Shown: positions 1 to 50,071 of the stretch, piece after piece
How the letters are laid out: each line of letters starts with the position of its first letter
Numbering within the stretch: the first letter of the stretch is position 1
Virus record (IMG/VR): IMGVR_UViG_3300001598_000010
Span: 1-50,071 of that record
Reading direction: 5' to 3' (one strand)
Origin: a virus
Length of the DNA stretch: 50,071 nt
Program-made: the position numbers and the translations under genes
Notes under the pieces: model-generated
Database searches by the model: none
The model's input: only the letters and a program-made list of their open reading frames with translations
Told to the model about the DNA's origin: nothing

Positions 1-99
1 AATGCCGGGAATCCGTGACCCTTGATGAACGCCACGAACCCTTTTAGGATGTTGATAATCTTTTCCATCGTACTGAAAATTTTGTGTTTGCAACACAAA
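1..99. repeat. Left copy of the 99-bp terminal direct repeat (contig circularisation overlap)
   Basis: Bases 1-99 are identical to 49973-50071 on hand comparison. Confidence 0.9.
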
Positions 100-100
100 A
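80..100 (-). terminator. AU-rich hairpin, possible terminator at the end of the early operon
   Basis: 9-bp arms TTTTGTGTT / AACACAAAA with a 3-nt loop. On the minus strand it is followed by TTTT. It lies just downstream of the RuvC-like gene. Confidence 0.35.
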
Positions 101-156
101 ATAATGGGTGCATTACAATAATACACCCAAAATCAAAATTAAGTAAGGAATTCTTT

Positions 157-669
157 TCAACAATGCCCAACCTTGACACGAATCGGCAACCCGGAAAACT
201 CCCACGCAAGCAAGGCGGCATCACGCGCATCTTGATTGGTTCGACCCGTCAAGCCGGTGAAGTACGACAGTTCTTCCATCGTAATTTTGCCATCCTTGCC
301 TTTCCAGATCTTCTTCAACGGAAAGTGTTCAAGCACGGGAATTCCCCAATACCGGCACATTTCAGCAATCTTGCGCCCCGTTTCGTGATTGCGACCGACA
401 TCCTTGGCAATCCGTTCCGCCCGGTGACCTTGCGCCTGATGAAAGTTCGACTTGTTGACCATCCATCCGGCTTCCACCACGACAATGAACTTTGCCTTGT
501 TCATCTGGGCGGCTTTATTGGCGAAAGATAGGTAATCAAGCAAGTGTGGGAAATCAAGGTTCGTGACTTCCAACTTGCGGGTTCTCACTTCCAGAAACGC
601 AACGCCGGACTTGTCCGCATCCGGGTCAACGCCCACAACGACATCATACTTTTCCATACATCCGGACAT
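157..669 (-). CDS. RuvC-like Holliday junction resolvase
   Basis: 170 aa. N-terminal VVGVDPD acidic motif and C-terminal NQDARDAALLA motif are typical of RuvC-fold resolvases. It is the last gene of the recombination/replication operon. Confidence 0.7.
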   Translation of the reverse strand: MSGCMEKYDVVVGVDPDADKSGVAFLEVRTRKLEVTNLDFPHLLDYLSFANKAAQMNKAKFIVVVEAGWMVNKSNFHQAQGHRAERIAKDVGRNHETGRKIAEMCRYWGIPVLEHFPLKKIWKGKDGKITMEELSYFTGLTGRTNQDARDAALLAWEFSGLPIRVKVGHC

Positions 670-1085
670 TAGAACGGCAAATCATCCTGTTGCGGGTCAA
701 GGCTGTTCGGATCTGGCGCGACCGGTCTTGATGGTTGTGCTTGATATGATTGCTGATGAACCGGTGCTTGTGCCGGTTGGCTCTGGGATTCCTGACGGTT
801 GCCGACAAGCTGCACTTCGTTGGCATTAAGGTTCAGGGAAACGCGGAATTCGTTGTTCCGACCGGTGTATGTCTTGACAACCATATCACCCCGGACAAAG
901 ACTTGCTTTCCGCTTGTTAGGTATTGCAGAAGATTCCCGCCGTTTCCGTACCACAAGACGGAAATCCAGACGGTTTCTTCCTTTGAACGCTGATGCGCAA
1001 CGGAGAACGACACATAATCGCGCCCGTTGATCTGTTTAACGATGGCATCACTTCCGATGTTGCCGATTACTTCTGATTTAAGCAT
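669..1085 (-). CDS. ssb: Single-stranded DNA-binding protein
   Basis: 138 aa. OB-fold-like N-terminus, Q/P-rich linker and the acidic C-terminal tip DDLPF characteristic of SSB. Confidence 0.85.
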   Translation of the reverse strand: MLKSEVIGNIGSDAIVKQINGRDYVSFSVAHQRSKEETVWISVLWYGNGGNLLQYLTSGKQVFVRGDMVVKTYTGRNNEFRVSLNLNANEVQLVGNRQESQSQPAQAPVHQQSYQAQPSRPVAPDPNSLDPQQDDLPF

Positions 1086-1109
1086 AATGAATAATAATTG
1101 AATTGATTT

Positions 1110-1289
1110 TTACAATGAATCTTCTTCGATGTCTTGCCACATTTCACCATCAAAGCTGACAAGATGCTTGGTGGTGTCAACGACAACCATTTCCAAGTTT
1201 GGGTCGAACTTCGATGCTTCAAAGAACCGGGTGTAAAAAGCACTCTGTTCGCCGGACAATTGATTGCGCCATAAAACAAGGTACTTCAT
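1110..1289 (-). CDS. Hypothetical small protein (59 aa), below the ORF-track cutoff
   Basis: Hand translation gives MKYLVLWRNQLSGEQSAFYTRFFEASKFDPNLEMVVVDTTKHLVSFDGEMWQDIEEDSL. The ATG lies 3 nt after the MazG stop. Composition is more coding-like than the overlapping track ORF 1067-1279. Confidence 0.45.
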   Translation of the reverse strand: MKYLVLWRNQLSGEQSAFYTRFFEASKFDPNLEMVVVDTTKHLVSFDGEMWQDIEEDSL

Positions 1290-1292
1290 AAC

Positions 1293-1832
1293 TCAATAGG
1301 CTTTCCCGTGCTTGGCGGGTCTTGTTTCGTTGTACTTCATTTTTTCACGGATGTGCCAATCAATCGGAATGCGAAGTGAACGGGCAAACGATTCAACGAA
1401 TTCCAATCCGAACTGAATGCGCTTTTCCAGAACGATGTTGCCACGCGCCAGACCTTTCACAAGCGCAAATGCGTTTTCGGTGAATGTGAATCGGTTGAAT
1501 GCCCGGTAATACCGGCAAGGGTTCAACTTCGAAAAATTGATTTGAAGATTTCCGGCAAGATCTGCAAGCCTGATGGCAATGTCCGCCATTTCATCTTCAA
1601 CGGTGTCCTTGATGTGGAGTTCGAAAGCCTTGGTCTTATCTTCGACCTTGGCAATTTCGTAAAGTGATTGATCTGCGTGCCTTGCGTGCCGGTCGGCTTC
1701 CACCATTTCGGAAATCTCCGTCACAATCAGCATCAGGCAATGTTCCGCGCTGTTATGTTCATTCCAGAACCCGTGCGCAACGGCATTGGCGTGCGCTTTC
1801 TCTGATAATTCCTGGTAGTTCATTTTGGTCAA
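1293..1832 (-). CDS. MazG-like nucleotide pyrophosphohydrolase
   Basis: 179 aa. Paired acidic helices (TEISEMVEA and EDEMADIAIRLADLA) are typical of the all-alpha NTP-PPase (MazG) fold. Confidence 0.7.
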   Translation of the reverse strand: MTKMNYQELSEKAHANAVAHGFWNEHNSAEHCLMLIVTEISEMVEADRHARHADQSLYEIAKVEDKTKAFELHIKDTVEDEMADIAIRLADLAGNLQINFSKLNPCRYYRAFNRFTFTENAFALVKGLARGNIVLEKRIQFGLEFVESFARSLRIPIDWHIREKMKYNETRPAKHGKAY

Positions 1833-1835
1833 ACT

Positions 1836-2414
1836 CTAAAATAAAACATTCTTCTTTGTCACGATGTCATACACTTGCCTTGTAAGATAGATGTCATAAA
1901 AGGCATCGTGCAATGATTCATCATCAACTGAAACACCCAAGAAACTTGCAACGGTTGACAGCTTGAAGTTCTCCATTTCCGCCCGCTTGTCCATTAGATA
2001 TTCCGTTGCCAGAACCATCACATCAATGGAGTTCGACCAGAACCAAGAACCGAAATACACATCACCGTTCTGCAAGAAGAATCCACGCAAGAACTGATTG
2101 TCAAAAGCCGCATTGTTGTAACCCGCAAGGAAGAATTTGTCTTTCTTATCATACTTGGACACATACTTGCCTATCATCGAAAGAAACTGTTTGTGGATTT
2201 CTTCCATAGGCGGATATTCCAAGATCTGTTCACGGGTAACCCCGGCAACTTGCAATGCTTCATCTTCAATCAAGGCTTTCGGATTTGGGCGCACGCGGAA
2301 GTCAAACTTTTCCTTTGATACGCCATCAATCACGATTTCACCAGAAATCTGGTGGATGCCATTCTTGCCCGGATTCGTTCCGGTTGTTTCAAGGTCGAAA
2401 AATAAGATTTTCAT
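1836..2414 (-). CDS. DEDD-family 3'-5' exonuclease (DnaQ/epsilon-like)
   Basis: 192 aa. Exo I FFDLETTG, Exo II NAAFDNQFL and Exo III HDAFYD motifs are present. Confidence 0.8.
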   Translation of the reverse strand: MKILFFDLETTGTNPGKNGIHQISGEIVIDGVSKEKFDFRVRPNPKALIEDEALQVAGVTREQILEYPPMEEIHKQFLSMIGKYVSKYDKKDKFFLAGYNNAAFDNQFLRGFFLQNGDVYFGSWFWSNSIDVMVLATEYLMDKRAEMENFKLSTVASFLGVSVDDESLHDAFYDIYLTRQVYDIVTKKNVLF

Positions 2415-2469
2415 TTCGTTTGTGAATTATAGTAATACATAGAATTTCAAAAAAATTTTGAACATCGGC

Positions 2470-3498
2470 TTACAGCTTGGAAAGCCATTGTTCCCATATC
2501 TGGGTTGCCACATTAGCCATCATCACCGGCGGCACACTCATTCCGCAAATGTAATTGGGTCTTTGTCCACAAAAATTGTAGTCCAAAGGGAATGTCGAAC
2601 CAAGCACGATTTCACGGTTTGAAAGGAAGCACGGTTTGTGATAGGCAATCGTTGCTTCTTGCTTGGCGGCAATAGTTGAAAGCACCTTGTCCGGCTTCTG
2701 CAAGGAACAATTGAAATACTTATCTTCGCCAAAGCACCGCTTTGAAATGTCCGCAAGGGATGCATCTTCATATTCGCGCCTATCCCAACATTTCCTGTAT
2801 GATGGCGGGATTGGATAACTTTCATCATCATCCATAAATTTCCGGTAGAAGATTGGTTCTTCATCGAATTCCATTTCAAATTTCGGCAAGGTTTCAAACA
2901 AGTTCACTTGTGTGAGAAACGGCGTTGCCAGATCCTTTCGCAAGCACACGAAGAACACCCGTTCCCGCCTTTGAGGAACACCCATTGTGGATGCGTTCAA
3001 CAGATAGTGTTGGCAATAATAACCGGCGGCATCGAATTCTTCGTGTATCTTCCGGACATATTCAATCGCGTTTCCCATCAGTAAACCTTTCACATTTTCG
3101 GCAACAACGACCTTTGGTTGAAGTTTCTTCGCCAGATCAATGAAATCAAAGAACAATGTGTCCAGAACTTGTTCCGCTTGCCCCTCTCTGAAATGCTTCA
3201 TCTTACCCCACGCATCTTCGCGGTCACCGGCAATCGAAAAGGTTGAGCAAGGCGGCGAACCGTCAAGGATGTCCAACTGATAAAGTTCTTCCGGCAAGTC
3301 ATCACGCATCTTGAAAGTCTGAATCGGTTCAAGGAACGGCATTCTTGGGTTCAGGTTCTGACAATAGGCGTACATCATTCGCTTGTCGATTTCATTGCAA
3401 CCAATAACATCGTAACTTGCTAATTTATAACCCATTGATGACCCCCCCACAAGAAAAACACGAAAATACCTTGCCCCGGTCTTTGGTGAATTTTGCAT
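2470..3498 (-). CDS. DNA (cytosine-5)-methyltransferase, orphan
   Basis: 342 aa. Motif IV GSPPCSTFS, motif VI ENVKGLL and motif VIII QRRERVFFV are present. No adjacent restriction endonuclease gene is recognisable. Confidence 0.85.
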   Translation of the reverse strand: MQNSPKTGARYFRVFLVGGSSMGYKLASYDVIGCNEIDKRMMYAYCQNLNPRMPFLEPIQTFKMRDDLPEELYQLDILDGSPPCSTFSIAGDREDAWGKMKHFREGQAEQVLDTLFFDFIDLAKKLQPKVVVAENVKGLLMGNAIEYVRKIHEEFDAAGYYCQHYLLNASTMGVPQRRERVFFVCLRKDLATPFLTQVNLFETLPKFEMEFDEEPIFYRKFMDDDESYPIPPSYRKCWDRREYEDASLADISKRCFGEDKYFNCSLQKPDKVLSTIAAKQEATIAYHKPCFLSNREIVLGSTFPLDYNFCGQRPNYICGMSVPPVMMANVATQIWEQWLSKL

Positions 3499-3533
3499 CC
3501 GCCAAAGTCCAAGCGTATGGGAATCTGTGTTTG

Positions 3534-4133
3534 TTATTCATTGTTTTTGGGGTTGTTGTAATACATTCTTTCCATATAGTCATTGACGGAATCAGCCATC
3601 TTCCGGAAATCACGGTTGAACCGATATTCATCATCATAAAGACCAAGCGAATGGATGATTGTGGAATGGTCACGATGAACGGAATTGCCAATGATCTGCA
3701 AGCTGATGCCGAACTTCCGGCAATGCTTGATGTATATCATCCGAAACAAGTGGTTCTTGTAATCGCGCCCCTTGGATGAATACGCGCCAAACGGAACACC
3801 GAGAACATCGAAGATGGCGTGCTTCACGGCTCCCATCCCGCGCTTTTCACGGTTCATCACGCTTTCGCGCCAGATGTCTTTCTGGGTTCTTTCCGCTTCC
3901 AACTTGATATGGATGCAAGCCGGGCATTCATCCCACTTGTCCATAAGGAAAAGCATTTCGCAACCCTCAAAGACTTTCAGTTCATCCAGAAACCTTGTCT
4001 GCCAAGGTGCATCCATTTCGATGCCGACCTTATATGGGTTGACAACTTCGATGTCCAATTCCGAAAGGAAATCTTCAACGATCTGGAAATCTTCCGGTGT
4101 ACCTTGACCGGTGATATACATTCTGGGTATCAT
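3534..4133 (-). CDS. Fusion protein: DUF4406-like N-terminal domain plus a DnaA domain IV-like HTH C-terminus
   Basis: 199 aa. The N-terminus (MYITGQ...VVNP...CEMLFLMDKWDEC) resembles the DUF4406/deoxyribosyltransferase-like fold. The C-terminus (IYIKHCRKFGISLQIIGNSVHRDHSTIIHS) resembles the DnaA C-terminal DNA-binding helix. Confidence 0.55.
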   Translation of the reverse strand: MIPRMYITGQGTPEDFQIVEDFLSELDIEVVNPYKVGIEMDAPWQTRFLDELKVFEGCEMLFLMDKWDECPACIHIKLEAERTQKDIWRESVMNREKRGMGAVKHAIFDVLGVPFGAYSSKGRDYKNHLFRMIYIKHCRKFGISLQIIGNSVHRDHSTIIHSLGLYDDEYRFNRDFRKMADSVNDYMERMYYNNPKNNE

Positions 4134-4145
4134 AATTTGTGTTGA

Positions 4146-4982
4146 TTAGTGTTGTGCTTGTTCGTATAGGAATTTGTTGATGAAGTATTCCTGACCCTTG
4201 ACGGTGACCTTGGTGGTGTTCTTCTCAATGATTCTTCCGGATGAAAGCTGAACGCGGGATGACCTTATCACGAACAACCCTTGTTCGACATACTTCTGGC
4301 GCGGCAAGTTGTATTCTGAACCATAGGCGCAAAGGAACTGTTTGTCGCGCATCCATTGGAACAATCGCATTTCGCCGATGTCAACGCCCGCCTGACAAAG
4401 CATCTTGGCAAGTTCTGAAATGGAAATTGGGTCGTTGGACAACTTGACGGTTGTTCTTTCCGTTGTTGCCGGTCTTGCGCCCGCCTTGATGCCGTTGCTG
4501 ATGATGAAGTCCAACTTTTCTTCAATGGCTGACAGGCGGGAAATCTTGCCGCCAAGTTCATCAATTCGTGCAATCAATTCCAGATATTCTTGCATCGTGA
4601 TAGGTGCTGCAACCTTGACCGGTTCATTTGCCGGAAGTGTCTGTTCAAAATCTTCGTTTTCGAACAGATCAATCGGCTTCTGTATCGTTGGCGCATCCTT
4701 GCAATCGTATTGGGCAAGGATTGCGGACTTTTCAACTTCGATGTGCGGGATTGTCTTTGTAAGCTGTATGAAGCCATTCTTTGTCACCCAATATGATGTC
4801 TGGGTCTTTCCATTACAATCCCGGTAGGATGTTTCGATGAAGTCATTTTCAAGACCAGGAATTGACTTCAATTTTCTTACCGACTTCAAGATGTTCTTGT
4901 GCTGCCGGTTCAATTCGATGGCAATGTGCGTTGTTTCGGCTGCAAGCACGCCATCCTGTCTTTTGTGTACGATCTGAATCAT
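4146..4982 (-). CDS. Rha-family regulator with a KilAC/antirepressor-like C-terminal domain
   Basis: 278 aa. N-terminal Rha-like segment (THIAIELNRQHKNILKSVRKL...YWVTKNGF). C-terminal antirepressor-like segment (ISELAKML...LFQWMRDKQFL). Confidence 0.65.
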   Translation of the reverse strand: MIQIVHKRQDGVLAAETTHIAIELNRQHKNILKSVRKLKSIPGLENDFIETSYRDCNGKTQTSYWVTKNGFIQLTKTIPHIEVEKSAILAQYDCKDAPTIQKPIDLFENEDFEQTLPANEPVKVAAPITMQEYLELIARIDELGGKISRLSAIEEKLDFIISNGIKAGARPATTERTTVKLSNDPISISELAKMLCQAGVDIGEMRLFQWMRDKQFLCAYGSEYNLPRQKYVEQGLFVIRSSRVQLSSGRIIEKNTTKVTVKGQEYFINKFLYEQAQH

Positions 4983-5000
4983 AGAAATAGAAAATTAGAT

Positions 5001-5726
5001 TTATAGATTTGAAGTAAGGGTTCTTCTGTCTTTCCCTTTGAGTTCATAATAATTGCACATTTCACCCAAGCGTGATGCAACACGGTCACCGTATCGTTCA
5101 GCCATCTTGTTGCCGGAAATGCGTAAGTTTGATGTCACCAAGGTGATCTGGTTTGTCTGGTCACCTCTGTATTCAAGAAGCGTTTGAAGCACATTCATTC
5201 GGTTTCCCATTGAAACACTTTCCGCCGGTTCACGACCAAGGTCTTGGATTCCGATGATAGGCATTGACTTGTATCTTGATATGAAGCCATCCTGAACAAA
5301 TGCATTGCAGATATTTTCAGCCGGAACATTTCCCCAATATAAATTGTTCATTTCTTTGCCGATTCCGACCTTAAACTTCAACGCAAGTGATGTGGCGCAC
5401 ATAATTTCAAGACACCAAGACTTTCCAGAACCGGTGTTTCCACCGATGTAGATGCCTTTCTCCAAACGACCGGGAACGGTTTCATTGGGTTGTTCCGGAT
5501 TCAACGCCACCATTGATGGGTCACAGACAAGCCATTTAGCGAAATTTTCGTAAACGAAGCGGTTTTCTTCATCCAGAACAAATCGCGGATTTCTTGACTT
5601 GCCGATTGCCGTTGCAACCTTAATTACATCTTCCCAAGAAAGGCTTGAACGGTAGCGTGTCACGGTAGGGAAATAACCCCTTTCGTGCAACTGTTCGATT
5701 ATGGAATTCACATCAATCATTGCCAT
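5001..5726 (-). CDS. DnaC/IstB-like AAA+ ATPase (helicase loader)
   Basis: 241 aa. Walker A GGNTGSGKS, Walker B-like IGIQDLG and a sensor-like LVTSN. It sits immediately downstream of the replication initiator-like gene. Confidence 0.7.
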   Translation of the reverse strand: MAMIDVNSIIEQLHERGYFPTVTRYRSSLSWEDVIKVATAIGKSRNPRFVLDEENRFVYENFAKWLVCDPSMVALNPEQPNETVPGRLEKGIYIGGNTGSGKSWCLEIMCATSLALKFKVGIGKEMNNLYWGNVPAENICNAFVQDGFISRYKSMPIIGIQDLGREPAESVSMGNRMNVLQTLLEYRGDQTNQITLVTSNLRISGNKMAERYGDRVASRLGEMCNYYELKGKDRRTLTSNL

Positions 5727-6580
5727 TCGGAATTTGCGCTGTTATTCTGGGATGTCTTGGTCTGGCGGTCATTATAATTGCCCTCTGCCACCTTAACCCA
5801 ATTCTTTGAGTTCTCAAAGACCCAATCGAAAGTTGCTTTCCAACCGGTCTTGTTGTCACCGCGCAAGAACTTGGAAGATTCCATTGCGCTGAATATGCTT
5901 TTAAGAAGATTCCAATCCTGTTTCATTTCATCCACGAAACGGATTCGGATTTTCGCCTTTCGCGCCTGACTGATTTTGATGATGCGCGGGAACGATGGAC
6001 ACAATTCGTGATAAAGATTCACGATCTGAACATAATCAATTTCATCACTCTTTCCAGAAGCCGGTTCAACCGAACCGGAAACTTCTGATTTATCAGAAGT
6101 AATAGTATTTATATTTTCTTTTCTTTTCTTTTCTTTATTACTATTACTTTCGTATTCGCTTTGAATTACATTTGTATTACATTCGTATTCTTCACCATCG
6201 GTGTCTTGTATTTCATCGTTGCCGGAAGCATCTGGATGCCATCTTTGCATAATGCTTTCACGCCTTTTTTCACAGATTGCCTTGCGTTCATTCATCCTTT
6301 TATTGGCTGATTCTGACCAGAAGTTGACACCATCGTTCTTGAAAAGATTGTAATCCATAACAACCCTTTCAACCTTGGCAACATCCTGATGAAGCGCAAA
6401 CGCAATGACCTTAATCTGGTTCAAAGGCAACGAACCACCATCCTTGTACAGATCTTCAATCAAGCACCAATAAATGCCCAATCCCTCACATCCCAAGTCG
6501 AACAACACTTGTTGCAGCTTGGAATCTGATTGTGCATTGTAATCGTGTGGAAAGTAGTGGTCTTTCATTTCGTTGTCCAT
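5717..6580 (-). CDS. Replication initiator / replisome organiser (DUF4373/DnaD-like N-terminus)
   Basis: N-terminus YFPHDYNAQSDSKLQQVLFDLGCEGLGIYWCLIEDLY matches the Lin1244-type DUF4373 pattern. Start refined to the ATG at 6580 (the track start at 6589 is TTG). Confidence 0.6.
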   Translation of the reverse strand: MDNEMKDHYFPHDYNAQSDSKLQQVLFDLGCEGLGIYWCLIEDLYKDGGSLPLNQIKVIAFALHQDVAKVERVVMDYNLFKNDGVNFWSESANKRMNERKAICEKRRESIMQRWHPDASGNDEIQDTDGEEYECNTNVIQSEYESNSNKEKKRKENINTITSDKSEVSGSVEPASGKSDEIDYVQIVNLYHELCPSFPRIIKISQARKAKIRIRFVDEMKQDWNLLKSIFSAMESSKFLRGDNKTGWKATFDWVFENSKNWVKVAEGNYNDRQTKTSQNNSANSEWQ

Positions 6581-6589
6581 AATTATCAA

Positions 6590-6617
6590 ATGCCCACCAC
6601 CGGATGATGGTGGGCAT
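6590..6617 (-). terminator. Strong hairpin immediately 3' of the remote DGR target gene
   Basis: 10-bp arms ATGCCCACCA / TGGTGGGCAT with an 8-nt loop. It lies 10 nt after the stop of ORF 6627-7142 and 10 nt before the next ATG. On the minus strand it is followed by TTTGATAATT. Confidence 0.4.
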
Positions 6618-6626
6618 AATAAATCG

Positions 6627-7142
6627 TTAACGAATCAACAAAACATCATTGAACAATTCGATAAAGGTCTTTCCGAATTCGGTTGCGCGTTTTTCCGTCT
6701 TGAAGCAAAGCCGAGAACCGACATACGCATACGTAAACGACCACGAACTATTCGAATTCGAGTAAACGAACCCCGCAGCACCCTTGTCATATACAAACCA
6801 AGGAAACCACTTGTATTGTCTGGAATCAGACCAATCCGGAACGAACCCATCTTCCTTATTCCACGCTTCCGCGATTGTGAACAGCTTTTCAAGTGCTTCA
6901 AGTGCCTTGTCGTGCTGATGGTTCTTGTCACCTTTATCAAGTCCAAGATATTTCCTTGCGGATTCATAGTTCGGAATTGTCGTTTCGATGACATCTTCAC
7001 ATTCAACGGTGAATATTGATGGCGAACCGGCTTCCGGGTCGTTGGAATCAATCTCTATCTGGATGATTGAAGCGATCTGTTTCTTGTCGAATGTTTCGGC
7101 AACCACTTCATCATTTTCATTCTTGATGATATATTTTTTCAT
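6627..7142 (-). CDS. Small early-region protein carrying a second DGR variable repeat (VR2)
   Basis: 171 aa. The C-terminal part AAGFVYSNSNSSWSFTYAYVGSRLCF is encoded by a 77-bp match to the DGR template repeat. Confidence 0.8.
   Translation of the reverse strand: MKKYIIKNENDEVVAETFDKKQIASIIQIEIDSNDPEAGSPSIFTVECEDVIETTIPNYESARKYLGLDKGDKNHQHDKALEALEKLFTIAEAWNKEDGFVPDWSDSRQYKWFPWFVYDKGAAGFVYSNSNSSWSFTYAYVGSRLCFKTEKRATEFGKTFIELFNDVLLIR
6703..6779 (-). repeat. DGR variable repeat 2 (VR2), remote from the RT
   Basis: Hand alignment to TR positions 19657-19733 gives 77 bp with 10 mismatches, all where the TR has adenine on the coding (minus) strand. Confidence 0.85.
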
Positions 7143-7161
7143 ATCGTATGGCTAAAATTGA

Positions 7162-7896
7162 TTATTCTTCGATAATAGTAAGTGCCGGGCATCTTTCGCG
7201 GATTTTGGCAAGTTCCGCATCAATGACGGAATCACGGATGGCTTCAAGCGTTGCATTGGCTTCCGGTGACAAAAGGATAAATGACACTTCACGACCATTG
7301 ACTTTGGCGAATGTTTCGACTTCCAAGGTTTCAGCCGGCATTCCCTTGAAGATTGGGATGTGAAGCACGAACATCGGTGGAAGATTTGAATTGACTATCT
7401 GGGTGAAGTTGTCGGTCGTGTTGCCGTTGCCCTGAACACTTCTTTCGACCTTTGCGTTGATGGTCGCATTGAAGTTCATCAGTTCGCTGACCAACTTCAT
7501 ATTCGTTGCCTTGTCCGCAAAGAATGTCTTGTTCATCTTGAAGAACAAACCAAGTGAAGCCGGTGTCCAGACAACATCCGCGTTGTTAATTCCAAACGAC
7601 TTGAACGCCGGATGCATAGCAAGTTTGCCGCGAACACATCCTTTGTTGTAAGGGTCATTTTCGTTGATGGTAAGTGTCATTTCGACTTCCTCACGGTTCA
7701 CGACAAGACAGCTTCTTTCGATGGCGAACTGACCGGTTTCGATGCGCTTGTCAAGGAATTCGAAGATGGATGGAAGTGTTCCGTTGAGATTCACCGGAAT
7801 CGGCGGTCGGTTTTCCAATGGTTTTGCGGCTTCGCCGTGTCTGATAGTGACTTCCTTTTCTTTGGCAATAAGGTTGATTTTGATTTCCTGTTCCAT
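7162..7896 (-). CDS. Hypothetical early protein
   Basis: 244-aa uninterrupted ORF in operon context. No motif recognised. Confidence 0.6.
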   Translation of the reverse strand: MEQEIKINLIAKEKEVTIRHGEAAKPLENRPPIPVNLNGTLPSIFEFLDKRIETGQFAIERSCLVVNREEVEMTLTINENDPYNKGCVRGKLAMHPAFKSFGINNADVVWTPASLGLFFKMNKTFFADKATNMKLVSELMNFNATINAKVERSVQGNGNTTDNFTQIVNSNLPPMFVLHIPIFKGMPAETLEVETFAKVNGREVSFILLSPEANATLEAIRDSVIDAELAKIRERCPALTIIEE

Positions 7897-7902
7897 AAGG
7901 CA

Positions 7903-8352
7903 TTAAGAATTTAAGGTTTGTGACTGTAAATCTTCTTTCTGGCGCAAGGTTGCGAAGATGGTTGGTTGAAGTTCATCGGCGGTTGCCGGTCTGCATTCAA
8001 TCAGGTCACCATCGGCGTTGTAATAACCCGTTTCCTTGCTCAATTGATCTGTGAATTTGTAACAGATTTCGGTGACATATTCGGATTTTGCCTTGATGTT
8101 GCCGACCATCTGGTTTCGCTGTTCCAGAAGCGGTTTCAACTTGCCGTTGATGGTTGCAACGGCGGCTTTCTTTTCCGCTTCAAGTTCCATAATGTTGATG
8201 GAAAGGTTTGCAAGGTTCTCTTTGTGACCTTGAAGTTCCGCCGGTGTGTACGGCTTCATATAACCTTTCTGTTCGCACGCATCACAATTGTCTTTCAGAT
8301 ACGCTTCGCGTGCGGCGGCGTTGACAATTTCTTTACCAAGATACTTTTCCAT
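7903..8352 (-). CDS. Hypothetical early protein (coiled-coil-like centre)
   Basis: 149-aa ORF, tightly packed in the operon. Confidence 0.6.
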   Translation of the reverse strand: MEKYLGKEIVNAAAREAYLKDNCDACEQKGYMKPYTPAELQGHKENLANLSINIMELEAEKKAAVATINGKLKPLLEQRNQMVGNIKAKSEYVTEICYKFTDQLSKETGYYNADGDLIECRPATADELQPTIFATLRQKEDLQSQTLNS

Positions 8353-8363
8353 TGTTTTGGATT

Positions 8364-9110
8364 TTAGAATGGCATATTACTGAATGATAAGACAAGACCT
8401 TTGTCTGCAACGAACACCGGCTTTCCGATTTCCGTTTCAATGTCGCGCTTGAATTCCTTGGCGTTGGAATTTCCATCGGAAAGGTGAATCAAGACAATGT
8501 TCCGGACATCGGTCAGATCGTTTGCTTTGAGGATTTCCAGACAGGTTTCAAAGCTGCAATGGCTTTGAAGCGTGCGGTTGCGCATCTTCATCGGAATTCT
8601 TCCATTCGCAACATTGGCATCAAGGATGTCTTTGCGGTAGTTGCATTCCAGAAGAATGTGGTTCAGTCCGGAAAAGGTGAAATGCAGATAATATGTGTCC
8701 GTTGCGAAAAGGCAAGTTCCCATTTCTGGGTGATTGATAAGAAATCCGAATGGTTCTTTGGCATCGTGCTTCGCATCGAAAGGGATGACACGGAATCTTC
8801 CGATTTTTTCCGCGACTTTCGATGTGATCTGATGACACATCCGGTTCTGGGAAATGTTCAACGCTTCCGATGTTCCCCTTGACATATAACAAGGGATCTG
8901 GGCGGAAAGGCACTTTTCAACCTCTCTGGCGTGGTCTTGGTGTTCGTGTGATACAATTACACCATTGATGCGTGAAATGTCGAAATTCAAGGCTTTTTTG
9001 ACCTCAATGAACGGCACACCGCATTCAATCACCAGGCATTCACTTCCATTGTCCAGAAGATAGCAATTGCCTTTTGAACTTGACCCCAAAACTTTCAATT
9101 CCATAACCAT
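8364..9110 (-). CDS. Metallo-beta-lactamase-fold hydrolase/nuclease
   Basis: 248 aa. Canonical HxHxDH motif (SHEHQDH). Adjacent to RecT and the SbcC-like ATPase. Confidence 0.75.
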   Translation of the reverse strand: MVMELKVLGSSSKGNCYLLDNGSECLVIECGVPFIEVKKALNFDISRINGVIVSHEHQDHAREVEKCLSAQIPCYMSRGTSEALNISQNRMCHQITSKVAEKIGRFRVIPFDAKHDAKEPFGFLINHPEMGTCLFATDTYYLHFTFSGLNHILLECNYRKDILDANVANGRIPMKMRNRTLQSHCSFETCLEILKANDLTDVRNIVLIHLSDGNSNAKEFKRDIETEIGKPVFVADKGLVLSFSNMPF

Positions 9111-9131
9111 TCGGATTCCTTGATTTCACGA

Positions 9132-9887
9132 TTAGAACCCCGGATTCCTTGGTTTGGAATCGGTCTTGACCACTTCGCCGGTCTTTGTGTCAACGACAGC
9201 TTCAACGGTCTTGTCACCGCTTGGACTTCCGGCATCGAAACCGATCTGTTCTTTATTGGCATCAACCGCCTTTTCTTCCTGAATTTGTTCATCCACCGGA
9301 ATCACTTGTTCTTCCTGTGTGTACATTCCGCCAAGAAGTGCCGGGAACGCTTCGCGCAAAGCCTGAACCTTTGCGACCTTGGCAATCATTGTGGACTTCT
9401 TTTCATTCCAGATGGATTGCTTCTTGTCGTATTCTTCCAAGTTCACCTTGGAAACATAAGGGAACTTTCGGTCGGAACGATAGACCTTTGCCCATCCACC
9501 GACAAGGACATCATTCTTGTCGCAATAACATCCCTCTAATTCGATGACCGCATCCCCGCGCCTTACGATGATACCGGCTTGAATTCCGTCATAATTCGGT
9601 GACAGTTCCGCACGCTTCATCAAGGCTTCCTTTGACACAATCATCTGTGCCGGTTGCGTTCCGAACTTCACCAGATAGGCTTCATTCAAGAACGGGTTCA
9701 ACTGATTGAACTGACAGATGGAAATGAACTGAACAAGGTCTGCATCGGTGACATCACCGTTTCCCTTGGTAAGATAGTTTCGCACGATTGTGCGCGAAAG
9801 GGTTACTTCTTGCCCGTTGGACAAATACACAACCGGCTTCTTTTCTTCTACAACCTGAACGGCTGACTTTTGATTTTCGTTTGCCAT
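9132..9887 (-). CDS. recT: RecT/Bet-family single-strand annealing protein
   Basis: 251 aa. The segments QFISICQFNQLNPFLNEAYLVKFG, IVSKEALMKRA and MIAKVAKVQALREAFP resemble the RecT family. Confidence 0.8.
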   Translation of the reverse strand: MANENQKSAVQVVEEKKPVVYLSNGQEVTLSRTIVRNYLTKGNGDVTDADLVQFISICQFNQLNPFLNEAYLVKFGTQPAQMIVSKEALMKRAELSPNYDGIQAGIIVRRGDAVIELEGCYCDKNDVLVGGWAKVYRSDRKFPYVSKVNLEEYDKKQSIWNEKKSTMIAKVAKVQALREAFPALLGGMYTQEEQVIPVDEQIQEEKAVDANKEQIGFDAGSPSGDKTVEAVVDTKTGEVVKTDSKPRNPGF

Positions 9888-9893
9888 AATTGA

Positions 9894-11858
9894 TTATTTA
9901 ACGATAAGTTTGGAATCAGATGTGACAACCATCCGGACAATTTGGCTTTCCGTGTGAATGAATTCATTCACGCTTTCCGCATTGTCAAGGAAGATTGGTG
10001 CTTGCACGCCATAGTGCTTGCAAAGTGTGTTGATTATGTCAAGACCGGCATTGATCTGCGATGCGCGGTTGGTCGTTCCGAATGGGACACCGTTGACAAG
10101 TGCAACACAAGTTTCAACGGGATTCCCGTCAATGGTATAGTCGAACAGACGGAATGTGACCATCTGGAACATCTTGTTGACCCTTGCCGTGCATTCATCA
10201 ATGCGTGCCTTGGTGAAGTTCTGAATGGTGAATTCGGTCTTTTCGATGTCGGCAATCTGTTGTGCCAGATCCTTGCCCTCTTTTTCAAGGCTTTCGATTT
10301 CTTCATTGGCACGAATGATTTGGTCTTGTGCCGCAAGTCTTTTCATCAGGTCATCGCGCTTCTGGTTGGCATTGGACAACGATGCTTTAAGACCATCCGA
10401 ATCAACGGATTCGGAAGAAATGTTGTGGTCAATCTCCGCTTCCATTTCATCCAATGACTTTTTGATGTCGGCATATCCGGGAACCTCTTCAACCTTGACT
10501 TCAACCGGCTTAACTTCCGGTGTGTTGTCCAATTCGTTCTGCACCTTTGCAAGATGCTCGTTGGCGCACTCAATGTCGAACACCAACTTTTCAACGGTCT
10601 TATTCCTTTCTTCAAGTCTGGCTTTGACGGATTCCCATTCCTGATTGTTAAGCTGACCGTTATTTGTAATCTGTTCAAGCCTTGCCGCCTTTTTCGCATT
10701 GAACTTTGCCTTGATGGTTGAAATCTGGTCATCCGGCAACGGCTGACCGCAAGTTGGGCAAACGGCAGACCCGTTCCATTCGGTCGCATCAAGTGAAGTC
10801 CATTCATCCAGAAGTTCGGTGCGTTTCTTCGCGCAAGCATTTGATGTTGCTTCAAGATGCTTGATTTCATTCTTGGCGGTTTCCAATTCGGTTTCTTTCA
10901 TCCGGATTCCGGACTTGATTGAAGATATGGACAACACAAGTTCAACACGCTTCTGGTTGGCATCCTGTGCATCCTTACGCGCCTTTTCCTTTGCTTCATA
11001 GAATAGTGAATCAAGGTGTGCTTTGGCGTTGTTGATTTCGCTTTGTTTATCCTGTTGTGCCTTGAACTTTTCGCGCTGCGCCCTGACAACATTCTGCATC
11101 TGAACATTGATGCTTTCGATTTCCTTGTTGACATCCGCCAGATCCTTTTTCAAGGCATCGAAATCTTCCGATTCCGGCATCATCTTGTGGGTCTGGTCAA
11201 TTCTTGGCTGAATGTGGTCAAGTTCGGTTTTAAGGCGCGATTTCTTGGCGGCAATCTCACGCTTGAAGTCAAGCAATGATTTCCCGGAAAGACGGTCAAG
11301 AAGCAATGCGAAGTCCTTGTTGTCCTTTGCGATTTCTTCATCCGTGACATTCCCGGCAAGTTGGAAAAGCTGTTCACGCTGCAAGTTCCACTTCATCGAA
11401 GTGAAGAACGCCGGATTGGTTATCATCTTGAACACATCGGCATCAACGATGGCTTCAACGCGCTTGGCATATTCGCCGACATTGACCGGTGATTCATTCC
11501 ACCAACATTCCGTGCGGTTGCCCTTGAACACAAGTTCAACGCATCCACGCGGCTTGACCCAATCTTCAACGAAAGAACGCTTCAAGGTGATCTGTTCGCC
11601 ATTCACAAGAAGAACACCGGTGACGGAACATTCACAATTGTGAAGTGGTTCGCCATTCACGATGGTGCGGATTTCATAATCTTTGCGTTCCTGTGCATCC
11701 TTTCCGAATAGCAACCAAAGAAACGCATCGAAATGTCTTGACTTGCCCAATCCGTTTGCGCCACATATTGTGGTGATGTCGGAATTGAAAGTCGTTGTCC
11801 GTTCCTTTTCACCCTTGAAATTGACAAGGGAAAGGGATTTCAAAACGATCTGTTTCAT
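9894..11858 (-). CDS. SbcC/Rad50-like SMC-type ATPase
   Basis: 654 aa. Walker A GANGLGKS, a long coiled coil with a CPTCGQPL zinc hook, and a C-terminal IFLDNAES Walker B/D-loop. Confidence 0.8.
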   Translation of the reverse strand: MKQIVLKSLSLVNFKGEKERTTTFNSDITTICGANGLGKSRHFDAFLWLLFGKDAQERKDYEIRTIVNGEPLHNCECSVTGVLLVNGEQITLKRSFVEDWVKPRGCVELVFKGNRTECWWNESPVNVGEYAKRVEAIVDADVFKMITNPAFFTSMKWNLQREQLFQLAGNVTDEEIAKDNKDFALLLDRLSGKSLLDFKREIAAKKSRLKTELDHIQPRIDQTHKMMPESEDFDALKKDLADVNKEIESINVQMQNVVRAQREKFKAQQDKQSEINNAKAHLDSLFYEAKEKARKDAQDANQKRVELVLSISSIKSGIRMKETELETAKNEIKHLEATSNACAKKRTELLDEWTSLDATEWNGSAVCPTCGQPLPDDQISTIKAKFNAKKAARLEQITNNGQLNNQEWESVKARLEERNKTVEKLVFDIECANEHLAKVQNELDNTPEVKPVEVKVEEVPGYADIKKSLDEMEAEIDHNISSESVDSDGLKASLSNANQKRDDLMKRLAAQDQIIRANEEIESLEKEGKDLAQQIADIEKTEFTIQNFTKARIDECTARVNKMFQMVTFRLFDYTIDGNPVETCVALVNGVPFGTTNRASQINAGLDIINTLCKHYGVQAPIFLDNAESVNEFIHTESQIVRMVVTSDSKLIVK

Positions 11859-11878
11859 AGATAATAAATAGATAAATG

Positions 11879-12151
11879 TTATTTGGATAATAATGTCAAT
11901 GCTTTGTCTGCATCAATGATGATAGTGCGACACCTCTGTTCGATGGCTTCATCAATCACACCGCTTGCCTTGATGCGTGCGGCTGTCCGGATGGAACAAT
12001 TGTAAATCTTCGCAATGCCCGCAAGACCATATTCCAGATGTCTTTCTTTCGCCGGTTCTGGTGTTGACGGTTTTTGACCGATGATTTCAAGAAGCTGCCC
12101 AACCGTCAGATCAATGATTCGCGTGTTCTTGTCTATTTCCATTGTTTTCAT
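11879..12151 (-). CDS. Small HTH DNA-binding protein
   Basis: 90 aa. The GLAGIAKIYNCSIRTAARIK segment looks like a helix-turn-helix. The start could instead be the ATG at 12142. Confidence 0.5.
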   Translation of the reverse strand: MKTMEIDKNTRIIDLTVGQLLEIIGQKPSTPEPAKERHLEYGLAGIAKIYNCSIRTAARIKASGVIDEAIEQRCRTIIIDADKALTLLSK

Positions 12152-12302
12152 CTTTTGGGATATAGCAAGCGCGGAACATAATGAAACACATCACGGAAGT
12201 CCAGATGTGCCAATAAGCACCGCAAAAGATGACACCGATAAGACACGCAATGCCAAGTGCCAAGAACAAGAATGCCTGAATGTTGTTTATTATTCTTTCC
12301 AT
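12111..12302 (-). CDS. Small membrane protein (two predicted TM segments)
   Basis: 63 aa with hydrophobic stretches AFLFLALGIACLIGVIFCGAY and TSVMCFIMF. It overlaps the next gene by about 32-41 nt. Confidence 0.45.
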   Translation of the reverse strand: MERIINNIQAFLFLALGIACLIGVIFCGAYWHIWTSVMCFIMFRACYIPKDENNGNRQEHANH

Positions 12303-12312
12303 AGTGGTGATG

Positions 12313-12704
12313 TTAAATTTCGAATGTTGATGATTCTTCTTTTTTGCGGCTGCGCACCCTGATGGTGTTTGTTGTTCTGGTTCTTGTTGTCCTTATCCGG
12401 ACAAATTGGTCAATCGAGTTGTCGAAGATGCTTGGAAGCAAGATTGCCAGAAGAACGAATGCGCCGATGCCGCGCTTCAATGGTGAAAGGTTGAATGATA
12501 TATGAAAGTGTGTGCAAAACCACCAAGCCGACAATTCATTTGCTTTGTTGATTTCCAACTTTTCATAAATGTTCCGGGTGTGGTTCTCAACAGTCCTTTC
12601 AGAAAGGCAAAGCCGGTCGGCAATCTCTTTCTTGGATGCGCCCCACGCAATCAGTTCGCTGATTTCGCTTCGCGCTTTGTGAGTTCGACACCGGCTTTCA
12701 TCAT
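12313..12704 (-). pseudogene. LuxR/GerE-type HTH protein with a C-terminal TM segment, apparently disrupted by a 1-nt frameshift near 12664-12668
   Basis: The ATG at 12704 overlaps the upstream stop (ATGA) and reads MMKAGVELTKREA, then stops. In the -1 frame the text continues EISELIAWGASKKEIADRLCLSERTVENHTRNIYEKLEINKANELSAWWF, followed by a TM helix. That frame has no upstream ATG/GTG/TTG. Confidence 0.5.
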
Positions 12705-12931
12705 TCCGCCCCCCAGACCGATAGAATGTTGTACTTATGGAACACTTGTTCGATTGCGGCGGCTTCTGTCACCTTTGGTTCTACATTACCATACAAGCGT
12801 TTTAGGAAGTTGGGTCTTGTAGTGATACCCAATGCAATCATCAGTTCTTCACGAACCGATTGCACATCTTTCTGCTTGACTTGATTCCACCCTTTGAGAA
12901 AGGAAAATTTTGGATTTACATCTTTTGCCAT
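12701..12931 (-). CDS. Hypothetical first gene of the early (minus-strand) operon
   Basis: 76 aa from the ATG at 12931 (MAKDVNPKFSFLKGW...). The longer track ORF to 13036 would run through the divergent promoter/operator region. Confidence 0.5.
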   Translation of the reverse strand: MAKDVNPKFSFLKGWNQVKQKDVQSVREELMIALGITTRPNFLKRLYGNVEPKVTEAAAIEQVFHKYNILSVWGAE

Positions 12932-12976
12932 AAGAATTGAGTAATTTTTGTTATTTTTGAACTTAATTTTCTGCGT

Positions 12977-13058
12977 TACCTTTGTAATCGTATTCGTTTC
13001 GTGTGCAAAGTAACGAAATAATTCACGAAACGCCAAACATTTTTCGTGTTATTTCGTG
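12977..13058. promoter_or_regulatory. Divergent immunity-switch region: TAnnTTTG-type box plus CACGAAA/TTTCGTG half-sites
   Basis: TACCTTTG at 12977-12984 (plus strand). TTTCGTG at 12997, 13042 and 13052. CACGAAA at 13024. The region lies between the divergent XRE repressor gene and the early operon. Confidence 0.5.
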
Positions 13059-13103
13059 ATATATTTCGCAGAATATTACAAGGAAAACTATAAGTTATTG
13101 AGT

Positions 13104-13466
13104 ATGAACGCAAAAGAAATTAAGGAACTTCGTGACAAACTTGGCATTTCGCAAGAAAGGCTTGCCGAAATATTGGGTGTATCATCACGAACCATCCAGA
13201 ATTGGGAAGCCGGTGGCACAATCCCGCAAACAAAGGAACTTGCGCTGCAATCCATCAGCTTGAATCCGGACATCAAGTTCTTTGGCGGCGGTCAATCAAA
13301 TGTCAACGGTGACAACATTGCCGGTGGAAACATCAAGGTTGAAACACCGAAATCACAAGACAAGTGGATTGAACTTCTGATGTCAAAAGAACTTTCCTTG
13401 CAGAAAGCGCAAGACCACATCACGGAACTTCTGGACATAATCAAATCAATGCAACGCAATGGATAA
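13104..13466 (+). CDS. XRE-family HTH transcriptional regulator (candidate prophage repressor)
   Basis: IKELRDKLGISQERLAEILGVSSRTIQNWEAG is a classic XRE HTH. Start refined to the ATG at 13104. It is divergent from the early operon and upstream of the integrase. Confidence 0.75.
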   Translation: MNAKEIKELRDKLGISQERLAEILGVSSRTIQNWEAGGTIPQTKELALQSISLNPDIKFFGGGQSNVNGDNIAGGNIKVETPKSQDKWIELLMSKELSLQKAQDHITELLDIIKSMQRNG

Positions 13467-13641
13467 AGTGGAAATCAATGTCAATGAGTATTACGGGAAC
13501 GCATCTTATTATTCCGTGATGCCGCAAGCTGTGTTTGATCTGTTAGAAGCCGCCTTTCTCAACGGGTTGACATCCGTTCCGGTGGACAAGGATGTCTTTG
13601 AACAGATGGAAGCCGATTATAAAAAGAAGATGAATCAATAA
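13459..13641 (+). CDS. Hypothetical small protein
   Basis: 60-aa ORF overlapping the repressor stop by 8 nt (translational coupling). Confidence 0.5.
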   Translation: MDKVEINVNEYYGNASYYSVMPQAVFDLLEAAFLNGLTSVPVDKDVFEQMEADYKKKMNQ

Positions 13642-13652
13642 GTCCTGGTTCT

Positions 13653-13934
13653 ATGAAGAAATCAATCAATGCCAAGACAATTGAAGTGCAACGCCGGTTC
13701 TTCGAAGCGTTGGACACATTGATTGCATTGGAACGCATCACCGGAATAAAAGGATTCTGCGTGAAATACGGATTGAACCGGGTGAAATATACAAGATTGA
13801 AAAACGATCTGGGGAAACCCATCGAAGAAATGTTCTATAAAAGCATTGATGTTGATGCGTTGGCGGACATCTGCGAACTTGGGGTTTCTCCGGAATGGTT
13901 GCTTCTTGGTCGCGGAAAGATGCTGATGAAGTAA
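13653..13934 (+). CDS. CI-repressor-like HTH DNA-binding protein
   Basis: 93 aa. The C-terminal GVSPEWLLLGRGKM resembles the phage CI repressor HTH-domain signature. Confidence 0.55.
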   Translation: MKKSINAKTIEVQRRFFEALDTLIALERITGIKGFCVKYGLNRVKYTRLKNDLGKPIEEMFYKSIDVDALADICELGVSPEWLLLGRGKMLMK

Positions 13935-13935
13935 G

Positions 13936-15213
13936 ATGAAGATTGACCGGACAACAAAATTCTATCTGCACAAGCGCAAGACGGGAGAAACACGCAACCT
14001 TACAATCCGGATGCGCATCACCTTGCGCGGACAACGACCTTTGGATTTTTCCACCGACTACCGCGTTGATCTGGAAGATTGGGATGCGCAACACCAGATG
14101 GTCTTGCCGACAAATCCGAATGCGGATGAAGCGAATTCCACAATCACCGAATGGCGTGCTATCCTGAAAGACATCTTCGCACGATATGAACTGATTGAAA
14201 AGCGCGTTCCGATGCCCGGCGAAGTCAAGGATCTGTTCAATGATACCATCGGAAGAAAAACCATCCTGAACGAAAGGTTTCCAGAACCGACAAAGGAATT
14301 CTTTGAAGTGTTCGACTTGTTTTGCCGGGATATGGGTGAACAAAACCAATGGACTGATTCAACCCACGAAAAGTTTTCTTCGCTTCGCGGACACATCCGG
14401 GAATTTGACCCATACATTTGTTTTGAAACCATCAATGAAAAGAAGATGGTCGAATATCTTGCCTATCTGAACCGGAAGCAATTGCGGAACACAACAATTG
14501 CCAAGAACCTTGGATTCTTCCGGTGGTTCTTGCGTTGGGCGGCTGATAACGGATATTACAACGGTGATGTCCACGAAAAATTCAAGCCGAAATTGAAAGG
14601 CACGAATGTGGAATCACACCAGATCATATATTGCACCCAAGAAGAACTTCGCAAATTGGAAGAACACCAATTCACGGCAAAGGAAGCTGCACTTGAACGG
14701 GTGCGGGATGTCTTTTGTTTCTGTTGCTTCACCGGCTTGCGATATTCCGATGTTGCCAAGTTGAAGCGTTCCGACATCAAGCAAGGCTTCATCAAGGTGA
14801 TGACAAGAAAGACCGATGACGGGTTGATGATTGAATTGAACCGGCATTCGCAAGCCATTCTGGATAAGTACCGGGAACAAAGGTTTCCATCCGATCTGGC
14901 GTTGCCTGTCATATCCAACGAGAAGATGAACCAACATTTGAAAGTTCTTGGTCAGGTGTGCGGTCTTGATGACCCAACAAGGGTGATATACTTCCAAGGC
15001 AAGAAGCGTTTTGAAGATGTCGTTCCGAAATGGTCTGTCCTGACCACACATTGCGCAAGAAGAACATTTGTTGTCACCGCGCTTCAATTGGGCATTCCGG
15101 CGGAAGTCATAATGAAGTGGACAGGACATTCAAGGTATGAAGCAATGAAGCCGTATGCCGCCATTGTTGATGAACTGAAAAAGAAGTCAATGTCAAAGTT
15201 TGATGAAATATGA
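13936..15213 (+). CDS. int: Tyrosine site-specific integrase
   Basis: 425 aa. An N-terminal arm-binding/SAM-like region. Catalytic-domain motifs GLRYSDV, HCARRTF (HxxR) and a C-terminal GHSRYEAMKPY. Confidence 0.9.
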   Translation: MKIDRTTKFYLHKRKTGETRNLTIRMRITLRGQRPLDFSTDYRVDLEDWDAQHQMVLPTNPNADEANSTITEWRAILKDIFARYELIEKRVPMPGEVKDLFNDTIGRKTILNERFPEPTKEFFEVFDLFCRDMGEQNQWTDSTHEKFSSLRGHIREFDPYICFETINEKKMVEYLAYLNRKQLRNTTIAKNLGFFRWFLRWAADNGYYNGDVHEKFKPKLKGTNVESHQIIYCTQEELRKLEEHQFTAKEAALERVRDVFCFCCFTGLRYSDVAKLKRSDIKQGFIKVMTRKTDDGLMIELNRHSQAILDKYREQRFPSDLALPVISNEKMNQHLKVLGQVCGLDDPTRVIYFQGKKRFEDVVPKWSVLTTHCARRTFVVTALQLGIPAEVIMKWTGHSRYEAMKPYAAIVDELKKKSMSKFDEI

Positions 15214-15465
15214 TTGGACACGAAATTTCACGATGTACACAGACCACTTTCACGAAATTGCGCGTACACGAATTTGTACACGAATTTTGGCATTTTGGGC
15301 ATCCTGATGTGACATCGCAGAATGACAAGAATAATCCGTTTTCGCTGATAATCAATCGTTTGGCATCTTATGGCAGCGCAAAAAGACACGGGTCGTGCTT
15401 CCTCCCTCTCCGCAATGACAACTGAAAACCAGTTAGTTATGCAAGTTGTACACGAATTTGTACAC

Positions 15466-15496
15466 AAAAATGCCCCATTTTTGGGGCGTTTTTTGT
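15466..15496 (+). terminator. Rho-independent terminator after the lysogeny operon (potentially bidirectional)
   Basis: GCCCCA-TTTT-TGGGGC hairpin flanked by AAAAA and TTTTTTG. Confidence 0.6.
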
Positions 15497-15736
15497 TTCC
15501 GGACACTTCGCCAAAACTTGCAATTTCGTGCAAGGCTTGCAAGTTCTTGGAAGATGACTTCATTTTGTAGTCAACCCGTGACAGATCTTCACGGTTGAAA
15601 GCGTTTCAACTTGTAACGGTTTCCCATCCGGATTTCCTTTGCAAATAAAAAATCGCGCTTGGGCGCGTTCCGATGCGGTTTCCCATCCGTTCCGTCACAT
15701 AAGCTGCAAATAAGATTCTGTTCCAATTCCGGTGAT

Positions 15737-15799
15737 AAGTGTGCCAGAAATGCCCCAAAGTGTGCTAAATATCCGGATAAGCGTGCCAAAACACACTTA
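15737..15799. repeat. Three tandem 21-bp-phased repeats (AAGYGTGCYAAA core)
   Basis: Units start at 15737, 15758 and 15779 (aagtgtgccagaaa, aagtgtgctaaata, aagcgtgccaaaac). Confidence 0.7.
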
Positions 15800-15903
15800 T
15801 TGTGCAACATACTTGCATAATAAGGGTGATGGAATATGCTTGACCATTTCCCCGGCATCACGAAAATGGTTGCCGAACATTTTCCCGGCATCAGGAAGAT
15901 GAT

Positions 15904-15939
15904 ATAAAAAGACCCGGACATCGAAAGGACATCCGGGTC
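15904..15939 (-). terminator. Rho-independent terminator after the lysis cassette
   Basis: 8-bp stem GACCCGGA / TCCGGGTC, followed on the minus strand by TTTTTAT. It lies directly after the stop of ORF 15944-16543. Confidence 0.55.
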
Positions 15940-15943
15940 AATC

Positions 15944-16543
15944 TTACATAAACAACCGCTTCATTGCGGCAAGGACTTTTTTCAACCAATTGGCAATCGG
16001 CTTGCGTTTCAACGCCAACCAGATCGCGGCAACAAGCGCGGCAATCACGATGACTGTCACCATTATATATTTCGGTGCTTTCGCCACTTCCTTTGGCGTT
16101 TCTCTTTCCACGACAAGTTCTTCATCGGTGGATGACTTGGATTCCTGTTCTTCCGAACCGCTTGAAGATTCGGATTCATAGGATTTGCCGGTCTGTTCCG
16201 TTTCGGTTTCGATGGTTGTCTGTTTGACAGACACAACATTCCCACCCCTTACGGACACCGAACCATCATTTCCGATGGTGACTTCTGGTGCGACCGGCAC
16301 GGATGAAGTGTCGGTTTGCATCTTGTCCGGAAAGGAATCAGGCAACGGCAACGGGTTGAATGTGATTTCAACGATGGTAATCTTGCCGGATTCGGTCTTG
16401 GTCGTGTCAACCATCCTTTCGGTGATGATGCTTGAATCCCTGGTCGTGTGCGTGTAATCATCCGTTGTCGTTGTCTGGGTCTTGTGCAATGTTGCACACC
16501 CCGCAAGACAGATGCACGCAAGAAACGCGAAAGTCCTTTTCAT
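15944..16543 (-). CDS. Spanin-like lipoprotein with a C-terminal transmembrane anchor (u-spanin-like architecture)
   Basis: 199 aa. Signal peptide plus lipobox (FLACICLAGC), a T/S/E-rich middle and a C-terminal TM (YIMVTVIVIAALVAAIWLAL). Its start overlaps the endolysin stop. Confidence 0.55.
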   Translation of the reverse strand: MKRTFAFLACICLAGCATLHKTQTTTTDDYTHTTRDSSIITERMVDTTKTESGKITIVEITFNPLPLPDSFPDKMQTDTSSVPVAPEVTIGNDGSVSVRGGNVVSVKQTTIETETEQTGKSYESESSSGSEEQESKSSTDEELVVERETPKEVAKAPKYIMVTVIVIAALVAAIWLALKRKPIANWLKKVLAAMKRLFM

Positions 16544-17136
16544 TAAGCAAATTGTTTTTTCAGGTCATACAATCTATTTTTCCAACCCTTAACGAATCGT
16601 TGGTTGGTGTGGCGCATCCTTTCAACTTCCGTTGACTTGCGACCAATCCGCGCTTCGTAACGGACAACGGATGAATCAACAATGTCATCGAAGTATTTAA
16701 GGCGTGCATTGAAGATCTGGTCGAACAGCTTGTCCGGATCTGCCGCGTTCAAGGCGGCAAGGGTCTTTTTTCCGACAATGCCATCCTGTTCGACACCAAG
16801 AAGCCTTTGTGGAATCTTGATGCCATACACGCCAGAACCCCACACCCAATCAACAAGGATGTTGGCAATCTTCTGTGACTTGATTTTGTCGGCTTGCCAC
16901 CTGTCCCAATAATGTGGTTTCAAAACCCTTGTCATCACATCATTGTTGCTGATAAGTTTCAGGTCGGCAACATCAATCTTTCCGTCACCGTTCTTGTCAT
17001 ATCCACACCGTTGCCAAGTCGCAATGGTCACGCCTTTGTTGGTCGCGCCACCGGAATCAGCCGGGTCGTTTACGAATCCGCCTTCCCATTTGAGGATGAA
17101 CGGAAAAAGGTTTTCAACTTTCGCCATAGTCATCAA
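16543..17136 (-). CDS. Endolysin, glycoside hydrolase family 108 with a C-terminal peptidoglycan-binding domain
   Basis: 197 aa. The [20 protein letters not shown] signature of GH108. The C-terminal PG_binding_3-like part ([17 protein letters not shown]). Confidence 0.85.
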
Positions 17137-17668
17137 TGTCTGGTTCGTGATGGTGATGGTGTTCCGGATGGTTGTGTTCGCGCTTCCTGTCCTCTGGGTC
17201 TTTCAGGTCTGACAGATCAATGTCGAAATGTCTTTCCGTCTTGTCAATCATAATCTTCTGGCAAACCTTTGCCCATTTTGCATTGTTGCAAGAAGATTCG
17301 TTTTCAAGGATTGACCACACTTGCCAGAAACAGACCGCACCGGCAACGATATTCGGCAACTTGATGTCGGCTTCCTCAAATATGATGCTTTCCACCAAAG
17401 CTGCAAGAATGATTGCCGCGAACACTTTTATCATCGTGACAAACACCTTTCCCATTTCTTGTGATTTGAACTTTCCGGTTGCTTGTTCCGGGAATTTCGC
17501 CTTGACACGCTTTGACAGTTCCCAAGCCGAATAGCAATCGGCAAGGATAAGCAACACACAGATGATGGCGAATGGGAATATCGGTTGAAGAAATGCCCAA
17601 GCCGCACCAAGCATTGCGAAAAGGATCTGCCACAATCGGTCAAAGAATATTCGGAAGAATTCATTCAT
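17114..17668 (-). CDS. Holin (multi-TM, SILEN motif) with a His-rich C-terminal tail
   Basis: Start refined to the ATG at 17668 (MNEFFRIFF...). Three or four hydrophobic helices, a WSILENESS motif and a tail [13 protein letters not shown]. It lies directly upstream of the endolysin. Confidence 0.65.
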
Positions 17669-17673
17669 AACAC

Positions 17674-18090
17674 CTATGTAAATTGGAAGCACTTGCCCAC
17701 TTTGACAATTGTGGTGTCCATTGGGAAAAGATTGATTGGTTTCAATCCGTTTTCCTTGCGTTGTGCATTTATGGTCGGCAAATTGGCTTGCGCCTTTTGG
17801 ATGGTCGTAATCAATATGTCCGAACCCGTGAAGCAAGAACGCCTTTCACCGATGGCATCACCATTGGAATCCTTGGTGAAGTAATCACCTTGCTGATCTG
17901 GTTGCTGATTGAATGTCGCAAGACAAACTTACATCTGCATACACAGACCATTTGCGGTCTTTCCCGGATATTTTGAATTGGTAATGATGACCTTTTCGAT
18001 AAGAATTCTTCTGTCAAAAAGTTCATCAATGTCTATTGACTTACCAATCACCGCTTCTGATGAAACACCAAGTTCACTAAATCTTGCCAT
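17674..18090 (-). pseudogene. 138-codon reading frame interrupted by a single in-frame TAA (17929-17931)
   Basis: Hand translation gives MARFSELGVSS...GKTANGLCMQM, then TAA, then VCLATFNQQPDQQGDYFTKDSNGDAIGERRSCFTGSDILITTIQKAQANLPTINAQRKENGLKPINLFPMDTTIVKVGKCFQFT. The second half looks coding but has no start codon that would cover it. Confidence 0.45.
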
Positions 18091-18108
18091 AATGAAGTGC
18101 TTCAATTG

Positions 18109-18495
18109 TTAAACATCAAGTGTCCGGTCAAGCAATTCGGCAACATCCTTGCGGAAAGTAAGGAATTCACGATATTCGGCAACAGCCTGTTCGTTTTCCT
18201 CAATTCCAAGAATGTGTGAATTGTAGGCATTGACAAGTGCGAATTCTTCCGATTCGTTCAGGACTGAACGCAGAATGGCGTGCTTGCAAGCATCCTTGGT
18301 GATTTCGTTCCAAACGATGACTTTATAACACTTCCAACCCACCTGAACGGGTTCTGTTGCGCCCTCTGGTGTGTTGTATTCCGCTTCGATGTTGAACCGG
18401 TAATAATAGAAACCCTGAACATCCCTTTCGGTGATGGCGGGTCTGCCGTGCGCCATATCATAATGGGCATTTGGCTCTAACGAATCTAATCTCAT
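18109..18495 (-). CDS. Hypothetical protein immediately downstream of the DGR reverse transcriptase
   Basis: 128 aa, or 115 aa from the ATG at 18456, which lies 1 nt after the RT stop. Acidic and not obviously helical-bundle. No motif recognised. Confidence 0.55.
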   Translation of the reverse strand: MRLDSLEPNAHYDMAHGRPAITERDVQGFYYYRFNIEAEYNTPEGATEPVQVGWKCYKVIVWNEITKDACKHAILRSVLNESEEFALVNAYNSHILGIEENEQAVAEYREFLTFRKDVAELLDRTLDV

Positions 18496-19489
18496 AAGGA
18501 AATGATTTTTGAAGTTTGTTAATCAGGTTCTTCGAATTGCCGTATTTGCACCACCCCCACCAAGAACAAATGTTCTGTTTGTAGGCTTTTTCTTCGACAA
18601 GAACCTTTGATCTGTTCAGCATTGCCACCCGGCGGCAAAGTGCTTGTTTGATACCTTTCCGCAACAATGTATATCCGTGAAAGAACACATAACCCAAGAA
18701 GTCAACACCCCTTGAATCGGTCGGAAAGACTTGGTAATTCTTCTTGACTTTCAGTTTCAGGTTCACGCGCATATATTCACGGATGTCGTGCATCAAGGCG
18801 TGAAGTTCTTCTTTGGTGGATGCGAAGATGGTTATATCATCCGCATACCTGAAAAAGTATTTGACCCGCTTGACCTCTTTCAGCCAATGGTCAAAATATG
18901 TCAAGTAAAGATTTGCGAAGTATTGTGAAAGATAGTTCCCAATGGGAACGCCACTTTCAACGGAATCAATGATTTCATCCAGAAGATTCAAAAGGCGTTC
19001 ATCCTTAATCTTTCTTCGCAAGATCTGTTTCAGGATGGTATGGTCAATTGACGGATAAAACTTCTTGATGTCCAATTTAAGACAGTATCTTGTTCCCTCT
19101 GGGTCTTTCTTCAAGGCAAAGCGCACATCCCTTGCGCAAGCGTGGATTCCACGATTCTTGATGCAAGAATATGTGTTCGCCACGAACAATTTGACCCAGA
19201 TGGGTTCAAGAACATTCATAATGGCGTGATGCAAGATTCTGTCCGGATAATACGGCAAGCGGAAAATCAAGCGTTCCTTGGGTTCGAAAATTGTGAAAGT
19301 CTGGTATTTTGAAGTGTGGTATGTTCCATTTACCAACGCTTCGTGCAAAGCAACAAGATTGGCTTCACGATTGCGGTCGTGAATCCTCACGCCAATGGAA
19401 TTCTTCTTGTTCTTGCGTGCTTTGGCATCCGCAAGTTCCAAGTTTTCCATTGACACGATCTGGTCAAATAAGCCATTCAATCTTTTCAT
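18458..19489 (-). CDS. DGR-type reverse transcriptase
   Basis: 343 aa. RT motifs include IGNYLSQYFANLYL (the DGR-typical SQxxAN context) and RYADDITIF (YxDD). A template repeat lies 167 bp upstream. Confidence 0.92.
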   Translation of the reverse strand: MKRLNGLFDQIVSMENLELADAKARKNKKNSIGVRIHDRNREANLVALHEALVNGTYHTSKYQTFTIFEPKERLIFRLPYYPDRILHHAIMNVLEPIWVKLFVANTYSCIKNRGIHACARDVRFALKKDPEGTRYCLKLDIKKFYPSIDHTILKQILRRKIKDERLLNLLDEIIDSVESGVPIGNYLSQYFANLYLTYFDHWLKEVKRVKYFFRYADDITIFASTKEELHALMHDIREYMRVNLKLKVKKNYQVFPTDSRGVDFLGYVFFHGYTLLRKGIKQALCRRVAMLNRSKVLVEEKAYKQNICSWWGWCKYGNSKNLINKLQKSFPYEIRFVRAKCPL

Positions 19490-19773
19490 TCCTTTGCTTG
19501 AATATTAGGATTCTTCGGTCTTTCAACCTACCAAAACCGTTTTTCGATATGTACTTTTTTGCCCTTGTGGTTTTTCACACAAGACATTCGCCACCCATTG
19601 TGGCGTTTTTGTGGCACGGTTTCCGGTGCAAGGTTCTTCCCAGATCATATATTTCCAAGCATAGCTGAGAACCGATATTCGCATTCGTATTCGACCACGA
19701 ATTATTCGAATTCGAGTAAACGAACCCCGCATTCGCACCATTATTCGCATTACCGCTGAAACACAAGGCACGC
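19490..19773 (-). ncRNA. Putative DGR template RNA (TR plus structured spacer leading into the RT gene)
   Basis: TR at 19657-19773, followed by a 167-nt non-coding spacer. The spacer has stem-loops CGCCAC/GTGGCG (19589-19605) and CTTGTG/CACAAG (19564-19583). Confidence 0.55.
19657..19773 (-). repeat. DGR template repeat (TR)
   Basis: 117 bp. In the VR frame it reads ...CFSGNANNGANAGFVYSNSNNSWSNTNANIGSQLCL, rich in AAT (Asn) codons. It matches VR1 over 117 bp and VR2 over 77 bp. Confidence 0.9.
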
Positions 19774-19853
19774 AACACCGGACAACCAATTCATTCATAC
19801 TTTCAAATTTTCTCTTTCCACATTCGTATTATGTCGTGCTTCGCACTCCCGGA

Positions 19854-21173
19854 TTACGGAATAAAGCAAAGCCGAGAACCGAAATACGCAGACGTACCCG
19901 ACCACGAATAATACGAATTCGAGTAAACGAACCCCGCATCCGCACCAGAATGCGCATAACCGCCGAAACACAAGGCACGCGAAGCCACACCAGAATCCGG
20001 GATGGCTGTATAGAAGTAATCACAGAAGTATGTGGTTGAACCGCCACCGATTTCCTTTGGCATAATGTCACCATTATCATCAAACAGAATGGATTTGATG
20101 TAACCGGAACTTCTTGGAAGATTACCGATGAAAGTGTAACCGGTCAATTCGGATGCGCTTGTGTTGAACTTTGACGGGTCATCACAAGTATAGAACTTCG
20201 ATTCGCCATCATCACCGGCGGCAATCAGAATCTTCGTTCCGTCAACCCACTTGAAGATATGACCGAAAGGATTTTCCACACCGCGATATAACGGAACACT
20301 TGTGGTGTATGCGCCACCATAAGCGGTTGCCTGTTCTTCATTAAAGGAGAACGAAACGACACCAGACTTGTTGCCAAGGCTGTTGGTATATCCGCACGGG
20401 ATGAACGGATTATAACTGTTGTAAGTGTTCCATTTCGTTGAAATGATGTTGGACACACCATCACCCAAGCCGCCCTGACGGTAACCCTCTGGTGTAAGGG
20501 ATGCGTTGAATGCTTTCTGTGAATGGAATGTGCAATATTCAACGGCGAAAAGCCAGAACAACTTGCGTTCCTGTTGATAAAGCATCATATTCCACTTGCT
20601 TTCACCGCTTGCGCCACGATTGCGGGCATAAGTGCGGAAGTTGGTCGGCGAAATAGATGTTGCCGGTTTTCCGAGAAGTGAACGATAAGTTTCATCCCAT
20701 CCGGAAGTGTTGTTTCCACCGCGAAAATCGGTGGTCAGATTGACAACGGAAGCCATCTTGTTGTTGGAACGCTGCACGGTTGCTTCATACGCGCCAACAT
20801 AATCCTTTGACCACTTCTTGAAGCCGGGCAAAGCATAAGTTGACATCAAGCAACGCTGCACATCACCATCCTGTTCGAAACGAACATACATATCCGGAAT
20901 TTCGACCATTACTTGTCCATCAGTTCCATCAAGCACGGCATCCGCGCCGGTCGTGGTCTTTGTGGAATCGTTGGCATCCAGATAATAGTTGACAGATCCG
21001 TCATCGTTGAGCAAGCAACGGCGCATCTGTGACTGAATCGGCAATGTGTTGTGCAAAACGGTCTTTCCTATTCTGGTGGGTTCACCAGAAGATTGGACAC
21101 TCCATTGAATGCCGTAATAGGCATCATAAGGAAAAGCGGGTCTTGTTGACCCTACACCAATGACAAGTCCCAT
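19854..21173 (-). CDS. DGR target 1: tail-fibre/receptor-binding-like protein with a C-terminal variable C-type-lectin-like region
   Basis: 439 aa. The C-terminus ...GGYAHSGADAGFVYSNSYYSWSGTSAYFGSRLCFIP is encoded by VR1. It lies at the distal end of the tail module. Confidence 0.85.
   Translation of the reverse strand: MGLVIGVGSTRPAFPYDAYYGIQWSVQSSGEPTRIGKTVLHNTLPIQSQMRRCLLNDDGSVNYYLDANDSTKTTTGADAVLDGTDGQVMVEIPDMYVRFEQDGDVQRCLMSTYALPGFKKWSKDYVGAYEATVQRSNNKMASVVNLTTDFRGGNNTSGWDETYRSLLGKPATSISPTNFRTYARNRGASGESKWNMMLYQQERKLFWLFAVEYCTFHSQKAFNASLTPEGYRQGGLGDGVSNIISTKWNTYNSYNPFIPCGYTNSLGNKSGVVSFSFNEEQATAYGGAYTTSVPLYRGVENPFGHIFKWVDGTKILIAAGDDGESKFYTCDDPSKFNTSASELTGYTFIGNLPRSSGYIKSILFDDNGDIMPKEIGGGSTTYFCDYFYTAIPDSGVASRALCFGGYAHSGADAGFVYSNSYYSWSGTSAYFGSRLCFIP
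19864..19980 (-). repeat. DGR variable repeat 1 (VR1)
   Basis: Hand alignment to the TR gives 117 bp with 16 mismatches, all at TR adenines on the coding strand. Confidence 0.9.
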
Positions 21174-21174
21174 T

Positions 21175-21453
21175 TTACAGTCCCCATTTAAGATTTAAGG
21201 TATTGGGATATGAAGTGGATTTCACAACCCGTTTAACAATTTCAGGATTCCACCCTACTTCGAACAATGTGGTGACGGTTTCGTTGTCACCCATCCCGGC
21301 AAGCTGCACTTCAAGCGTAACCGCCGATTCTCCATCGTTCTTGATGTTGAATGCCGTTCCATCAGGCATCTTGAAATCGGTTGTTCCAAGATTGCTGATT
21401 GAACCCATTCGCGCAATTTGTGGTGAACAAACTTCACCGGTTCTTGTTTCCAT
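21175..21453 (-). CDS. Hypothetical protein preceding DGR target 1
   Basis: 92-aa ORF. Its stop lies 1 nt from the target gene start. Confidence 0.55.
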   Translation of the reverse strand: METRTGEVCSPQIARMGSISNLGTTDFKMPDGTAFNIKNDGESAVTLEVQLAGMGDNETVTTLFEVGWNPEIVKRVVKSTSYPNTLNLKWGL

Positions 21454-21476
21454 ACAAATGAAGAATTAAAGTTTCA

Positions 21477-21511
21477 CAAAAATAAGCAAATGATGTATCA
21501 TTATGATACAT
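21477..21511 (-). promoter_or_regulatory. Candidate promoter box plus a 19-bp palindrome upstream of the DGR operon
   Basis: The minus strand reads TATTTTTG (21484-21477), matching TAnnTTTG, 24 nt before the ATG at 21453. An adjacent perfect palindrome ATGTATCAT-T-ATGATACAT lies at 21493-21511. Confidence 0.35.
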
Positions 21512-21569
21512 TGTTCAAAACCAATCCGTAACTTCCAAACCCGGATGGAAGCACGGATGGTTTGATCTG

Positions 21570-22001
21570 TCACTTTCCGTTCTTGAACTTGCGGAATTTC
21601 TTCAACAATTTCCCCTGACCATTGAACGCTTCGATTTCCCAAGGTCGGCTTTCATACGGATATTCCGATGCGTATGTCTGACCTTTCCAAGTGAACACCT
21701 TGGTGTCCACATTCAAGGAAAGCTGACCTTTGATGTATTGCCCCAAATGAATCATTTCGTGGCAAAGAATAAGGTTCAACGGGTCACTTGGGTGTTCTCT
21801 CAACATAAGGTTATAAACGCCCGGCGCGGGTGATTTGTGAAGCAAACCATTCACGCGATATTCCCTTGTGCTGAAACGGTCAAGCAACTTGTCATTCTTC
21901 GTGATGACCACTTCCGCATCACTTATGCCCAATTGCTTTGCGGCAAATTCAAGCAATGCGGAAATGTCATCAATGTCTGTGTAATTTGTAATCTTGAACA
22001 T
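21570..22001 (-). CDS. Small HExxH zinc-metallopeptidase-like protein (SprT-like motif)
   Basis: 143 aa from the ATG at 22001. Motif LILCHEMIHLGQY. Confidence 0.5.
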   Translation of the reverse strand: MFKITNYTDIDDISALLEFAAKQLGISDAEVVITKNDKLLDRFSTREYRVNGLLHKSPAPGVYNLMLREHPSDPLNLILCHEMIHLGQYIKGQLSLNVDTKVFTWKGQTYASEYPYESRPWEIEAFNGQGKLLKKFRKFKNGK

Positions 22002-22012
22002 CTTTCCGTGTG

Positions 22013-25000
22013 TTATAGTGCAACCCATCCAGATCCACGATTGATCTGGACACCGTTTGCCCTTGTGATACGAAGTCCAATTGCGCTTCCGGATGATGAT
22101 AATCCTTGCAAAAGAATTGTCGGCGTGCCACTATCAAGCGCGAACACGGCGGAAAAACTGTTGCCAAGATGGATTGCAATGCCATTCGCGCCTATCTGGA
22201 TTGATTGAAGCGTTGCGGATGTAATGATGACATTGCCGGTTGATTCGTTCTGGAATGATACGGAAATCCAATTGCCATACCAATCTTCTGGGTCAACCCA
22301 CCATTCCCAAGATGCGCTTACCTTGATTTCGTAAGTACCCGCGCCCAAAGTCAAAGTTCCGCCATTGTATGTTATGCCCTTTGAACCTTGGTTTTGCGCC
22401 AACACAACCCGTGAACCGGATGATTGATTTATGACATAGATAAACATCGAATTCATATCAATCGTGCCGCCATAGTACCCTTGTTGTTCATCTTCCGAAA
22501 TCTCAATTCTTGGGATATTGACTTGTGTTCCGGCTGATTGAACCGTGAATGTACAAATGGACATTTCGCCCTGGTCTTGACCGCTTTGTCCTTTTTGCGA
22601 ATAAGTGTCACCCATCCACGATTGTTTCAATGGGAACGATGCGGTTGGTGTTCCGATGTCAATATCTTCACCCTTGACCAACAGCTTCTGGTTGTTGTTG
22701 GCATCGTACATTGTCATTTCGTTGTTCTGGATGATGATTCGCTTTCCGGTTTCGGCGGTTCGCAGAATACGGATAACGGCGTTATCAATCACAGCTTCGG
22801 CGGCAAACAAGAATCCGGTCGCAATGTTCTCATAACTTGCACCGAACTGTTCCCAATATGAAGTATTGGTTGGCAATACGCTGACAAAAGGTGATTGTGG
22901 CGCATCCGGTCTGGCACGATAATACGCGCCTTGGTATTTGACCACATCACAACGATAGTCGCACCCATAATATGTGGCGGTGCTTGCATATTCACCGCGA
23001 TATGGTGATGATGGTGATTTACCATCCTGACCATCTTGCCCGTCTTGTCCATCCTGTCCGTCACGACCATCGTTTCCGTTGTTTCCATCTTGTCCGGAAA
23101 GAAGAACCGGTGTTGTCCAAGTTCCGGCAACGCCACTTGCAGAAACAACCGCGCAAGTCATCCAAGTTCTTGGTGTGTCAAGAATCTTCACGACAATCTT
23201 GTCATCGTTGGCAACCGATGAACCATCCTTGGTGTAACCGACATAAAAGAAATGCGTTCCGGCGGATTCAATGTTGATTGTCACAAGCGCACTTTGCGTT
23301 CCGGACACCCTTGCAAGGTAACTTGATGTACTGTGCGCCGAATCATCAAGATTGCAGATATATCCGAAATCATAATTGGCTTCTGATGATGCGAAGATTC
23401 GAACCATCACTTTGGTGTTCGCCTTGGTGGTCACGATCTGAATCTTTTCCCAAGTTGCACCGGAATGACCGATGGCGTTTGATGTCAAGGTCTTTCCATT
23501 GACAACCCAATCACCGGTGTATGTAGGCGAAACGATGTCACAGATCGGTGGCGCATCATTCCATCCGGTCGGAATCGGTGATGTGCTTGTCGGCTTTGCC
23601 GGTTGCGATTCGGCGGCTTGGAACACAAAGGAAGTATGTGAACCATCCGTTCCATCTGTTCCATCCGTTCCGTCTTGTCCATCTTCACCAACGATTTTTA
23701 TTGCCGAACTCCAAGACCCAGAACCGACCCTTTCACGCATATACTTGTCACCACTCTGGAACGAAGAATGCCAAGAAGAACTTCCGTTCACCGAAAATTG
23801 GACTTCGATGCTTGAACCATCCGTTCCATTAGAACCGGGTTCACCTTTTTCGCCCTTGATTTTGCTGATTTCCCAAGAACCCCAAGTTCCGTTCTTGCAC
23901 TTGCGCATTGCCATCCAGATGTCGGAAGATGTTGCGGTGTTGTGCCAATTGCTTGGGTTGGATGTAGGGTTGCCCGGATTGGAAGAAACGGCGGAATATT
24001 CAAAGTCAATGTCAGCCGTGTCCGTTGCCACTTGTGGAGTTGTCCACGCTGCCTGTTGCGGTGTCAGTCCGTCACTTGTGAAGATTCTGGTTGACATCCA
24101 CAATTGCGCTTCACCTGATGGAACGCCATCACTCCACCCGGATGGAACGGGTGAAGCATACGAACCGCCCGTTGGCGTTGATGGCGTGGTGTTAGTGCGC
24201 TTGAAAACAATGGACTTGAATGTTGACTGTCCATCTGCACCATCTTCACCATCTTGACCATCTTCGCCGGGGTCACCCTTGTCACCTTTCGCGCCACCGG
24301 ATGCATACACTTTCCAATATGCCGTTTCGGTCACCGCGTGACCCTTGGTTGGCGTTGAATTGATGTACATATATGTTGCCGATGTCGTTCCATCAGAATA
24401 TGTCACGGTGTCACCGGAATAATACATCGTTTGCGCGTTCCAATCACCGCGATAGACCGGCATATCATAGGCTTCGCCAGATCCGGACACAATCTTGACA
24501 TTGCGCATTGAGAACTGACCGTTCCGGGTCACATTCCAATCAATGTAGCAAGAATCATTGCCGAACCGGATTTTGTTTTCATCCAAATCAATGTAATTCT
24601 TTCCATCGGCACTTTGGATTCTTCCGGTCGTGATGTAACGCCCGTTAATCATCGTGAAGCCGTATGACAAGGAAATGTCACGGATTCCCAATTCGGAATC
24701 AACGGCGTGAAGAACGCCAATCCAGAAATGGTAATAATCCGGATCTGATTCGCAAGGGATCTGTTGCGTACTGAACAGAATCGTTCCGGCATTGGTTGAC
24801 CTTGAACATTTCGCATAAATATAGAACGCATCCGAATCTTTCTGGAATGTGAATGTATTGTTCGCCAATGTCCACGACACCGCCTGTTGTTCATCAATGG
24901 TGTAGTGAACAAGCGTGCCGCCGGTGACTTTCATTGAATTCTTGTTGCCGCCGAAATTCGGTTCAAAGACAGTTCCCACCAATCCAAACTGCATTGACTT

Positions 25001-26656
25001 TGCGCCCACAGACAGAAGCAATGTGTCAATACTGTTCGGCTTGATTTTATCGGTGTAATAATCACCCTCTGGGTCGAACACCATATTCAACAATTCACGC
25101 GAAGAACGCCAATTGGCACGCGCCCTTGTTGGGTCTTGCAAGTTGTTGATGTTGATGATGTCCTGAATGTCCTGAATGTCGGAAATCACCCTTGTTGTGA
25201 TGCTTGTCGAAACGGTGTCCGAAATGGTCAGCACATATTCATAAGCATCAAGGATGTTGCGCGAAATTTGCTGAACCCTGACAGACTTGTTGACACCGAC
25301 ATCGGAATCTTGGATTGGAATGTAATCACCCGGATGGAAAACATTCGTAACAGATTCTTCCGAAACGCCAATCAGTTCTTCCAGATACGCTTTTGCGATT
25401 GAAAGCGCATATTTGACCAAAGGCTGACAATTTGTGGCAAGATATTCTTCGCCCTTTTCTTCAAGCAAATCTTCCGCATCTTCGACATAGGAATCCGGCA
25501 AGGCAACATCAATCAACTTATATGTGTCACCGGCTTTGATCTGAAACGCGGCTGATGAAGCGGATGGGAATTGGTCACCCCTTTCATCGGTCTGCTTGCA
25601 AAGCGTGAATGTCTTGGTTGTGTGGTCATAGGAATGAATGTCGAATTCATATCCGGCAAGGTTGCCAGAATTGAAGTGAACCTTGGCAGATACGCCCGGC
25701 AGAAGATAAAGCGTGTTGCCGCTTGAATCCTTTGCGTTCAAGTCGAACATTCCCGTGTCAACGAACTGCAACACATTGTCAGCAACAATGGATGTCACAT
25801 TGCCGCCGAATGTCGGCTTGATGTCATCGAAATACTTTGTTGCTTCAAAAATGCCGTATGCCGTTTTTGCGGCTGCGTTCTCCAAGTATGACTGTCCTTT
25901 GCTCTTTCCCGGTAAGCAAAGGCGGTTTGCCCTGTATTTGGTTGTAATGTTCTGGGTTGAACCGAACACTTTCAACCTTGTCACGATATTGGAAGAATCA
26001 ACATTCAGGCGTTGAAGATTGTACAGTCCGCCCGCGTTTCCGAACTGAAATGTGTAAGGGAACACCGAACCGATTGATGTCTGGAAATTGATGACATTGA
26101 CACCGTTGGTTGTAACGATGTCGAATTCCACCTTGAATTCCTGACAAAGCTGTTGAAGAACGGAAAGGCAATTCGCACTTTCTCCGAAAGTCAAGCATCT
26201 GTCCGCATCCGTTTCCGGACAAGTGCCAACCGCCCAAGAACGAGCAAACACACGGTTGGCATTGGCAACAAGGACATTGGCGAACCGTTCCAGATCCCCG
26301 GTCAATGAATCCGCCTGAATGTCTTGAAGCTGACAAGAAGTGGTGTCAACGGTCAAGTCGTATGTCACGCGCATCAGGTCATATTGGATGCCCTCAAATT
26401 CACATTCGTATTGCAGAAGATGCGTTTTGGTCTTGGTAATCTTGGGCAACCGGTTCATCTTGTAGGTGCGACCGAATATGCTTACCGAATCACCAATCCC
26501 CAAGTTCAAAGCAACCGCCGATTTGACGGTCACTTTGACCAGATCATCACCGTTCAATGTCCATTCTTGCCTTGCGGACACAATGGTGCAAGGCAAGTTC
26601 TTGTTGGACAATTGAACAGTTGAACCGTTGGGTTTGTTAACTGTTATTTGCTTCAT
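22013..26656 (-). CDS. Large tail tip / host-specificity protein with four collagen-like G-X-Y segments
   Basis: 1547 aa from the ATG at 26656 (the track start at 26677 is TTG). Its position after the Dit-like genes fits a Tal/gpJ-like role. G-X-Y runs lie at 24230-24295, 23816-23854, 23642-23689 and 23021-23095. Confidence 0.8.
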   Translation of the reverse strand: MKQITVNKPNGSTVQLSNKNLPCTIVSARQEWTLNGDDLVKVTVKSAVALNLGIGDSVSIFGRTYKMNRLPKITKTKTHLLQYECEFEGIQYDLMRVTYDLTVDTTSCQLQDIQADSLTGDLERFANVLVANANRVFARSWAVGTCPETDADRCLTFGESANCLSVLQQLCQEFKVEFDIVTTNGVNVINFQTSIGSVFPYTFQFGNAGGLYNLQRLNVDSSNIVTRLKVFGSTQNITTKYRANRLCLPGKSKGQSYLENAAAKTAYGIFEATKYFDDIKPTFGGNVTSIVADNVLQFVDTGMFDLNAKDSSGNTLYLLPGVSAKVHFNSGNLAGYEFDIHSYDHTTKTFTLCKQTDERGDQFPSASSAAFQIKAGDTYKLIDVALPDSYVEDAEDLLEEKGEEYLATNCQPLVKYALSIAKAYLEELIGVSEESVTNVFHPGDYIPIQDSDVGVNKSVRVQQISRNILDAYEYVLTISDTVSTSITTRVISDIQDIQDIININNLQDPTRARANWRSSRELLNMVFDPEGDYYTDKIKPNSIDTLLLSVGAKSMQFGLVGTVFEPNFGGNKNSMKVTGGTLVHYTIDEQQAVSWTLANNTFTFQKDSDAFYIYAKCSRSTNAGTILFSTQQIPCESDPDYYHFWIGVLHAVDSELGIRDISLSYGFTMINGRYITTGRIQSADGKNYIDLDENKIRFGNDSCYIDWNVTRNGQFSMRNVKIVSGSGEAYDMPVYRGDWNAQTMYYSGDTVTYSDGTTSATYMYINSTPTKGHAVTETAYWKVYASGGAKGDKGDPGEDGQDGEDGADGQSTFKSIVFKRTNTTPSTPTGGSYASPVPSGWSDGVPSGEAQLWMSTRIFTSDGLTPQQAAWTTPQVATDTADIDFEYSAVSSNPGNPTSNPSNWHNTATSSDIWMAMRKCKNGTWGSWEISKIKGEKGEPGSNGTDGSSIEVQFSVNGSSSWHSSFQSGDKYMRERVGSGSWSSAIKIVGEDGQDGTDGTDGTDGSHTSFVFQAAESQPAKPTSTSPIPTGWNDAPPICDIVSPTYTGDWVVNGKTLTSNAIGHSGATWEKIQIVTTKANTKVMVRIFASSEANYDFGYICNLDDSAHSTSSYLARVSGTQSALVTINIESAGTHFFYVGYTKDGSSVANDDKIVVKILDTPRTWMTCAVVSASGVAGTWTTPVLLSGQDGNNGNDGRDGQDGQDGQDGQDGKSPSSPYRGEYASTATYYGCDYRCDVVKYQGAYYRARPDAPQSPFVSVLPTNTSYWEQFGASYENIATGFLFAAEAVIDNAVIRILRTAETGKRIIIQNNEMTMYDANNNQKLLVKGEDIDIGTPTASFPLKQSWMGDTYSQKGQSGQDQGEMSICTFTVQSAGTQVNIPRIEISEDEQQGYYGGTIDMNSMFIYVINQSSGSRVVLAQNQGSKGITYNGGTLTLGAGTYEIKVSASWEWWVDPEDWYGNWISVSFQNESTGNVIITSATLQSIQIGANGIAIHLGNSFSAVFALDSGTPTILLQGLSSSGSAIGLRITRANGVQINRGSGWVAL

Positions 26657-27077
26657 AGATGGATGTGTCTGGTTCAATAAATGTCAATGTGAAAGTGCCG
26701 ACATTCTGCCCGTCACAGAATGTTTTCTTCAACGCTGAAACACTTTTCAGATAGACCAAGAATGACAATGTTTTTGCGCTTGAACCGCTTCCGATGGTTA
26801 CGGTCAAACTCTTGGTGGTTGTCTGTTCAAATATCCCAACGAATGTGTTGAAGTTGGTCGCAAGCGCACCGGCGGAATCAGCCTTGATGAAGCAAGACAG
26901 TTCAATCGTGCGCACATCGAATGTCGCGTGCGCCAGATCCGGAACATTGCCCGATTCGCCCGGATATTCAAAGATTTCAATCTTTTTGGGCGGCAAGCCA
27001 ATTATTCCGTTGCTTCCGGACACAAAAACGCCGTGTGTCTTGAAGTTTACCGAATTGAATGTATATGTTATGTCCAT
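26637..27077 (-). CDS. Distal-tail-protein (Dit)-like protein
   Basis: 146 aa from the ATG at 27077. Called from its position between the tape measure and the tail tip gene. It is a paralogue of the C-terminal half of ORF 27087-28313. Confidence 0.5.
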   Translation of the reverse strand: MDITYTFNSVNFKTHGVFVSGSNGIIGLPPKKIEIFEYPGESGNVPDLAHATFDVRTIELSCFIKADSAGALATNFNTFVGIFEQTTTKSLTVTIGSGSSAKTLSFLVYLKSVSALKKTFCDGQNVGTFTLTFIEPDTSIYEANNS

Positions 27078-27086
27078 AACCAAACA

Positions 27087-28313
27087 CTATATTTTAGGGA
27101 ACACAACGATTGCATTTGTTTCGAAATCCGTGATTTCTTCGATGCATCCGGTAATAACGGGATAGTATGAACCATCATCGGCATAGTCGTGCGTAATGGT
27201 CAGGTTCGTGCCGCATACATCTTCCGAAACGCTTCCGTCACCCCAATAGATATTGACATCCTTGCGTGTGGTCATCGTGATGGAAACACGCTTCGTTGAT
27301 TCTCCGTTCCGGAAGTGTTTCAAGACACGCTTCACCGGCTCTGGTTCGACAAGGTTCAAAGTGAATGTTCCGACCATAAGGTTTGCCGACCATTCCTTTG
27401 AAATCTTGATGGCATCCTTGACATAGACTTCATAAATCAACGGCTTGTCCGGCACGACATTGATGACAAGCCTGTTTTTCCCTCTGGAATCCCAAGCCTG
27501 ACTGAACGCCCGGACTTTATCAACGAATTCACCACGACTTTCCGCTTTGATGAAACAAGACAGGGTGATTTCCCTTGATTCAAGATATTTGTGGTTCAAG
27601 AAAGTCCGTTCACCGTGCATATAGTCTGACGGTATCGTGAACGGGTCTTTCATCTTTGGTCTGTCCAAGATTCCGTCAGATGCAGACACATAGACACCGA
27701 AATCCTTGAAGTCCACGCCATCAACAAGGTATTGCGCCGATGTGCGCGGCTGCTGAATAGAATTGATTTCCGCAAGTGACAACGCGCAATCGAACACCCA
27801 GACATCATCAAGAAGTCCGTACAAGTAATCACCGCCGTAATAGTCTTGATTCAAGGAAATGCCGACCAATGTTTCCGTTGTGTTTATTATTGTCCTGACC
27901 CTGACACCATCAACATAGAAGATGAATGTCTGGATGTCATCATCTTCGGAATATTCGCTGACAACGGCAATGGAATGCCAAGTACCAGGAATCACCGGGA
28001 TTTCAACTTCTTCATAGTTGTATTCGCCGAAATAGTTCAAGCACCAGATCAGCCGGTTTGGAGAACCAACAACGGCTTCGCCGTTCTTGACATACGCAAC
28101 GATTGTGAAGTTTGATGTAAGGTCAGGAATGACATCTTGTGATATTTCACAACAACCATTGCCATAGCCTTTCAACGCCTTTCCGGTGTGTCCGGATGCG
28201 AAAGCCGCACCCAAGACAACCCCATCGTTGCGATTCTTGCTGTAATCGTATGCCACCGATGAATTGTCCTGTTCATCGAATGGCAAGTGCATCATTAAGT
28301 TGTCCTCATTCAT
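27087..28313 (-). CDS. Tail protein: LamG/ConA-like N-terminal domain plus a Dit-like C-terminal domain
   Basis: 408 aa. The N-terminus (HLPFDEQDNSSVAYDYSKNRNDGVV...) resembles LamG-type lectin domains. The C-terminus shares ITLSCFIKAESRGEF / VGTFTLNLVEPEP with IELSCFIKADSAGAL / VGTFTLTFIEPD in the next ORF. Confidence 0.5.
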   Translation of the reverse strand: MNEDNLMMHLPFDEQDNSSVAYDYSKNRNDGVVLGAAFASGHTGKALKGYGNGCCEISQDVIPDLTSNFTIVAYVKNGEAVVGSPNRLIWCLNYFGEYNYEEVEIPVIPGTWHSIAVVSEYSEDDDIQTFIFYVDGVRVRTIINTTETLVGISLNQDYYGGDYLYGLLDDVWVFDCALSLAEINSIQQPRTSAQYLVDGVDFKDFGVYVSASDGILDRPKMKDPFTIPSDYMHGERTFLNHKYLESREITLSCFIKAESRGEFVDKVRAFSQAWDSRGKNRLVINVVPDKPLIYEVYVKDAIKISKEWSANLMVGTFTLNLVEPEPVKRVLKHFRNGESTKRVSITMTTRKDVNIYWGDGSVSEDVCGTNLTITHDYADDGSYYPVITGCIEEITDFETNAIVVFPKI

Positions 28314-28318
28314 AGCAA

Positions 28319-28834
28319 CTAAATTTTGTTGTATTTATATCTGACTTTTACAAGGCTTTCATCGTTCTGGGAATACTCAACTTTTGCATTCGAAGAATAG
28401 ATGTTCACACATACCTTTGCCCGGTGGTATGAACGAACCCGCACGGTTGCATTTCCCCATACATCCACCACAACGAAGCTGTTTTCTTTCGGTAGGATGT
28501 CAAGATCTGCATCGTGAGTTGCGAAAACCTCTGAAACGCCATATCCGGTTGTGTGGACATTGCCACTTGTAGTGCCAAGCGCAACAACCTTTTTGGCATC
28601 CCATATATCAATGGCATCATCAAGAAACACCCCGGATGTTTCCATTTTGCCCTTGAAGTGCTTTGTAATGAAGTCCCTGTCCGGGAAATCACTTTCAAGA
28701 CAGAAGTCAATGCCTTTCAGGTACATTTCCAACATCTTGTCAATGTTATTCCCAAAGTTCTTCAATTCATCGTGCCAAGGCTTGCAAATGCCCTTTTTCG
28801 CGGCATCCTTGGCAAGTGTTCTTCCTAAATCCAT
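28319..28834 (-). CDS. Hypothetical tail-module protein
   Basis: 171-aa ORF directly after the tape measure gene. Confidence 0.5.
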   Translation of the reverse strand: MDLGRTLAKDAAKKGICKPWHDELKNFGNNIDKMLEMYLKGIDFCLESDFPDRDFITKHFKGKMETSGVFLDDAIDIWDAKKVVALGTTSGNVHTTGYGVSEVFATHDADLDILPKENSFVVVDVWGNATVRVRSYHRAKVCVNIYSSNAKVEYSQNDESLVKVRYKYNKI

Positions 28835-28849
28835 CGTTTCTATTGTTTA

Positions 28850-31800
28850 TTATGAAAGACCCTGTGAACGAAGCGAATTGCCATCACCGGCTTCCATCAG
28901 GGAAATCACCCGGTCAATCTTTGACAGATATTGGCAATATGCCGTGTTTGTTGCGATCTGGTTCAGCACCAGAAGCGAATTGCGAAGAACTTGCGTTGCT
29001 TCAAGCTGATTGATTCGGATGGCGTTCATCTGACCGGCAATCATTCCGGCGGTTTCTTCCGAAACGCCCTTGACCGCACCGGACAACGATGTGTCCGCTT
29101 CCGTTCCGCCAAGGTTCATATCCTTGAACAGATCCGAATAAATGCCCAACGCCTGATTGTATGTGTCGGCAATGCCCTTGACCCGTTCTTTGAAAGCCGC
29201 GATTTCTTCATCCGTCAGTCCGTTGAATGTGAAGTTCCCGGATGAATCGAATGTTCCCAATGAATTCTGCAATTGGTCAAGCGCACCTTGCAACTGACTT
29301 TCCAAGAAGTTCTTTTTAAGTTGGTTGACAATCGCGTTCTTCATCACATCGTTGACGGTCGTTTCAAACGCATTGGCGGCATCTTCACCGGCGGCAAATG
29401 CTTCAACCAACGAATCACCAAGTTCATCAGCGAAGTCCTTTGCGGTGGTCTGCAAGATGTCATCGGCAATTTCATCGTACAGATCGGAAATGTTCCTTGA
29501 CAATTCATCAATCTGGTCTTGATAGTCGCGGATGGCATCGTTGTCGGATTTCTTCTTGCCTTGTTCTTCGCGCTTGATGGCTTGCAATCTTCGCTGTTGT
29601 TCTTCAAGGTTCTTGATTGCATCCCTCTGGCTTTTGTAGTACGATGAACCAAGTGCCTTGTCAACCTCCCAAGAAAGCTGTTCATATTGGCTTTGTAGTG
29701 ACTTGATGGCTTCCTTGTGCTTTTCGATTCTTCTGTCCGCTTCGCGGTCGTGGGAGTTGAAAAGGTCAATGGCGTTGGTCACCAGACTGATTGAACCTTG
29801 GATGATCTGCAACGGATTGCCGGTCGCAATTCCCATTGCAAGGTCGCTTGCGCCGGAAAGCATCCCGGAAATGTCGTTCATAACCTGACCGGTCTGTTCA
29901 TCCATATTGACACCAAGTTTGTTGATGCCATCCACAACGGAATCAAACGCGCCGGAAATAAGACCGATGGATGATGATGTTGCTTCGAACATCTTGGACA
30001 AGGTTTTCTTCTTGGCTTCATCATCAGCCGCCTTGCCATAATCCTTGACCGCGTTCTGCAATGCCTTGAACGGATTCCTTTGAAGAATTTCATCCTTGAT
30101 GCCGTTCACCTTGTCTTTCAGCGTTTCAAGGTCTTTGGGGTCGAATTCAACGCCAAGATAGGCGGTCATCCCGTCAATCTTGTCAACCAATTCTTGCAGC
30201 TTCCGTGTGGACACTTCATCAAGGTTGCCGAAAAGAAGTTCCCAATCCGGATTGGCTTGAATATCTTCAAGCGCAAGGGATGACAATGCCTTTGCCTGTG
30301 CCTTGTTCAGTTCTTCGACAAGTGCCTGATTGTTGTTCTGTTCGGCAATCTTGCGCTTCGCATCGAAGTCATCAATGATGGCTTGCTTCTTTTGTTCGAA
30401 GTTCTGGTATTGTTCAAGCAATGCATCATACTTCTGTTGTTCCGGACTTTTCGATTCATCTTCGAAAGCCTTTTTCCGGGCGGCAATCACACGGTCTATT
30501 TCCGCGATTTCCGCTTCCGATGTTGCCGATGCACGCTTCTTGTCCAAGATTTCCAGATCATAAGCCAACTGTTCTTCCATCTGGCGTTTCTTCTCCGTGA
30601 ACGAAGCGAATTCCGTCATCAGGGATTCCAATTCGGACTTCGCCTTTTCGTTTGCCCGGATTTCGGCATCATCAAGCGTTTCTTTCTTGGCATTGTCCAC
30701 ATCCGTTCCGTCATTGGCAAGTTCTTCGCGCATCTTCTTGATGGTGTTCAGCATTTCAACGGCGGTCTTGGCGTTGGAAAGGGATGCGGAAAGTTCATTG
30801 TTGAAAGCATCCAGAACGGTTTTCTTCGTTTCTTCCGCAATGGCATCATTGAGTTGGCGCAACTTCTTGTTCTGGGTCTTGGTGCGGTTTTCGGCATCAA
30901 TAGAAAGAAGCGCATCACGCTGATTCTTCAAGTATTCAATGAATGTCGCGCCCTCTTTCAACAGACCGGCAAATTCTTGGTTGGCACTCTGGACAAGAAT
31001 CTTGTCACCGGAATTCATCCACTTCTGGAAGCGTGCATATTCGGTTCTGTACTTGTTCAGCTTCTCCAAGAATGGATCTGATGAAGATGAAGAACCACCG
31101 CCGGATGTTGTGACCGTTCCGGTGATGGCATTCGCCTGTTTCTGTAAGTCTTGGATTTCCGCCAACGCTTTCTTGTAGTCATCATTGTTGGTCAAGTTCT
31201 TCAAGGCGGCTTGTTTCAACGCAATTGCCTGTTCGATTGCACCAAGCGTTCCGGAAGCATATTGTCCGGTTGCCTGAACACCGACTTTCTGCAACATAAG
31301 AAGTCCATTCCTTTCGGCATTGGCGGCATTGGTGTAACCATCTTCGATGGTCTTGCGCAATTCATCCATTTCGGCTTTCTTCTTGTCCTTGGCATCGTTG
31401 TGGGTTTCATACGAACCAACACCGCCGTACATACCTTGCGAATAATACACGGTCTTGGTGTCCGGCATTGCGTTGTATTCGTTTTCAAGTTCAATAAGTG
31501 CCTTGATGTTTTCTTCCGCTTGCTTGATGTACACCATTGCTTTCGCTTTTTCGATCTGGGCATTGATGAAAGCATCCTTGTTGGCAACCAGAAGATTTTC
31601 CGCATCGGTCACGCCGTTGATGGCAACGCCAAGTTCATCGAAAGCCTTGGCATTATCTTCGATGAATTTCTTCTTGGCATCCAGATCATCACCAAGCGCA
31701 TTCCATTTCGTTGACAGAAGTTCGATGTTGCCGATAGGCTTGTAAGCACTTTCGGCAAGGCTTTGTCCGAATTCCTTGGCGGCTTTCTTGGCTTCATTCG

Positions 31801-32950
31801 CCTTTGAAACAAAATGCCCCACAACGCCCACAATCGCACCGATTGCGGCGGCAATCCATCCGAATACCGGGATTGACTTGATGGCAACACCAACGGCACG
31901 AAAAGCACCGGCAAGGGTGAAATTCGCAACCGTTCCGGCTGTTGCCGCACCCGTTTCGGTAACTATTGCACCGGTGGCAACCGCTTCACCGGCGGCTTGC
32001 GCACCAGAAGCCGTTGCATTGGCTTCCTTGGCGGCGGTGTTCGCAATGGTCGCGGCTGTTTCTGCCGTTGTCCTGATGCCGGATTCCGCAAGAACCTTGT
32101 TCCACCATTCCTTGACACCGGCAAGTGTGACAAGCTGAAAAGCCGAATCCTTGTTCAAGGTCTGTTCCACTTGTTGAAGTCCAACCGTGATTGCCATCAA
32201 GGACTGAACTTTCAACATAATCTTCTGCAAGTTTTCGTTTTCACCGGCAAACAATGACACCGCACCTTGGGCGGCGGAAAATGCACCGGAAACACCGGAA
32301 AGACCGGAAATGATACCTTGCATTCCCCTCTGGTCGTGCGCCATTATGTTGGCTTGTGCGGTCGCATCACCCCAAGCATCGGTCAAACGACCGACTTCTT
32401 CTTGCAATGCCCGGTATTCTTCCGTTCCGCGCTTGCCCGCCATTTCCATTTCAACAAGTTCTTCGCGCAATTCGCGGATTCTGGCACGCATTGATGTGTG
32501 TGCTTCGCCATTCTTGTCGGCGGCTTCCGCCTGTTCCGCCAATGCAAGGGATTCAACGAATAGTTCATCAGAACACTTGCCGATTTCTTCCAACAGATCT
32601 TCGCGCATCCTGATTTCACCCCTGATTGCGGACATTTCATCTTCGATGGCACGCAATTCTTCATCACGACCCTGTGACTTCGCAACAGAAGCCTTTTCAC
32701 CAAGTTCCTGGTACTTGGCTTCAAGTTCAGAAATCTTGTTCTGGTGTTCTACGGTTGCGGCATCAAGTGCATTCAAGGCTTGAAGCATCTGGGATGCGGT
32801 CTTTTTGAACGCACCATCCATTTGTTCGCCACCCCTTACGGTGGCGTTGGTAAGTCCTTCAACACGGCGCAAAGTTTCTTCGATTGCGCCATCCATTTGT
32901 CCATTGTCCATAACGGACTTGAACGACAATGAACCACCACTTATGTCCAT
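28850..32950 (-). CDS. Tail tape measure protein
   Basis: 1366 aa. Long coiled-coil composition and a central hydrophobic/Gly-Ala-rich segment (IPVFGWIAAAIGAIVGVVGHFV). It lies immediately after the G/GT chaperone pair. Confidence 0.85.
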   Translation of the reverse strand: MDISGGSLSFKSVMDNGQMDGAIEETLRRVEGLTNATVRGGEQMDGAFKKTASQMLQALNALDAATVEHQNKISELEAKYQELGEKASVAKSQGRDEELRAIEDEMSAIRGEIRMREDLLEEIGKCSDELFVESLALAEQAEAADKNGEAHTSMRARIRELREELVEMEMAGKRGTEEYRALQEEVGRLTDAWGDATAQANIMAHDQRGMQGIISGLSGVSGAFSAAQGAVSLFAGENENLQKIMLKVQSLMAITVGLQQVEQTLNKDSAFQLVTLAGVKEWWNKVLAESGIRTTAETAATIANTAAKEANATASGAQAAGEAVATGAIVTETGAATAGTVANFTLAGAFRAVGVAIKSIPVFGWIAAAIGAIVGVVGHFVSKANEAKKAAKEFGQSLAESAYKPIGNIELLSTKWNALGDDLDAKKKFIEDNAKAFDELGVAINGVTDAENLLVANKDAFINAQIEKAKAMVYIKQAEENIKALIELENEYNAMPDTKTVYYSQGMYGGVGSYETHNDAKDKKKAEMDELRKTIEDGYTNAANAERNGLLMLQKVGVQATGQYASGTLGAIEQAIALKQAALKNLTNNDDYKKALAEIQDLQKQANAITGTVTTSGGGSSSSSDPFLEKLNKYRTEYARFQKWMNSGDKILVQSANQEFAGLLKEGATFIEYLKNQRDALLSIDAENRTKTQNKKLRQLNDAIAEETKKTVLDAFNNELSASLSNAKTAVEMLNTIKKMREELANDGTDVDNAKKETLDDAEIRANEKAKSELESLMTEFASFTEKKRQMEEQLAYDLEILDKKRASATSEAEIAEIDRVIAARKKAFEDESKSPEQQKYDALLEQYQNFEQKKQAIIDDFDAKRKIAEQNNNQALVEELNKAQAKALSSLALEDIQANPDWELLFGNLDEVSTRKLQELVDKIDGMTAYLGVEFDPKDLETLKDKVNGIKDEILQRNPFKALQNAVKDYGKAADDEAKKKTLSKMFEATSSSIGLISGAFDSVVDGINKLGVNMDEQTGQVMNDISGMLSGASDLAMGIATGNPLQIIQGSISLVTNAIDLFNSHDREADRRIEKHKEAIKSLQSQYEQLSWEVDKALGSSYYKSQRDAIKNLEEQQRRLQAIKREEQGKKKSDNDAIRDYQDQIDELSRNISDLYDEIADDILQTTAKDFADELGDSLVEAFAAGEDAANAFETTVNDVMKNAIVNQLKKNFLESQLQGALDQLQNSLGTFDSSGNFTFNGLTDEEIAAFKERVKGIADTYNQALGIYSDLFKDMNLGGTEADTSLSGAVKGVSEETAGMIAGQMNAIRINQLEATQVLRNSLLVLNQIATNTAYCQYLSKIDRVISLMEAGDGNSLRSQGLS

Positions 32951-32951
32951 A

Positions 32952-33171
32952 TCACATCATTTGATTTACATAGTTCATAATTGATTCAGCGTTTTCGGTT
33001 GTAAGTTCGATGTCATCTTCCTTTGCATCCGCATCGTATGACGGTGCATCAACCATCATCTTCTGAACCGTATTCCACGCAATGCCATTCAACAAATAGT
33101 CAAGTGTCCATCCGAAATGGGAACATATTGCCCCACGCCGACCATACGGACTGTTTAGACCCCGGCTTTTT
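32952..33171 (-). CDS. gpT-like extension reached by a -1 programmed frameshift (GT fusion product 33724 to 32952)
   Basis: The -1 frame is open from the A5 run GGAAAAAG (33173-33166, minus strand) to the TGA at 32952, 1 nt from the tape measure ATG. Lys-tRNA can re-pair AAA to AAA after a -1 slip. Confidence 0.5.
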
Positions 33172-33724
33172 CCTCTATTCGAATCGGCATTGTGGTTCGG
33201 TCGGCTAACATCAATCGAATAGAGTTCATAAAATCCCCCAGATTGCTCATTGTATTTATCAAGACACAAATCTGGTTCTGGGTTGATGGCTTGATGTTCC
33301 TTGCGAAAAGGTTGGTCAGTTCATTCAGCCTTTTGGTATCTTCAACCCAGACAACATTTCCACCCTTTCCCGGTTTCGGAATCAACAAGTCCGTGTCCAG
33401 AACGGCAAGCGCGATGATTCGGCAACACCTGATGGAATGCCGGTGCGCCATTGTTCTGGCGTGCCGCATTGCTTCGCTTGACTTTGCCTTTTCTTCATCA
33501 ATGGCAAGTTCAATCCATTCGCGGGAAAGCCTGTCAAGCGTTCCAAGGGTCGGTTCATTGATTTCAAACTTGCGGACTATATCTTTCTTCACCTTTCGCT
33601 TTATCAAGCCAAATAGGTGGGTTTCTGTCACAAATTCGACATCCTTGCACTCAAAGGAAACACCGCGCTGAATCAGCAAGTCAAGTTCTTTCCTTTCAAG
33701 TTCAAGTTTTTGTTCATCTGTCAT
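33155..33724 (-). CDS. Tail assembly chaperone (gpG-like)
   Basis: 189-aa ORF between the major tail protein and the tape measure. It is overlapped at its 3' end by a -1 frame ORF. Confidence 0.65.
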   Translation of the reverse strand: MTDEQKLELERKELDLLIQRGVSFECKDVEFVTETHLFGLIKRKVKKDIVRKFEINEPTLGTLDRLSREWIELAIDEEKAKSSEAMRHARTMAHRHSIRCCRIIALAVLDTDLLIPKPGKGGNVVWVEDTKRLNELTNLFARNIKPSTQNQICVLINTMSNLGDFMNSIRLMLADRTTMPIRIEEKAGV

Positions 33725-33745
33725 CTTTGCAATGCTTTAATCGTT

Positions 33746-33784
33746 AAAAAAAAGATGCCCCAAAATCGTATGATCTGGGGCATC
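33746..33784 (-). terminator. Rho-independent terminator after the major tail protein gene
   Basis: 9-bp GC-rich stem GATGCCCCA / TGGGGCATC, followed on the minus strand by T8. Confidence 0.65.
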
Positions 33785-33818
33785 CGGGTAATTCAAGACC
33801 CCGCCAATGGGTTGTCCA

Positions 33819-34334
33819 TTACGATGTCTGACCACCAGAAGTGGTTGTCTTTGGAACACCACGAAGTGCCTTGCCGGAAGTAACGGCACAAGGTGTGACG
33901 GTGAAGTCAACAAGGAAGATTCCCTTTGCGGAAAGATCTGCGTTGATGACAGCTTCGATGTCACCATTCGGAATCTCAAAGTCAAGACCCTGTTCGGTGA
34001 TGACCTTGATTGCTTTGTTGGCAACAACCTCATTACCATCGTAACCCCACGCCGGTGCGCTTGATGTTCCGACATTTGAACCACCGATGTAGTCAATAAG
34101 TGCCTGAACATCACAGTCCATAATGGAGAAAGTGACCTTTGGAATCTTGCGCGATTTCTTGCGCACTTCCGGTGCTGCCTTGCCCTCTTCGAAGTGTTCG
34201 GTCACATCGGCTGCATCCTGACCAATCTTTGCGGTGTCCTTGTAGGTCTTACCGAGTTTTGACATACTTGTCGGCATCGTTCCGCCAACGGCGGCTGCAC
34301 CGACCTGAATTTCGCATAAGCCAAGTGTAATCAT
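33819..34334 (-). CDS. Major tail (tube) protein
   Basis: 171 aa. Called from its position directly upstream of the G/GT chaperones and the terminator that follows it. Confidence 0.6.
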   Translation of the reverse strand: MITLGLCEIQVGAAAVGGTMPTSMSKLGKTYKDTAKIGQDAADVTEHFEEGKAAPEVRKKSRKIPKVTFSIMDCDVQALIDYIGGSNVGTSSAPAWGYDGNEVVANKAIKVITEQGLDFEIPNGDIEAVINADLSAKGIFLVDFTVTPCAVTSGKALRGVPKTTTSGGQTS

Positions 34335-34356
34335 AACGATATGAAAAATTTAATTG

Positions 34357-34779
34357 TCAATCCTGAATGTTCCATTCAATCCTTATGTTGGCATAATGTT
34401 GTTTGGAACTGATTTCGCGTATAACTGTGTAGTTGGTTGGATAACTTTTCATCCCAACGATGACGGAAGAACGAATGATTGAAAGAACTTGTTTGGCAAG
34501 GCTGTCAATTCGCGTGCGATCTGCAACGATATCCGCCTTTCCACCAATCTTCATCGGCTTGTCCTGAACATAGATGTTGATGTTGGAAGTGCCGGTTTGC
34601 GGCAACGATTCTTGACCAAGGTCAATCGTATTTACAACGACATCTTCCGCAATCGAATCTGATGGTCTGCCATCACCCGTGTATATCCCGCCATTGTTAT
34701 CAAGCAATGATGGATTCAGGATTTTGGCATTCTTCAACAGACCATAAAGGATTCCGTCAAGTTCGATTGGTGTTTTCAT
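34357..34779 (-). CDS. Tail completion/terminator-like protein (called by position)
   Basis: 140-aa ORF between the neck genes and the major tail gene. Confidence 0.4.
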   Translation of the reverse strand: MKTPIELDGILYGLLKNAKILNPSLLDNNGGIYTGDGRPSDSIAEDVVVNTIDLGQESLPQTGTSNINIYVQDKPMKIGGKADIVADRTRIDSLAKQVLSIIRSSVIVGMKSYPTNYTVIREISSKQHYANIRIEWNIQD

Positions 34780-35267
34780 TCTTCAACAGCTCGTTTGATG
34801 TTGTTAATCAACTGTTCCATCATTTTCGGCAATTCTTCTTTTGCAAGATTCTCCGCACCAGAAAGGACATCACGACCTTTGGATTCCACATAAAGCGCGT
34901 AATTCATTCCGGCAACACACACAAGCGCAATGCCCTCTGTGTCCTTTCCAATGGATTCGCAAAGGTTTTTGCCCGTTTCGCTTCCATTGTATTCCGTTCC
35001 CTCTGGCGGATTGTTGACGGATGGCACTTGTTCAAATGTGGAAGAATGAACCGCCACGCCATCAACGAACACCATATATCCCATCGAAGAACGCAAGTTG
35101 CCGGTCTGGTTGTTGAATCCCTTTTCCGGCGGAACATTGCGTGCATAGGTGATGCACTTTTCCCCAAGAAGCTGCAATCGTGCGATTTGCTTCTTTTGGA
35201 TTTCATCCAGAAAGGCGTTGAAGCGTTTCCGGACATCATCCTGTGTGAATTGTGGGGTTACAGCCAT
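34776..35267 (-). CDS. HK97 gp10-like neck/tail-attachment protein (called by position and weak similarity)
   Basis: 163 aa from the ATG at 35267. The segments TGNLRSSMGY and YALYVE resemble the gp10 family. Confidence 0.45.
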   Translation of the reverse strand: MAVTPQFTQDDVRKRFNAFLDEIQKKQIARLQLLGEKCITYARNVPPEKGFNNQTGNLRSSMGYMVFVDGVAVHSSTFEQVPSVNNPPEGTEYNGSETGKNLCESIGKDTEGIALVCVAGMNYALYVESKGRDVLSGAENLAKEELPKMMEQLINNIKRAVEE

Positions 35268-35596
35268 ATCCGTGTATGAAGTTGTGATGGGTCGCAATTG
35301 AGAACCACTCCGGTTCTACGCACTTCTGCGCCGACCGCATCATTCGTAATCACCACTTTTGCACCAATCGGCACGGATGTGCCTTTGGGCATCTGGATTG
35401 TTGCCGTAACCTTGTGAAGCGTTCCACCAACTTCCACTTCCGCACCGCGACCATCCGGTTCTTCACGACAGATCGAAATGAATTGCCGCAAGACTTCACC
35501 GGTTGTCCAATTACCGTTCACATCCTGAACGGCATTGGCGGTTGTCGTTTCAACGAAAAGATAATGTGGGTATTGCTTCACCATAATCACCACCAA
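35258..35596 (-). CDS. Head-closure / head-tail joining protein (called by position)
   Basis: 112-aa ORF in the neck gene cluster. Confidence 0.4.
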   Translation of the reverse strand: MVVIMVKQYPHYLFVETTTANAVQDVNGNWTTGEVLRQFISICREEPDGRGAEVEVGGTLHKVTATIQMPKGTSVPIGAKVVITNDAVGAEVRRTGVVLNCDPSQLHTRIWL

Positions 35597-35919
35597 TTTG
35601 ATGCGTTACGAACTTTCGGCTTACCAACAAGAACATTTTCCAAACCAAGTTCGTTACAAAGTGCATTGTAAAACATCTTGACCGCATCAATGTTCCAACT
35701 GATAGAATAACCACCCTCTGAAACATTCTGTGTCATCCCTTTGAGGACAACGGAAAAGCGTGAATACACGGCTTTGTCGCAAGGCTTGGTGTCCGTCATC
35801 ACGGCATTGCCATCAAGACCGGCTTTCGCCAGAATGACATCAATGTCATCACTTGACACATTCAAGCCGTTAAGTGATTTGGAAAGATATTCTTTGTTTG
35901 TCATAACCGATTCTTGCAA
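35587..35919 (-). CDS. Head-tail connector/adaptor protein (called by position)
   Basis: 110-aa ORF, the first gene after the major capsid gene. Confidence 0.4.
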   Translation of the reverse strand: MQESVMTNKEYLSKSLNGLNVSSDDIDVILAKAGLDGNAVMTDTKPCDKAVYSRFSVVLKGMTQNVSEGGYSISWNIDAVKMFYNALCNELGLENVLVGKPKVRNASNWW

Positions 35920-35969
35920 AAGACATCCGGGATGATGTTGCCACCATCCCTGATGCCGAAAATTTCAGT

Positions 35970-37076
35970 TTAATTCTTACTCCAAGAAGTGTCGTTGGTC
36001 TGCATAAGGACTGAACGACCGGCAAGATTCCAAGCCGGGAACAGGTTTGCAATGCCCTCTGTAACTTCCTTGATAGGTGATTCCTCTGAATACTTGCGGA
36101 CAAGGGTATGACCGTGCATAACCTTTTCAGCAACCGAACCGGCGGTTTTCTTCGCTTCGATTGGTGCTTTCCAGAAAGTATTTCCAAGAACCTTGGATTC
36201 GCTGAACAGAACCACATCATCTTCGAATGGATTGCCGGTTGTACGGCTTCCATCGGCAAGTTCGATGGTGATGTCCTGGTCAATTACAATGATCTGCAAA
36301 CCCTTGTAAAGTTCTTTCTTCTTTGTCAGGTATGCGTTGACGGTTGCAAGATCTGGTGCATCTTCCACACCGGCAATGTTCTGAACATAAGAAGCGCACT
36401 TCTTCTGAACCTCTGTCTGGCTTGCGAACTTTTCAAAGGTGTCAGGATTCATAAATGCGAACTTGTACTTTGCACCGTAAAGTGACTTACCGAGTTTCAG
36501 CGCGTTCACGAAGTCAACGGTCAAAGGCTTTGCGGAAACGCCGGATGACCAAGATGTCTGAACACCAATCTTCTGATCTGACGGAATCTGGTAGTCAACA
36601 TTGTATTCGGTGACAACGGCTGCGTTGTTGGAGTTGGTGAAAGTGACCTTACCAAGTGAGATTTCACGAAGTGCAATCCACTCTGCGCGGGCGGCAATAC
36701 CATTCCAACAGAACTGTGTGTCCTCTGCCCAGAACTCAACGATTGCTTTCAGATCGGCATCACCTGATGACATTGCGATAAGGATGTCGTATTCATCAAG
36801 TTCATCTTCAAGTTTTTCGCGTGAGATAGACAGCTTTGGAATGTCACCCTGAATGCGTGCGATTGCTTCACGGGTTTTCTTTGGAATGGTTGAACCCCTT
36901 GAAACAAGGTCGGCGGCAATTTTCAAGCCGGCAACGGCTTCAAGGGTTTTCCAAGTAAGGGTCTTGTTCTCTTTAAGCGGGAACAGGGTTGGATAATAGA
37001 ACTCTTTCAGGTCGTACTGACGGATAACCGCCGACATATCCTTTTCGTTCAACCCAACCATCAATGATTTCTGCAT
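35970..37076 (-). CDS. Major capsid protein, lambda gpE-like family
   Basis: 368 aa. The N-terminal pattern FYYPTLFPLKENKTLTWKTLEAVAGLKIAADLVSRGS parallels the gpE N-terminal region. Gene order is scaffold, decoration, capsid. Confidence 0.75.
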   Translation of the reverse strand: MQKSLMVGLNEKDMSAVIRQYDLKEFYYPTLFPLKENKTLTWKTLEAVAGLKIAADLVSRGSTIPKKTREAIARIQGDIPKLSISREKLEDELDEYDILIAMSSGDADLKAIVEFWAEDTQFCWNGIAARAEWIALREISLGKVTFTNSNNAAVVTEYNVDYQIPSDQKIGVQTSWSSGVSAKPLTVDFVNALKLGKSLYGAKYKFAFMNPDTFEKFASQTEVQKKCASYVQNIAGVEDAPDLATVNAYLTKKKELYKGLQIIVIDQDITIELADGSRTTGNPFEDDVVLFSESKVLGNTFWKAPIEAKKTAGSVAEKVMHGHTLVRKYSEESPIKEVTEGIANLFPAWNLAGRSVLMQTNDTSWSKN

Positions 37077-37095
37077 AATACAAAGGGATTAAAGG

Positions 37096-37938
37096 TTAAA
37101 CATAAATGATACCTGAAAGTGCTGACTTGATGGCATCGTTCACGATAGGCGCATTTGCTTCGTGAATAACACCAATCACCCAAGCATCAACGAAAAGGTT
37201 GGAATCGGATTCAACATCCAGATTCGTTCCGGCAACGCAAACTGCGTTCTGACGGGTGACATCGTTGAAAGACTTCTGATTTGATGCGGTCGCACCGGCT
37301 TCACCGGATGCCTTGACAACGATGATTTCATCATCAGCCGCAACATTGACGGAGAATGCGGTCGCAACGGTCACGATGTCGTATGCAGCACCATAAGCAA
37401 TGGCAACAATCTCTGTTCCCACGAACTTGGATGCAGCCTTGCCCGCAATGAAGTCACCGATGGCAAGTTTGTGACCCTTTTTGACTTTCAGGGATGTGCT
37501 TGTTGATGCGGTTGCCGTACCATAAGCAACGGCGGTGTGTTTTGATGATTCAACTGCTACACCCTCAATGCAAGCACCAAGCGCAATGGCGAAATCGAAA
37601 CCGGCGGCAAGGGTGAAAACATCCTTTGCGGAATTTGACTTGTCAATCGCGGTAATCTTGGCAACATTCACACCATCCGGGGTGATGTAGTCATTGACCT
37701 TGAAGTGTGAACCTTTCGCAACTTCAAGCGAAGTTCCGGAAGCGTATGCCGTAATGATCTGGGCGGTCTTGATGACCTCAAACAGACCATTCGCACCCTT
37801 GGCAAGCGGCGTTCCCTCAAACAAGGCATTGCCACCAAGGTTTGCGACTTTGACAGTTACACCACCGGGAATGTCGGCAACGCGGTGAAGAATGCACTTC
37901 ACAACGCGATTGTCGTTCTTTCTTTTGATAGTTAACAT
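37096..37938 (-). CDS. Head decoration-like protein (called by position)
   Basis: 280 aa, Ala/Gly/Val-rich, located between the scaffold and capsid genes as lambda gpD is. Confidence 0.45.
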   Translation of the reverse strand: MLTIKRKNDNRVVKCILHRVADIPGGVTVKVANLGGNALFEGTPLAKGANGLFEVIKTAQIITAYASGTSLEVAKGSHFKVNDYITPDGVNVAKITAIDKSNSAKDVFTLAAGFDFAIALGACIEGVAVESSKHTAVAYGTATASTSTSLKVKKGHKLAIGDFIAGKAASKFVGTEIVAIAYGAAYDIVTVATAFSVNVAADDEIIVVKASGEAGATASNQKSFNDVTRQNAVCVAGTNLDVESDSNLFVDAWVIGVIHEANAPIVNDAIKSALSGIIYV

Positions 37939-37964
37939 ATCAGTCGGAATTTAAGATTTGACAG

Positions 37965-38684
37965 TTAAAGTGACTTCCCGGAAAACTTATCGGTTTCCGG
38001 TTTCTGGCTTGCGATAAAGTCTGCAACGCCCTTTGAAACACCTTGGTCGGTTTTCTGGGCGAACAATGGTGAACCACCACCGGCAAGTTCCCTATCCGCA
38101 AGATTCTGGTTGGCGGCTTCGATGTCTGTTGCCTTTTCGGTCAAGTATTCATTGAATGCTTCATCATCCTTGAACGCCATTCGGTTGAAGTCTTTCAATG
38201 TCTGTGCTTTGAAAGTTTCATCCTTGCAAGCGGCAAGTTTGTCGTTGAGCATTTGAAGCCTTGATTTGGCAAGTCCGTCTGATTCATACTTGGCAAGTTT
38301 TTCTTGAAGCGGTGCAAGATGCTTTTCCAGAAGTGCGCTTAACCTTGAATCATGGTCATCACCACCCTTTCCGCCATCACCACCGTCACCATTGCCGCTT
38401 CCACCATCACCGCCGGGTTCAGTTTTGGTCTTTTCGACAAAGTTGTACTTCTTACGCAAGTTGGTTTCATTGGACTTTACGCCATCGGAAACCTCTTTGT
38501 CAACATCAGCGCGATATTCCTTGGCGAACTCTGCCACTTGCGCATCTGTGAGTTTGCCCACCAATTCTTTCGCTTCATCCTCTGTTGTGCATTGTAGCGC
38601 AAGAACACGCGCCAATGCATTCAAACAATCCTTGCGCACGCCTGAAAATGATGCAATCAGTAATGCTAAAATTGTGTTTCTCAT
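37965..38684 (-). CDS. Scaffolding protein
   Basis: 239 aa from the ATG at 38684. Helical, charged composition with a Gly/Asp-rich linker (GGDGGSGNGDGGDGGKGGDD). It lies upstream of the capsid genes. Confidence 0.55.
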   Translation of the reverse strand: MRNTILALLIASFSGVRKDCLNALARVLALQCTTEDEAKELVGKLTDAQVAEFAKEYRADVDKEVSDGVKSNETNLRKKYNFVEKTKTEPGGDGGSGNGDGGDGGKGGDDHDSRLSALLEKHLAPLQEKLAKYESDGLAKSRLQMLNDKLAACKDETFKAQTLKDFNRMAFKDDEAFNEYLTEKATDIEAANQNLADRELAGGGSPLFAQKTDQGVSKGVADFIASQKPETDKFSGKSL

Positions 38685-38817
38685 TGTGATGTATTTATGA
38701 AGTTTGACAATTAAACGCCACAAATATACAAGTATTACAATGATACACCCTTGAATTTAGCAACTCACATCAAGAAAGTTATTAACATTGACCGAACCGG
38801 TATTTGTGAGATTTCAG

Positions 38818-38862
38818 CGAAATAATTCACGAAATATTTGTTTTTGTCACGAAAAACAAATA
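38818..38862. promoter_or_regulatory. Operator-like elements at the head of the plus-strand accessory island
   Basis: The 17-mer CGAAATAATTCACGAAA (38818-38834) is identical to 13014-13030 in the immunity switch. It abuts an inverted repeat with 11-bp arms TATTTGTTTTT / AAAAACAAATA (38835-38862), whose loop and right arm contain another CACGAAA. Confidence 0.5.
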
Positions 38863-38914
38863 ATATTGCGGTGTATTATTGTGATACCCGTTTAATTTTA
38901 TAATTTCTATTTCT

Positions 38915-39346
38915 ATGGCAAAAGATTCACAAACATCAGTCAGCCTTGCGCCGATGACCAAGGATGAAGAAATTTCCATCATCAAGAAGCTGATGGAACA
39001 CGACACCTATTTCCGGGATGAATTCCGGTATCTGGGTGAAAAGATCTGTGACAACATCCGGTTTGACCGCCCGTTTCTTTTCGACACCGGCTTTGCAAAC
39101 GCAACAACGATTCAGGACTTGAAAGATGATGCGGAAAAGGCGTGGAACGAAGTCAACAACCAGAAGAACATCATTGATGCTTTGCTTGATTACATATTGC
39201 TTTCGTACAAGGAAGATGCAATTTCCAAGGCATACGAACTTCTTGGCGAAAAGGAAGTCATCACGCACAAACTTGCTTTCGGTCACGATCTGACGGATGA
39301 TGACAAACGATTTCTTCTTGTTTCACTTCAAGGCAACAAGGAATGA
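38915..39346 (+). CDS. Hypothetical protein (island gene 1)
   Basis: 143-aa ORF with coding-like composition. Confidence 0.6.
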   Translation: MAKDSQTSVSLAPMTKDEEISIIKKLMEHDTYFRDEFRYLGEKICDNIRFDRPFLFDTGFANATTIQDLKDDAEKAWNEVNNQKNIIDALLDYILLSYKEDAISKAYELLGEKEVITHKLAFGHDLTDDDKRFLLVSLQGNKE

Positions 39347-39741
39347 TGGACAGGAACAGCCGAATAATCGTTGAAGCAATCAAGGATGCGAAACGCATCA
39401 CGATTACCATCAACCCGGATGACAAGCAAGAATGTGTCATCAATCCGAATCCGAACAAGAAGCTGCATCACGACATTGCGCTTGCCGTTCAATCGTTCCT
39501 TATCCAACAGGAATCCGTTGCCAAGACGGAAAGGAAAAGCAAATTCAAAGCCGTTTTCCCAATGAAATACGGTGATATGGCAACAAGATACTATGACCGG
39601 AAGCAAGATGCCATCCGGGTCGCAAAAGAACATCTGAAAGCGTGCGAAACGCCAGATCAAGCCTATGCGGAAGTTTACGAAGTGGAACTTCCAACCCATA
39701 AGTCAAAACTAATCCTTGAATTGTCAAATGCCGAAATGTAA
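39343..39741 (+). CDS. Hypothetical protein (island gene 2)
   Basis: 132-aa ORF with an ATGA overlap with gene 1. Confidence 0.6.
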   Translation: MMDRNSRIIVEAIKDAKRITITINPDDKQECVINPNPNKKLHHDIALAVQSFLIQQESVAKTERKSKFKAVFPMKYGDMATRYYDRKQDAIRVAKEHLKACETPDQAYAEVYEVELPTHKSKLILELSNAEM

Positions 39742-39895
39742 ATCAAAGCCGGTTGCCAAGGCGCATCCGGCGCATTGTTGTATGAATTGCAAGTGGGCAA
39801 CAAATGTTTCTGGTGAAGAAGTGGAATGCCCAAAGGTCATTGGTGGCGAATCATACCTTGGATATGTATGCCGGTTGTTCCGGTTCAAATTTTAG
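39728..39895 (+). CDS. Cys-rich mini-protein (55 aa), below the ORF-track cutoff
   Basis: Hand translation gives MPKCKSKPVAKAHPAHCCMNCKWATNVSGEEVECPKVIGGESYLGYVCRLFRFKF. It contains 7 Cys and ends 9 nt before the radical SAM gene. Confidence 0.4.
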   Translation: MPKCKSKPVAKAHPAHCCMNCKWATNVSGEEVECPKVIGGESYLGYVCRLFRFKF

Positions 39896-39904
39896 CGCAC
39901 GATT

Positions 39905-40810
39905 ATGGCAAACATTGGTCTTGTTGATGTTGACGGTCATAACTTTCCGAACTTCGCCTTGATGAAGATTTCCGCTTTCCACAAGGCAATGGGTGACCGT
40001 GTTGAATGGGCATCACCATTGTTCGGTGCTTATGATCTGGTCTATAAATCCAAAATCTTCACTTTCTCACCGGATGACACAACGCCTTGGAATTGCCCGG
40101 TCATCAAAGGCGGCACGGGTTATGACATCAAAAGCCATCTTCCAGAAGAAATCGAATCATCCAAGAAGATGGATTATTCCATTTATCCGCAATATCCGTT
40201 TTCGGTTCAGTTCCTTTCGCGTGGATGCATCCGCCATTGTCCATTTTGCCTTGTCCGGGAAAAAGAAGGACTTATTCACCCCGTTGACCCGGTTGAACTG
40301 AACCCCAACGGGCAATGGATTGAAGTTCTGGACAACAATTTCTTCGCCAATCCGGAATGGCGCACGGCGGTCAAATACCTGATGAACACCAAGCAACCAA
40401 TCAACTTTCACGGCATTGATGTCCGGATTCTTGATGAAGAACAGGCGTGGTGGTTGAACCGCATCAAGATGCGCGGTGGAATCCATATCGCGTGGGATCT
40501 GCCGAATGTGGACTTGACAGATCGGTTGAAGAATATGGTCAAGTACATCAAGCCTTGGAAGATTGTCTGTTACATTCTGGTTGGATTCAATTCAACCATC
40601 GAACAGGACTTGAAACGGATTTACACTTGCCGTGACCTTGGCATTTCCGCTTGGGTGATGCCGTTCCGGGATTACGAAAACAAGCGTGAACCGACAATGT
40701 ATGAACGGGATCTGCAAAGGTGGGCAAACCGCCCGCAAATCCTAAACAAATGCAACTTTGAGGATTACGAACCCCGCAAGGGTTTCAAATGTGGTAACTA
40801 TCTTAAATAA
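39905..40810 (+). CDS. Radical SAM superfamily enzyme of unknown function
   Basis: 301 aa. The CxxxCxxC cluster SRGCIRHCPFC is encoded at 40226-40249 and is preceded by an N-terminal domain of about 100 aa. Confidence 0.8.
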   Translation: MANIGLVDVDGHNFPNFALMKISAFHKAMGDRVEWASPLFGAYDLVYKSKIFTFSPDDTTPWNCPVIKGGTGYDIKSHLPEEIESSKKMDYSIYPQYPFSVQFLSRGCIRHCPFCLVREKEGLIHPVDPVELNPNGQWIEVLDNNFFANPEWRTAVKYLMNTKQPINFHGIDVRILDEEQAWWLNRIKMRGGIHIAWDLPNVDLTDRLKNMVKYIKPWKIVCYILVGFNSTIEQDLKRIYTCRDLGISAWVMPFRDYENKREPTMYERDLQRWANRPQILNKCNFEDYEPRKGFKCGNYLK

Positions 40811-40817
40811 TAACATT

Positions 40818-41093
40818 ATGAATAAAAAGACATTGGAACAAGGTATCGCGGACATCAAAGAATTGTTCGATGATGCGCTGAAAAATGGCAAGTGGAATGA
40901 TTACAAGTCCGGTAATCAATCTTTTTTCAACGAAAAGGACAACGGTTTCTTCATTGACAAGCGCGTTGTCGAAAGGGATGTGGTGATTCAACGCCTTGTT
41001 GATTATTTCAACCAGAACGAAATTGTTGGACATTGCGTTCAATTGGATTCAATCACGCTTCTGTTCACGACATTCAAAATCATATCCCTATGA
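40818..41093 (+). CDS. Hypothetical protein (island)
   Basis: 91 aa from the ATG at 40818. Confidence 0.5.
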   Translation: MNKKTLEQGIADIKELFDDALKNGKWNDYKSGNQSFFNEKDNGFFIDKRVVERDVVIQRLVDYFNQNEIVGHCVQLDSITLLFTTFKIISL

Positions 41094-41278
41094 CAGCAAA
41101 AGAATTCTTTGACCTTGTGTGCGAAATGCGTGAAGCGCAAATCGCATATCTGAACAAGGGAATCCGGACACGGGGTCAACTTGCAGAAAGCAAGCGTTTG
41201 GAACACCTTGTTGATGCCGAAATCGCACGGGTGAAAAAGCTGACGGAGAACCAACCGACTTTATTTTCAAAACAATAA
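41090..41278 (+). CDS. Hypothetical small helical protein (island)
   Basis: 62 aa from the ATG at 41090 (ATGA overlap with the previous stop). Sequence begins MTAKEFFDLVCEMREAQIAYL... Confidence 0.5.
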   Translation: MTAKEFFDLVCEMREAQIAYLNKGIRTRGQLAESKRLEHLVDAEIARVKKLTENQPTLFSKQ

Positions 41279-41281
41279 TCT

Positions 41282-41895
41282 ATGGACAACAAAATCATCA
41301 TTGGGCGAATGCCCCATTATTTCACCCTCTGGCGGGTGACAAGCACACCGGAAATCACGACCGACAACGGCATCATCGGTGCTTGGATTCATTATGAATT
41401 CATCAAGAACTTTTCAAAGGATGAAGAAAAGGTTCGTTTGTGTTATCCGGATGCCGAAATCGTGGATGATCTGAAACCGGTGGACAAGTTCATCACCCGC
41501 AAATGTGATGCAAGGATAACCGATGATTGCTTCCATTCCGGCAAGTTCATCGGCGAAAGCATTCTTGATTGTTCCGATATGGATTACATCCGCTTTGTCT
41601 TCCCAAGCTGTCACCAATCCAGAAATCGCACGCCATCCGGACACTCAACGAACACGGATATTCAGTCATCGGTGACAACATCCTTTCCGGTGATGATCTG
41701 GAAAGCATCCGGAAGTACCAGGAATTCAAAGAAACGCTTGATGCCGGGCAACCGTTCAACATCTTCTTTGGCACGAACCTGAACCAAGATGGCGAATATG
41801 TTTACAATGGATTCGTGTTTGAATTCAAGGACTATGACCAACACTATAAGGTTGATTGTTACAACTTCGCATCCTGCCGCTTAACCAGAATGTGA
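41282..41895 (+). pseudogene. Hypothetical gene apparently split by a 1-nt frameshift near 41595-41610
   Basis: The frame from 41282 looks coding up to ...DMDYIRFVFP, then becomes low-complexity. The -1 frame (track ORF 41569-41895) looks coding from about KLSPIQKSHAIRTLNEHGYSV but has only a TTG start. The switch point coincides with the run CTTCCCAAG. Confidence 0.45.
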
Positions 41896-42030
41896 AGTTC
41901 ATCAAGGGTCGTGCGTTCCGCGTGACCAAGTACATCAGGACAACCGCCGGTGCAATCATCGAAAGGATGGATGCCATCCAGACCATTGGAAAGAACCCTT
42001 TTAACGGACAATTTTAATACCTTTGCAAAG

Positions 42031-42600
42031 ATGAAGAAAGACATCACAATCCCTGAACTTGCCGAAATGTTTGAATTGTCGGAAGAATTCCTTACCAACT
42101 TGCGTGACCGCATCGTTGACAAGGAAAACTTTGTCAAAGCTGTCCGGATGTTCAATGATGGCGAACTTCCGTACACCGTTGCGACCGGAACGGGTGAAAT
42201 CAACATTGCCGAATTGCGGCACGATCTGGCGGTGAAGAAATTGGCGTTCCGAAACAACGAACAAGAAGAACTGAAACAGGCATTTGAACGCCACAAGGTG
42301 ATAATGGCATATTACGCCACTTGCAAAACCATCCAGAAACGCTTCAAAAGCGGCGTTATTCACCGCGCTTACTTCAAGGATGGACATCTTGTTGCCTTGC
42401 ACAATCAAGCGGGCAATACGGGCGGTTTCTATTGCGCCAAGAACGAAGTGATGGTGTTCCATTGGGAACAAGTGAAACAGTTCCTGTTCAACATCCGCAC
42501 GCAAGACAAGGCGTTCTTCCGGGCAATCAAGAAAGCCGCGTATGCAGAAGAACCGGCAATCTTCGATTTCTCTGACAGAACCATTGTAAAGCATTCATAA
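42031..42600 (+). CDS. Hypothetical protein (island)
   Basis: 189 aa from the ATG at 42031 (MKKDITIPELAEMF...). Confidence 0.55.
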   Translation: MKKDITIPELAEMFELSEEFLTNLRDRIVDKENFVKAVRMFNDGELPYTVATGTGEINIAELRHDLAVKKLAFRNNEQEELKQAFERHKVIMAYYATCKTIQKRFKSGVIHRAYFKDGHLVALHNQAGNTGGFYCAKNEVMVFHWEQVKQFLFNIRTQDKAFFRAIKKAAYAEEPAIFDFSDRTIVKHS

Positions 42601-42601
42601 A

Positions 42602-42802
42602 ATGGCACGAACCAAGAAGATAATCCATCTTGAAATCAATGGCGAAAACCACTATTTCCCAACCATTGCCGCCATCTTCCGGGAATTCACACCGGATGAT
42701 CTGGGCATTGGCAAGGAAGCATTGTGGAATTATGGAATCAAGGAAAACCACCCATTCCAGAACAAGCATTGCATCATCCGGATGGGTGTCATCAACAAAT
42801 AA
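42602..42802 (+). CDS. Hypothetical small protein (island)
   Basis: 66-aa ORF starting 1 nt after the previous stop. Confidence 0.5.
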   Translation: MARTKKIIHLEINGENHYFPTIAAIFREFTPDDLGIGKEALWNYGIKENHPFQNKHCIIRMGVINK

Positions 42803-42807
42803 AATTT

Positions 42808-43068
42808 ATGGCACAACTAAACCCCAAGAAATTATCTGGTGAAGATCTGTTCACCTATTACACGCAAGACCACAACGATGCCGATTACCGTTCAATTGTC
42901 CGGCTTTTGCCGTTGGCGTGTGGTGATATGGAAAAAGCGTTTCGGATTCTTGAACAAACCGTCAAAAATGGCAAAACGCTTTCGATCTGTTATCCGCCAA
43001 AGGAAAGCATCCCTGATGGTGCTGAAATCATTGGGTCTGTTCCTGATGGCGTGATGTATTCTATTTAA
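42808..43068 (+). CDS. Hypothetical small protein (last island gene)
   Basis: 86 aa from the ATG at 42808. Its stop lies 4 nt from the convergent MuF-like gene stop. Confidence 0.5.
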   Translation: MAQLNPKKLSGEDLFTYYTQDHNDADYRSIVRLLPLACGDMEKAFRILEQTVKNGKTLSICYPPKESIPDGAEIIGSVPDGVMYSI

Positions 43069-43072
43069 CCCG

Positions 43073-45613
43073 TTACTTTGCGGGTTTCAATGTCCGGATA
43101 TATGCAACCATTTCGTTGTATATGTCCGGCATATACATTTTGAAGATGGGATTCCCCAAGAATGCGTTTTCAAAACAATGGGCAAGATATTCGTGTTCTT
43201 TGAACCCCGGCGTGCGGAAATATGAATCAGAATGTCCATCACCGTATGATGGAACAAGTGATTTGATGGTGTCACGGGTTGAACAGACCATTTCAATGAT
43301 GTCGCGCTTACTGTAACCCCATCTTCGCAGACACACATCGTTATCCCAACGCCACGCAGCCGAACTTAATCTTTCCAATTTTTTATCAATGGCTTGAACC
43401 AAAGACCGCGCCTGATAAGTCTGGACAACATATTTCCCTTTTGAATAATCATAGGATCTGGCTTTGTAGGTCATTTTTGTCTTTGCTTTCAAAGCCTTGC
43501 TTTGGCGCGACCGCATTTCAAGGAATTCTTTGTCATCACCGTAAGGGATTCTTCGTTGGTCACCAACGGCGTGACCGAATTCGTGATATACGACAGATTT
43601 CTTTTTCCATTTTGAATCCTTTGCCCTCTTTTCGTTTGCAAGAACAACTTTATTTCCACCATCTTCATACGAACCACTATCATCGTTCTTGATTATCAAT
43701 TTGACCGGCTTCTTTGGGTCAAGAAGCGCAAAGAATTCCGGACTGAATTCATAATCTTCACCAAGAAGATAATCCGCGCCGATTTGAAGTTCTGGCGGAC
43801 AAGTCACCCTGACCGCATTGGCGTTTGCTTCGACATTCGCAATCTCCAATTCGATTTCCTTGGTGATAACTTCCGCATTGTGCAGCGCGGTTCTTTGTGC
43901 CTTGGTCAGCGAAACAAGTTTGGAAACATCGTTGTCTTTGCCATACTTCGCAATTGCCGCATTCGCCTTATCAATGGCATTACGATAATTGTCTTTGGCT
44001 TTCTGGATGCGTTCACGCAACTTGGCAACATTCAAAGAACCGTGTTCCATCGAATTGACAACTGACTTGTAATTTGGGAACTGTTCTTTCGCTTCATTTG
44101 CCATATATTCGTGATTCTGCCGGATGGCGGCATCAAAAGAACCAAGCCATTCACCGGCATCTTTCGCAACGGATTCAAATTCTTGAATGCCCCGTTCCGC
44201 CATAAACTTGAAATCGGCAATCTTCGATTTAAGTGCTTCATCAACCTTGGTATATTCGGCACGCAATTCACTTTCACGCCACCATTCGTTCTTCTGAACG
44301 GCTTCTTTCAAGTGTTGGGCATACAGATCTATTCCGGGAACTTCATTGAAATGACAAGCTGATTCCCATTCCCACAACATTGGGTAAAAATCCATCTTGA
44401 AGCGTTCCCAAAGCACTTTTGCGGATTGGTCAAGTTCTTCGTATGGAACACGGGATTCAATTGCCGGTTCAATCCCTGGTCTTATGGCGGTCATCAACGG
44501 CTTCAATCCCTTTGACAGATCCCCGGAAACAAAGTTGTCACGCACGAAATATGGCGTATTCTTCCAATACTTCTGGGAATCAAGGTTGTCTTTCACCCAA
44601 TCTTTGAACCCATCCGGAACATCGGTGACAGCATCCTTGGATTGGAAGTGTTTCGCCTGTGTTCCGCGCAATGCGGCTTTCAAGTCCGCCAATTCATTCT
44701 GGTTGAATGTTTCATCATCCATCAGGACAGGCGTGACATAGCACATACATTGAGGATGCCAACCCTTGAACTTGAATGTTTTCGGATATTTTCCGGCAAG
44801 GCGGTCACACAACGGACAATCGCACTTGATATTCTTGCTTCGATGGATTTCTATGCCCACAACGAAGTCAAGCTGTTGCCATCGTTGCCAATCGGCTTCA
44901 CGATATGCCATATTGATTTCCGATCTGGTCAAACGCATTGCGTTCTTGTACGATGACCGGTAAACACCTTGTCCGGGATGGAATGCTTTTGCAGCCTTGG
45001 AAAGAACCAGATTGCCGTGCTTGTCGCGGACACGCCTGAACAAGCGGTTTGGGTCTTTCAGACTTTGCCGGACATCCCTTGAAAGTTGGTCGGCACTCTT
45101 TCCCTCACCAAGACCGGCATCAAGTGCCAATTCAAGTTGGTCTTTGAACTGATCTGTGTATTTCCACACGCGCTTTGACAGATCCATTCCGTCAACCTTG
45201 CGTTCCTGAAAGGCTTTCAACCCGTCAAGATTGCGGTCTTGCATCGAAGCAAGCCTTTTGGATGACATCTTGGTCGTATCAAGGATGGATGCAAGGAAAG
45301 CATCATTCTTCTGGCAAGCAAACAGCCATTCTTTGCGTGAACCCTTGCTGATGACGGTTGTCACATTGGCGGTCAATTCGCTGATGGTCTTTGCCACCAT
45401 ACGCTTTGCGCCCGGATAGTCATCGAAAGAAAACACCTTTCCCGCATCCGGGTTGACATTTGCCACGCCGAACACGATGTCCGCTTCCGCACGCCTGAAA
45501 AGGGTTTCAACCATCTTGGCGTATTGTTCCGTATGTGAATAATGCGCGGTGTTCCATCCCTTGACGGAAAACGCCACGACCTTGCGCTTGGATGACTGTT
45601 GCTTCTTTGCCAT
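43073..45613 (-). CDS. MuF/SPP1 gp7-like head morphogenesis protein with a long C-terminal extension carrying an HExxH (zincin-like) motif
   Basis: 846 aa. MuF-like core with a Cys cluster (CDCPLCD...HPQCMC). HEFGH is encoded at 43571-43585 (residues 677-681). It lies directly downstream of the portal gene. Confidence 0.7.
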   Translation of the reverse strand: MAKKQQSSKRKVVAFSVKGWNTAHYSHTEQYAKMVETLFRRAEADIVFGVANVNPDAGKVFSFDDYPGAKRMVAKTISELTANVTTVISKGSRKEWLFACQKNDAFLASILDTTKMSSKRLASMQDRNLDGLKAFQERKVDGMDLSKRVWKYTDQFKDQLELALDAGLGEGKSADQLSRDVRQSLKDPNRLFRRVRDKHGNLVLSKAAKAFHPGQGVYRSSYKNAMRLTRSEINMAYREADWQRWQQLDFVVGIEIHRSKNIKCDCPLCDRLAGKYPKTFKFKGWHPQCMCYVTPVLMDDETFNQNELADLKAALRGTQAKHFQSKDAVTDVPDGFKDWVKDNLDSQKYWKNTPYFVRDNFVSGDLSKGLKPLMTAIRPGIEPAIESRVPYEELDQSAKVLWERFKMDFYPMLWEWESACHFNEVPGIDLYAQHLKEAVQKNEWWRESELRAEYTKVDEALKSKIADFKFMAERGIQEFESVAKDAGEWLGSFDAAIRQNHEYMANEAKEQFPNYKSVVNSMEHGSLNVAKLRERIQKAKDNYRNAIDKANAAIAKYGKDNDVSKLVSLTKAQRTALHNAEVITKEIELEIANVEANANAVRVTCPPELQIGADYLLGEDYEFSPEFFALLDPKKPVKLIIKNDDSGSYEDGGNKVVLANEKRAKDSKWKKKSVVYHEFGHAVGDQRRIPYGDDKEFLEMRSRQSKALKAKTKMTYKARSYDYSKGKYVVQTYQARSLVQAIDKKLERLSSAAWRWDNDVCLRRWGYSKRDIIEMVCSTRDTIKSLVPSYGDGHSDSYFRTPGFKEHEYLAHCFENAFLGNPIFKMYMPDIYNEMVAYIRTLKPAK

Positions 45614-45619
45614 ACGAAT

Positions 45620-45886
45620 TTACTTTGTTGTGCGCATTATGACATATTGTCCCTTTTCAATCTCCGAAAAAGTGATTGGATCTGTGTGGACTTTGATGAT
45701 ACCGATTGAATCGGCAATCCACACAATCCATTCATCCGAATAATGATGCGTTTGCGGCATTTGCAAGGCGGCATTATAAACGATGATGCCGGTCAAGATG
45801 TCACCGAAATCACGCTTCTTGCACTTATACGAATCCACAATGTGAACATTGTTCTTCGTTGCGGTGTACTGAATATCAATCATCAC
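45620..45886 (-). CDS. Hypothetical protein between the portal and MuF-like genes
   Basis: 88-aa ORF overlapping the portal stop by 4 nt. Confidence 0.5.
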   Translation of the reverse strand: MMIDIQYTATKNNVHIVDSYKCKKRDFGDILTGIIVYNAALQMPQTHHYSDEWIVWIADSIGIIKVHTDPITFSEIEKGQYVIMRTTK

Positions 45887-47337
45887 GCATCAAGTGTTGG
45901 TTCGCCAAGTTCGAATGTGTTGGCGGCACTCTGTTCTTCTTTCAACTTCTGCATCGTAAGTTCCGGGTTACGGGAAAGACCTGCCCTTTCAACGGATTCT
46001 TCCTGTGACACAACAGGCAAGTTGCCATTGGCGGTCATCCAGAAGTCCAGATCATCTTTTTCCGATGTGATGATGTAAGGTGTGATGGATGGCTTGATTT
46101 CCATCATCTGTGCATCTTTCTCCAACTTGGTGTTGAACTTGCCGACATACGCAAGAATGATGTTGGAACGCCTTTGAAGATATTCATCGAAGATTTCGCG
46201 CTTGTCCTGAACTTTCAAGTGGGCATCCATAAACAACAGCTTCAAGGCAATTCCGGAAAGGTTCAGACCCTTGACGGAATCAAAGCTGATGTCCGGTGTC
46301 TGGGTGATGGTGTAAATCATCCGCAAAAGCGTTTCGATTTCCAACTTGACGGATTCCGGTGCGTTCTGCCAAGATACATATTGCATCGTTGCGCCATCTT
46401 CACCCTCAATGACACTTCCGGATTCGCCTTTCTTCGACCATCCGTTGATCTGACCGGTGACAAAGATTTTCGGTGATGCGTGATAATCGTTGGTATCGGC
46501 GAAGTTGGACAGAAGCGTTTCAAGACGGTCAATCAAGCGGTCAACATCTTCCGTTTCGAAGTGCGGCTGATATGCGTAAACAACCGGAATCTTGCCGATG
46601 GCAACGGGTTTCGGATAACCGTCAACCAGAACATAACCGGCGGATGTGTTCTGCCAAAGATAATGGAACTTGTCCGTGTATGTTTCGAAGTATTCTGTTG
46701 TCACATTGTCCGTTCCGGTCTTGCTGAATGATCTGGAAAAAGCAAGCATATCACCGGAATCATCGAAGTACGGATAAAGTTCATCACCGAACATCGGCGA
46801 AACGATCTGGCACTTCAACTTGAACTTCGATGCGAACCCGTAAGTGGTGTGTTGATGTTCAACCGGATACCATATTTCGGCAACTTCCTTGTAGCTGAAC
46901 AACGCCCTTGCGACCTTACGGTTCAAGGATGTTGACTTGACATCATACAGAATGCGGTCAAAGGCTTTCTTGACCGCCTGTTGGTTCTCATTCTCCGGCG
47001 TTGCTTCGTAATCAACCGGATTGCCGAAAGTGAACGAAACGGCGCGGTTGATGATAAGTTTTTGCAACGCAAGACTGACCCTTGCAACCTTTTCGGTCTT
47101 GTAGGATTTGGATTCACCGCCCGTGTCAATGACTTTCTGGGCGGAATCTGATGCTTGGTCATCAGTAACGATGACACGCTTGTCAGGTCGTTTGATGACA
47201 TCGTTGATGTCGTGCAACTTGGGGTCAAGAACCTTGTTGGCGTGTGCGACATCCGGCTGCGGAATGTATCTTCTTGATTTCAGTTCCGCGATCTGTTCAT
47301 TGGCGGTTGCCAACTGAAAAATGTCTGTTATAGGCAT
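45883..47337 (-). CDS. Portal protein (SPP1 gp6-like)
   Basis: 484 aa. The size and the position after the large terminase are typical of portal proteins. Confidence 0.8.
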   Translation of the reverse strand: MPITDIFQLATANEQIAELKSRRYIPQPDVAHANKVLDPKLHDINDVIKRPDKRVIVTDDQASDSAQKVIDTGGESKSYKTEKVARVSLALQKLIINRAVSFTFGNPVDYEATPENENQQAVKKAFDRILYDVKSTSLNRKVARALFSYKEVAEIWYPVEHQHTTYGFASKFKLKCQIVSPMFGDELYPYFDDSGDMLAFSRSFSKTGTDNVTTEYFETYTDKFHYLWQNTSAGYVLVDGYPKPVAIGKIPVVYAYQPHFETEDVDRLIDRLETLLSNFADTNDYHASPKIFVTGQINGWSKKGESGSVIEGEDGATMQYVSWQNAPESVKLEIETLLRMIYTITQTPDISFDSVKGLNLSGIALKLLFMDAHLKVQDKREIFDEYLQRRSNIILAYVGKFNTKLEKDAQMMEIKPSITPYIITSEKDDLDFWMTANGNLPVVSQEESVERAGLSRNPELTMQKLKEEQSAANTFELGEPTLDA

Positions 47338-47356
47338 ATCGTGAAAGTTTTATGGG

Positions 47357-48838
47357 TTAATAACCGAACAAAGCCGCCACATCCGTGCGTTGCTTCATCG
47401 GTCGTTTCTCAATCGTTCCCGTCAAAGCATCCGGCGCATCATCGTGGGCATTGTTCCCGGCTTTCAGGTAACCGGTTATGGCGGCGGCAAATTCCGGAAA
47501 GATGGTTTTCCACCCTTTCGGCATAATGGTAAGGTTCTGGACACTTGCGGAATGGGAATAAATTCGCGCCTGTTTGTTCAGACCTTGGAAGAACCACTTG
47601 AACTTGGTGGTTGGATTGCCCAACAAGCGGGTCTGTTTCTCCACTTCACGGGCAAAGGAACGACCGCCGTTGTTGGATTCGATGACACATTCCGCAACCT
47701 TGTGCTTGGTCAGCATCTGGGCAAGTGCCGGTTCGGTGAATTCCATCGGCTTGGTCGTGTAGAGGACATCCACAATATAGTTGACCGTTTCGGTTTCATC
47801 ATAGATGATGGCACACAAGTAATCTTCGCCGGTGTCCGCCGTGTCAACATACGCCTTGCGCTTGTTGACCTTGGTTGCCGGTTTGATTTCGTATTCCACG
47901 AATCCGGAACTGTACATCAAACCCTCTGCGGGTTGTGGATTCTGTTGGTACAGGGATTCAAAGACTTGCGGGTTGCGTTCCCGGATGGACTGCAATTGCT
48001 TCAATGAATGCTTTGCTTCCCAAAGTGCCTGACCCTCTGTTCGTGGGTCATATTCGGTCGGCGCACCCTCTTTGATTGCCTTGAAGATGACAACAACCCA
48101 TCCATCAGGATTGGTGATTGGGTCGTAAACGCCTTGCACTTTCAACAGATGCCCGGCAAGGTCATCCGGATGCCATCTGGTGAACACCACAAGCTGTTGT
48201 GAATCGTTGTGAAGTCGCGTTTCCGCAACGGTGTCGTACCAATCTTGAATGTTGTCACGAATTCGTTCACTCCACGCGCTTTGGGCATCCTTGTAGATGT
48301 CATCAATAATCAGGAAGTCCACCGGTTCACCCGTCAATGCACCACCGACACCAACGGTCTTGAAGCCGCCACGATGCCCAACGAATTCACATTCTTCCGT
48401 TGTGCGGACATATCCAGATCCGTCATCATTGCCGTATGTGGATGCCGCAAGGCAAGTGTCCGGAAAGATGTTGTGATATTCTTCGCTGTCAACAATGCGC
48501 TGAATCTCACGATTGAACTTCATTGCCTTGGTGGATGAATAGGAAATGATGGCAATGCGTGAATCAGGATTCAAGCCGCCAAGGAAAGCGGGTAAACGCC
48601 TTGTCGAACCCTCTGACTTTCCGTGTTGCGGCGGCATAAAGACCATCAATTTCTTGACATTGCCGTGTGCGAAGTCATTCAGTACATTGTAATACTTCCG
48701 ATGAAAGTCCGCCGGTTCGAATCCGGGAAAGGTTGCTTGGGTGAAGCGCAACAGATCATTACGGCTTTCGCGGAAAAGCCGTTCTTGCAATGCCTGATAC
48801 AATGTAATCCTGTCCGATCTGTCAACCTTATTCGGCAT
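47357..48838 (-). CDS. terL: Terminase large subunit
   Basis: 493 aa. Walker A-like MPPQHGKSE, Walker B LIIDDIY and a C-terminal RNase H-like nuclease region with acidic residues (VDTADTGEDY, AHDDAPDAL). Confidence 0.9.
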   Translation of the reverse strand: MPNKVDRSDRITLYQALQERLFRESRNDLLRFTQATFPGFEPADFHRKYYNVLNDFAHGNVKKLMVFMPPQHGKSEGSTRRLPAFLGGLNPDSRIAIISYSSTKAMKFNREIQRIVDSEEYHNIFPDTCLAASTYGNDDGSGYVRTTEECEFVGHRGGFKTVGVGGALTGEPVDFLIIDDIYKDAQSAWSERIRDNIQDWYDTVAETRLHNDSQQLVVFTRWHPDDLAGHLLKVQGVYDPITNPDGWVVVIFKAIKEGAPTEYDPRTEGQALWEAKHSLKQLQSIRERNPQVFESLYQQNPQPAEGLMYSSGFVEYEIKPATKVNKRKAYVDTADTGEDYLCAIIYDETETVNYIVDVLYTTKPMEFTEPALAQMLTKHKVAECVIESNNGGRSFAREVEKQTRLLGNPTTKFKWFFQGLNKQARIYSHSASVQNLTIMPKGWKTIFPEFAAAITGYLKAGNNAHDDAPDALTGTIEKRPMKQRTDVAALFGY

Positions 48839-49325
48839 CGTTCAATTTCTTCTGCAAGTCCGCAATGCGCTTGTCAAGTTCTTCATCGGAAACACCCTTG
48901 AACAATTCACCGCCGTTCTTGCCGGTGATTTCGTTGGTCTGGCGGTTCTTCCAATGTTCAGGGTCACCGTTGGTCAATGTGAAAATCATTGCAACCGTAT
49001 CTGGCGCAATGTGGCGTTTGTATGTCTTTTGTTCCTTGATGGTCGGTTGTCCTTGCTTGTCCGGAACGGTGGTCACTTGCGTTTCCATCACTTCGTAACC
49101 GCGAATTTTCTTCAACATTGACTTCTTGGCTTCCGCCACAAAGAAGTCCATCCGCGCTTTATGGGCATCTTCAACCATCTGGTCGAATTCCGGCTTGGTC
49201 GCACGCCATTCGTGGAAAGATTTGGTCGTGATGCCAACAATCTTGCAGACTTCCTTGATGGTGTATGTGTCGGAAGAAAGCAATTCGATGATTTTGTTGA
49301 CGGTCTTTTGGTTGTACTTTGCCAT
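48828..49325 (-). CDS. terS: Terminase small subunit
   Basis: 165 aa. N-terminal HTH (TIKEVCKIVGITTKSFHEWR). It lies directly upstream of, and overlaps, terL. Confidence 0.7.
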   Translation of the reverse strand: MAKYNQKTVNKIIELLSSDTYTIKEVCKIVGITTKSFHEWRATKPEFDQMVEDAHKARMDFFVAEAKKSMLKKIRGYEVMETQVTTVPDKQGQPTIKEQKTYKRHIAPDTVAMIFTLTNGDPEHWKNRQTNEITGKNGGELFKGVSDEELDKRIADLQKKLNDAE

Positions 49326-49368
49326 ATCGCGTGCGTTTTTTATTGGGTTTCAGTCACTTTCGTAACTT

Positions 49369-49911
49369 TTACTTCAAGACAACCTTGAACCCCCTATCTT
49401 GTAACTCACTGAATAACAATGACAATTCGGTTTCGGACTTGCAGTCAACAAGCAACTTTGTGCTGATGACCTTTTTCTGTTCCTGTTCGGATGAAGCACC
49501 GCTTTCCTTGACATCAATTGCCCAATCCTTTGGGTTGATGTCAAACTTCTCGCATTGCGCCATTATTTCTGGAACATCCCAACAAAGATTGGCGGCTGAT
49601 GTAGCGTTGTCGGCGGCTGCCATTTCACGACCTCTTTTGGAATCAAGGTCAACATCGGTTCTTCTGGTCACGACAAGTGTGTCACCGGTGGTTTCAACGA
49701 TGACAACCTTATCCAAGCCGATGTTGGCGAAGTTTTCCGTTGTCTTGTTTCCGGCAATGATTCGGTTGTTCTTGTCCACGACTATTCCGCGACCCGCACC
49801 GAATTCGCGCAAGGACTTTTCAATCAACTGACCGCCGAATTCCGTTCCCTTGTTGAAATTATGGTTGTCCGGAACAAGTGCTTCAATGTTTGTTTCGATG
49901 ATTTTTGGCAT
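49369..49911 (-). CDS. ParB-like nuclease-domain protein
   Basis: 180 aa. The N-terminal segment (ALVPDNHNFNKG...GRGIVVDKNNRIIAGNKT) resembles a ParB/Srx fold. It lies upstream of the terminase genes. Confidence 0.65.
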   Translation of the reverse strand: MPKIIETNIEALVPDNHNFNKGTEFGGQLIEKSLREFGAGRGIVVDKNNRIIAGNKTTENFANIGLDKVVIVETTGDTLVVTRRTDVDLDSKRGREMAAADNATSAANLCWDVPEIMAQCEKFDINPKDWAIDVKESGASSEQEQKKVISTKLLVDCKSETELSLLFSELQDRGFKVVLK

Positions 49912-49915
49912 AGCA

Positions 49916-50068
49916 TCAGAAGATTATGTTGAACAGAAGAACGGCAATTGCCGCAACGATGATTCCGACAACAATGCCGGGAATCCGTGACCCTTGATGA
50001 ACGCCACGAACCCTTTTAGGATGTTGATAATCTTTTCCATCGTACTGAAAATTTTGTGTTTGCAACAC
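49916..50068 (-). CDS. Possible small membrane protein (50 aa, GTG start) at the circular junction; the frame is ambiguous
   Basis: This frame ends in the TM helix IPGIVVGIIVAAIAVLLFNIIF, 4 nt before the ParB-like ATG. A competing ATG-started 38-aa frame (49924-50040, MEKIINILKGFVAFIKG...) covers the same DNA. Confidence 0.3.
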   Translation of the reverse strand: MLQTQNFQYDGKDYQHPKRVRGVHQGSRIPGIVVGIIVAAIAVLLFNIIF

Positions 50069-50071
50069 AAA
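49973..50071. repeat. Right copy of the 99-bp terminal direct repeat
   Basis: Identical to bases 1-99. Confidence 0.9.

Follow-up and report, generated by a model that had tools for sequence, protein, structure and literature searches.

Phage DGRs are usually explained as devices that alter the receptor specificity of the tail. The mechanistic paradigm is reportedly the DGR of Bordetella phage BPP-1, which acts on the Mtd tail fibre. In BPP-1 a single C-terminal VR lies in a structural C-type-lectin protein, and the system includes an accessory protein, Avd, and a hairpin after the IMH. Targets of another kind have also been described. A distal, non-structural DGR target was described in Quimbyvirus, where it is numbered ORF 80 or ORF 84 within the same text (Benler et al. 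2021, Microbiome 9:78, PMC8008677), and a study of induced cultured gut prophages reported a second VR at a distance in four prophage species of Bacteroidota, without a protein-family analysis (Nature 2025, PMC12629997). Remote or multiple targets occur in bacteria as well, in Legionella, Treponema denticola and cyanobacteria (Wu et al. 2018, PMC5758913; Roux et al. 2021, PMC8144416). As in the phage genome described here, one template repeat (TR) then serves several VRs, some of them far from the reverse transcriptase (RT), but the bacterial targets are cellular, mostly surface or signalling, proteins. A metagenome survey could not detect remote targets, as its authors state (Roux et al. 2021, PMC8144416), so that remote targets of phages are under-sampled, and a UHGV preprint discusses tail targets alone.

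The window analysed here, a stretch of 50,071 nucleotides, is the closed genome of a gut phage (49,972 bp, with a 99-bp terminal overlap). The initial annotation had proposed that its DGR possesses a second, remote target in a 171-aa ORF (6627..7142, minus strand; ATG start, from the ORF list and its translation), and had called such a target unusual. The first proposal is borne out by the RT signature and by mismatches that fall on adenines alone, both in the window and in all 18 relatives, as well as in two Bacteroides phages available in culture. The second was overstated, as the same kind of target appears in both phage studies cited above (PMC8008677, PMC12629997) and the window protein has a distant homologue in the LoVEphage target. 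The kind of target is thus already published, and the window is a further case in a different phage lineage. We hold, with a probability of roughly 0.8, that the repeat in this ORF, VR2, is an active trans-acting target of the single DGR, and that the small protein is most likely a programmable binding module for an intracellular partner met early, plausibly a host defence protein or other host factor.

As in Quimbyvirus and LoVEphage, one DGR serves an RT-adjacent target in the tail module and a distal small target, judged non-structural, in which the adenine sites are diversified. Moreover, the window protein is distantly homologous to the LoVEphage target (OY731444 15651-16235; 27-33% identity over residues 55-169, of which 27-30% in tblastn with E 1e-4 to 6e-4, and shared motifs in the alignment), which we confirmed as a TR-matched target; the GenBank phages BI-TP1 and PV4-TP1 are LoVEphage-like. 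The systems differ in several respects. The window genome measures 50 kb as against 71-75 kb in LoVEphage and Quimbyvirus, its RT is a single ORF rather than three frameshifted ORFs, and its target and RT share a strand. VR2 draws on 75 of the 117 TR nucleotides in the window and on 112 in LoVEphage and Bacteroides phage Versailles. Finally, the window target is located among replication and recombination genes, whereas the LoVEphage/Quimbyvirus homologue has methyltransferases and a tRNA ligase around it (PMC8008677). The window TerL is closest to that of Porphyromonas phage005 (70%), followed by Bacteroides fragilis siphophages (~44%), and no LoVEphage record is among its 15 best matches listed. 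Among GenBank phages no close relatives were found at the DNA level, only distant protein homologues.

The RT (18458..19489, minus strand, 343 aa) matches PF00078 (E 1.8e-20) and phrog_1423 (E 2.9e-121) and contains the motifs PIGNYLSQ, of the IGxxxSQ type, and RYADD/YADD, which constitute a DGR signature. It is 60% identical to the RTs of crAss-like phages; over phages that carry DGRs (crAss-like, Versailles, LoVEphage) the identity ranges 36-61%, and the records that match it include some from Bordetella phages. The AAT-rich TR (19657..19773, minus strand) lies between the RT and the gene of the adjacent, primary target, a 439-aa protein (19854..21173, minus strand) assigned to the tail protein family phrog_5302 (E 8.8e-119), whose C-terminus is occupied by VR1 (19864..19980, minus strand); TR and VR1 were delimited by a repeat finder and alignment. 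An Avd/HRDC accessory gene was not found among the ORFs around the RT in Pfam, PHROG, NCBIfam and PDB searches; a 128-aa ORF near the RT (18109-18495) matches phrog_11557, a family of unknown function. A recognisable Avd is not present in all DGRs.

The repeat finder assigned 6703-6819, TR and VR1 to one repeat family. VR2 was first described as a 77-bp repeat (6703-6779) that matches the 3' two-thirds of TR with ten mismatches, each at a TR adenine. The match to the 3' two-thirds and the restriction to adenines stand, but on alignment the homology spans 75 nt (6703-6777) and contains eight mismatches, two of them fixed. The remaining two of the earlier count, AA to GC at 6778-6779, fall outside the homology because the next bases are non-A mismatches. 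All eight mismatches coincide with TR adenines (17 A among 75 sites; hypergeometric P = 1.4e-6). As two of the eight are fixed differences in the 3' element, six are true variable sites, and these occupy four of six AAT codons and the ATC codon. The diversified part of VR2 (6722..6777, minus strand; 56 nt homologous to TR by alignment) comprises 15 TR-adenine positions, distributed over six AAT codons and TAC, ACG and ATC, and encodes ...AAGFVYSNSNSSWSFTYAYV. In the frame of the small ORF the TR adenines form AAY-type codons, with the observed differences at codon positions 1 or 2. VR2 lies 12.9 kb from TR. It had also been described as internal to the protein, followed by about 30 residues; the internal position is correct, with 24 residues between VR2 and the protein end, and it recurs in 68 of 68 relatives, where the VR lies 28-37 codons ahead of the stop. 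The codon differences first noted between the two repeats are likewise correct: TR AAT AAT reads TAT TAT in VR1 and AAT AGT in VR2, and TR AAT ACG AAT reads GGT ACG TCT in VR1 and TTT ACG TAT in VR2. They support the view that VR1 and VR2 were diversified independently from one template.

Comparisons across genomes reveal the same adenine specificity. In 18 of 18 related genomes the repeat of the orthologue matches the TR of its own genome, and within the 75-nt core these VR2 copies depart from their TRs by 212 A-to-N changes versus three non-A changes. Across 45 orthologues, entropy reaches 1.61 bits at TR-adenine sites versus 0.15 bits at other VR2 sites, and 0.55 and 0.90 bits in the flanking coding sequence. 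Non-A sites of the VR therefore vary less than the remainder of the gene, which is what repeated recopying of TR into VR2 would produce. The alignment of orthologues is hypervariable in the VR2 block alone, and a search at 90% clustering returned mostly singletons among the matches listed. When the window is compared with a 99.08%-identical genome, 9 of the 12 differences within the ORF fall in a 36-nt interval (6722-6757), all at TR adenines; here, as throughout, variation was compared between genomes. The initial annotation had proposed asking whether orthologues differ only at TR-adenine positions, and had counted an invariant VR2 beside a variable VR1 as a refutation; across orthologues the hypervariation stays within TR-adenine sites, and VR2 varies wherever VR1 does. 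In Bacteroides phages Versailles and LoVEphage the corresponding repeats contain 15 and 11 mismatches, respectively, over 112 nt, exclusively at adenines. Every VR2-like homologue checked (18 relatives, Versailles, LoVEphage and three tandem loci) is accompanied by a DGR RT and its own TR. As judged from these sequence comparisons, VR2 is a genuine, active and conserved DGR target.

VR1 and VR2 end in an identical 19-nt sequence, TCGGTTCTCGGCTTTGCTT (6703..6721, minus strand, in VR2), throughout 19 genomes (the window and 18 relatives), whereas the IMH*-like counterpart at the 3' end of TR (19657-19675, minus strand, 19 nt) is always TCGGTTCTCAGCTATGCTT in these genomes. Two fixed differences separate them, TR CAG versus VR CGG and TR CTA versus VR CTT, and both are present in every VR1 and VR2 of this set. 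The exact 19-mer is found in 68 of 80 orthologous loci, with an entropy of 0. Because the fixed CTT (TR CTA) is synonymous, protein-level selection cannot account for this invariance, and the pattern is that of a putative IMH-like element distinct from the IMH* of TR. When the 65 nt that begin with the IMH were folded as DNA and compared with shuffled controls, neither VR1 nor VR2 of the window or its relatives gave a significant hairpin (z-scores -0.8 to +1.15), only GC stems of 3-4 bp. A strong hairpin that had been noted after the gene (6590..6617; 12-bp stem, -11.9 kcal/mol) is real (z = -5.1) but not conserved in relatives, of which just 2 of 68 possess a perfect hairpin of at least 6 bp after the gene. 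It occupies the gap that separates the stop codon of the small ORF from a DnaD/O-like initiator gene, is 86 nt away from the IMH-like element, and is not listed as a terminator because it lacks a T-run. Its candidacy as a DGR element was rejected on the grounds that it is lineage-specific, and it probably lies outside the DGR system. The window has in common with BPP-1 the adenine-specific transfer from TR to VR, the AAY codons, a 3' IMH unlike IMH*, and an RT of the IGxxxSQ type. It differs in having two VRs 13 kb apart, the second of which is internal, is followed by a conserved C-terminal helix of ~24 aa, and sits on a scaffold without detectable C-type-lectin similarity. It differs also in that neither Avd nor a significant hairpin was found, so that two parts of the BPP-1 system are either missing or too diverged to see.

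In the mechanism that we propose, the RT (18458-19489) would copy a TR transcript into cDNA, misincorporating opposite adenines, and this cDNA would overwrite any locus that has the 19-nt IMH-like 3' end together with a short 5' homology devoid of A (GGGGTTCGTTT). This would apply to two loci, VR1, in the neighbouring tail protein, and VR2, in the 171-aa ORF. In the frame of both genes the TR adenines occupy the first two positions of six AAT codons and also fall in TAC, ACG and ATC, so that a 20-residue patch could assume ~1e9 DNA variants and ~7e8 protein variants without stop codons. The two fixed differences between TR and VR in the 3' element would keep the transfer one-way, and the conserved C-terminal module would display the hypervariable patch. 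We infer that the 171-aa protein is most likely a programmable binding module with which the phage population keeps pace with an intracellular partner that is polymorphic and encountered early in infection. The best candidate for this partner would be a defence protein or another factor of the host that varies from one Bacteroidales strain to the next. The binder and the tail receptor-binding protein would then diversify side by side.

The target is embedded in the order SbcC-like protein, RecT, MBL hydrolase, two proteins of unknown function, target, DnaD/O-like initiator, DnaC-like loader, and Versailles exhibits the same synteny. Intergenic gaps measure 19 and 37-46 nt and, judging by this spacing, the gene probably shares a transcript with the recombination and replication genes of the early region. 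A promoter and terminator scan, which does not cover Bacteroidetes promoters, gave counts not above those of shuffled controls. Two neighbours were considered for a role in defence or counter-defence, a dcm methyltransferase (2470-3498, 3 kb from the target) and the MBL hydrolase, which is Apyc1-like (8364-9110, 1.2 kb from the target) and whose orthologue weakly matches PF23023 Anti-Pycsar_Apyc1. Annotation of the neighbours gave no PADLOC match and nothing specific in NCBIfam, and the context is one of replication and recombination with no obvious counter-defence island. The position directly between recombination genes and the initiator and helicase loader, in both the window clade and Versailles, would also suit two roles other than counter-defence, and the present data fit these and counter-defence alike. 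The protein could be an adaptor through which a host protein of replication or recombination that is itself polymorphic is recruited, or else a sensor or exclusion factor aimed at rival phages or mobile elements; for bacteria, intracellular sensors diversified by DGRs have already been suggested (PMC10907252). We regard either role as unlikely, though worth weighing, given the different surroundings of the LoVEphage/Quimbyvirus homologue described above and the finding that, among the relatives examined, the module is not joined to any effector or signalling domain.

The family is spread over at least four Bacteroidales phage lineages, and in four lineages the gene is remote from tail genes and has recombination, replication or methyltransferase genes as its neighbours; an RT lies within 10 kb in just 1 of the 80 closest orthologous loci. 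The protein itself consists of a small N-terminal alpha/beta domain (approximately residues 1-50) and a C-terminal module of ~120 aa that contains VR2. It matches phrog_11581 (E 4.6e-19), residues 120-170 aligning with profile positions 143-193 of 200, and its homologues number 2699 at 90% clustering and 1467 clusters at 50%. Neither a signal peptide nor a membrane segment was found in the protein, whose pI is 4.9; it is probably soluble, acidic and cytoplasmic. Together with the neighbouring genes, these predictions support the initial proposal of a small non-structural protein encoded within an early replication/recombination operon.

A structural role has nevertheless to be weighed, in which the protein would be virion- or tail-associated, or injected, and VR2 an ordinary second receptor-binding target. 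The Versailles homologue is labelled 'tail protein' in GenBank, and the VR block is the same in kind as that of the tail protein, one TR templating both. However, that label derives from HHpred against PHROGs and most likely reflects the shared VR block only, since the profile-profile comparison aligns just 38 columns. In the window, too, the small protein and the tail target have in common only the TR-templated block of 38-47 aa in BLASTP and hhalign alignments, and the idea that the small protein is a copy of the C-terminal domain of the tail target was rejected on this basis. The remoteness of the gene from tail genes in four phage lineages and the small, acidic, soluble character of the protein, which has no similarity to structural PHROGs, further argue against a structural role, and we consider it improbable.

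AF2 models of the full-length protein (24 sequences) and of residues 50-171 (50 sequences) reached pLDDT values of 71.9 and 79.2, the latter with a pTM of 0.71, and in both the VR loop scored below 50. The modelled elements are, in order, a helix, a long helix, a beta-hairpin, the VR loop and C-terminal helices. Foldseek found no match in the PDB for either model (best E 1.6 and 6), and its sole hit in BFVD with E <0.001 was an uncharacterised crAss-like protein. Profile HMM searches of PDB sequences and Pfam searches with 25 family members returned no match, no enzymatic domain was found in the 171-aa protein, and a C-type-lectin fold was not recovered from the AF2/Foldseek, Pfam or PDB sequence searches.

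It could be argued that VR2 is a bystander, an IMH/VR-like stretch that recombination brought into a small gene able to tolerate it and that is now mutagenised without selected benefit. The two target scaffolds are indeed unrelated, and VR2 spans only the 3' two-thirds of TR. Against this, the arrangement is kept in all 18 relatives, whose RTs are 60-75% identical, and also in lineages whose RTs are merely 36-42% identical; the reading frame places the TR adenines at AAT positions 1 and 2; and most family members conserve the residues on either side of the patch (GF..., GSRLCF). In addition, in three other contig groups, two-domain (two-VR) family members are the adjacent target of their own RT and TR within early gene blocks. 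That a whole DGR is dedicated to family members elsewhere argues that the small-protein target is selected rather than accidental, and a bystander origin is very improbable. A chance or ordinary repeat unlinked to the retroelement, conceivable inasmuch as short repeats are common in a 50-kb window and the repeat finder gives many weak families, is refuted by the 75-nt adenine-only match and its probability, by the recurrence of the pattern in 20 further genomes, and by the entropy contrast and the comparison with the 99%-identical genome.

The preferred reading of the 171-aa protein as a programmable binder can be extended, tentatively and with considerable doubt, to the family as a whole. The C-terminal module (~100-120 aa) may be an unnamed DGR display scaffold other than a canonical C-type lectin, and would then unite early-expressed, cytoplasmic, hypervariable phage proteins in a family of great size (at least 1,400 clusters at 50% identity). 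These might act as a phage-side 'intracellular antibody' that tracks polymorphic host defence proteins or other host factors, the TR cassette that alters the tail having been transplanted onto a soluble scaffold, and some phages would dedicate an early-region DGR to two-VR versions.

The window offers a clean, complete example of one DGR that rewrites a soluble early protein in addition to its tail target, and protein homology ties this target to the Quimbyvirus/LoVEphage observation. The target is always in register with the TR of its own genome, and in some phages the family is served by a DGR of its own. Because cultured carriers exist (Versailles, LoVEphage and BI-TP1), its function is directly testable. 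If the small protein is a programmable binder of host defence proteins or other host factors, the action of DGRs would extend beyond adsorption to post-entry barriers, which would bear on the prediction of host range and on the use of DGR scaffolds for engineering intracellular binders.

The phage genome in the window measures 49,972 bp, its assembly being closed into a circle by a perfect 99-bp terminal direct repeat (1-99 = 49973-50071), and a repeat finder grouped 6703-6819, 19657-19773, and 19864-19980 into one repeat family. Because it is AAT-rich and separates a 439-aa ORF from the reverse transcriptase gene, the middle copy was assigned as the template repeat (TR). The copy at 19864-19980 is VR1, the C-terminal variable repeat of the 439-aa ORF (minus strand), which encodes a tail protein (phrog_5302, E = 8.8e-119). 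The reverse transcriptase (18458-19489, minus strand; PF00078, phrog_1423) carries PIGNYLSQ and YADD motifs typical of DGRs. The gene that adjoins that of the DGR tail target on its upstream side (22013-26677, minus strand) encodes a 1554-aa tail-fibre-like protein with several 9-bp periodic repeat blocks (collagen-like Gly-X-Y). No Avd-like gene was found near the DGR cassette; a 128-aa ORF overlapping the 3' end of the reverse transcriptase gene (18109-18495, minus strand; phrog_11557, function unknown) has no resemblance to Avd. A similarly placed ORF overlaps and follows the reverse transcriptase gene of Bacteroides phage Versailles.

The remaining copy, VR2, lies within a 171-aa ORF on the minus strand (6627-7142), present in the ORF list and confirmed by translation. 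VR2 is homologous to the TR over 75 nt (6703-6777), and all eight mismatches fall on TR adenines (P = 1.4e-6 for 8/8 on the 17 A of 75 sites). The initial annotation had counted ten mismatches, all at adenines; the additional two (AA to GC) lie at the 5' edge of the homology and two others are fixed in the 3' end, leaving six attributable to diversification. Its codon comparisons between VR1 and VR2 were correct on alignment, and the tail of about 30 residues it placed after VR2 is 24 residues long. In theory, VR2 could take 4^15 (about 1e9) forms as DNA, encoding some 7e8 different proteins.

VR2 is a genuine DGR target that is both conserved and active. Homologues of the target protein number 2699 among 90%-identity clusters, and those among the matches listed are mostly singletons, usually from contigs close to 50 kb in length. 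The orthologue alignment hardly varies except in a single block, GFVxAxTxxxPSxTxAxxGSRLCF, whose extent is precisely that of VR2. We retrieved two sets of 80 loci from IMG/VR, one surrounding orthologues and the other surrounding related reverse transcriptases, with 18 contigs common to both sets. In all 18, the repeat of the small protein aligns to its own genome's TR, just upstream of the reverse transcriptase gene, and the 75-nt cores differ by 212 A-to-N changes and only three others. Substitutions between VR2 and VR1 in these relatives are mixed, as expected for two copies diversified independently, which had been proposed from the window alone. Among 45 orthologues sharing the same register, Shannon entropy was 1.61 bits at TR-adenine sites of VR2, 0.15 bits at its non-adenine sites, and 0 bits over its last 19 nt, compared with 0.55 and 0.90 bits in the flanking coding sequence. 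The non-adenine positions are thus less variable than the rest of the gene and follow TR differences between genomes, a pattern that recurrent copying of the TR into VR2 would produce. A Logan contig with 99.08% identity to the window across 13.6 kb has 12 differences in the target ORF, nine of them in 6722-6757, and all nine at position 1 or 2 of AAT or at the A of ATC in TR codons.

The sequence TCGGTTCTCGGCTTTGCTT forms the 3' end of both VR1 and VR2, and TCGGTTCTCAGCTATGCTT that of the TR, in the window and in 18 of 18 relatives. One of the two differences between these ends is synonymous (CTA versus CTT, both Leu), so selection on the protein does not explain the invariance of that VR base. 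We infer that the two fixed positions would lie outside the transferred segment; in the Bordetella phage paradigm their counterpart would be the IMH/IMH* distinction, which makes transfer one-way. Homing to VR2 in trans may use the shared 19-mer (6703-6721) together with a short adenine-free 5' homology. At the 5' boundary of the homology, the TR reads TGCAGGG in all 18 relatives and every VR1 and VR2 reads TGCGGGG, a synonymous and invariant difference; the window's own TR already has G. DNA folding found no significant hairpin after the 19-nt 3' element. The strong hairpin noted previously after the target gene (6590-6617; 12-bp perfect stem, 4-nt loop, z = -5.1) was recovered 86 nt beyond that element, in the interval that separates the target gene from the replication initiator gene; it has no T-run, is missing from almost all relatives, and might act in attenuation or in the processing or stability of RNA.

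The target gene resides in a non-structural context, on the minus strand. Upstream are genes for an SbcC-like ATPase (9894-11858), RecT (9132-9887), an MBL-fold hydrolase (8364-9110), and two unknown ORFs (7903-8352 and 7162-7896); downstream are those for a DnaD/O-like initiator (5717-6589), a DnaC-like loader (5001-5726), and an antirepressor (4146-4982), beyond which lie a dcm methyltransferase gene (2470-3498) and a DnaQ-like exonuclease gene. Spacers of 19 and roughly 40 nt flank the target gene and suggest co-transcription with its neighbours, which would be early. With a pI of 4.9 the protein is acidic; it is also hydrophilic, has neither a signal peptide nor a membrane segment, and is probably cytoplasmic. 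Outside the TR-templated block it has no detectable similarity to the tail protein (BLASTP aligned 47 aa, hhalign 38 columns); one hypervariable cassette is thus carried by two sequence-unrelated scaffolds.

The full-length structural model has a mean pLDDT of 71.9 and pTM of 0.48, and that of residues 50-171 has 79.2 and 0.71. The predicted order is a short helix, a long helix, a beta-hairpin, the VR loop (pLDDT <50), and C-terminal helices. Foldseek searches of the PDB with the models gave no match, the sole BFVD match with E <0.001 was an uncharacterised crAss-like protein, and Pfam, NCBIfam, and PDB sequence searches with the family were negative. The modelled helix-helix-strand-strand-VR order could be a pared-down C-type-lectin topology.

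An exhaustive search placed the family in 1467 clusters at 50% identity, with residues 72-170 as the common module. Its GenBank phage homologues are all distant (27-33% identity): Bacteroides phages Versailles, BI-TP1, and LoVEphage, and Phocaeicola phage PV4-TP1. Versailles is syntenic with the window (SbcC, RecT, MBL hydrolase, NinB, the homologue, then replisome organiser and DnaC). Its homologue (L001:5866-6447 of the Versailles locus; WAK79127.1) is labelled "tail protein" in GenBank, probably wrongly and on account of the VR block shared with the tail target, since the gene lies in a recombination/replication module and the tail resemblance is limited to the DGR-templated block. In Versailles and LoVEphage the reverse transcriptase is distant from the homologue gene, and the repeat in that gene aligns with 112 nt of the TR, mismatched at adenines alone.

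A remote non-structural target is already known. The Quimbyvirus DGR has two targets, one in the tail module, and the abstract of that study describes earlier-known phage DGR targets as structural (Benler et al. 2021, PMC8008677). The LoVEphage locus has the same neighbours as this Quimbyvirus distal target, with its reverse transcriptase in three pieces, and a 2025 Nature paper (PMC12629997) cites the Benler and LoVEphage papers together for LoVEphage and describes a second distal VR, close to genes for counter-defence, in four prophage species. The survey of Roux et al. 2021 (PMC8144416) was by its own account unable to see remote targets. The present case differs in lineage and in its replication/recombination context. 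The nearest TerL is that of Porphyromonas gingivalis phage005 (70%), with LoVEphage absent from the best 15 records listed; together with the shared arrangement, this indicates that the remote-target arrangement spans several phage lineages. The closest GenBank relatives of the reverse transcriptase are those of crAss-like phages (cr55_1, cr52_1; about 60% identity), and the structural genes resemble those of a Porphyromonas siphophage, which argues that the DGR cassette has passed from one Bacteroidales phage lineage to another, unrelated one.

Two-domain family members of 300-346 aa occur in three further contig groups (L166:4703-6874, L167:8001-10235, and L169:8001-10231), directly upstream of a reverse transcriptase gene and with the TR in the intervening spacer. 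Their neighbours are early, non-structural genes (DUF3799 exonuclease, SNF2 helicase, ParB, Lin1244_N initiator, PAPS reductase, and DNA methylase). Both domain copies carry a VR; in five of these six VRs, differences from the TR are at adenines only, save 1-2 positions at the 3' edge, and the alignment of the second L169 copy contains a 6-nt gap plus four mismatches at bases other than adenine. Each tandem member is thus the adjacent target of a dedicated early-region DGR, with two VRs per small protein.

The MBL-hydrolase gene has 69.6% identity across 168 nt with a Porphyromonas phage gene that bears an Apyc1-like anti-Pycsar nuclease annotation, and its orthologue in locus L165 weakly matches PF23023 (Anti-Pycsar_Apyc1); its product could serve in counter-defence, or it could just be the nuclease that works with RecT. 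The target protein, lying among replication genes, may be a replication adaptor or an exclusion sensor. We favour a binder that can be reprogrammed against a polymorphic partner inside the cell, with counter-defence as the leading guess. The adjacent early-region DGRs argue that diversification of this family was selected for in its own right, rather than arising as a by-product of an element directed at tails.

Follow-up and report, generated by a model that had tools for sequence, protein, structure and literature searches.

Organization of the locus

The window, i.e. the whole stretch of DNA analyzed (50,071 nucleotides; IMG/VR record IMGVR_UViG_3300001598_000010, positions 1 to 50,071), represents a ~50-kb temperate, siphophage-like genome of a Bacteroidales phage, carrying an integrase. 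No tRNA genes were found in the window, and megablast of the 7 kb around the cassette described here returned no match among GenBank phages. The adjacent elements of the cassette are as follows, all on the minus strand; the ORF coordinates given for the reverse transcriptase (RT) and the tail gene in the earlier note were correct.

19854-21173, minus strand: target gene 1, 439-aa tail-associated protein with phrog_5302 and BFVD matches
19864-19980, minus strand: variable repeat 1 (VR1), forming the final 39 codons of the tail protein gene and differing from the template repeat by 16 A-to-N changes
19864-19874, minus strand: VR1 3' end, CGGCTTTGCTT, 11 nt, invariant, IMH-like
19836-19846, minus strand: small predicted GC hairpin GTGC-GAA-GCAC, 17 nt downstream of VR1
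19657-19773, minus strand: template repeat (TR), 117 nt, non-coding, 26 adenines
19657-19667, minus strand: TR 3' end, CAGCTATGCTT, last 11 nt, IMH*-like
18458-19489, minus strand: RT of diversity-generating retroelement (DGR) type, 343 aa, pI 9.7, with IGNYLSQ and YADD motifs and RVT_1, phrog_1423 and bRT matches

The 439-aa product had been labelled tail-fibre-like, and this label was upheld by its position directly after a 1554-aa fibre gene, by a match to phrog_5302 ("tail protein", 8.8e-119) and by structural similarity to crAss-like proteins modelled as tail fiber and tail collar fiber. Among these in BFVD was the cr55_1 "Tail fiber protein" (E 1e-32, TM 0.77, 38-42% identity), and further BFVD matches were to viral proteins labelled "tail collar fiber", TvpA-like and CotH-like. 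At least 5431 homologues were found, some 90% clusters having 50-119 members; the sole cluster mate of the 439-aa protein differs from it at VR1 adenine codons and at two other sites. The protein is probably a receptor-binding protein. AlphaFold2 pLDDT was below 50 across the VR1 and VR2 regions (two models), and neither Foldseek nor profile search gave a PDB match for the VR domains. A C-type lectin (or Ig) fold, on which DGR VRs are displayed, is therefore only a possibility here, with indirect support from the BFVD labels.

Template repeat and VR1

Ungapped computational alignment of the TR with VR1 gave 101/117 identities and 16 mismatches, all 16 at TR adenines and none at a non-adenine position, reproducing the count reported in the earlier note and confirming adenine-only TR/VR1 divergence at 18458-21173. 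Random placement of 16 mismatches among 117 positions would put all of them on the 26 adenines with a probability of 2.6e-13. The substitutions (8 A>T, 5 A>G and 3 A>C) change 16/26 of the TR adenines, and the mutable codons of the TR, read in the VR1 frame, are 10 AAT codons plus AGC, TAC, ACG and ATC. Homology stops sharply at either end, and 7 nt separate VR1 from the stop codon of the 439-aa ORF. The TR lies upstream of the RT gene on the minus strand, and the gap between them was measured as 167 nt, as had been stated. A search of the window with the 17-nt 3' end (≤3 mismatches) was matched by the TR, VR1 and one additional repeat (VR2, see below) only.

The 3' terminus of both VRs, and of the VRs in 64 relatives, is CGGCTTTGC(TT), where the TRs read CAGC(TAT/GTT/AAT/TAA)GC. 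The fixed differences between VR and TR ends include a synonymous site (CTA vs CTT) and, in 7 loci, a non-adenine difference (TR-G vs VR-T). By analogy, these fixed 11-nt end differences resemble the IMH/IMH* pair. Target recognition in BPP-1 involves a hairpin or cruciform just downstream of the VR (PMC3240598), and the GTGC-GAA-GCAC hairpin is a possible counterpart of this element. Its folding energy was not better than that of shuffled sequences (z -0.96), nor were the DNA folds downstream of VR1 and VR2 in the window and relatives. Many relatives have similar hairpins downstream of VR1, with GCGAAGC or GNRA loops on differing stems, and DNA folding gave nothing convincing after VR2.

Reverse transcriptase and accessory proteins

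Both RT motifs named in the earlier note, IGNYLSQYFANLYL and RYADD, were located in the 343-aa ORF, which matched Pfam RVT_1 (1.8e-20) and phrog_1423 "Reverse transcriptase" (2.9e-121). The IGNYLSQ motif, accompanied by the catalytic YADD, fits the [I/V/L]GxxxSQ signature of DGR RTs as opposed to QGxxxSP (PMC7826257). The best PDB match was 8ub7_A (9.8e-48, 166 bits, residues 2-329), which was identified as the Bordetella phage bRT because its D138/D215/D216 numbering agrees with that in the bRT cryo-EM preprint (bioRxiv 10.1101/2023.10.23.563531). R73 of the window RT and the Ile of IGNYLSQ align with bRT R74 and I181, residues that promote A-mutagenesis (PMC7826257). The closest phage RTs in GenBank are crAss-like (51-61% identity). 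One crAss RT homologue is annotated "retron-type" in GenBank.

That annotation, and the NCBIfam matches topped by group_II_RT_mat (122 bits) and Drt3a (84 bits), with no DGR-RT model among them, could be taken to mean that the enzyme belongs to another class (retron, group II intron maturase or Drt/Abi defence RT) and that the repeat next to it is unrelated. This reading is extremely improbable. The NCBIfam scores fall well short of the curated cut-offs (200-600 bits), the bRT match exceeds those to a group II intron RT (7.7e-21, 78 bits) and a retron-type RT (1.5e-17), and the signature is IGxxxSQ rather than QGxxxSP. No Rfam family was matched anywhere in the window, the TR-RT spacer included, neither intron RNA nor retron msr/msd; and TR and RT keep a constant distance in more than 60 loci, which is no coincidence. 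The RT of the window is accordingly taken as DGR-type, as the earlier note had proposed.

Avd is present in about 74% of DGRs. No match to the Pfam Avd family was found among the 40 small ORFs (E < ~0.002), a point passed over in the earlier note. DGRs of lineage 3 characteristically lack Avd (PMC5758913), and its lack here is no bar to DGR membership. The window has no homologue of a 112-aa ORF that occupies the space between VR and TR in distant relatives. The product of an ORF overlapping the RT stop, p128, is acidic, has no Pfam match and is conserved in ~120/161 loci; lineage 3a DGRs have an accessory protein, CH1, that is acidic (160-169 aa; PMC5758913). A role for p128 as a DGR-specific accessory was rejected: it accompanies only targets of the tail-protein type, neither cr55_1 nor the RT loci of environmental Bacteroidota have it, and its crAss-like homologues lie just before the holin gene in phages without a nearby RT. 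For IAS virus, the 10 kb examined around the p128 homologue carries no annotated RT.

RNA structure around the template repeat

The TR flanks and the TR-RT spacer carry the following elements.

19776-19787, minus strand: 5' arm of the flank duplex, GGUUGUCCGGUG, located 2 nt before the 5' end of the TR, pairing with 19618-19628 and so enclosing the TR
19490-19656, minus strand: TR-RT spacer, conserved structured RNA (RNAalifold and pair counts)
19618-19628, minus strand: 3' strand of the flank duplex, CACCGGAAACC, within the spacer
19590-19604 and 19564-19583, minus strand: spacer hairpins (RNAalifold)
19508-19538, minus strand: composite spacer hairpin (RNAalifold)
19495-19500, minus strand: CAAGCA, able to pair with the TR 3' end UGCUUG (19656-19661)

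The spacer also has a closing helix, GUGCC/GGCA. Covariation was observed directly: compensatory changes occurred in 7/11 pairs of the flank duplex, with 99.2% of cells paired, and over all helices 95.8% of cells were paired compared with 82.6% in shuffles, 23 pairs showing compensatory changes (0/500 shuffles equal). The pairing signal collapsed once the partners were slid. The possible pairing of CAAGCA with the TR 3' end is backed by one covarying pair and would make a pseudoknot with the flank duplex. A local helix between the TR 3' end and the spacer (CAGCUAU:AUAGUUG), seen by eye in relatives, was rejected as it is not conserved in the window. By analogy, the flank duplex may correspond to the avd:Sp "cPRT Stop" duplex of BPP-1 (bioRxiv 10.1101/2023.10.23.563531). 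It is tentatively suggested, with considerable doubt, that this Avd-less lineage may position its template by RNA alone, using the flank duplex and the possible pseudoknot.

A second target in the early region

The earlier note ended the element at 21173, which is right for the adjacent cassette; a third copy of the repeat, within a second target gene, had been overlooked.

6627-7142, minus strand: target gene 2, 171-aa protein (p171), acidic, pI 4.9, matching phrog_11581 (function unknown, 4.6e-19)
6703-6777, minus strand: VR2, 75 nt corresponding to TR positions 42-116 (0-based), 8 mismatches, all at TR adenines
6703-6713, minus strand: VR2 3' end, CGGCTTTGCTT, identical invariant end as in VR1

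VR2 lies ~13 kb from the cassette and encodes p171 residues ~122-146, with 24 codons following. The p171 gene is situated between recombination genes (SbcC-like, RecT, MBL hydrolase) and genes for a replication initiator and DnaC-like loader. p171 has no hydrophobic N-terminal leader by eye, its search against BFVD was uninformative, and it has 2699 homologues; 57 IMG/VR loci were located, about half in a replication/recombination module. A database protein (P0128) fuses the p171 N-terminus to the tail protein C-terminal "IP*".

Since VR2 is limited to the 3' 75 nt of the TR, is internal to the ORF and is without a recognizable downstream hairpin, and since the P0128 fusion indicates that the p171 and tail loci can be confused or recombined, VR2 might be a drifting leftover of the tail gene 3' end, brought into an unrelated early gene by recombination or gene conversion. 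This is judged very unlikely from the pattern of substitution. All 8 of 8 mismatches fall at TR adenines (chance 1.4e-6), and the invariant 3' end is that of VR1. Among 15 natural p171 variants, the 9 TR-adenine codon columns average 6.6 residue types and the 162 other columns 1.2; with one exception variation is confined to these 9 codons, and every residue seen there is reachable by A-only change. VR2 is conserved in relatives, where it tracks the diverged TR of its own contig: in two of them the 12 mismatches between VR2 and that TR are all at A. VR2 is thus treated as a true second target, supplied by the same TR as VR1. It may be, though the proposal is speculative, that p171 is a non-virion, intracellular hypervariable binding protein expressed early with the replication and recombination genes; if so, it could serve the phage as an "adaptive" counter-defence or host-takeover factor tracking variable host proteins.

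Natural variation and activity

The RT is encoded in at least 598 IMG/VR contigs. In all 64 of the 64 loci from which a long ungapped TR/VR pair was recovered, the layout was VR-TR-RT and mismatches were A-biased. Relatives are prophages of Alistipes, Prevotella, Muribaculaceae and B. pyogenes, and an RT from the 90% cluster of the window RT sits in an integrated prophage. Heterogeneity of VR1, for which the earlier note had proposed read mapping, was examined in assembled natural variants instead. Four contigs from different samples (L139-L142) encode one identical RT, of the same 90% cluster as the window RT, and carry an identical TR that matches the window TR at 116/117 positions; VR1 in three of them has 14, 20 and 16 differences from this TR, all but one at TR adenines. 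An invariant TR is thus directly seen beside a hypervariable VR in near-identical phages. The few non-adenine changes among variants were W134G, one T>G and L401W.

Differences of this kind could be frozen relics of a cassette that formerly diversified VR1 and VR2 and is now inert in the window genome. Incomplete or decayed cassettes are common in crAss-like phages (73% of genomes examined; PMC7290462), and the activity of the individual window genome is deduced from its relatives. Such decay is nevertheless very unlikely here: the RT ORF is intact with its catalytic motifs, as are the TR, both VRs, the IMH-like ends and every RNA helix; phages whose RT is closely related and whose TR agrees at 116/117 positions differ in their VRs from sample to sample; and the 18 members of the p171 90% cluster differ at TR-adenine codons. 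The variation of VRs across samples and of p171 members at TR-adenine codons indicates that diversification is ongoing in the lineage, and, to judge from these close relatives, the exact window genome would share in it. Re-alignment, RT grouping and VR1 heterogeneity each upheld the DGR interpretation of the earlier note, and the element is very probably an active or very recently active Avd-less DGR of the Bacteroides/crAss "lineage 3" type.

Proposed mechanism and significance

A transcript of ~310 nt, with 12 nt of 5' flank followed by the TR (117 nt) and the spacer (167 nt), would fold with its TR flanks paired and several hairpins in the spacer. The 343-aa RT would then reverse-transcribe the TR, presumably independently of Avd, misincorporating opposite adenines, and the cDNA would replace the homologous stretch in two genes of the same strand. 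In the tail protein gene this would be the final 39 codons (VR1, over the whole TR length), and in the early-region gene for p171 an interior stretch extending towards the C-terminus (VR2, limited to the 3' 75 nt of the TR). The final 11 nt of each VR, CGGCTTTGCTT, would never be overwritten and would act as the recipient mark, like IMH vs IMH*. The predicted output is up to ~1.5e14 variants of the tail protein (10 AAT plus 4 four-way codons) and ~7e8 of p171. Diversification of the tail protein would probably serve host-range switching.

DGRs are the only known natural system in prokaryotes for targeted hypermutation of proteins, and their richest reservoir is the phages of gut Bacteroidales. 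The DGR of the window is of a well-populated kind, already described and classified, a commonness that had gone unremarked in the earlier note. It adds little in principle, being a clean, complete example of the abundant Avd-less type; no report of a reconstituted member of that type was found in the DGR literature examined. Its use lies in its defined boundaries (12-nt 5' flank, 117-nt TR, 11-nt end predicted never to be overwritten), in a covariation-backed RNA structure that yields testable predictions on how reverse transcription may be primed and stopped without Avd, and in a conserved second target outside the virion module, which is among the few handles on phage DGR roles beyond host-range switching.

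Comparison with known systems

The element fits the published Avd-less lineage 3 DGRs of Bacteroides/crAss type. Lineage 3/3a DGRs (Wu et al. 2018, NAR 46:11; PMC5758913) share with it the order target-TR-RT on one strand, the lack of avd, Bacteroidales hosts and association with phages; the same survey records a non-adjacent second target in the same prophage for phage DGRs, as is found here. The VR motif ends G-S-R-L-C-F, as in lineage 3, a class not alignable with the BPP-1 VR (PMC5758913). The window RT is putatively assigned to lineage 3 by an indirect route, its 51% identity to the RT of crAss LMMB, which was itself placed in that lineage by those who described it (PMC7290462). The crAss-like DGRs (LMMB, PMC7290462; cr55_1) have the same TG-VR(IMH)-TR(IMH*)-RT arrangement without avd and a homologous target, whereas the backbone of the window phage, ~50 kb and temperate, is entirely different from that of the ~100-kb Crassvirales, and p171 is a second target here.

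The BPP-1 DGR (mtd-avd-TR-brt) likewise transfers TR to VR with adenine-specific change into the C-terminus of a tail receptor-binding protein, and has a homologous RT (E 1e-47) with the signature motif and R74/I181 equivalents, paired TR flanks, a structured spacer and fixed differences between VR and TR 3' ends. It differs in that Avd is needed for cDNA synthesis in BPP-1 and none was found in the window, in that the window lacks the 14-bp G/C IMH element and a strong cruciform, and in having one target, as against two here, with a VR of another class.

The DGRs of Quimbyvirus ("Quimbyviridae"; Benler et al. 2021, PMC8008677) and of the "tentaclin" study (PMC10743442) come close in using one TR for a target in the structural module and a distal non-structural target, and in their adenine-only variation across near-identical genomes (PMC8008677, PMC10743442). 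Quimbyvirus differs in its ~75 kb genome, in an RT split over three frames and in a second target on the opposite strand within a defence-like island (PMC8008677). In tentaclins an N-terminal lectin domain precedes Ig domains (PMC10743442), whereas p171 is a small acidic protein of the replication/recombination module with its VR near, but not at, the C-terminus.

Template repeat, variable repeat and reverse transcriptase

The earlier note proposed a diversity-generating retroelement (DGR) at 18458-21173, consisting of a reverse transcriptase (RT), a template repeat (TR) and a variable repeat (VR1) that departs from TR at adenines only; its coordinates, reading frames and adenine-only mismatches (16 of 16) were all confirmed. 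The features of this element, of a second target and of a neighboring ORF are as follows.

19657-19773, minus strand: TR, aligned to VR1 without gaps
19864-19980, minus strand: VR1, the final 39 codons of the 439-aa ORF (19854-21173, minus strand)
18458-19489, minus strand: RT ORF, 343 aa
6703-6777, minus strand: VR2, the 3' 75 nt of a third repeat copy and its sole TR-homologous part, equivalent to TR positions 42-116
6627-7142, minus strand: p171, a 171-aa ORF carrying VR2 at residues ~122-146
18109-18495, minus strand: p128, a 128-aa ORF with a 38-nt overlap with the stop codon end of the RT ORF

TR and VR1 were identical at 101 of 117 positions in an ungapped alignment, and the similarity broke off sharply at either end. 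The 16 mismatches (8 A>T, 5 A>G, 3 A>C) altered 16 of the 26 TR adenines (P = 2.6e-13 for 16 randomly placed mismatches all landing on these 26 positions). TR is located 90 nt 3' of VR1, or 83 nt past the stop codon, with 167 nt separating it from the downstream RT ORF.

The RT was matched by RVT_1 in Pfam (1.8e-20) and by the phage RT family phrog_1423 in PHROGs (2.9e-121). Among all PDB sequences, 8ub7_A matched best (9.8e-48, 166 bits, residues 2-329), followed by group II intron RTs (7.7e-21) and retron-type RTs (1.5e-17). Entry 8ub7_A was identified as the RT of Bordetella phage BPP-1 (bRT) from its D138, D215 and D216, which a cryo-EM preprint on bRT-Avd-RNA lists as active-site residues (bioRxiv 10.1101/2023.10.23.563531). 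The window RT carries the motif IGNYLSQ, which fits the signature [I/V/L]GxxxSQ that marks DGR RTs; group II and retroviral RTs carry QGxxxSP (PMC7826257). Counterparts of bRT R74 and I181, which favor adenine mutagenesis (PMC7826257), were retained in the alignment. NCBIfam matches to the RT (group II maturase, Drt3a and others) all fell far under their cut-offs, and no DGR-RT model was among them.

Related cassettes and phage genome

RT relatives are encoded on at least 598 IMG/VR contigs, the best being 75% identical. Of 80 fetched loci, 64 yielded a long ungapped TR/VR pair; each of these is arranged as VR, gap, TR, spacer, RT, with mismatches nearly all at TR adenines. The relatives are prophages of Alistipes, Prevotella, Muribaculaceae, Parabacteroides and Bacteroides pyogenes (strain DSM 20611 carries one), and contig L139 (118 kb) holds an integrated copy of a near-identical phage, adjoining lspA, a dksA-like gene and ileS. 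Megablast of 7 kb around the cassette gave no nucleotide match to GenBank phages, among which crAss-like phages have the nearest RTs (51-61% identity).

The window begins and ends with the same 99 nt (1-99 and 49973-50071, an exact direct repeat), which marks it as a complete phage genome of 49,972 bp, either circular or terminally redundant. It encodes a tyrosine integrase (13936-15213, plus strand), the homologue of which in related contig L141 has Arm-DNA-bind_5 and Phage_int_SAM_5 domains. Similarity to a circular relative restarts at 15510, which would place attP probably within ~15511-15943. The early region encodes a C-5 cytosine DNA methyltransferase (2470-3498, minus strand; Pfam DNA_methylase, 1.9e-42) that probably protects from restriction.

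Natural variants and 3' ends of the repeats

The RT, the 439-aa protein and p171 were all found in the public collection. P0139, a protein in the same 90% cluster as the window RT, is encoded on contigs from four samples (L139-L142; ERZ27279233, SRR11880812, ERZ27279226 and ERZ27279228), in which TR is one sequence (4 of 4) identical to the window TR at 116 of 117 positions. In the three contigs with VR1, it differs from TR at 14, 20 and 16 positions, all but one of them TR adenines. The 439-aa protein differs from its sole cluster mate at VR1 adenine codons and by L401W and L295S. The VR1 heterogeneity that the earlier note had put forward as a check was thus observed, in assembled variants rather than reads, with variation at TR adenines and an invariant TR. 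The window element is a genuine DGR and, judged from these sequences, is probably active.

A few VR changes in relatives (P0131, L141 and P0136) do not involve TR adenines: a p171 variant has W134G (TGG>GGG), the L141 VR1 has a single T>G, and L401W falls at the VR1 5' edge. Either the RT errs at other bases at a low rate, or these may be normal mutations.

The window and each of the 64 relatives with a TR/VR pair share the VR 3' end CGGCTTTGC(TT), while the corresponding TR 3' end reads CAGC-TAT/GTT/AAT/TAA-GC. In the window the two in-frame differences, from TR to VR, are CAG>CGG (Gln to Arg) and CTA>CTT (synonymous). The synonymous VR site is always T and is therefore not maintained by protein-level selection; in seven loci the TR has G opposite the VR T, a non-adenine difference that an A-mutagenised copy could never produce. 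The fixed synonymous T and the G/T difference argue that the final 11 nt of the VR escape overwriting, behaving as IMH against IMH*, the distinct 3' ends of VR and TR in DGRs. Unlike BPP-1, the window has no element resembling the G/C 14-mer. With the 3'-end codons left out of the count, VR1 has 10 AAT and four four-way mutable codons, giving ~1.5e14 potential protein variants with stop codons impossible; the same counting for VR2 (6 AAT and 3 four-way TR codons) gives ~7e8.

The 439-aa tail protein

The 439-aa gene comes after the gene for a 1554-aa collagen-repeat tail fibre protein, and its product was assigned to phrog_5302 'tail protein' (8.8e-119, PHROGs). Its AlphaFold2 model (pTM 0.74) matched cr55_1 'tail fiber protein' in BFVD (E 1e-32, TM 0.77), followed by many proteins labelled 'tail collar fiber', TvpA-like or CotH-like. 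The VR region of this model has pLDDT <50, and neither Foldseek nor profile search returned a PDB match for the VR domains, where a C-type lectin fold would be expected. The tail fibre protein (22013-26677, minus strand) has several collagen-like G-x-y repeat tracts, which at 23002-24269 yield a direct repeat family of 9-nt period, D1.

A second target, p171

A whole-window repeat search located the third repeat copy at 6703-6819. VR2 differs from TR at 8 positions, all 8 at TR adenines (P = 1.4e-6), and 24 more p171 codons come after it, a departure from the textbook VR. Within 3 mismatches, a 17-nt probe for the common 3' end matched TR, VR1 and VR2 and nothing else in the whole window.

The p171 90% cluster has 18 members, of which 15 were aligned. 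The nine TR-adenine codons (residues 127, 129, 131, 132, 136, 137, 138, 140 and 141) average 6.6 residue types, every one obtainable from the TR codon by adenine-only substitution; the remaining 162 columns average 1.2, with W134G as the single exception. Homologues of p171 were found in 57 IMG/VR loci. In the two relative contigs for which both loci had been fetched, VR2 compared with its own contig's diverged TR over the same 75 nt gave 12 mismatches, all at adenines; this tracking of the local TR indicates that the two-target design is conserved among relatives.

p171 is acidic (pI 4.9) and had no Pfam family match; its AlphaFold2 model was poor and a fold search of BFVD uninformative. It is flanked by SbcC-like, RecT and MBL-hydrolase genes on one side and by replication initiator and DnaC-like loader genes on the other, and roughly half of its homologues are located in this replication/recombination module. 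This gene position argues for an early, non-virion protein.

The N-terminal part of P0128, a 149-aa relative, is that of p171; at GSRLCF it passes into 'IP*', with which the 439-aa tail protein ends. Either P0128 is a chimera made by assembly across the VR1/VR2 repeat, or the two targets have really recombined. The metallo-beta-lactamase-fold hydrolase adjoining RecT (8364-9110, minus strand) may be an anti-defence nuclease, since its L141 homologue has a weak Pfam match to Anti-Pycsar_Apyc1.

RNA structure and accessory proteins

The RNA of 22 diverse loci, starting 25 nt before TR and running to the RT start codon, was aligned and yielded a strongly covarying consensus structure. Paired cells made up 95.8% against 82.6% in column shuffles, compensatory changes occurred in 23 of 40 pairs, none of 500 shuffles matched the observed values, and the signal was lost on sliding partners by 1-3 columns. 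In the most striking helix, GGUUGUCCGGUG (19776-19787, 2 nt upstream of TR) pairs with the spacer segment CACCGGAAACC (19618-19628); covariation was seen at 7 of its 11 pairs, and 99% of cells hold a pair. This flank duplex encloses TR, as does the BPP-1 avd:Sp 'cPRT Stop' duplex, which marks the end point of cDNA synthesis (bioRxiv 10.1101/2023.10.23.563531). Further helical elements of the spacer comprise a closing helix, a composite hairpin and two variable hairpins. The TR 3' end UGCUUG is able to pair with a conserved CAAGCA just upstream of the RT start, in a helix with one covarying pair (3 sequences) that is pseudoknotted with the flank duplex. No Rfam family was matched.

A Pfam search of p128 and 40 small ORFs found no Avd. 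p128 is kept at the same position in ~120 of 161 loci, mostly (~80) with a -34-nt overlap. It was rejected as a DGR part and is taken to be a phage gene: its occurrence follows the phage backbone, its product is acidic (pI 4.8), and weak homologues in crAss-like phages are encoded directly before the holin gene, with no RT annotated in the 10-kb region inspected in IAS virus. A distant subfamily (L056-L080) has a VR-TR gap of ~480 nt that codes for a conserved protein of 112 aa. By eye this protein does not resemble Avd; it has no homologue in the window and may be the product of a lineage-specific accessory gene.

Comparison with known DGRs

The testable defining features of a DGR are present, bar Avd (absent, as in lineage 3); a target hairpin and a lectin fold are possible further features. 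'Lineage 3' DGRs have no Avd, the order target-TR-RT and Bacteroides-group hosts (PMC5758913), traits shared by the crAss LMMB cassette (PMC7290462); in the window DGR, likewise, the order is the same and no Avd was found, and its relatives are prophages of Bacteroidales. Most noteworthy in the window DGR are the second target p171, which is conserved, and, for a DGR lacking Avd, a well-defined RNA architecture. It belongs to a known, abundant kind, and two-target phage DGRs have already been described: the second target is distal and non-structural in Quimbyvirus (PMC8008677) and in the 'tentaclin' study (PMC10743442), and non-adjacent targets inside prophages were recorded in a 2018 survey (PMC5758913).

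Follow-up and report, generated by a model that had tools for sequence, protein, structure and literature searches.

Opposite-strand gene block between the MuF-like and scaffold genes of a Bacteroidales phage, read as a fixed-position accessory operon of the lineage

Results

Organization of the Block

Ten plus-strand genes (38915-43068, named g1 to g10) form an unbroken run between the MuF-like and the scaffold genes of a Bacteroidales phage, with minus-strand genes on both sides. We consider it moderately probable that this block is the fixed-position opposite-strand accessory operon of its lineage, with few fixed genes and swappable cargo. It would be organized in three layers and be silenced in the lysogen, turned on early in the lytic cycle and turned off late. 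The stretch of DNA analysed, 50,071 nucleotides long, is called here the window, and its features are collected in Table 1.

The first-pass annotation had counted about ten genes converging on the MuF-like stop, and the ORF listing agrees. Ten genes were obtained after start-codon refinement, cross-checked with the gene calls of close relatives. The stop codons of g10 (43066-43068) and of the reverse-strand MuF-like gene (43073-43075) leave a gap of 4 nt. On the other side, the scaffold-like gene, which has 238-239 aa in gene calls of close relatives, opens the second late operon and constitutes the left border of the block. AT skew turned positive in two parts of the window, 13-15 kb and 39-43 kb, and nowhere else, and this sign change fits real coding-strand switches. 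The rest of the plus strand carries, as had been proposed, the lysogeny genes (an XRE-type repressor at 13104-13466 and an integrase at 13936-15213) together with small ORFs; the ORF at 12502-12822 was rejected as the shadow of a minus-strand GerE-type gene. By comparison with the close relative L089, dN/dS was 0.00-0.46 for g1-g6 and g8-g10, which indicates that they are genuine genes under constraint. The GC content of the block (0.453-0.455) was not atypical for the window, which speaks against an island of foreign origin. The hairpin that covers the g10 and MuF stop codons had -11.7 kcal/mol (z=-1.6, not significant) and was not detected in the terminator scan. It is at best a weak bidirectional terminator, and the convergent genes have no convincing terminator between them. 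The radical SAM enzyme had been named as the only product with a recognisable motif; for the other block proteins Pfam, NCBIfam and PADLOC gave nothing significant. None of the proteins matched a structural family in PHROGs, and no membrane or secreted proteins were found among them.

Table 1: Position of the block, its control elements and its neighbours in the window.
Feature	Position	Strand	Description
Palindrome, first late operon (ParB, TerS, TerL, portal, MuF)	111-133	-	Followed by -7 box TATTTTTG
Immunity-switch 17-mer copies	13014-13030; 13052-13068	+; -	Second copy inverted, 2 mismatches
Scaffold-like gene	37965-38684	-	239 aa from ATG 38684; phrog_5824, E=2.9e-40
Divergent control region	38685-38914		230 nt, scaffold gene to g1
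Scaffold (late) promoter	38721-38751	-	23-bp palindrome 38729-38751 directly upstream of -7 box TATATTTG 38721-38728
Operator-like repeats	38818-38854	+	17-mer CGAAATAATTCACGAAA 38818-38834; second TCACGAAA 38847-38854
Predicted block promoter	38837-38868	+	-33 TTTG 38837-38840, 20-nt spacer, -7 TAATATTG 38861-38868
Palindrome copy at block promoter	38869-38891	+	Over predicted transcription start of block
g1	38915-39346	+	143 aa, acidic, soluble; cargo; weak phrog_15742 match; dN/dS 0.23
g2	39343-39741	+	132 aa; cargo; dN/dS 0.14
g3	39728-39895	+	55 aa, six cysteines; cargo
g4 radical SAM enzyme	39905-40810	+	301 aa; CxxxCxxC at C108/C112/C115; cargo
g5	40818-41093	+	91 aa; cargo; dN/dS 0.16
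g6	41090-41278	+	62 aa; cargo; phrog_15937, E=9.3e-15
g7 pseudogene	41282-42017	+	Two 1-nt deletions, near 41599 and 41873
g8	42031-42600	+	189 aa; lineage-conserved
g9	42602-42802	+	66 aa; lineage-conserved; phrog_10608
g10	42808-43068	+	86 aa; predicted inhibitor/immunity protein for MuF C-terminal domain
Hairpin AACCCG / CGGGTT	43067-43086		Covers g10 and MuF stop codons
MuF-like minor head protein	43073-45613	-	846 aa; phrog_35295, phrog_7625, phrog_16625

The Block across the Lineage

An opposite-strand block of 1.5-6.8 kb occupies the MuF/scaffold site in 60 of 62 relatives, and in the other two MuF directly adjoins scaffold. In the gaps between both genes in the relatives, 438 of 519 ORFs are on the opposite strand, and 147 gene families are found. 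This near-universal presence at one site points to a feature of the lineage and not to a one-off island. The earlier designation of accessory island is kept for its variability, its own control region and its swapped parts, but not in the sense of a recent island. The same layout is annotated in the published Porphyromonas phage005b, Bacteroides phage Versailles and Riemerella RAP44. As to whether related phages lack or replace the block, it is absent in two and the g1-g7 cargo is replaced, whereas g8 and g9 are conserved and g10 is tied to the MuF domain. The conservation of g8 and g9 extends over most of the lineage. Among close relatives with an identical repressor the radical SAM cassette is exchanged and, separately, the pair of MuF tail and g10.

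Control Region

Two kinds of repeated motif were located in the divergent region. Its part 38817-38914 hardly varies among five phages with identical repressor; 38752-38816 has diverged and contains a 10-nt indel. The predicted block promoter looks like the standard Bacteroidetes -33/-7 type, with one mismatch in its -7 box. Among 62 relatives, 36 show the matching pattern TT(T)G, 19 nt, TAnnTTTG in the direction of the block, and none shows it in that of the scaffold gene. The operator-like repeats flank and overlap the -33 element and spacer of the block promoter. The exact 17-mer that had been reported as common to this region and the immunity switch was recovered at both places; counting the inverted copy with 2 mismatches, there are three matches versus 0.48 expected. 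In the switch, its copies sit between the divergent cro-like/early genes and the repressor gene and, on our reading of the sequence, a leftward -33/-7 promoter has its spacer occupied by the 17-mer. The 17-mer is conserved in the immunity switches of two other phages (L084 and L086) and kept in four further phages with identical repressor. Near the -33 box, relatives with uncharacterised repressors also have a CGAAA-like element, so this element may not be repressor-specific. Centred near -50, the 17-mer could equally be an activating or a repressing site.

The second motif is the 23-bp palindrome, whose 16-mer has three exact copies in the window, one at the block promoter and one at each of two late promoters. 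The scaffold promoter contains it as GGTGTATCATTGTAAT at 38734-38749, and the arrangement of palindrome and -7 box is the same in essentially all relatives. In the first late operon the exact 16-mer lies at 112-127, and most relatives keep that palindrome, some 5 kb upstream of MuF. The copy at the block promoter has an exact left arm and a degenerate right arm, with the exact 16-mer GGTGTATTATTGTGAT at 38870-38885. It is noted that the palindrome takes the place of the -33 element at the late promoters, whereas the block promoter is complete and has the palindrome behind its -7 box. In relatives it is found in the same place, 1-3 nt past the -7 box, and 36 of 62 have it just downstream of the -7 box of a canonical promoter directed along the block.

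g10 and the C-Terminal Domain of MuF

The MuF-like protein consists of a conserved N-terminal part and a variable C-terminal domain (about aa 600-846, nt 43076-43816) in which an HE[FY]GH motif, bearing HExxH, is invariant. Seven C-terminal domain clusters are carried by one MuF N-terminal family. The domain had no Pfam or PDB sequence match and occurred on MuF proteins or split fragments only, and for these reasons its role as a toxin is only putative. The g10 family was found only where a homologous MuF C-terminal domain is present (8 versus 0 of 61, Fisher p=3.7e-8), in the same strand as MuF or convergent to it depending on the phage, and in the near-identical phages L222 and L223 both were swapped jointly. 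A distant g10 homologue adjoins the same domain on the Mu-type MuF of an unrelated phage; the homologue in L099 reached 14 bits only. The first neighbour is specific to the type of C-terminal domain, being C6, C4, g10, C14, or C66 plus an ADP-ribosylglycohydrolase. Considering this linkage, g10 is predicted to be the cognate inhibitor or immunity protein of the domain, in the manner of a toxin-immunity pair; the domain could also be an injected effector with a chaperone.

Conserved and Cargo Genes

Homologues of g8 were found in 59 related loci (homologue clusters, 249 only), always on the opposite strand. Its model (AF2 pLDDT 88) presents an N-terminal three-helix bundle, a long helix and a four-stranded sheet. 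The structure searches that had been suggested placed g4 but gave no fold match for g8, which has no Pfam domain either. g9 has homologues in 62 related loci and another in Bacteroides phage Versailles, and it is 100% identical in amino acids to that of L089 although dS is 0.31. No fold or family was detectable for g8 and g9. Several relatives, besides the two without any block, build the head module without g8/g9.

The g1-g7 cargo is singleton and exchangeable among relatives, and no homologues of it were found at the MuF/scaffold site in 80 IMG/VR relatives. g1 had homologues in 0 of 80 related loci and has no hydrophobic segment. g3 is possibly a small zinc-binding protein; a 124-aa gene takes its place in L223, and g3 and g4 are both lost in L222, where the radical SAM cassette is replaced in the same block. 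The homologues of g6 in relatives are located in the early region, and in L105 and L108 they adjoin the radical SAM gene. The breakage of g7 was read from the alignment with L089 and L097; the gene is intact, with 245 aa, in L089, L222, L223 and L226. The radical SAM enzyme g4 belongs to phrog_9298 (E=2.6e-124) and has more than 5,500 homologues. With its model (AF2 pLDDT 88) the best Foldseek matches were MtaB/MiaB (E=2e-7 to 1e-5, TMq 0.5-0.58), and the modelled fold is closest to the MiaB/MtaB type, without TRAM domain; by fold it is not viperin-like. In 80 other phages the gene was never near MuF or scaffold, and its neighbours there were DNA methyltransferase, pyrophosphatase and replication genes.

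Discussion

One proposal can accommodate what is observed here of the anatomy and conservation of the block, the linkage of its genes, the swapping of cassettes and the positions of the motifs. The block would be transcribed rightwards from the -33/-7 promoter in the 230-nt divergent region beside the scaffold gene. In one layer the last gene, g10, would inhibit the HExxH-bearing C-terminal domain of MuF, and toxicity and immunity would follow the logic of MuF polymorphic toxins. The lineage-conserved pair g9 and g8 would be another layer, probably regulatory or DNA-associated, and the exchangeable cargo g1-g7, including the radical SAM enzyme and the decayed g7, would be the third. The substrate of g4 can be suggested only in general terms, the enzyme being most likely nucleic-acid-modifying or counter-defence. 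We infer the motif-binding proteins and the sign and timing of the regulation, the timing from motif positions only. In the lysogen the block promoter would be held off via the TCACGAAA/17-mer sites common to the immunity switch. Upon induction or infection it would fire early, so that inhibitor and cargo would be made before MuF. The block would be shut off once a factor binding the 23-bp palindrome activates the late operons, where the palindrome stands in for the -33 element, its copy at the block promoter being placed over the transcription start.

The first-pass annotation had favoured a moron-type cassette. Its accessory and variable character is retained, but the promoter anatomy would suggest lytic-programme and repressor-tied control and not simple constitutive expression. 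As a moron, the block would be expressed from the prophage, constitutively or activated by the repressor, and benefit the lysogen, e.g., by immunity to MuF toxins of incoming sibling phages or by lysogenic conversion through the radical SAM enzyme; we regard this, benefits included, as possible but rather unlikely. The block is on the strand of the repressor and integrase, its canonical promoter needs no activator, and the 17-mer, about 80 nt before g1, resembles its copy upstream of the repressor gene in distance and shares its orientation, so it could be an activating site like lambda OR2. The equivalent block of phage005b contains an integrase, an XRE-type regulator and an antirepressor, and an immunity protein would be useful to lysogens, as argued in PMC5576092. 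However, the second TCACGAAA is inside the promoter spacer, a repressing position, and the late-promoter palindrome is over the start site. The unremarkable GC content, the lack of membrane or secreted proteins, the conservation of g8 and g9, which are not optional, and the usual location of the radical SAM gene in lytic DNA-metabolism modules are also contrary to a moron.

A set of late morphogenesis accessory genes, co-regulated with the head and tail operons via the common palindrome, would explain the exact 16-mer at the three promoters, the lineage-wide conservation of g8 and g9 and the need of g10 to coexist with MuF. We find it improbable, given that the block palindrome does not replace the -33 element, that the head module is built in the relatives lacking the block or g8/g9, that structural PHROGs families are matched by none of the proteins and that the cargo is singleton and swappable. 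Variable hotspots of prophages often house defence genes, and conflict-type domains (ParB_N plus PRTase, SLOG, HigA-like HTH) are present at this site in relatives. Even so, a prophage-encoded anti-phage system protecting the lysogen seems highly improbable: the PADLOC scan for the defence function previously suggested detected no known system, with two sub-threshold matches (E about 0.002-0.003), the block encodes no nuclease, ATPase or sensor domain, and the radical SAM fold is not viperin-like.

Comparison with Known Systems

The accessory operon that we propose resembles fixed-site accessory regions such as the immI/sieA region between the head and tail genes of P22 and the morons of lambda and HK97: variable, nonessential genes under a promoter of their own occupy a constant site amid conserved morphogenesis genes, and some relatives are without them. 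It differs in being present in nearly every relative, with the conserved core g8 and g9, in having neither atypical base composition nor a clear terminator, and in the predicted lytic-programme operators of its promoter. In phage phi29, p4 governs the early-to-late switch at divergent promoters, and lambda CI controls the PL accessory operon. The likeness, in layout only, is that of a divergent promoter pair with one common putative binding motif, which takes the place of the -33/-35 element in the late promoter and lies over the start of the other, and of immunity-switch repeats that recur at another operon far away.

Immunity ORFs next to MuF toxins have been described, about 20% of these toxins being metallopeptidases (PMC5576092), and in Bacteroides stercoris the adjacent proteins Bsi and BAH neutralise a Bxa-type MuF toxin of the same N-terminal family (PMC11699363). 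As in these modules, MuF comes after the portal gene and has a variable C-terminal domain, with which a small adjacent ORF co-varies; its N-terminal part matches the Bxa PHROG, and metallopeptidase tails are a class reported there. The likeness covers one gene, g10, and not the whole block. The candidate immunity gene of the block is convergent to MuF and closes a ten-gene opposite-strand operon, and the C-terminal domain, a putative toxin, has no match to any toxin family described.

As in the methylthiotransferases MiaB, MtaB and RimO, a flavodoxin-like N-terminal domain precedes the radical SAM core with CxxxCxxC in g4. Unlike them, g4 has only about 300 aa, lacks the TRAM domain and the three N-terminal auxiliary-cluster cysteines, and has other invariant cysteines (C222, C296), with 11-14% identity to the structural matches. 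The members of phrog_9298 include gp14 of Bacteroides phage BKO1-TP3, to which g4 is 62% identical over the full length, as well as LoVEphage and Clostridium phage phiCT453B. In those phages and the 80 IMG/VR loci the gene belongs to the main-strand early region of DNA metabolism, whereas here it is cargo of a block in the head module.

Genome Organization and Placement of the Block

The first 99 bases of the window are identical to its last 99, so the window represents the complete genome (49,972 bp, assembled as a circle) of a temperate siphophage; its features are collected in the table. The nearest described phages are Porphyromonas phage005a/b, with 53% identity over the N-terminal half of the MuF-like protein, Bacteroides phage Versailles, and the Riemerella RAP44 group. 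Related prophages were found across Bacteroidales, and the host was not narrowed further than this. DNA searches of GenBank phages with the block and with 30-50 kb returned a short match to the radical SAM gene only, or none.

Features of the phage genome and of the control region of the block
Feature	Position	Strand	Remarks
Direct repeat	1-99 and 49973-50071		99 bp, identical
Palindrome, late operon 1	111-133		exact 16-mer 112-127
Early/replication genes	12.1 kb down to 0.16 kb	minus	SbcC-like, RecT, replication initiator, DnaC-like, Ant; also DNA methyltransferase, exonuclease, SSB, Holliday junction resolvase
GerE/LuxR-type gene	12313-12705	minus	130 aa
17-mer, immunity switch	13014-13030		exact
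17-mer, inverted copy	13052-13068		2 mismatches
XRE-type repressor	13104-13466	plus	120 aa
Integrase	13936-15213	plus	small ORFs of the lysogeny region also plus
Late genes	49.9 kb down to 15.2 kb	minus	ParB-like, TerS, TerL, portal, MuF-like protein, then in order scaffold, head-decoration-like protein, major capsid protein, tail genes
Degenerate palindrome	~21.5 kb (about 21485-21510)		with -7 box
Ala/Gly/Val-rich protein	37096-37938		280 aa, between scaffold and capsid
Palindrome, scaffold promoter	38729-38751		exact 16-mer 38734-38749
17-mer, upstream of block	38818-38834		exact
Block promoter (predicted)	38837-38840 and 38861-38868	plus	-33 TTTG and -7 TAATATTG
Palindrome, block promoter	38869-38891		exact 16-mer 38870-38885
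Block (g1-g10)	38915-43068	plus	ten genes
g7 (pseudogene)	41282-42017	plus	two 1-nt deletions, near 41599 (T run) and near 41873
g10 stop	43066-43068	plus
MuF stop	43073-43075	minus
MuF tail	43073-43816	minus	residues ~600-846; HE[FY]GH, EYLAHxFENAF motif, several other invariant blocks
MuF-like protein	43073-45613	minus	846 aa
Portal	45883-47337	minus	followed by 88-aa ORF, then MuF

The ten plus-strand genes counted by the first-pass annotation between the scaffold gene and the MuF-like gene were borne out, with starts refined from the gene calls of close relatives, as were the 4-nt gap between the convergent stops of g10 and MuF and the exact 17-mer common to the region upstream of the block and the immunity switch. 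The rest of the plus strand carries the lysogeny genes (repressor, small ORFs, and integrase), and the AT skew flips only at both plus-strand regions. The radical SAM motif of g4 is the sole recognisable one; scanning every island protein with Pfam, NCBIfam, and PADLOC gave otherwise no significant match, and no membrane segments were found in any of them. Defence had been among the functions suggested for the block, and the PADLOC-DB scan found no significant match to a known component for any of its proteins.

The block was also compared with related phages, using 80 IMG/VR loci (designated L and a number) whose MuF N-terminal domain is 56-66% identical to that of the window; gaps were counted in the 62 relatives where both the MuF stop and the scaffold gene were locatable. 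The MuF-scaffold distance was 1.5-6.8 kb in 60 of them, and the two genes were uninterrupted only in L053 (467 nt) and L072 (95 nt). The ORFs in the gaps ran opposite to the MuF strand in 438 of 519 cases and formed 147 gene families (63 loci). The same layout was observed in the published Porphyromonas phage005b, Bacteroides phage Versailles, and Riemerella RAP44. Since a block occupies the same site in nearly all relatives and is absent in two, the premise that head genes run without interruption is inapplicable to this lineage, where the block is typical and not exceptional. The proposed moron-type cassette stood as far as accessory nature, variability, and separate control are concerned, but not as an unusual island. 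A candidate -33/-7 promoter of its own is kept in relatives, and the GC content of the block (0.453-0.455) lies inside the window range of 0.41-0.50, not deviating as a moron would. Against the 87%-identical relative L089, dN/dS was 0.00-0.46 for nine genes.

Other variable positions were noted along the genome. Three loci with the identical repressor (L090, L091, and L093; 3535-4122, cf. window 13466-13653) have one additional gene, of 195 aa, between the 60-aa ORF next to the repressor and a 93-aa gene; this is a small variable slot besides that of the block, and it lies in the lysogeny arm. Between its late-1 promoter and ParB-like gene, L089 (11695-12356) carries about 530 bp extra, encoding products of 139 and 80 aa; the window counterpart (49912-50071 plus 1-156) holds only a possible short ORF. 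The Ala/Gly/Val-rich protein matched phrog_20501 in two stretches and looks like a head-decoration or head-fibre protein with an internal duplication.

Control Region and Predicted Regulation

Promoters of Bacteroidetes follow a -33/-7 consensus, and the 230-nt divergent region between scaffold and g1 was read against the relatives. A 23-bp palindrome, GGGTGTAT-N7-ATACACCC, heads late operon 1 (ParB-like, TerS, TerL, portal, and MuF) in most of them (near position 5000 in L007-L077), where it lies directly upstream of the -7 box (TAnnTTTG) and replaces the -33 element. The scaffold promoter, heading the second late operon, has the same design in essentially all relatives. The block strand carries a complete promoter (-33 TT(T)G, 19 nt, -7 TAnnTTTG), and the palindrome follows 1-3 nt later, thus covering the predicted transcription start of the block; this layout was found in 36 of the 62 relatives on the block strand and in 0 on the scaffold strand. 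The window agrees with it at the positions given in the table. A late-type block promoter, with the palindrome upstream of the -7 box, was considered and dropped for the operator-over-start layout after comparing relatives. The palindrome looks like the binding site of a late regulator, and a single protein bound to it could switch the late promoters on and the block promoter off. To our knowledge, very little is known about how phages of Bacteroidota pass from early to late expression; if this reading is right, the conserved layout of palindrome and promoter offers a testable model of it.

A candidate for the late regulator is the GerE/LuxR-type protein, whose gene follows a 76-aa cro-like gene in the leftward early operon; the plus-strand ORF at 12502-12822 is only the shadow of that gene. 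A second conserved inverted repeat, TTTGCATTGCAAnnGCA, accompanies the palindrome promoters in relatives, just after the late operon 1 -7 box and in the scaffold-block intergenic region (e.g. L011:4660-4690, L047:15990-16020), with the form TGTGTTGCAAACACA at about 75-95 in the window. Sigma-70 promoter and terminator scans were uninformative, with no convincing terminator, and the hairpin at the g10-MuF junction was not significant.

At the block promoter, the 17-mer CGAAATAATTCACGAAA and a second TCACGAAA stand on either side of the -33 element and fall in the spacer; the immunity-switch copy of the 17-mer occupies the spacer of the leftward early promoter. The 17-mer is kept in the immunity switch of two other phages with diverged flanks, and the search of IMG/VR found a single copy per contig only. 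In five phages with the identical repressor, positions 38817-38914 are almost invariant and the preceding 65 nt are diverged. Considering these positions together with this invariance, we favour control of the block by the repressor. It is also possible that the upstream 17-mer site is activating, or that the block is expressed in the lysogen, and the motif positions argue both ways on expression from a repressed prophage. The first-pass annotation leaned to prophage expression; we favour an early-on operon instead and take that lean to be probably wrong. Under repressor control, the block would be silent in the lysogen, switched on early, and shut down again late.

MuF Tail and the Adjoining Gene g10

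The MuF gene stands directly after the portal gene and the 88-aa ORF, and its PHROG head-morphogenesis matches reach E=1e-131. On the conserved N-terminal domain, seven or so C-terminal clusters were found among the relatives, and the gene adjoining the MuF stop follows the type of C-terminal domain, each type having its own neighbour family. The ADP-ribosyltransferase-type tail is accompanied by a 106-aa protein and an ADP-ribosylglycohydrolase, the same arrangement that experiments demonstrated for Bxa, Bsi, and BAH (PMC11699363). The tail of the window gave no match in Pfam, NCBIfam, or PDB by sequence and profile searches. Its HE[FY]GH motif is invariant in 10 of 11 aligned sequences, the eleventh (L081) being truncated before it, and the tail may be an undescribed effector domain of metallopeptidase type. 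In L081 and L100 the tail is split off MuF as a separate ORF.

The g10 family was present in 8 of 12 loci with this tail versus 0 of 61 without it (p=3.7e-8). The four tail loci that lack g10 have tails just 25-27% identical and other neighbours. Of the nine IMG/VR relatives with a g10 homologue, eight have it on the MuF strand; in the ninth (L066), as in the window, it is convergent. The same tail was found on a Mu-type MuF (PF04233) of an unrelated phage, with a convergent 82-aa distant g10 homologue alongside. In L222 and L223, whose g9 is identical to that of the window, tail and neighbour are replaced jointly by another pair, a 799-aa MuF and a DUF7675 protein (L222:6478-8877 and 6207-6452), and appear to have been exchanged as a unit. 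The identical repressor is on the contig of L222 (also L094), and the sample of L223 has the same on another contig. The tail of this 799-aa MuF has a GSCSS...H motif, suggesting a Cys-His enzyme.

The g10 counts, the Mu-type MuF case, and the joint swap are instances of a small adjacent ORF co-varying with the predicted toxin domain. This linkage matches the MuF polymorphic-toxin pattern (PMC5576092), by which g10 is predicted to be the cognate inhibitor or immunity protein of the tail. The polyvalent-protein idea (PMC5512222), where the tail would be an injected effector and g10 its dedicated inhibitor or chaperone, fits equally well. If g10 is a cognate inhibitor, the gene adjoining a MuF tail predicts its inhibitor on either strand, which aids in annotating many MuF effectors. 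Temperate Bacteroidales siphophages of this kind are widespread, and one of their MuF-fused toxins, Bxa, is known to affect gut colonisation.

Cargo Genes and the Radical SAM Enzyme

The cargo genes g1-g7 had no counterparts in the 80 relatives and are limited to a small sub-lineage (L089, L097, L222, L223, and L226), within which L222 has genes of 203 and 135 aa in place of g3 and the radical SAM gene, and L223 has a 124-aa gene in place of g3. The deletions in g7 are common to the independent assembly L097 and the gene is intact (245 aa) in L089, L222, L223, and L226, so g7 is decaying in the window phage. The cargo part of other relatives carries PAPS-reductase-like enzymes (18 loci), ParB_N-PRTase, SLOG/DprA-like proteins, Ant, HigA-like regulators, and lipoproteins. 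A ParB_N-phosphoribosyltransferase fusion and a SLOG/DprA-like protein adjoin each other in several relatives' blocks (L009:14463-15401, L012:11304-11648, also L100:8501-9780), a recurring pair typical of nucleotide-centred conflict systems. If this reading of the block is right, its fixed and highly variable slot is a good hunting place for new anti-defence or nucleic-acid-modifying genes.

One candidate source of such genes is the large uncharacterised family of g4, a phrog_9298 member (E=2.6e-124) with more than 5,500 homologous proteins in Bacteroidales phages and prophages. In BKO1-TP3 and LoVEphage the homologue is part of the DNA-metabolism region, with genes for methyltransferase, PAPS reductase, and replication around it, and no conserved partner gene was found in either. 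In the 80 closest IMG/VR loci the g4 homologue is on the main strand, in none near MuF or scaffold. The cysteines of the CxxxCxxC motif (C108, C112, and C115) are invariant and the match to Pfam PF04055 is merely sub-threshold. The PDB sequence and profile search gave no match; the AF2 model (pLDDT 88) matches radical SAM enzymes, the closest being MtaB and MiaB (E=2e-7 to 1e-5). By motif and modelled core, g4 is assigned to the radical SAM superfamily. MiaB, MtaB, and RimO have three cysteines in the N-terminal UPF0004 domain as ligands of an auxiliary cluster, whereas g4 has the fold with only a near-invariant C64 before the radical SAM motif, and invariant C222 and C296 instead of the cluster cysteines. 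Those enzymes also carry a C-terminal, RNA-binding TRAM domain (targets of 440-450 aa), whereas g4 ends in helices at residue 301 (TMt ~0.4). Lacking TRAM and the N-terminal cluster cysteines, g4 is not a member of the methylthiotransferase family; that its radical chemistry acts on nucleic acid is a reasonable guess, no more.

Lineage-Conserved Genes g8 and g9

Near the MuF end, always on the opposite strand, g9 was found in 62 and g8 in 59 related loci, and the g9 proteins of the window and L089 show 100% identity although dS is 0.31. PDB sequence and profile searches gave no match for either. The g8 family is small (249 clusters) and unannotated. The model of g8 (pLDDT 88) combines a three-helix bundle at the N terminus with a helix of 38 residues and a four-stranded sheet; the fold search of PDB and BFVD with this confident model gave none below E=0.07, with a weak, unreliable 50-residue similarity to uracil-DNA glycosylase inhibitor and HTH regulators. 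In relatives without the pair, a 76-aa protein and a Bro-N/KilAC protein fill the same slots, and this replacement hints at a regulatory role for g8-g9. As the palindrome-binding regulator, g8 and g9 were rejected: L046, L073, and L074 keep the palindrome without either gene, having C7 and a Bro-N/KilAC protein in those slots.

Comparison with Known Systems

Taken jointly, the block could be read as a lineage-wide, switch-controlled early operon and a hotspot for counter-defence genes, in which one palindrome-binding regulator shuts the block off and turns the split late operons on as phi29 p4 does, g4 is a new TRAM-less, MiaB-like enzyme modifying phage DNA or host tRNA, and g8-g9 form a new regulatory module; that this reading holds as a whole we consider rather unlikely. 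The proposed dual role of the palindrome-binding protein would resemble that of phi29 p4 at divergent early and late promoters, and we know of no such logic described so far for Bacteroidota phages. In its manner of proposed repressor control, the block may be likened to the lambda PL operon. The regulatory lead and the uncharacterised enzyme family are useful side products, and the block itself is of known kinds: fixed-site accessory regions such as P22 immI are among the closest known things to it, and MuF toxin-immunity modules are the closest for g10.
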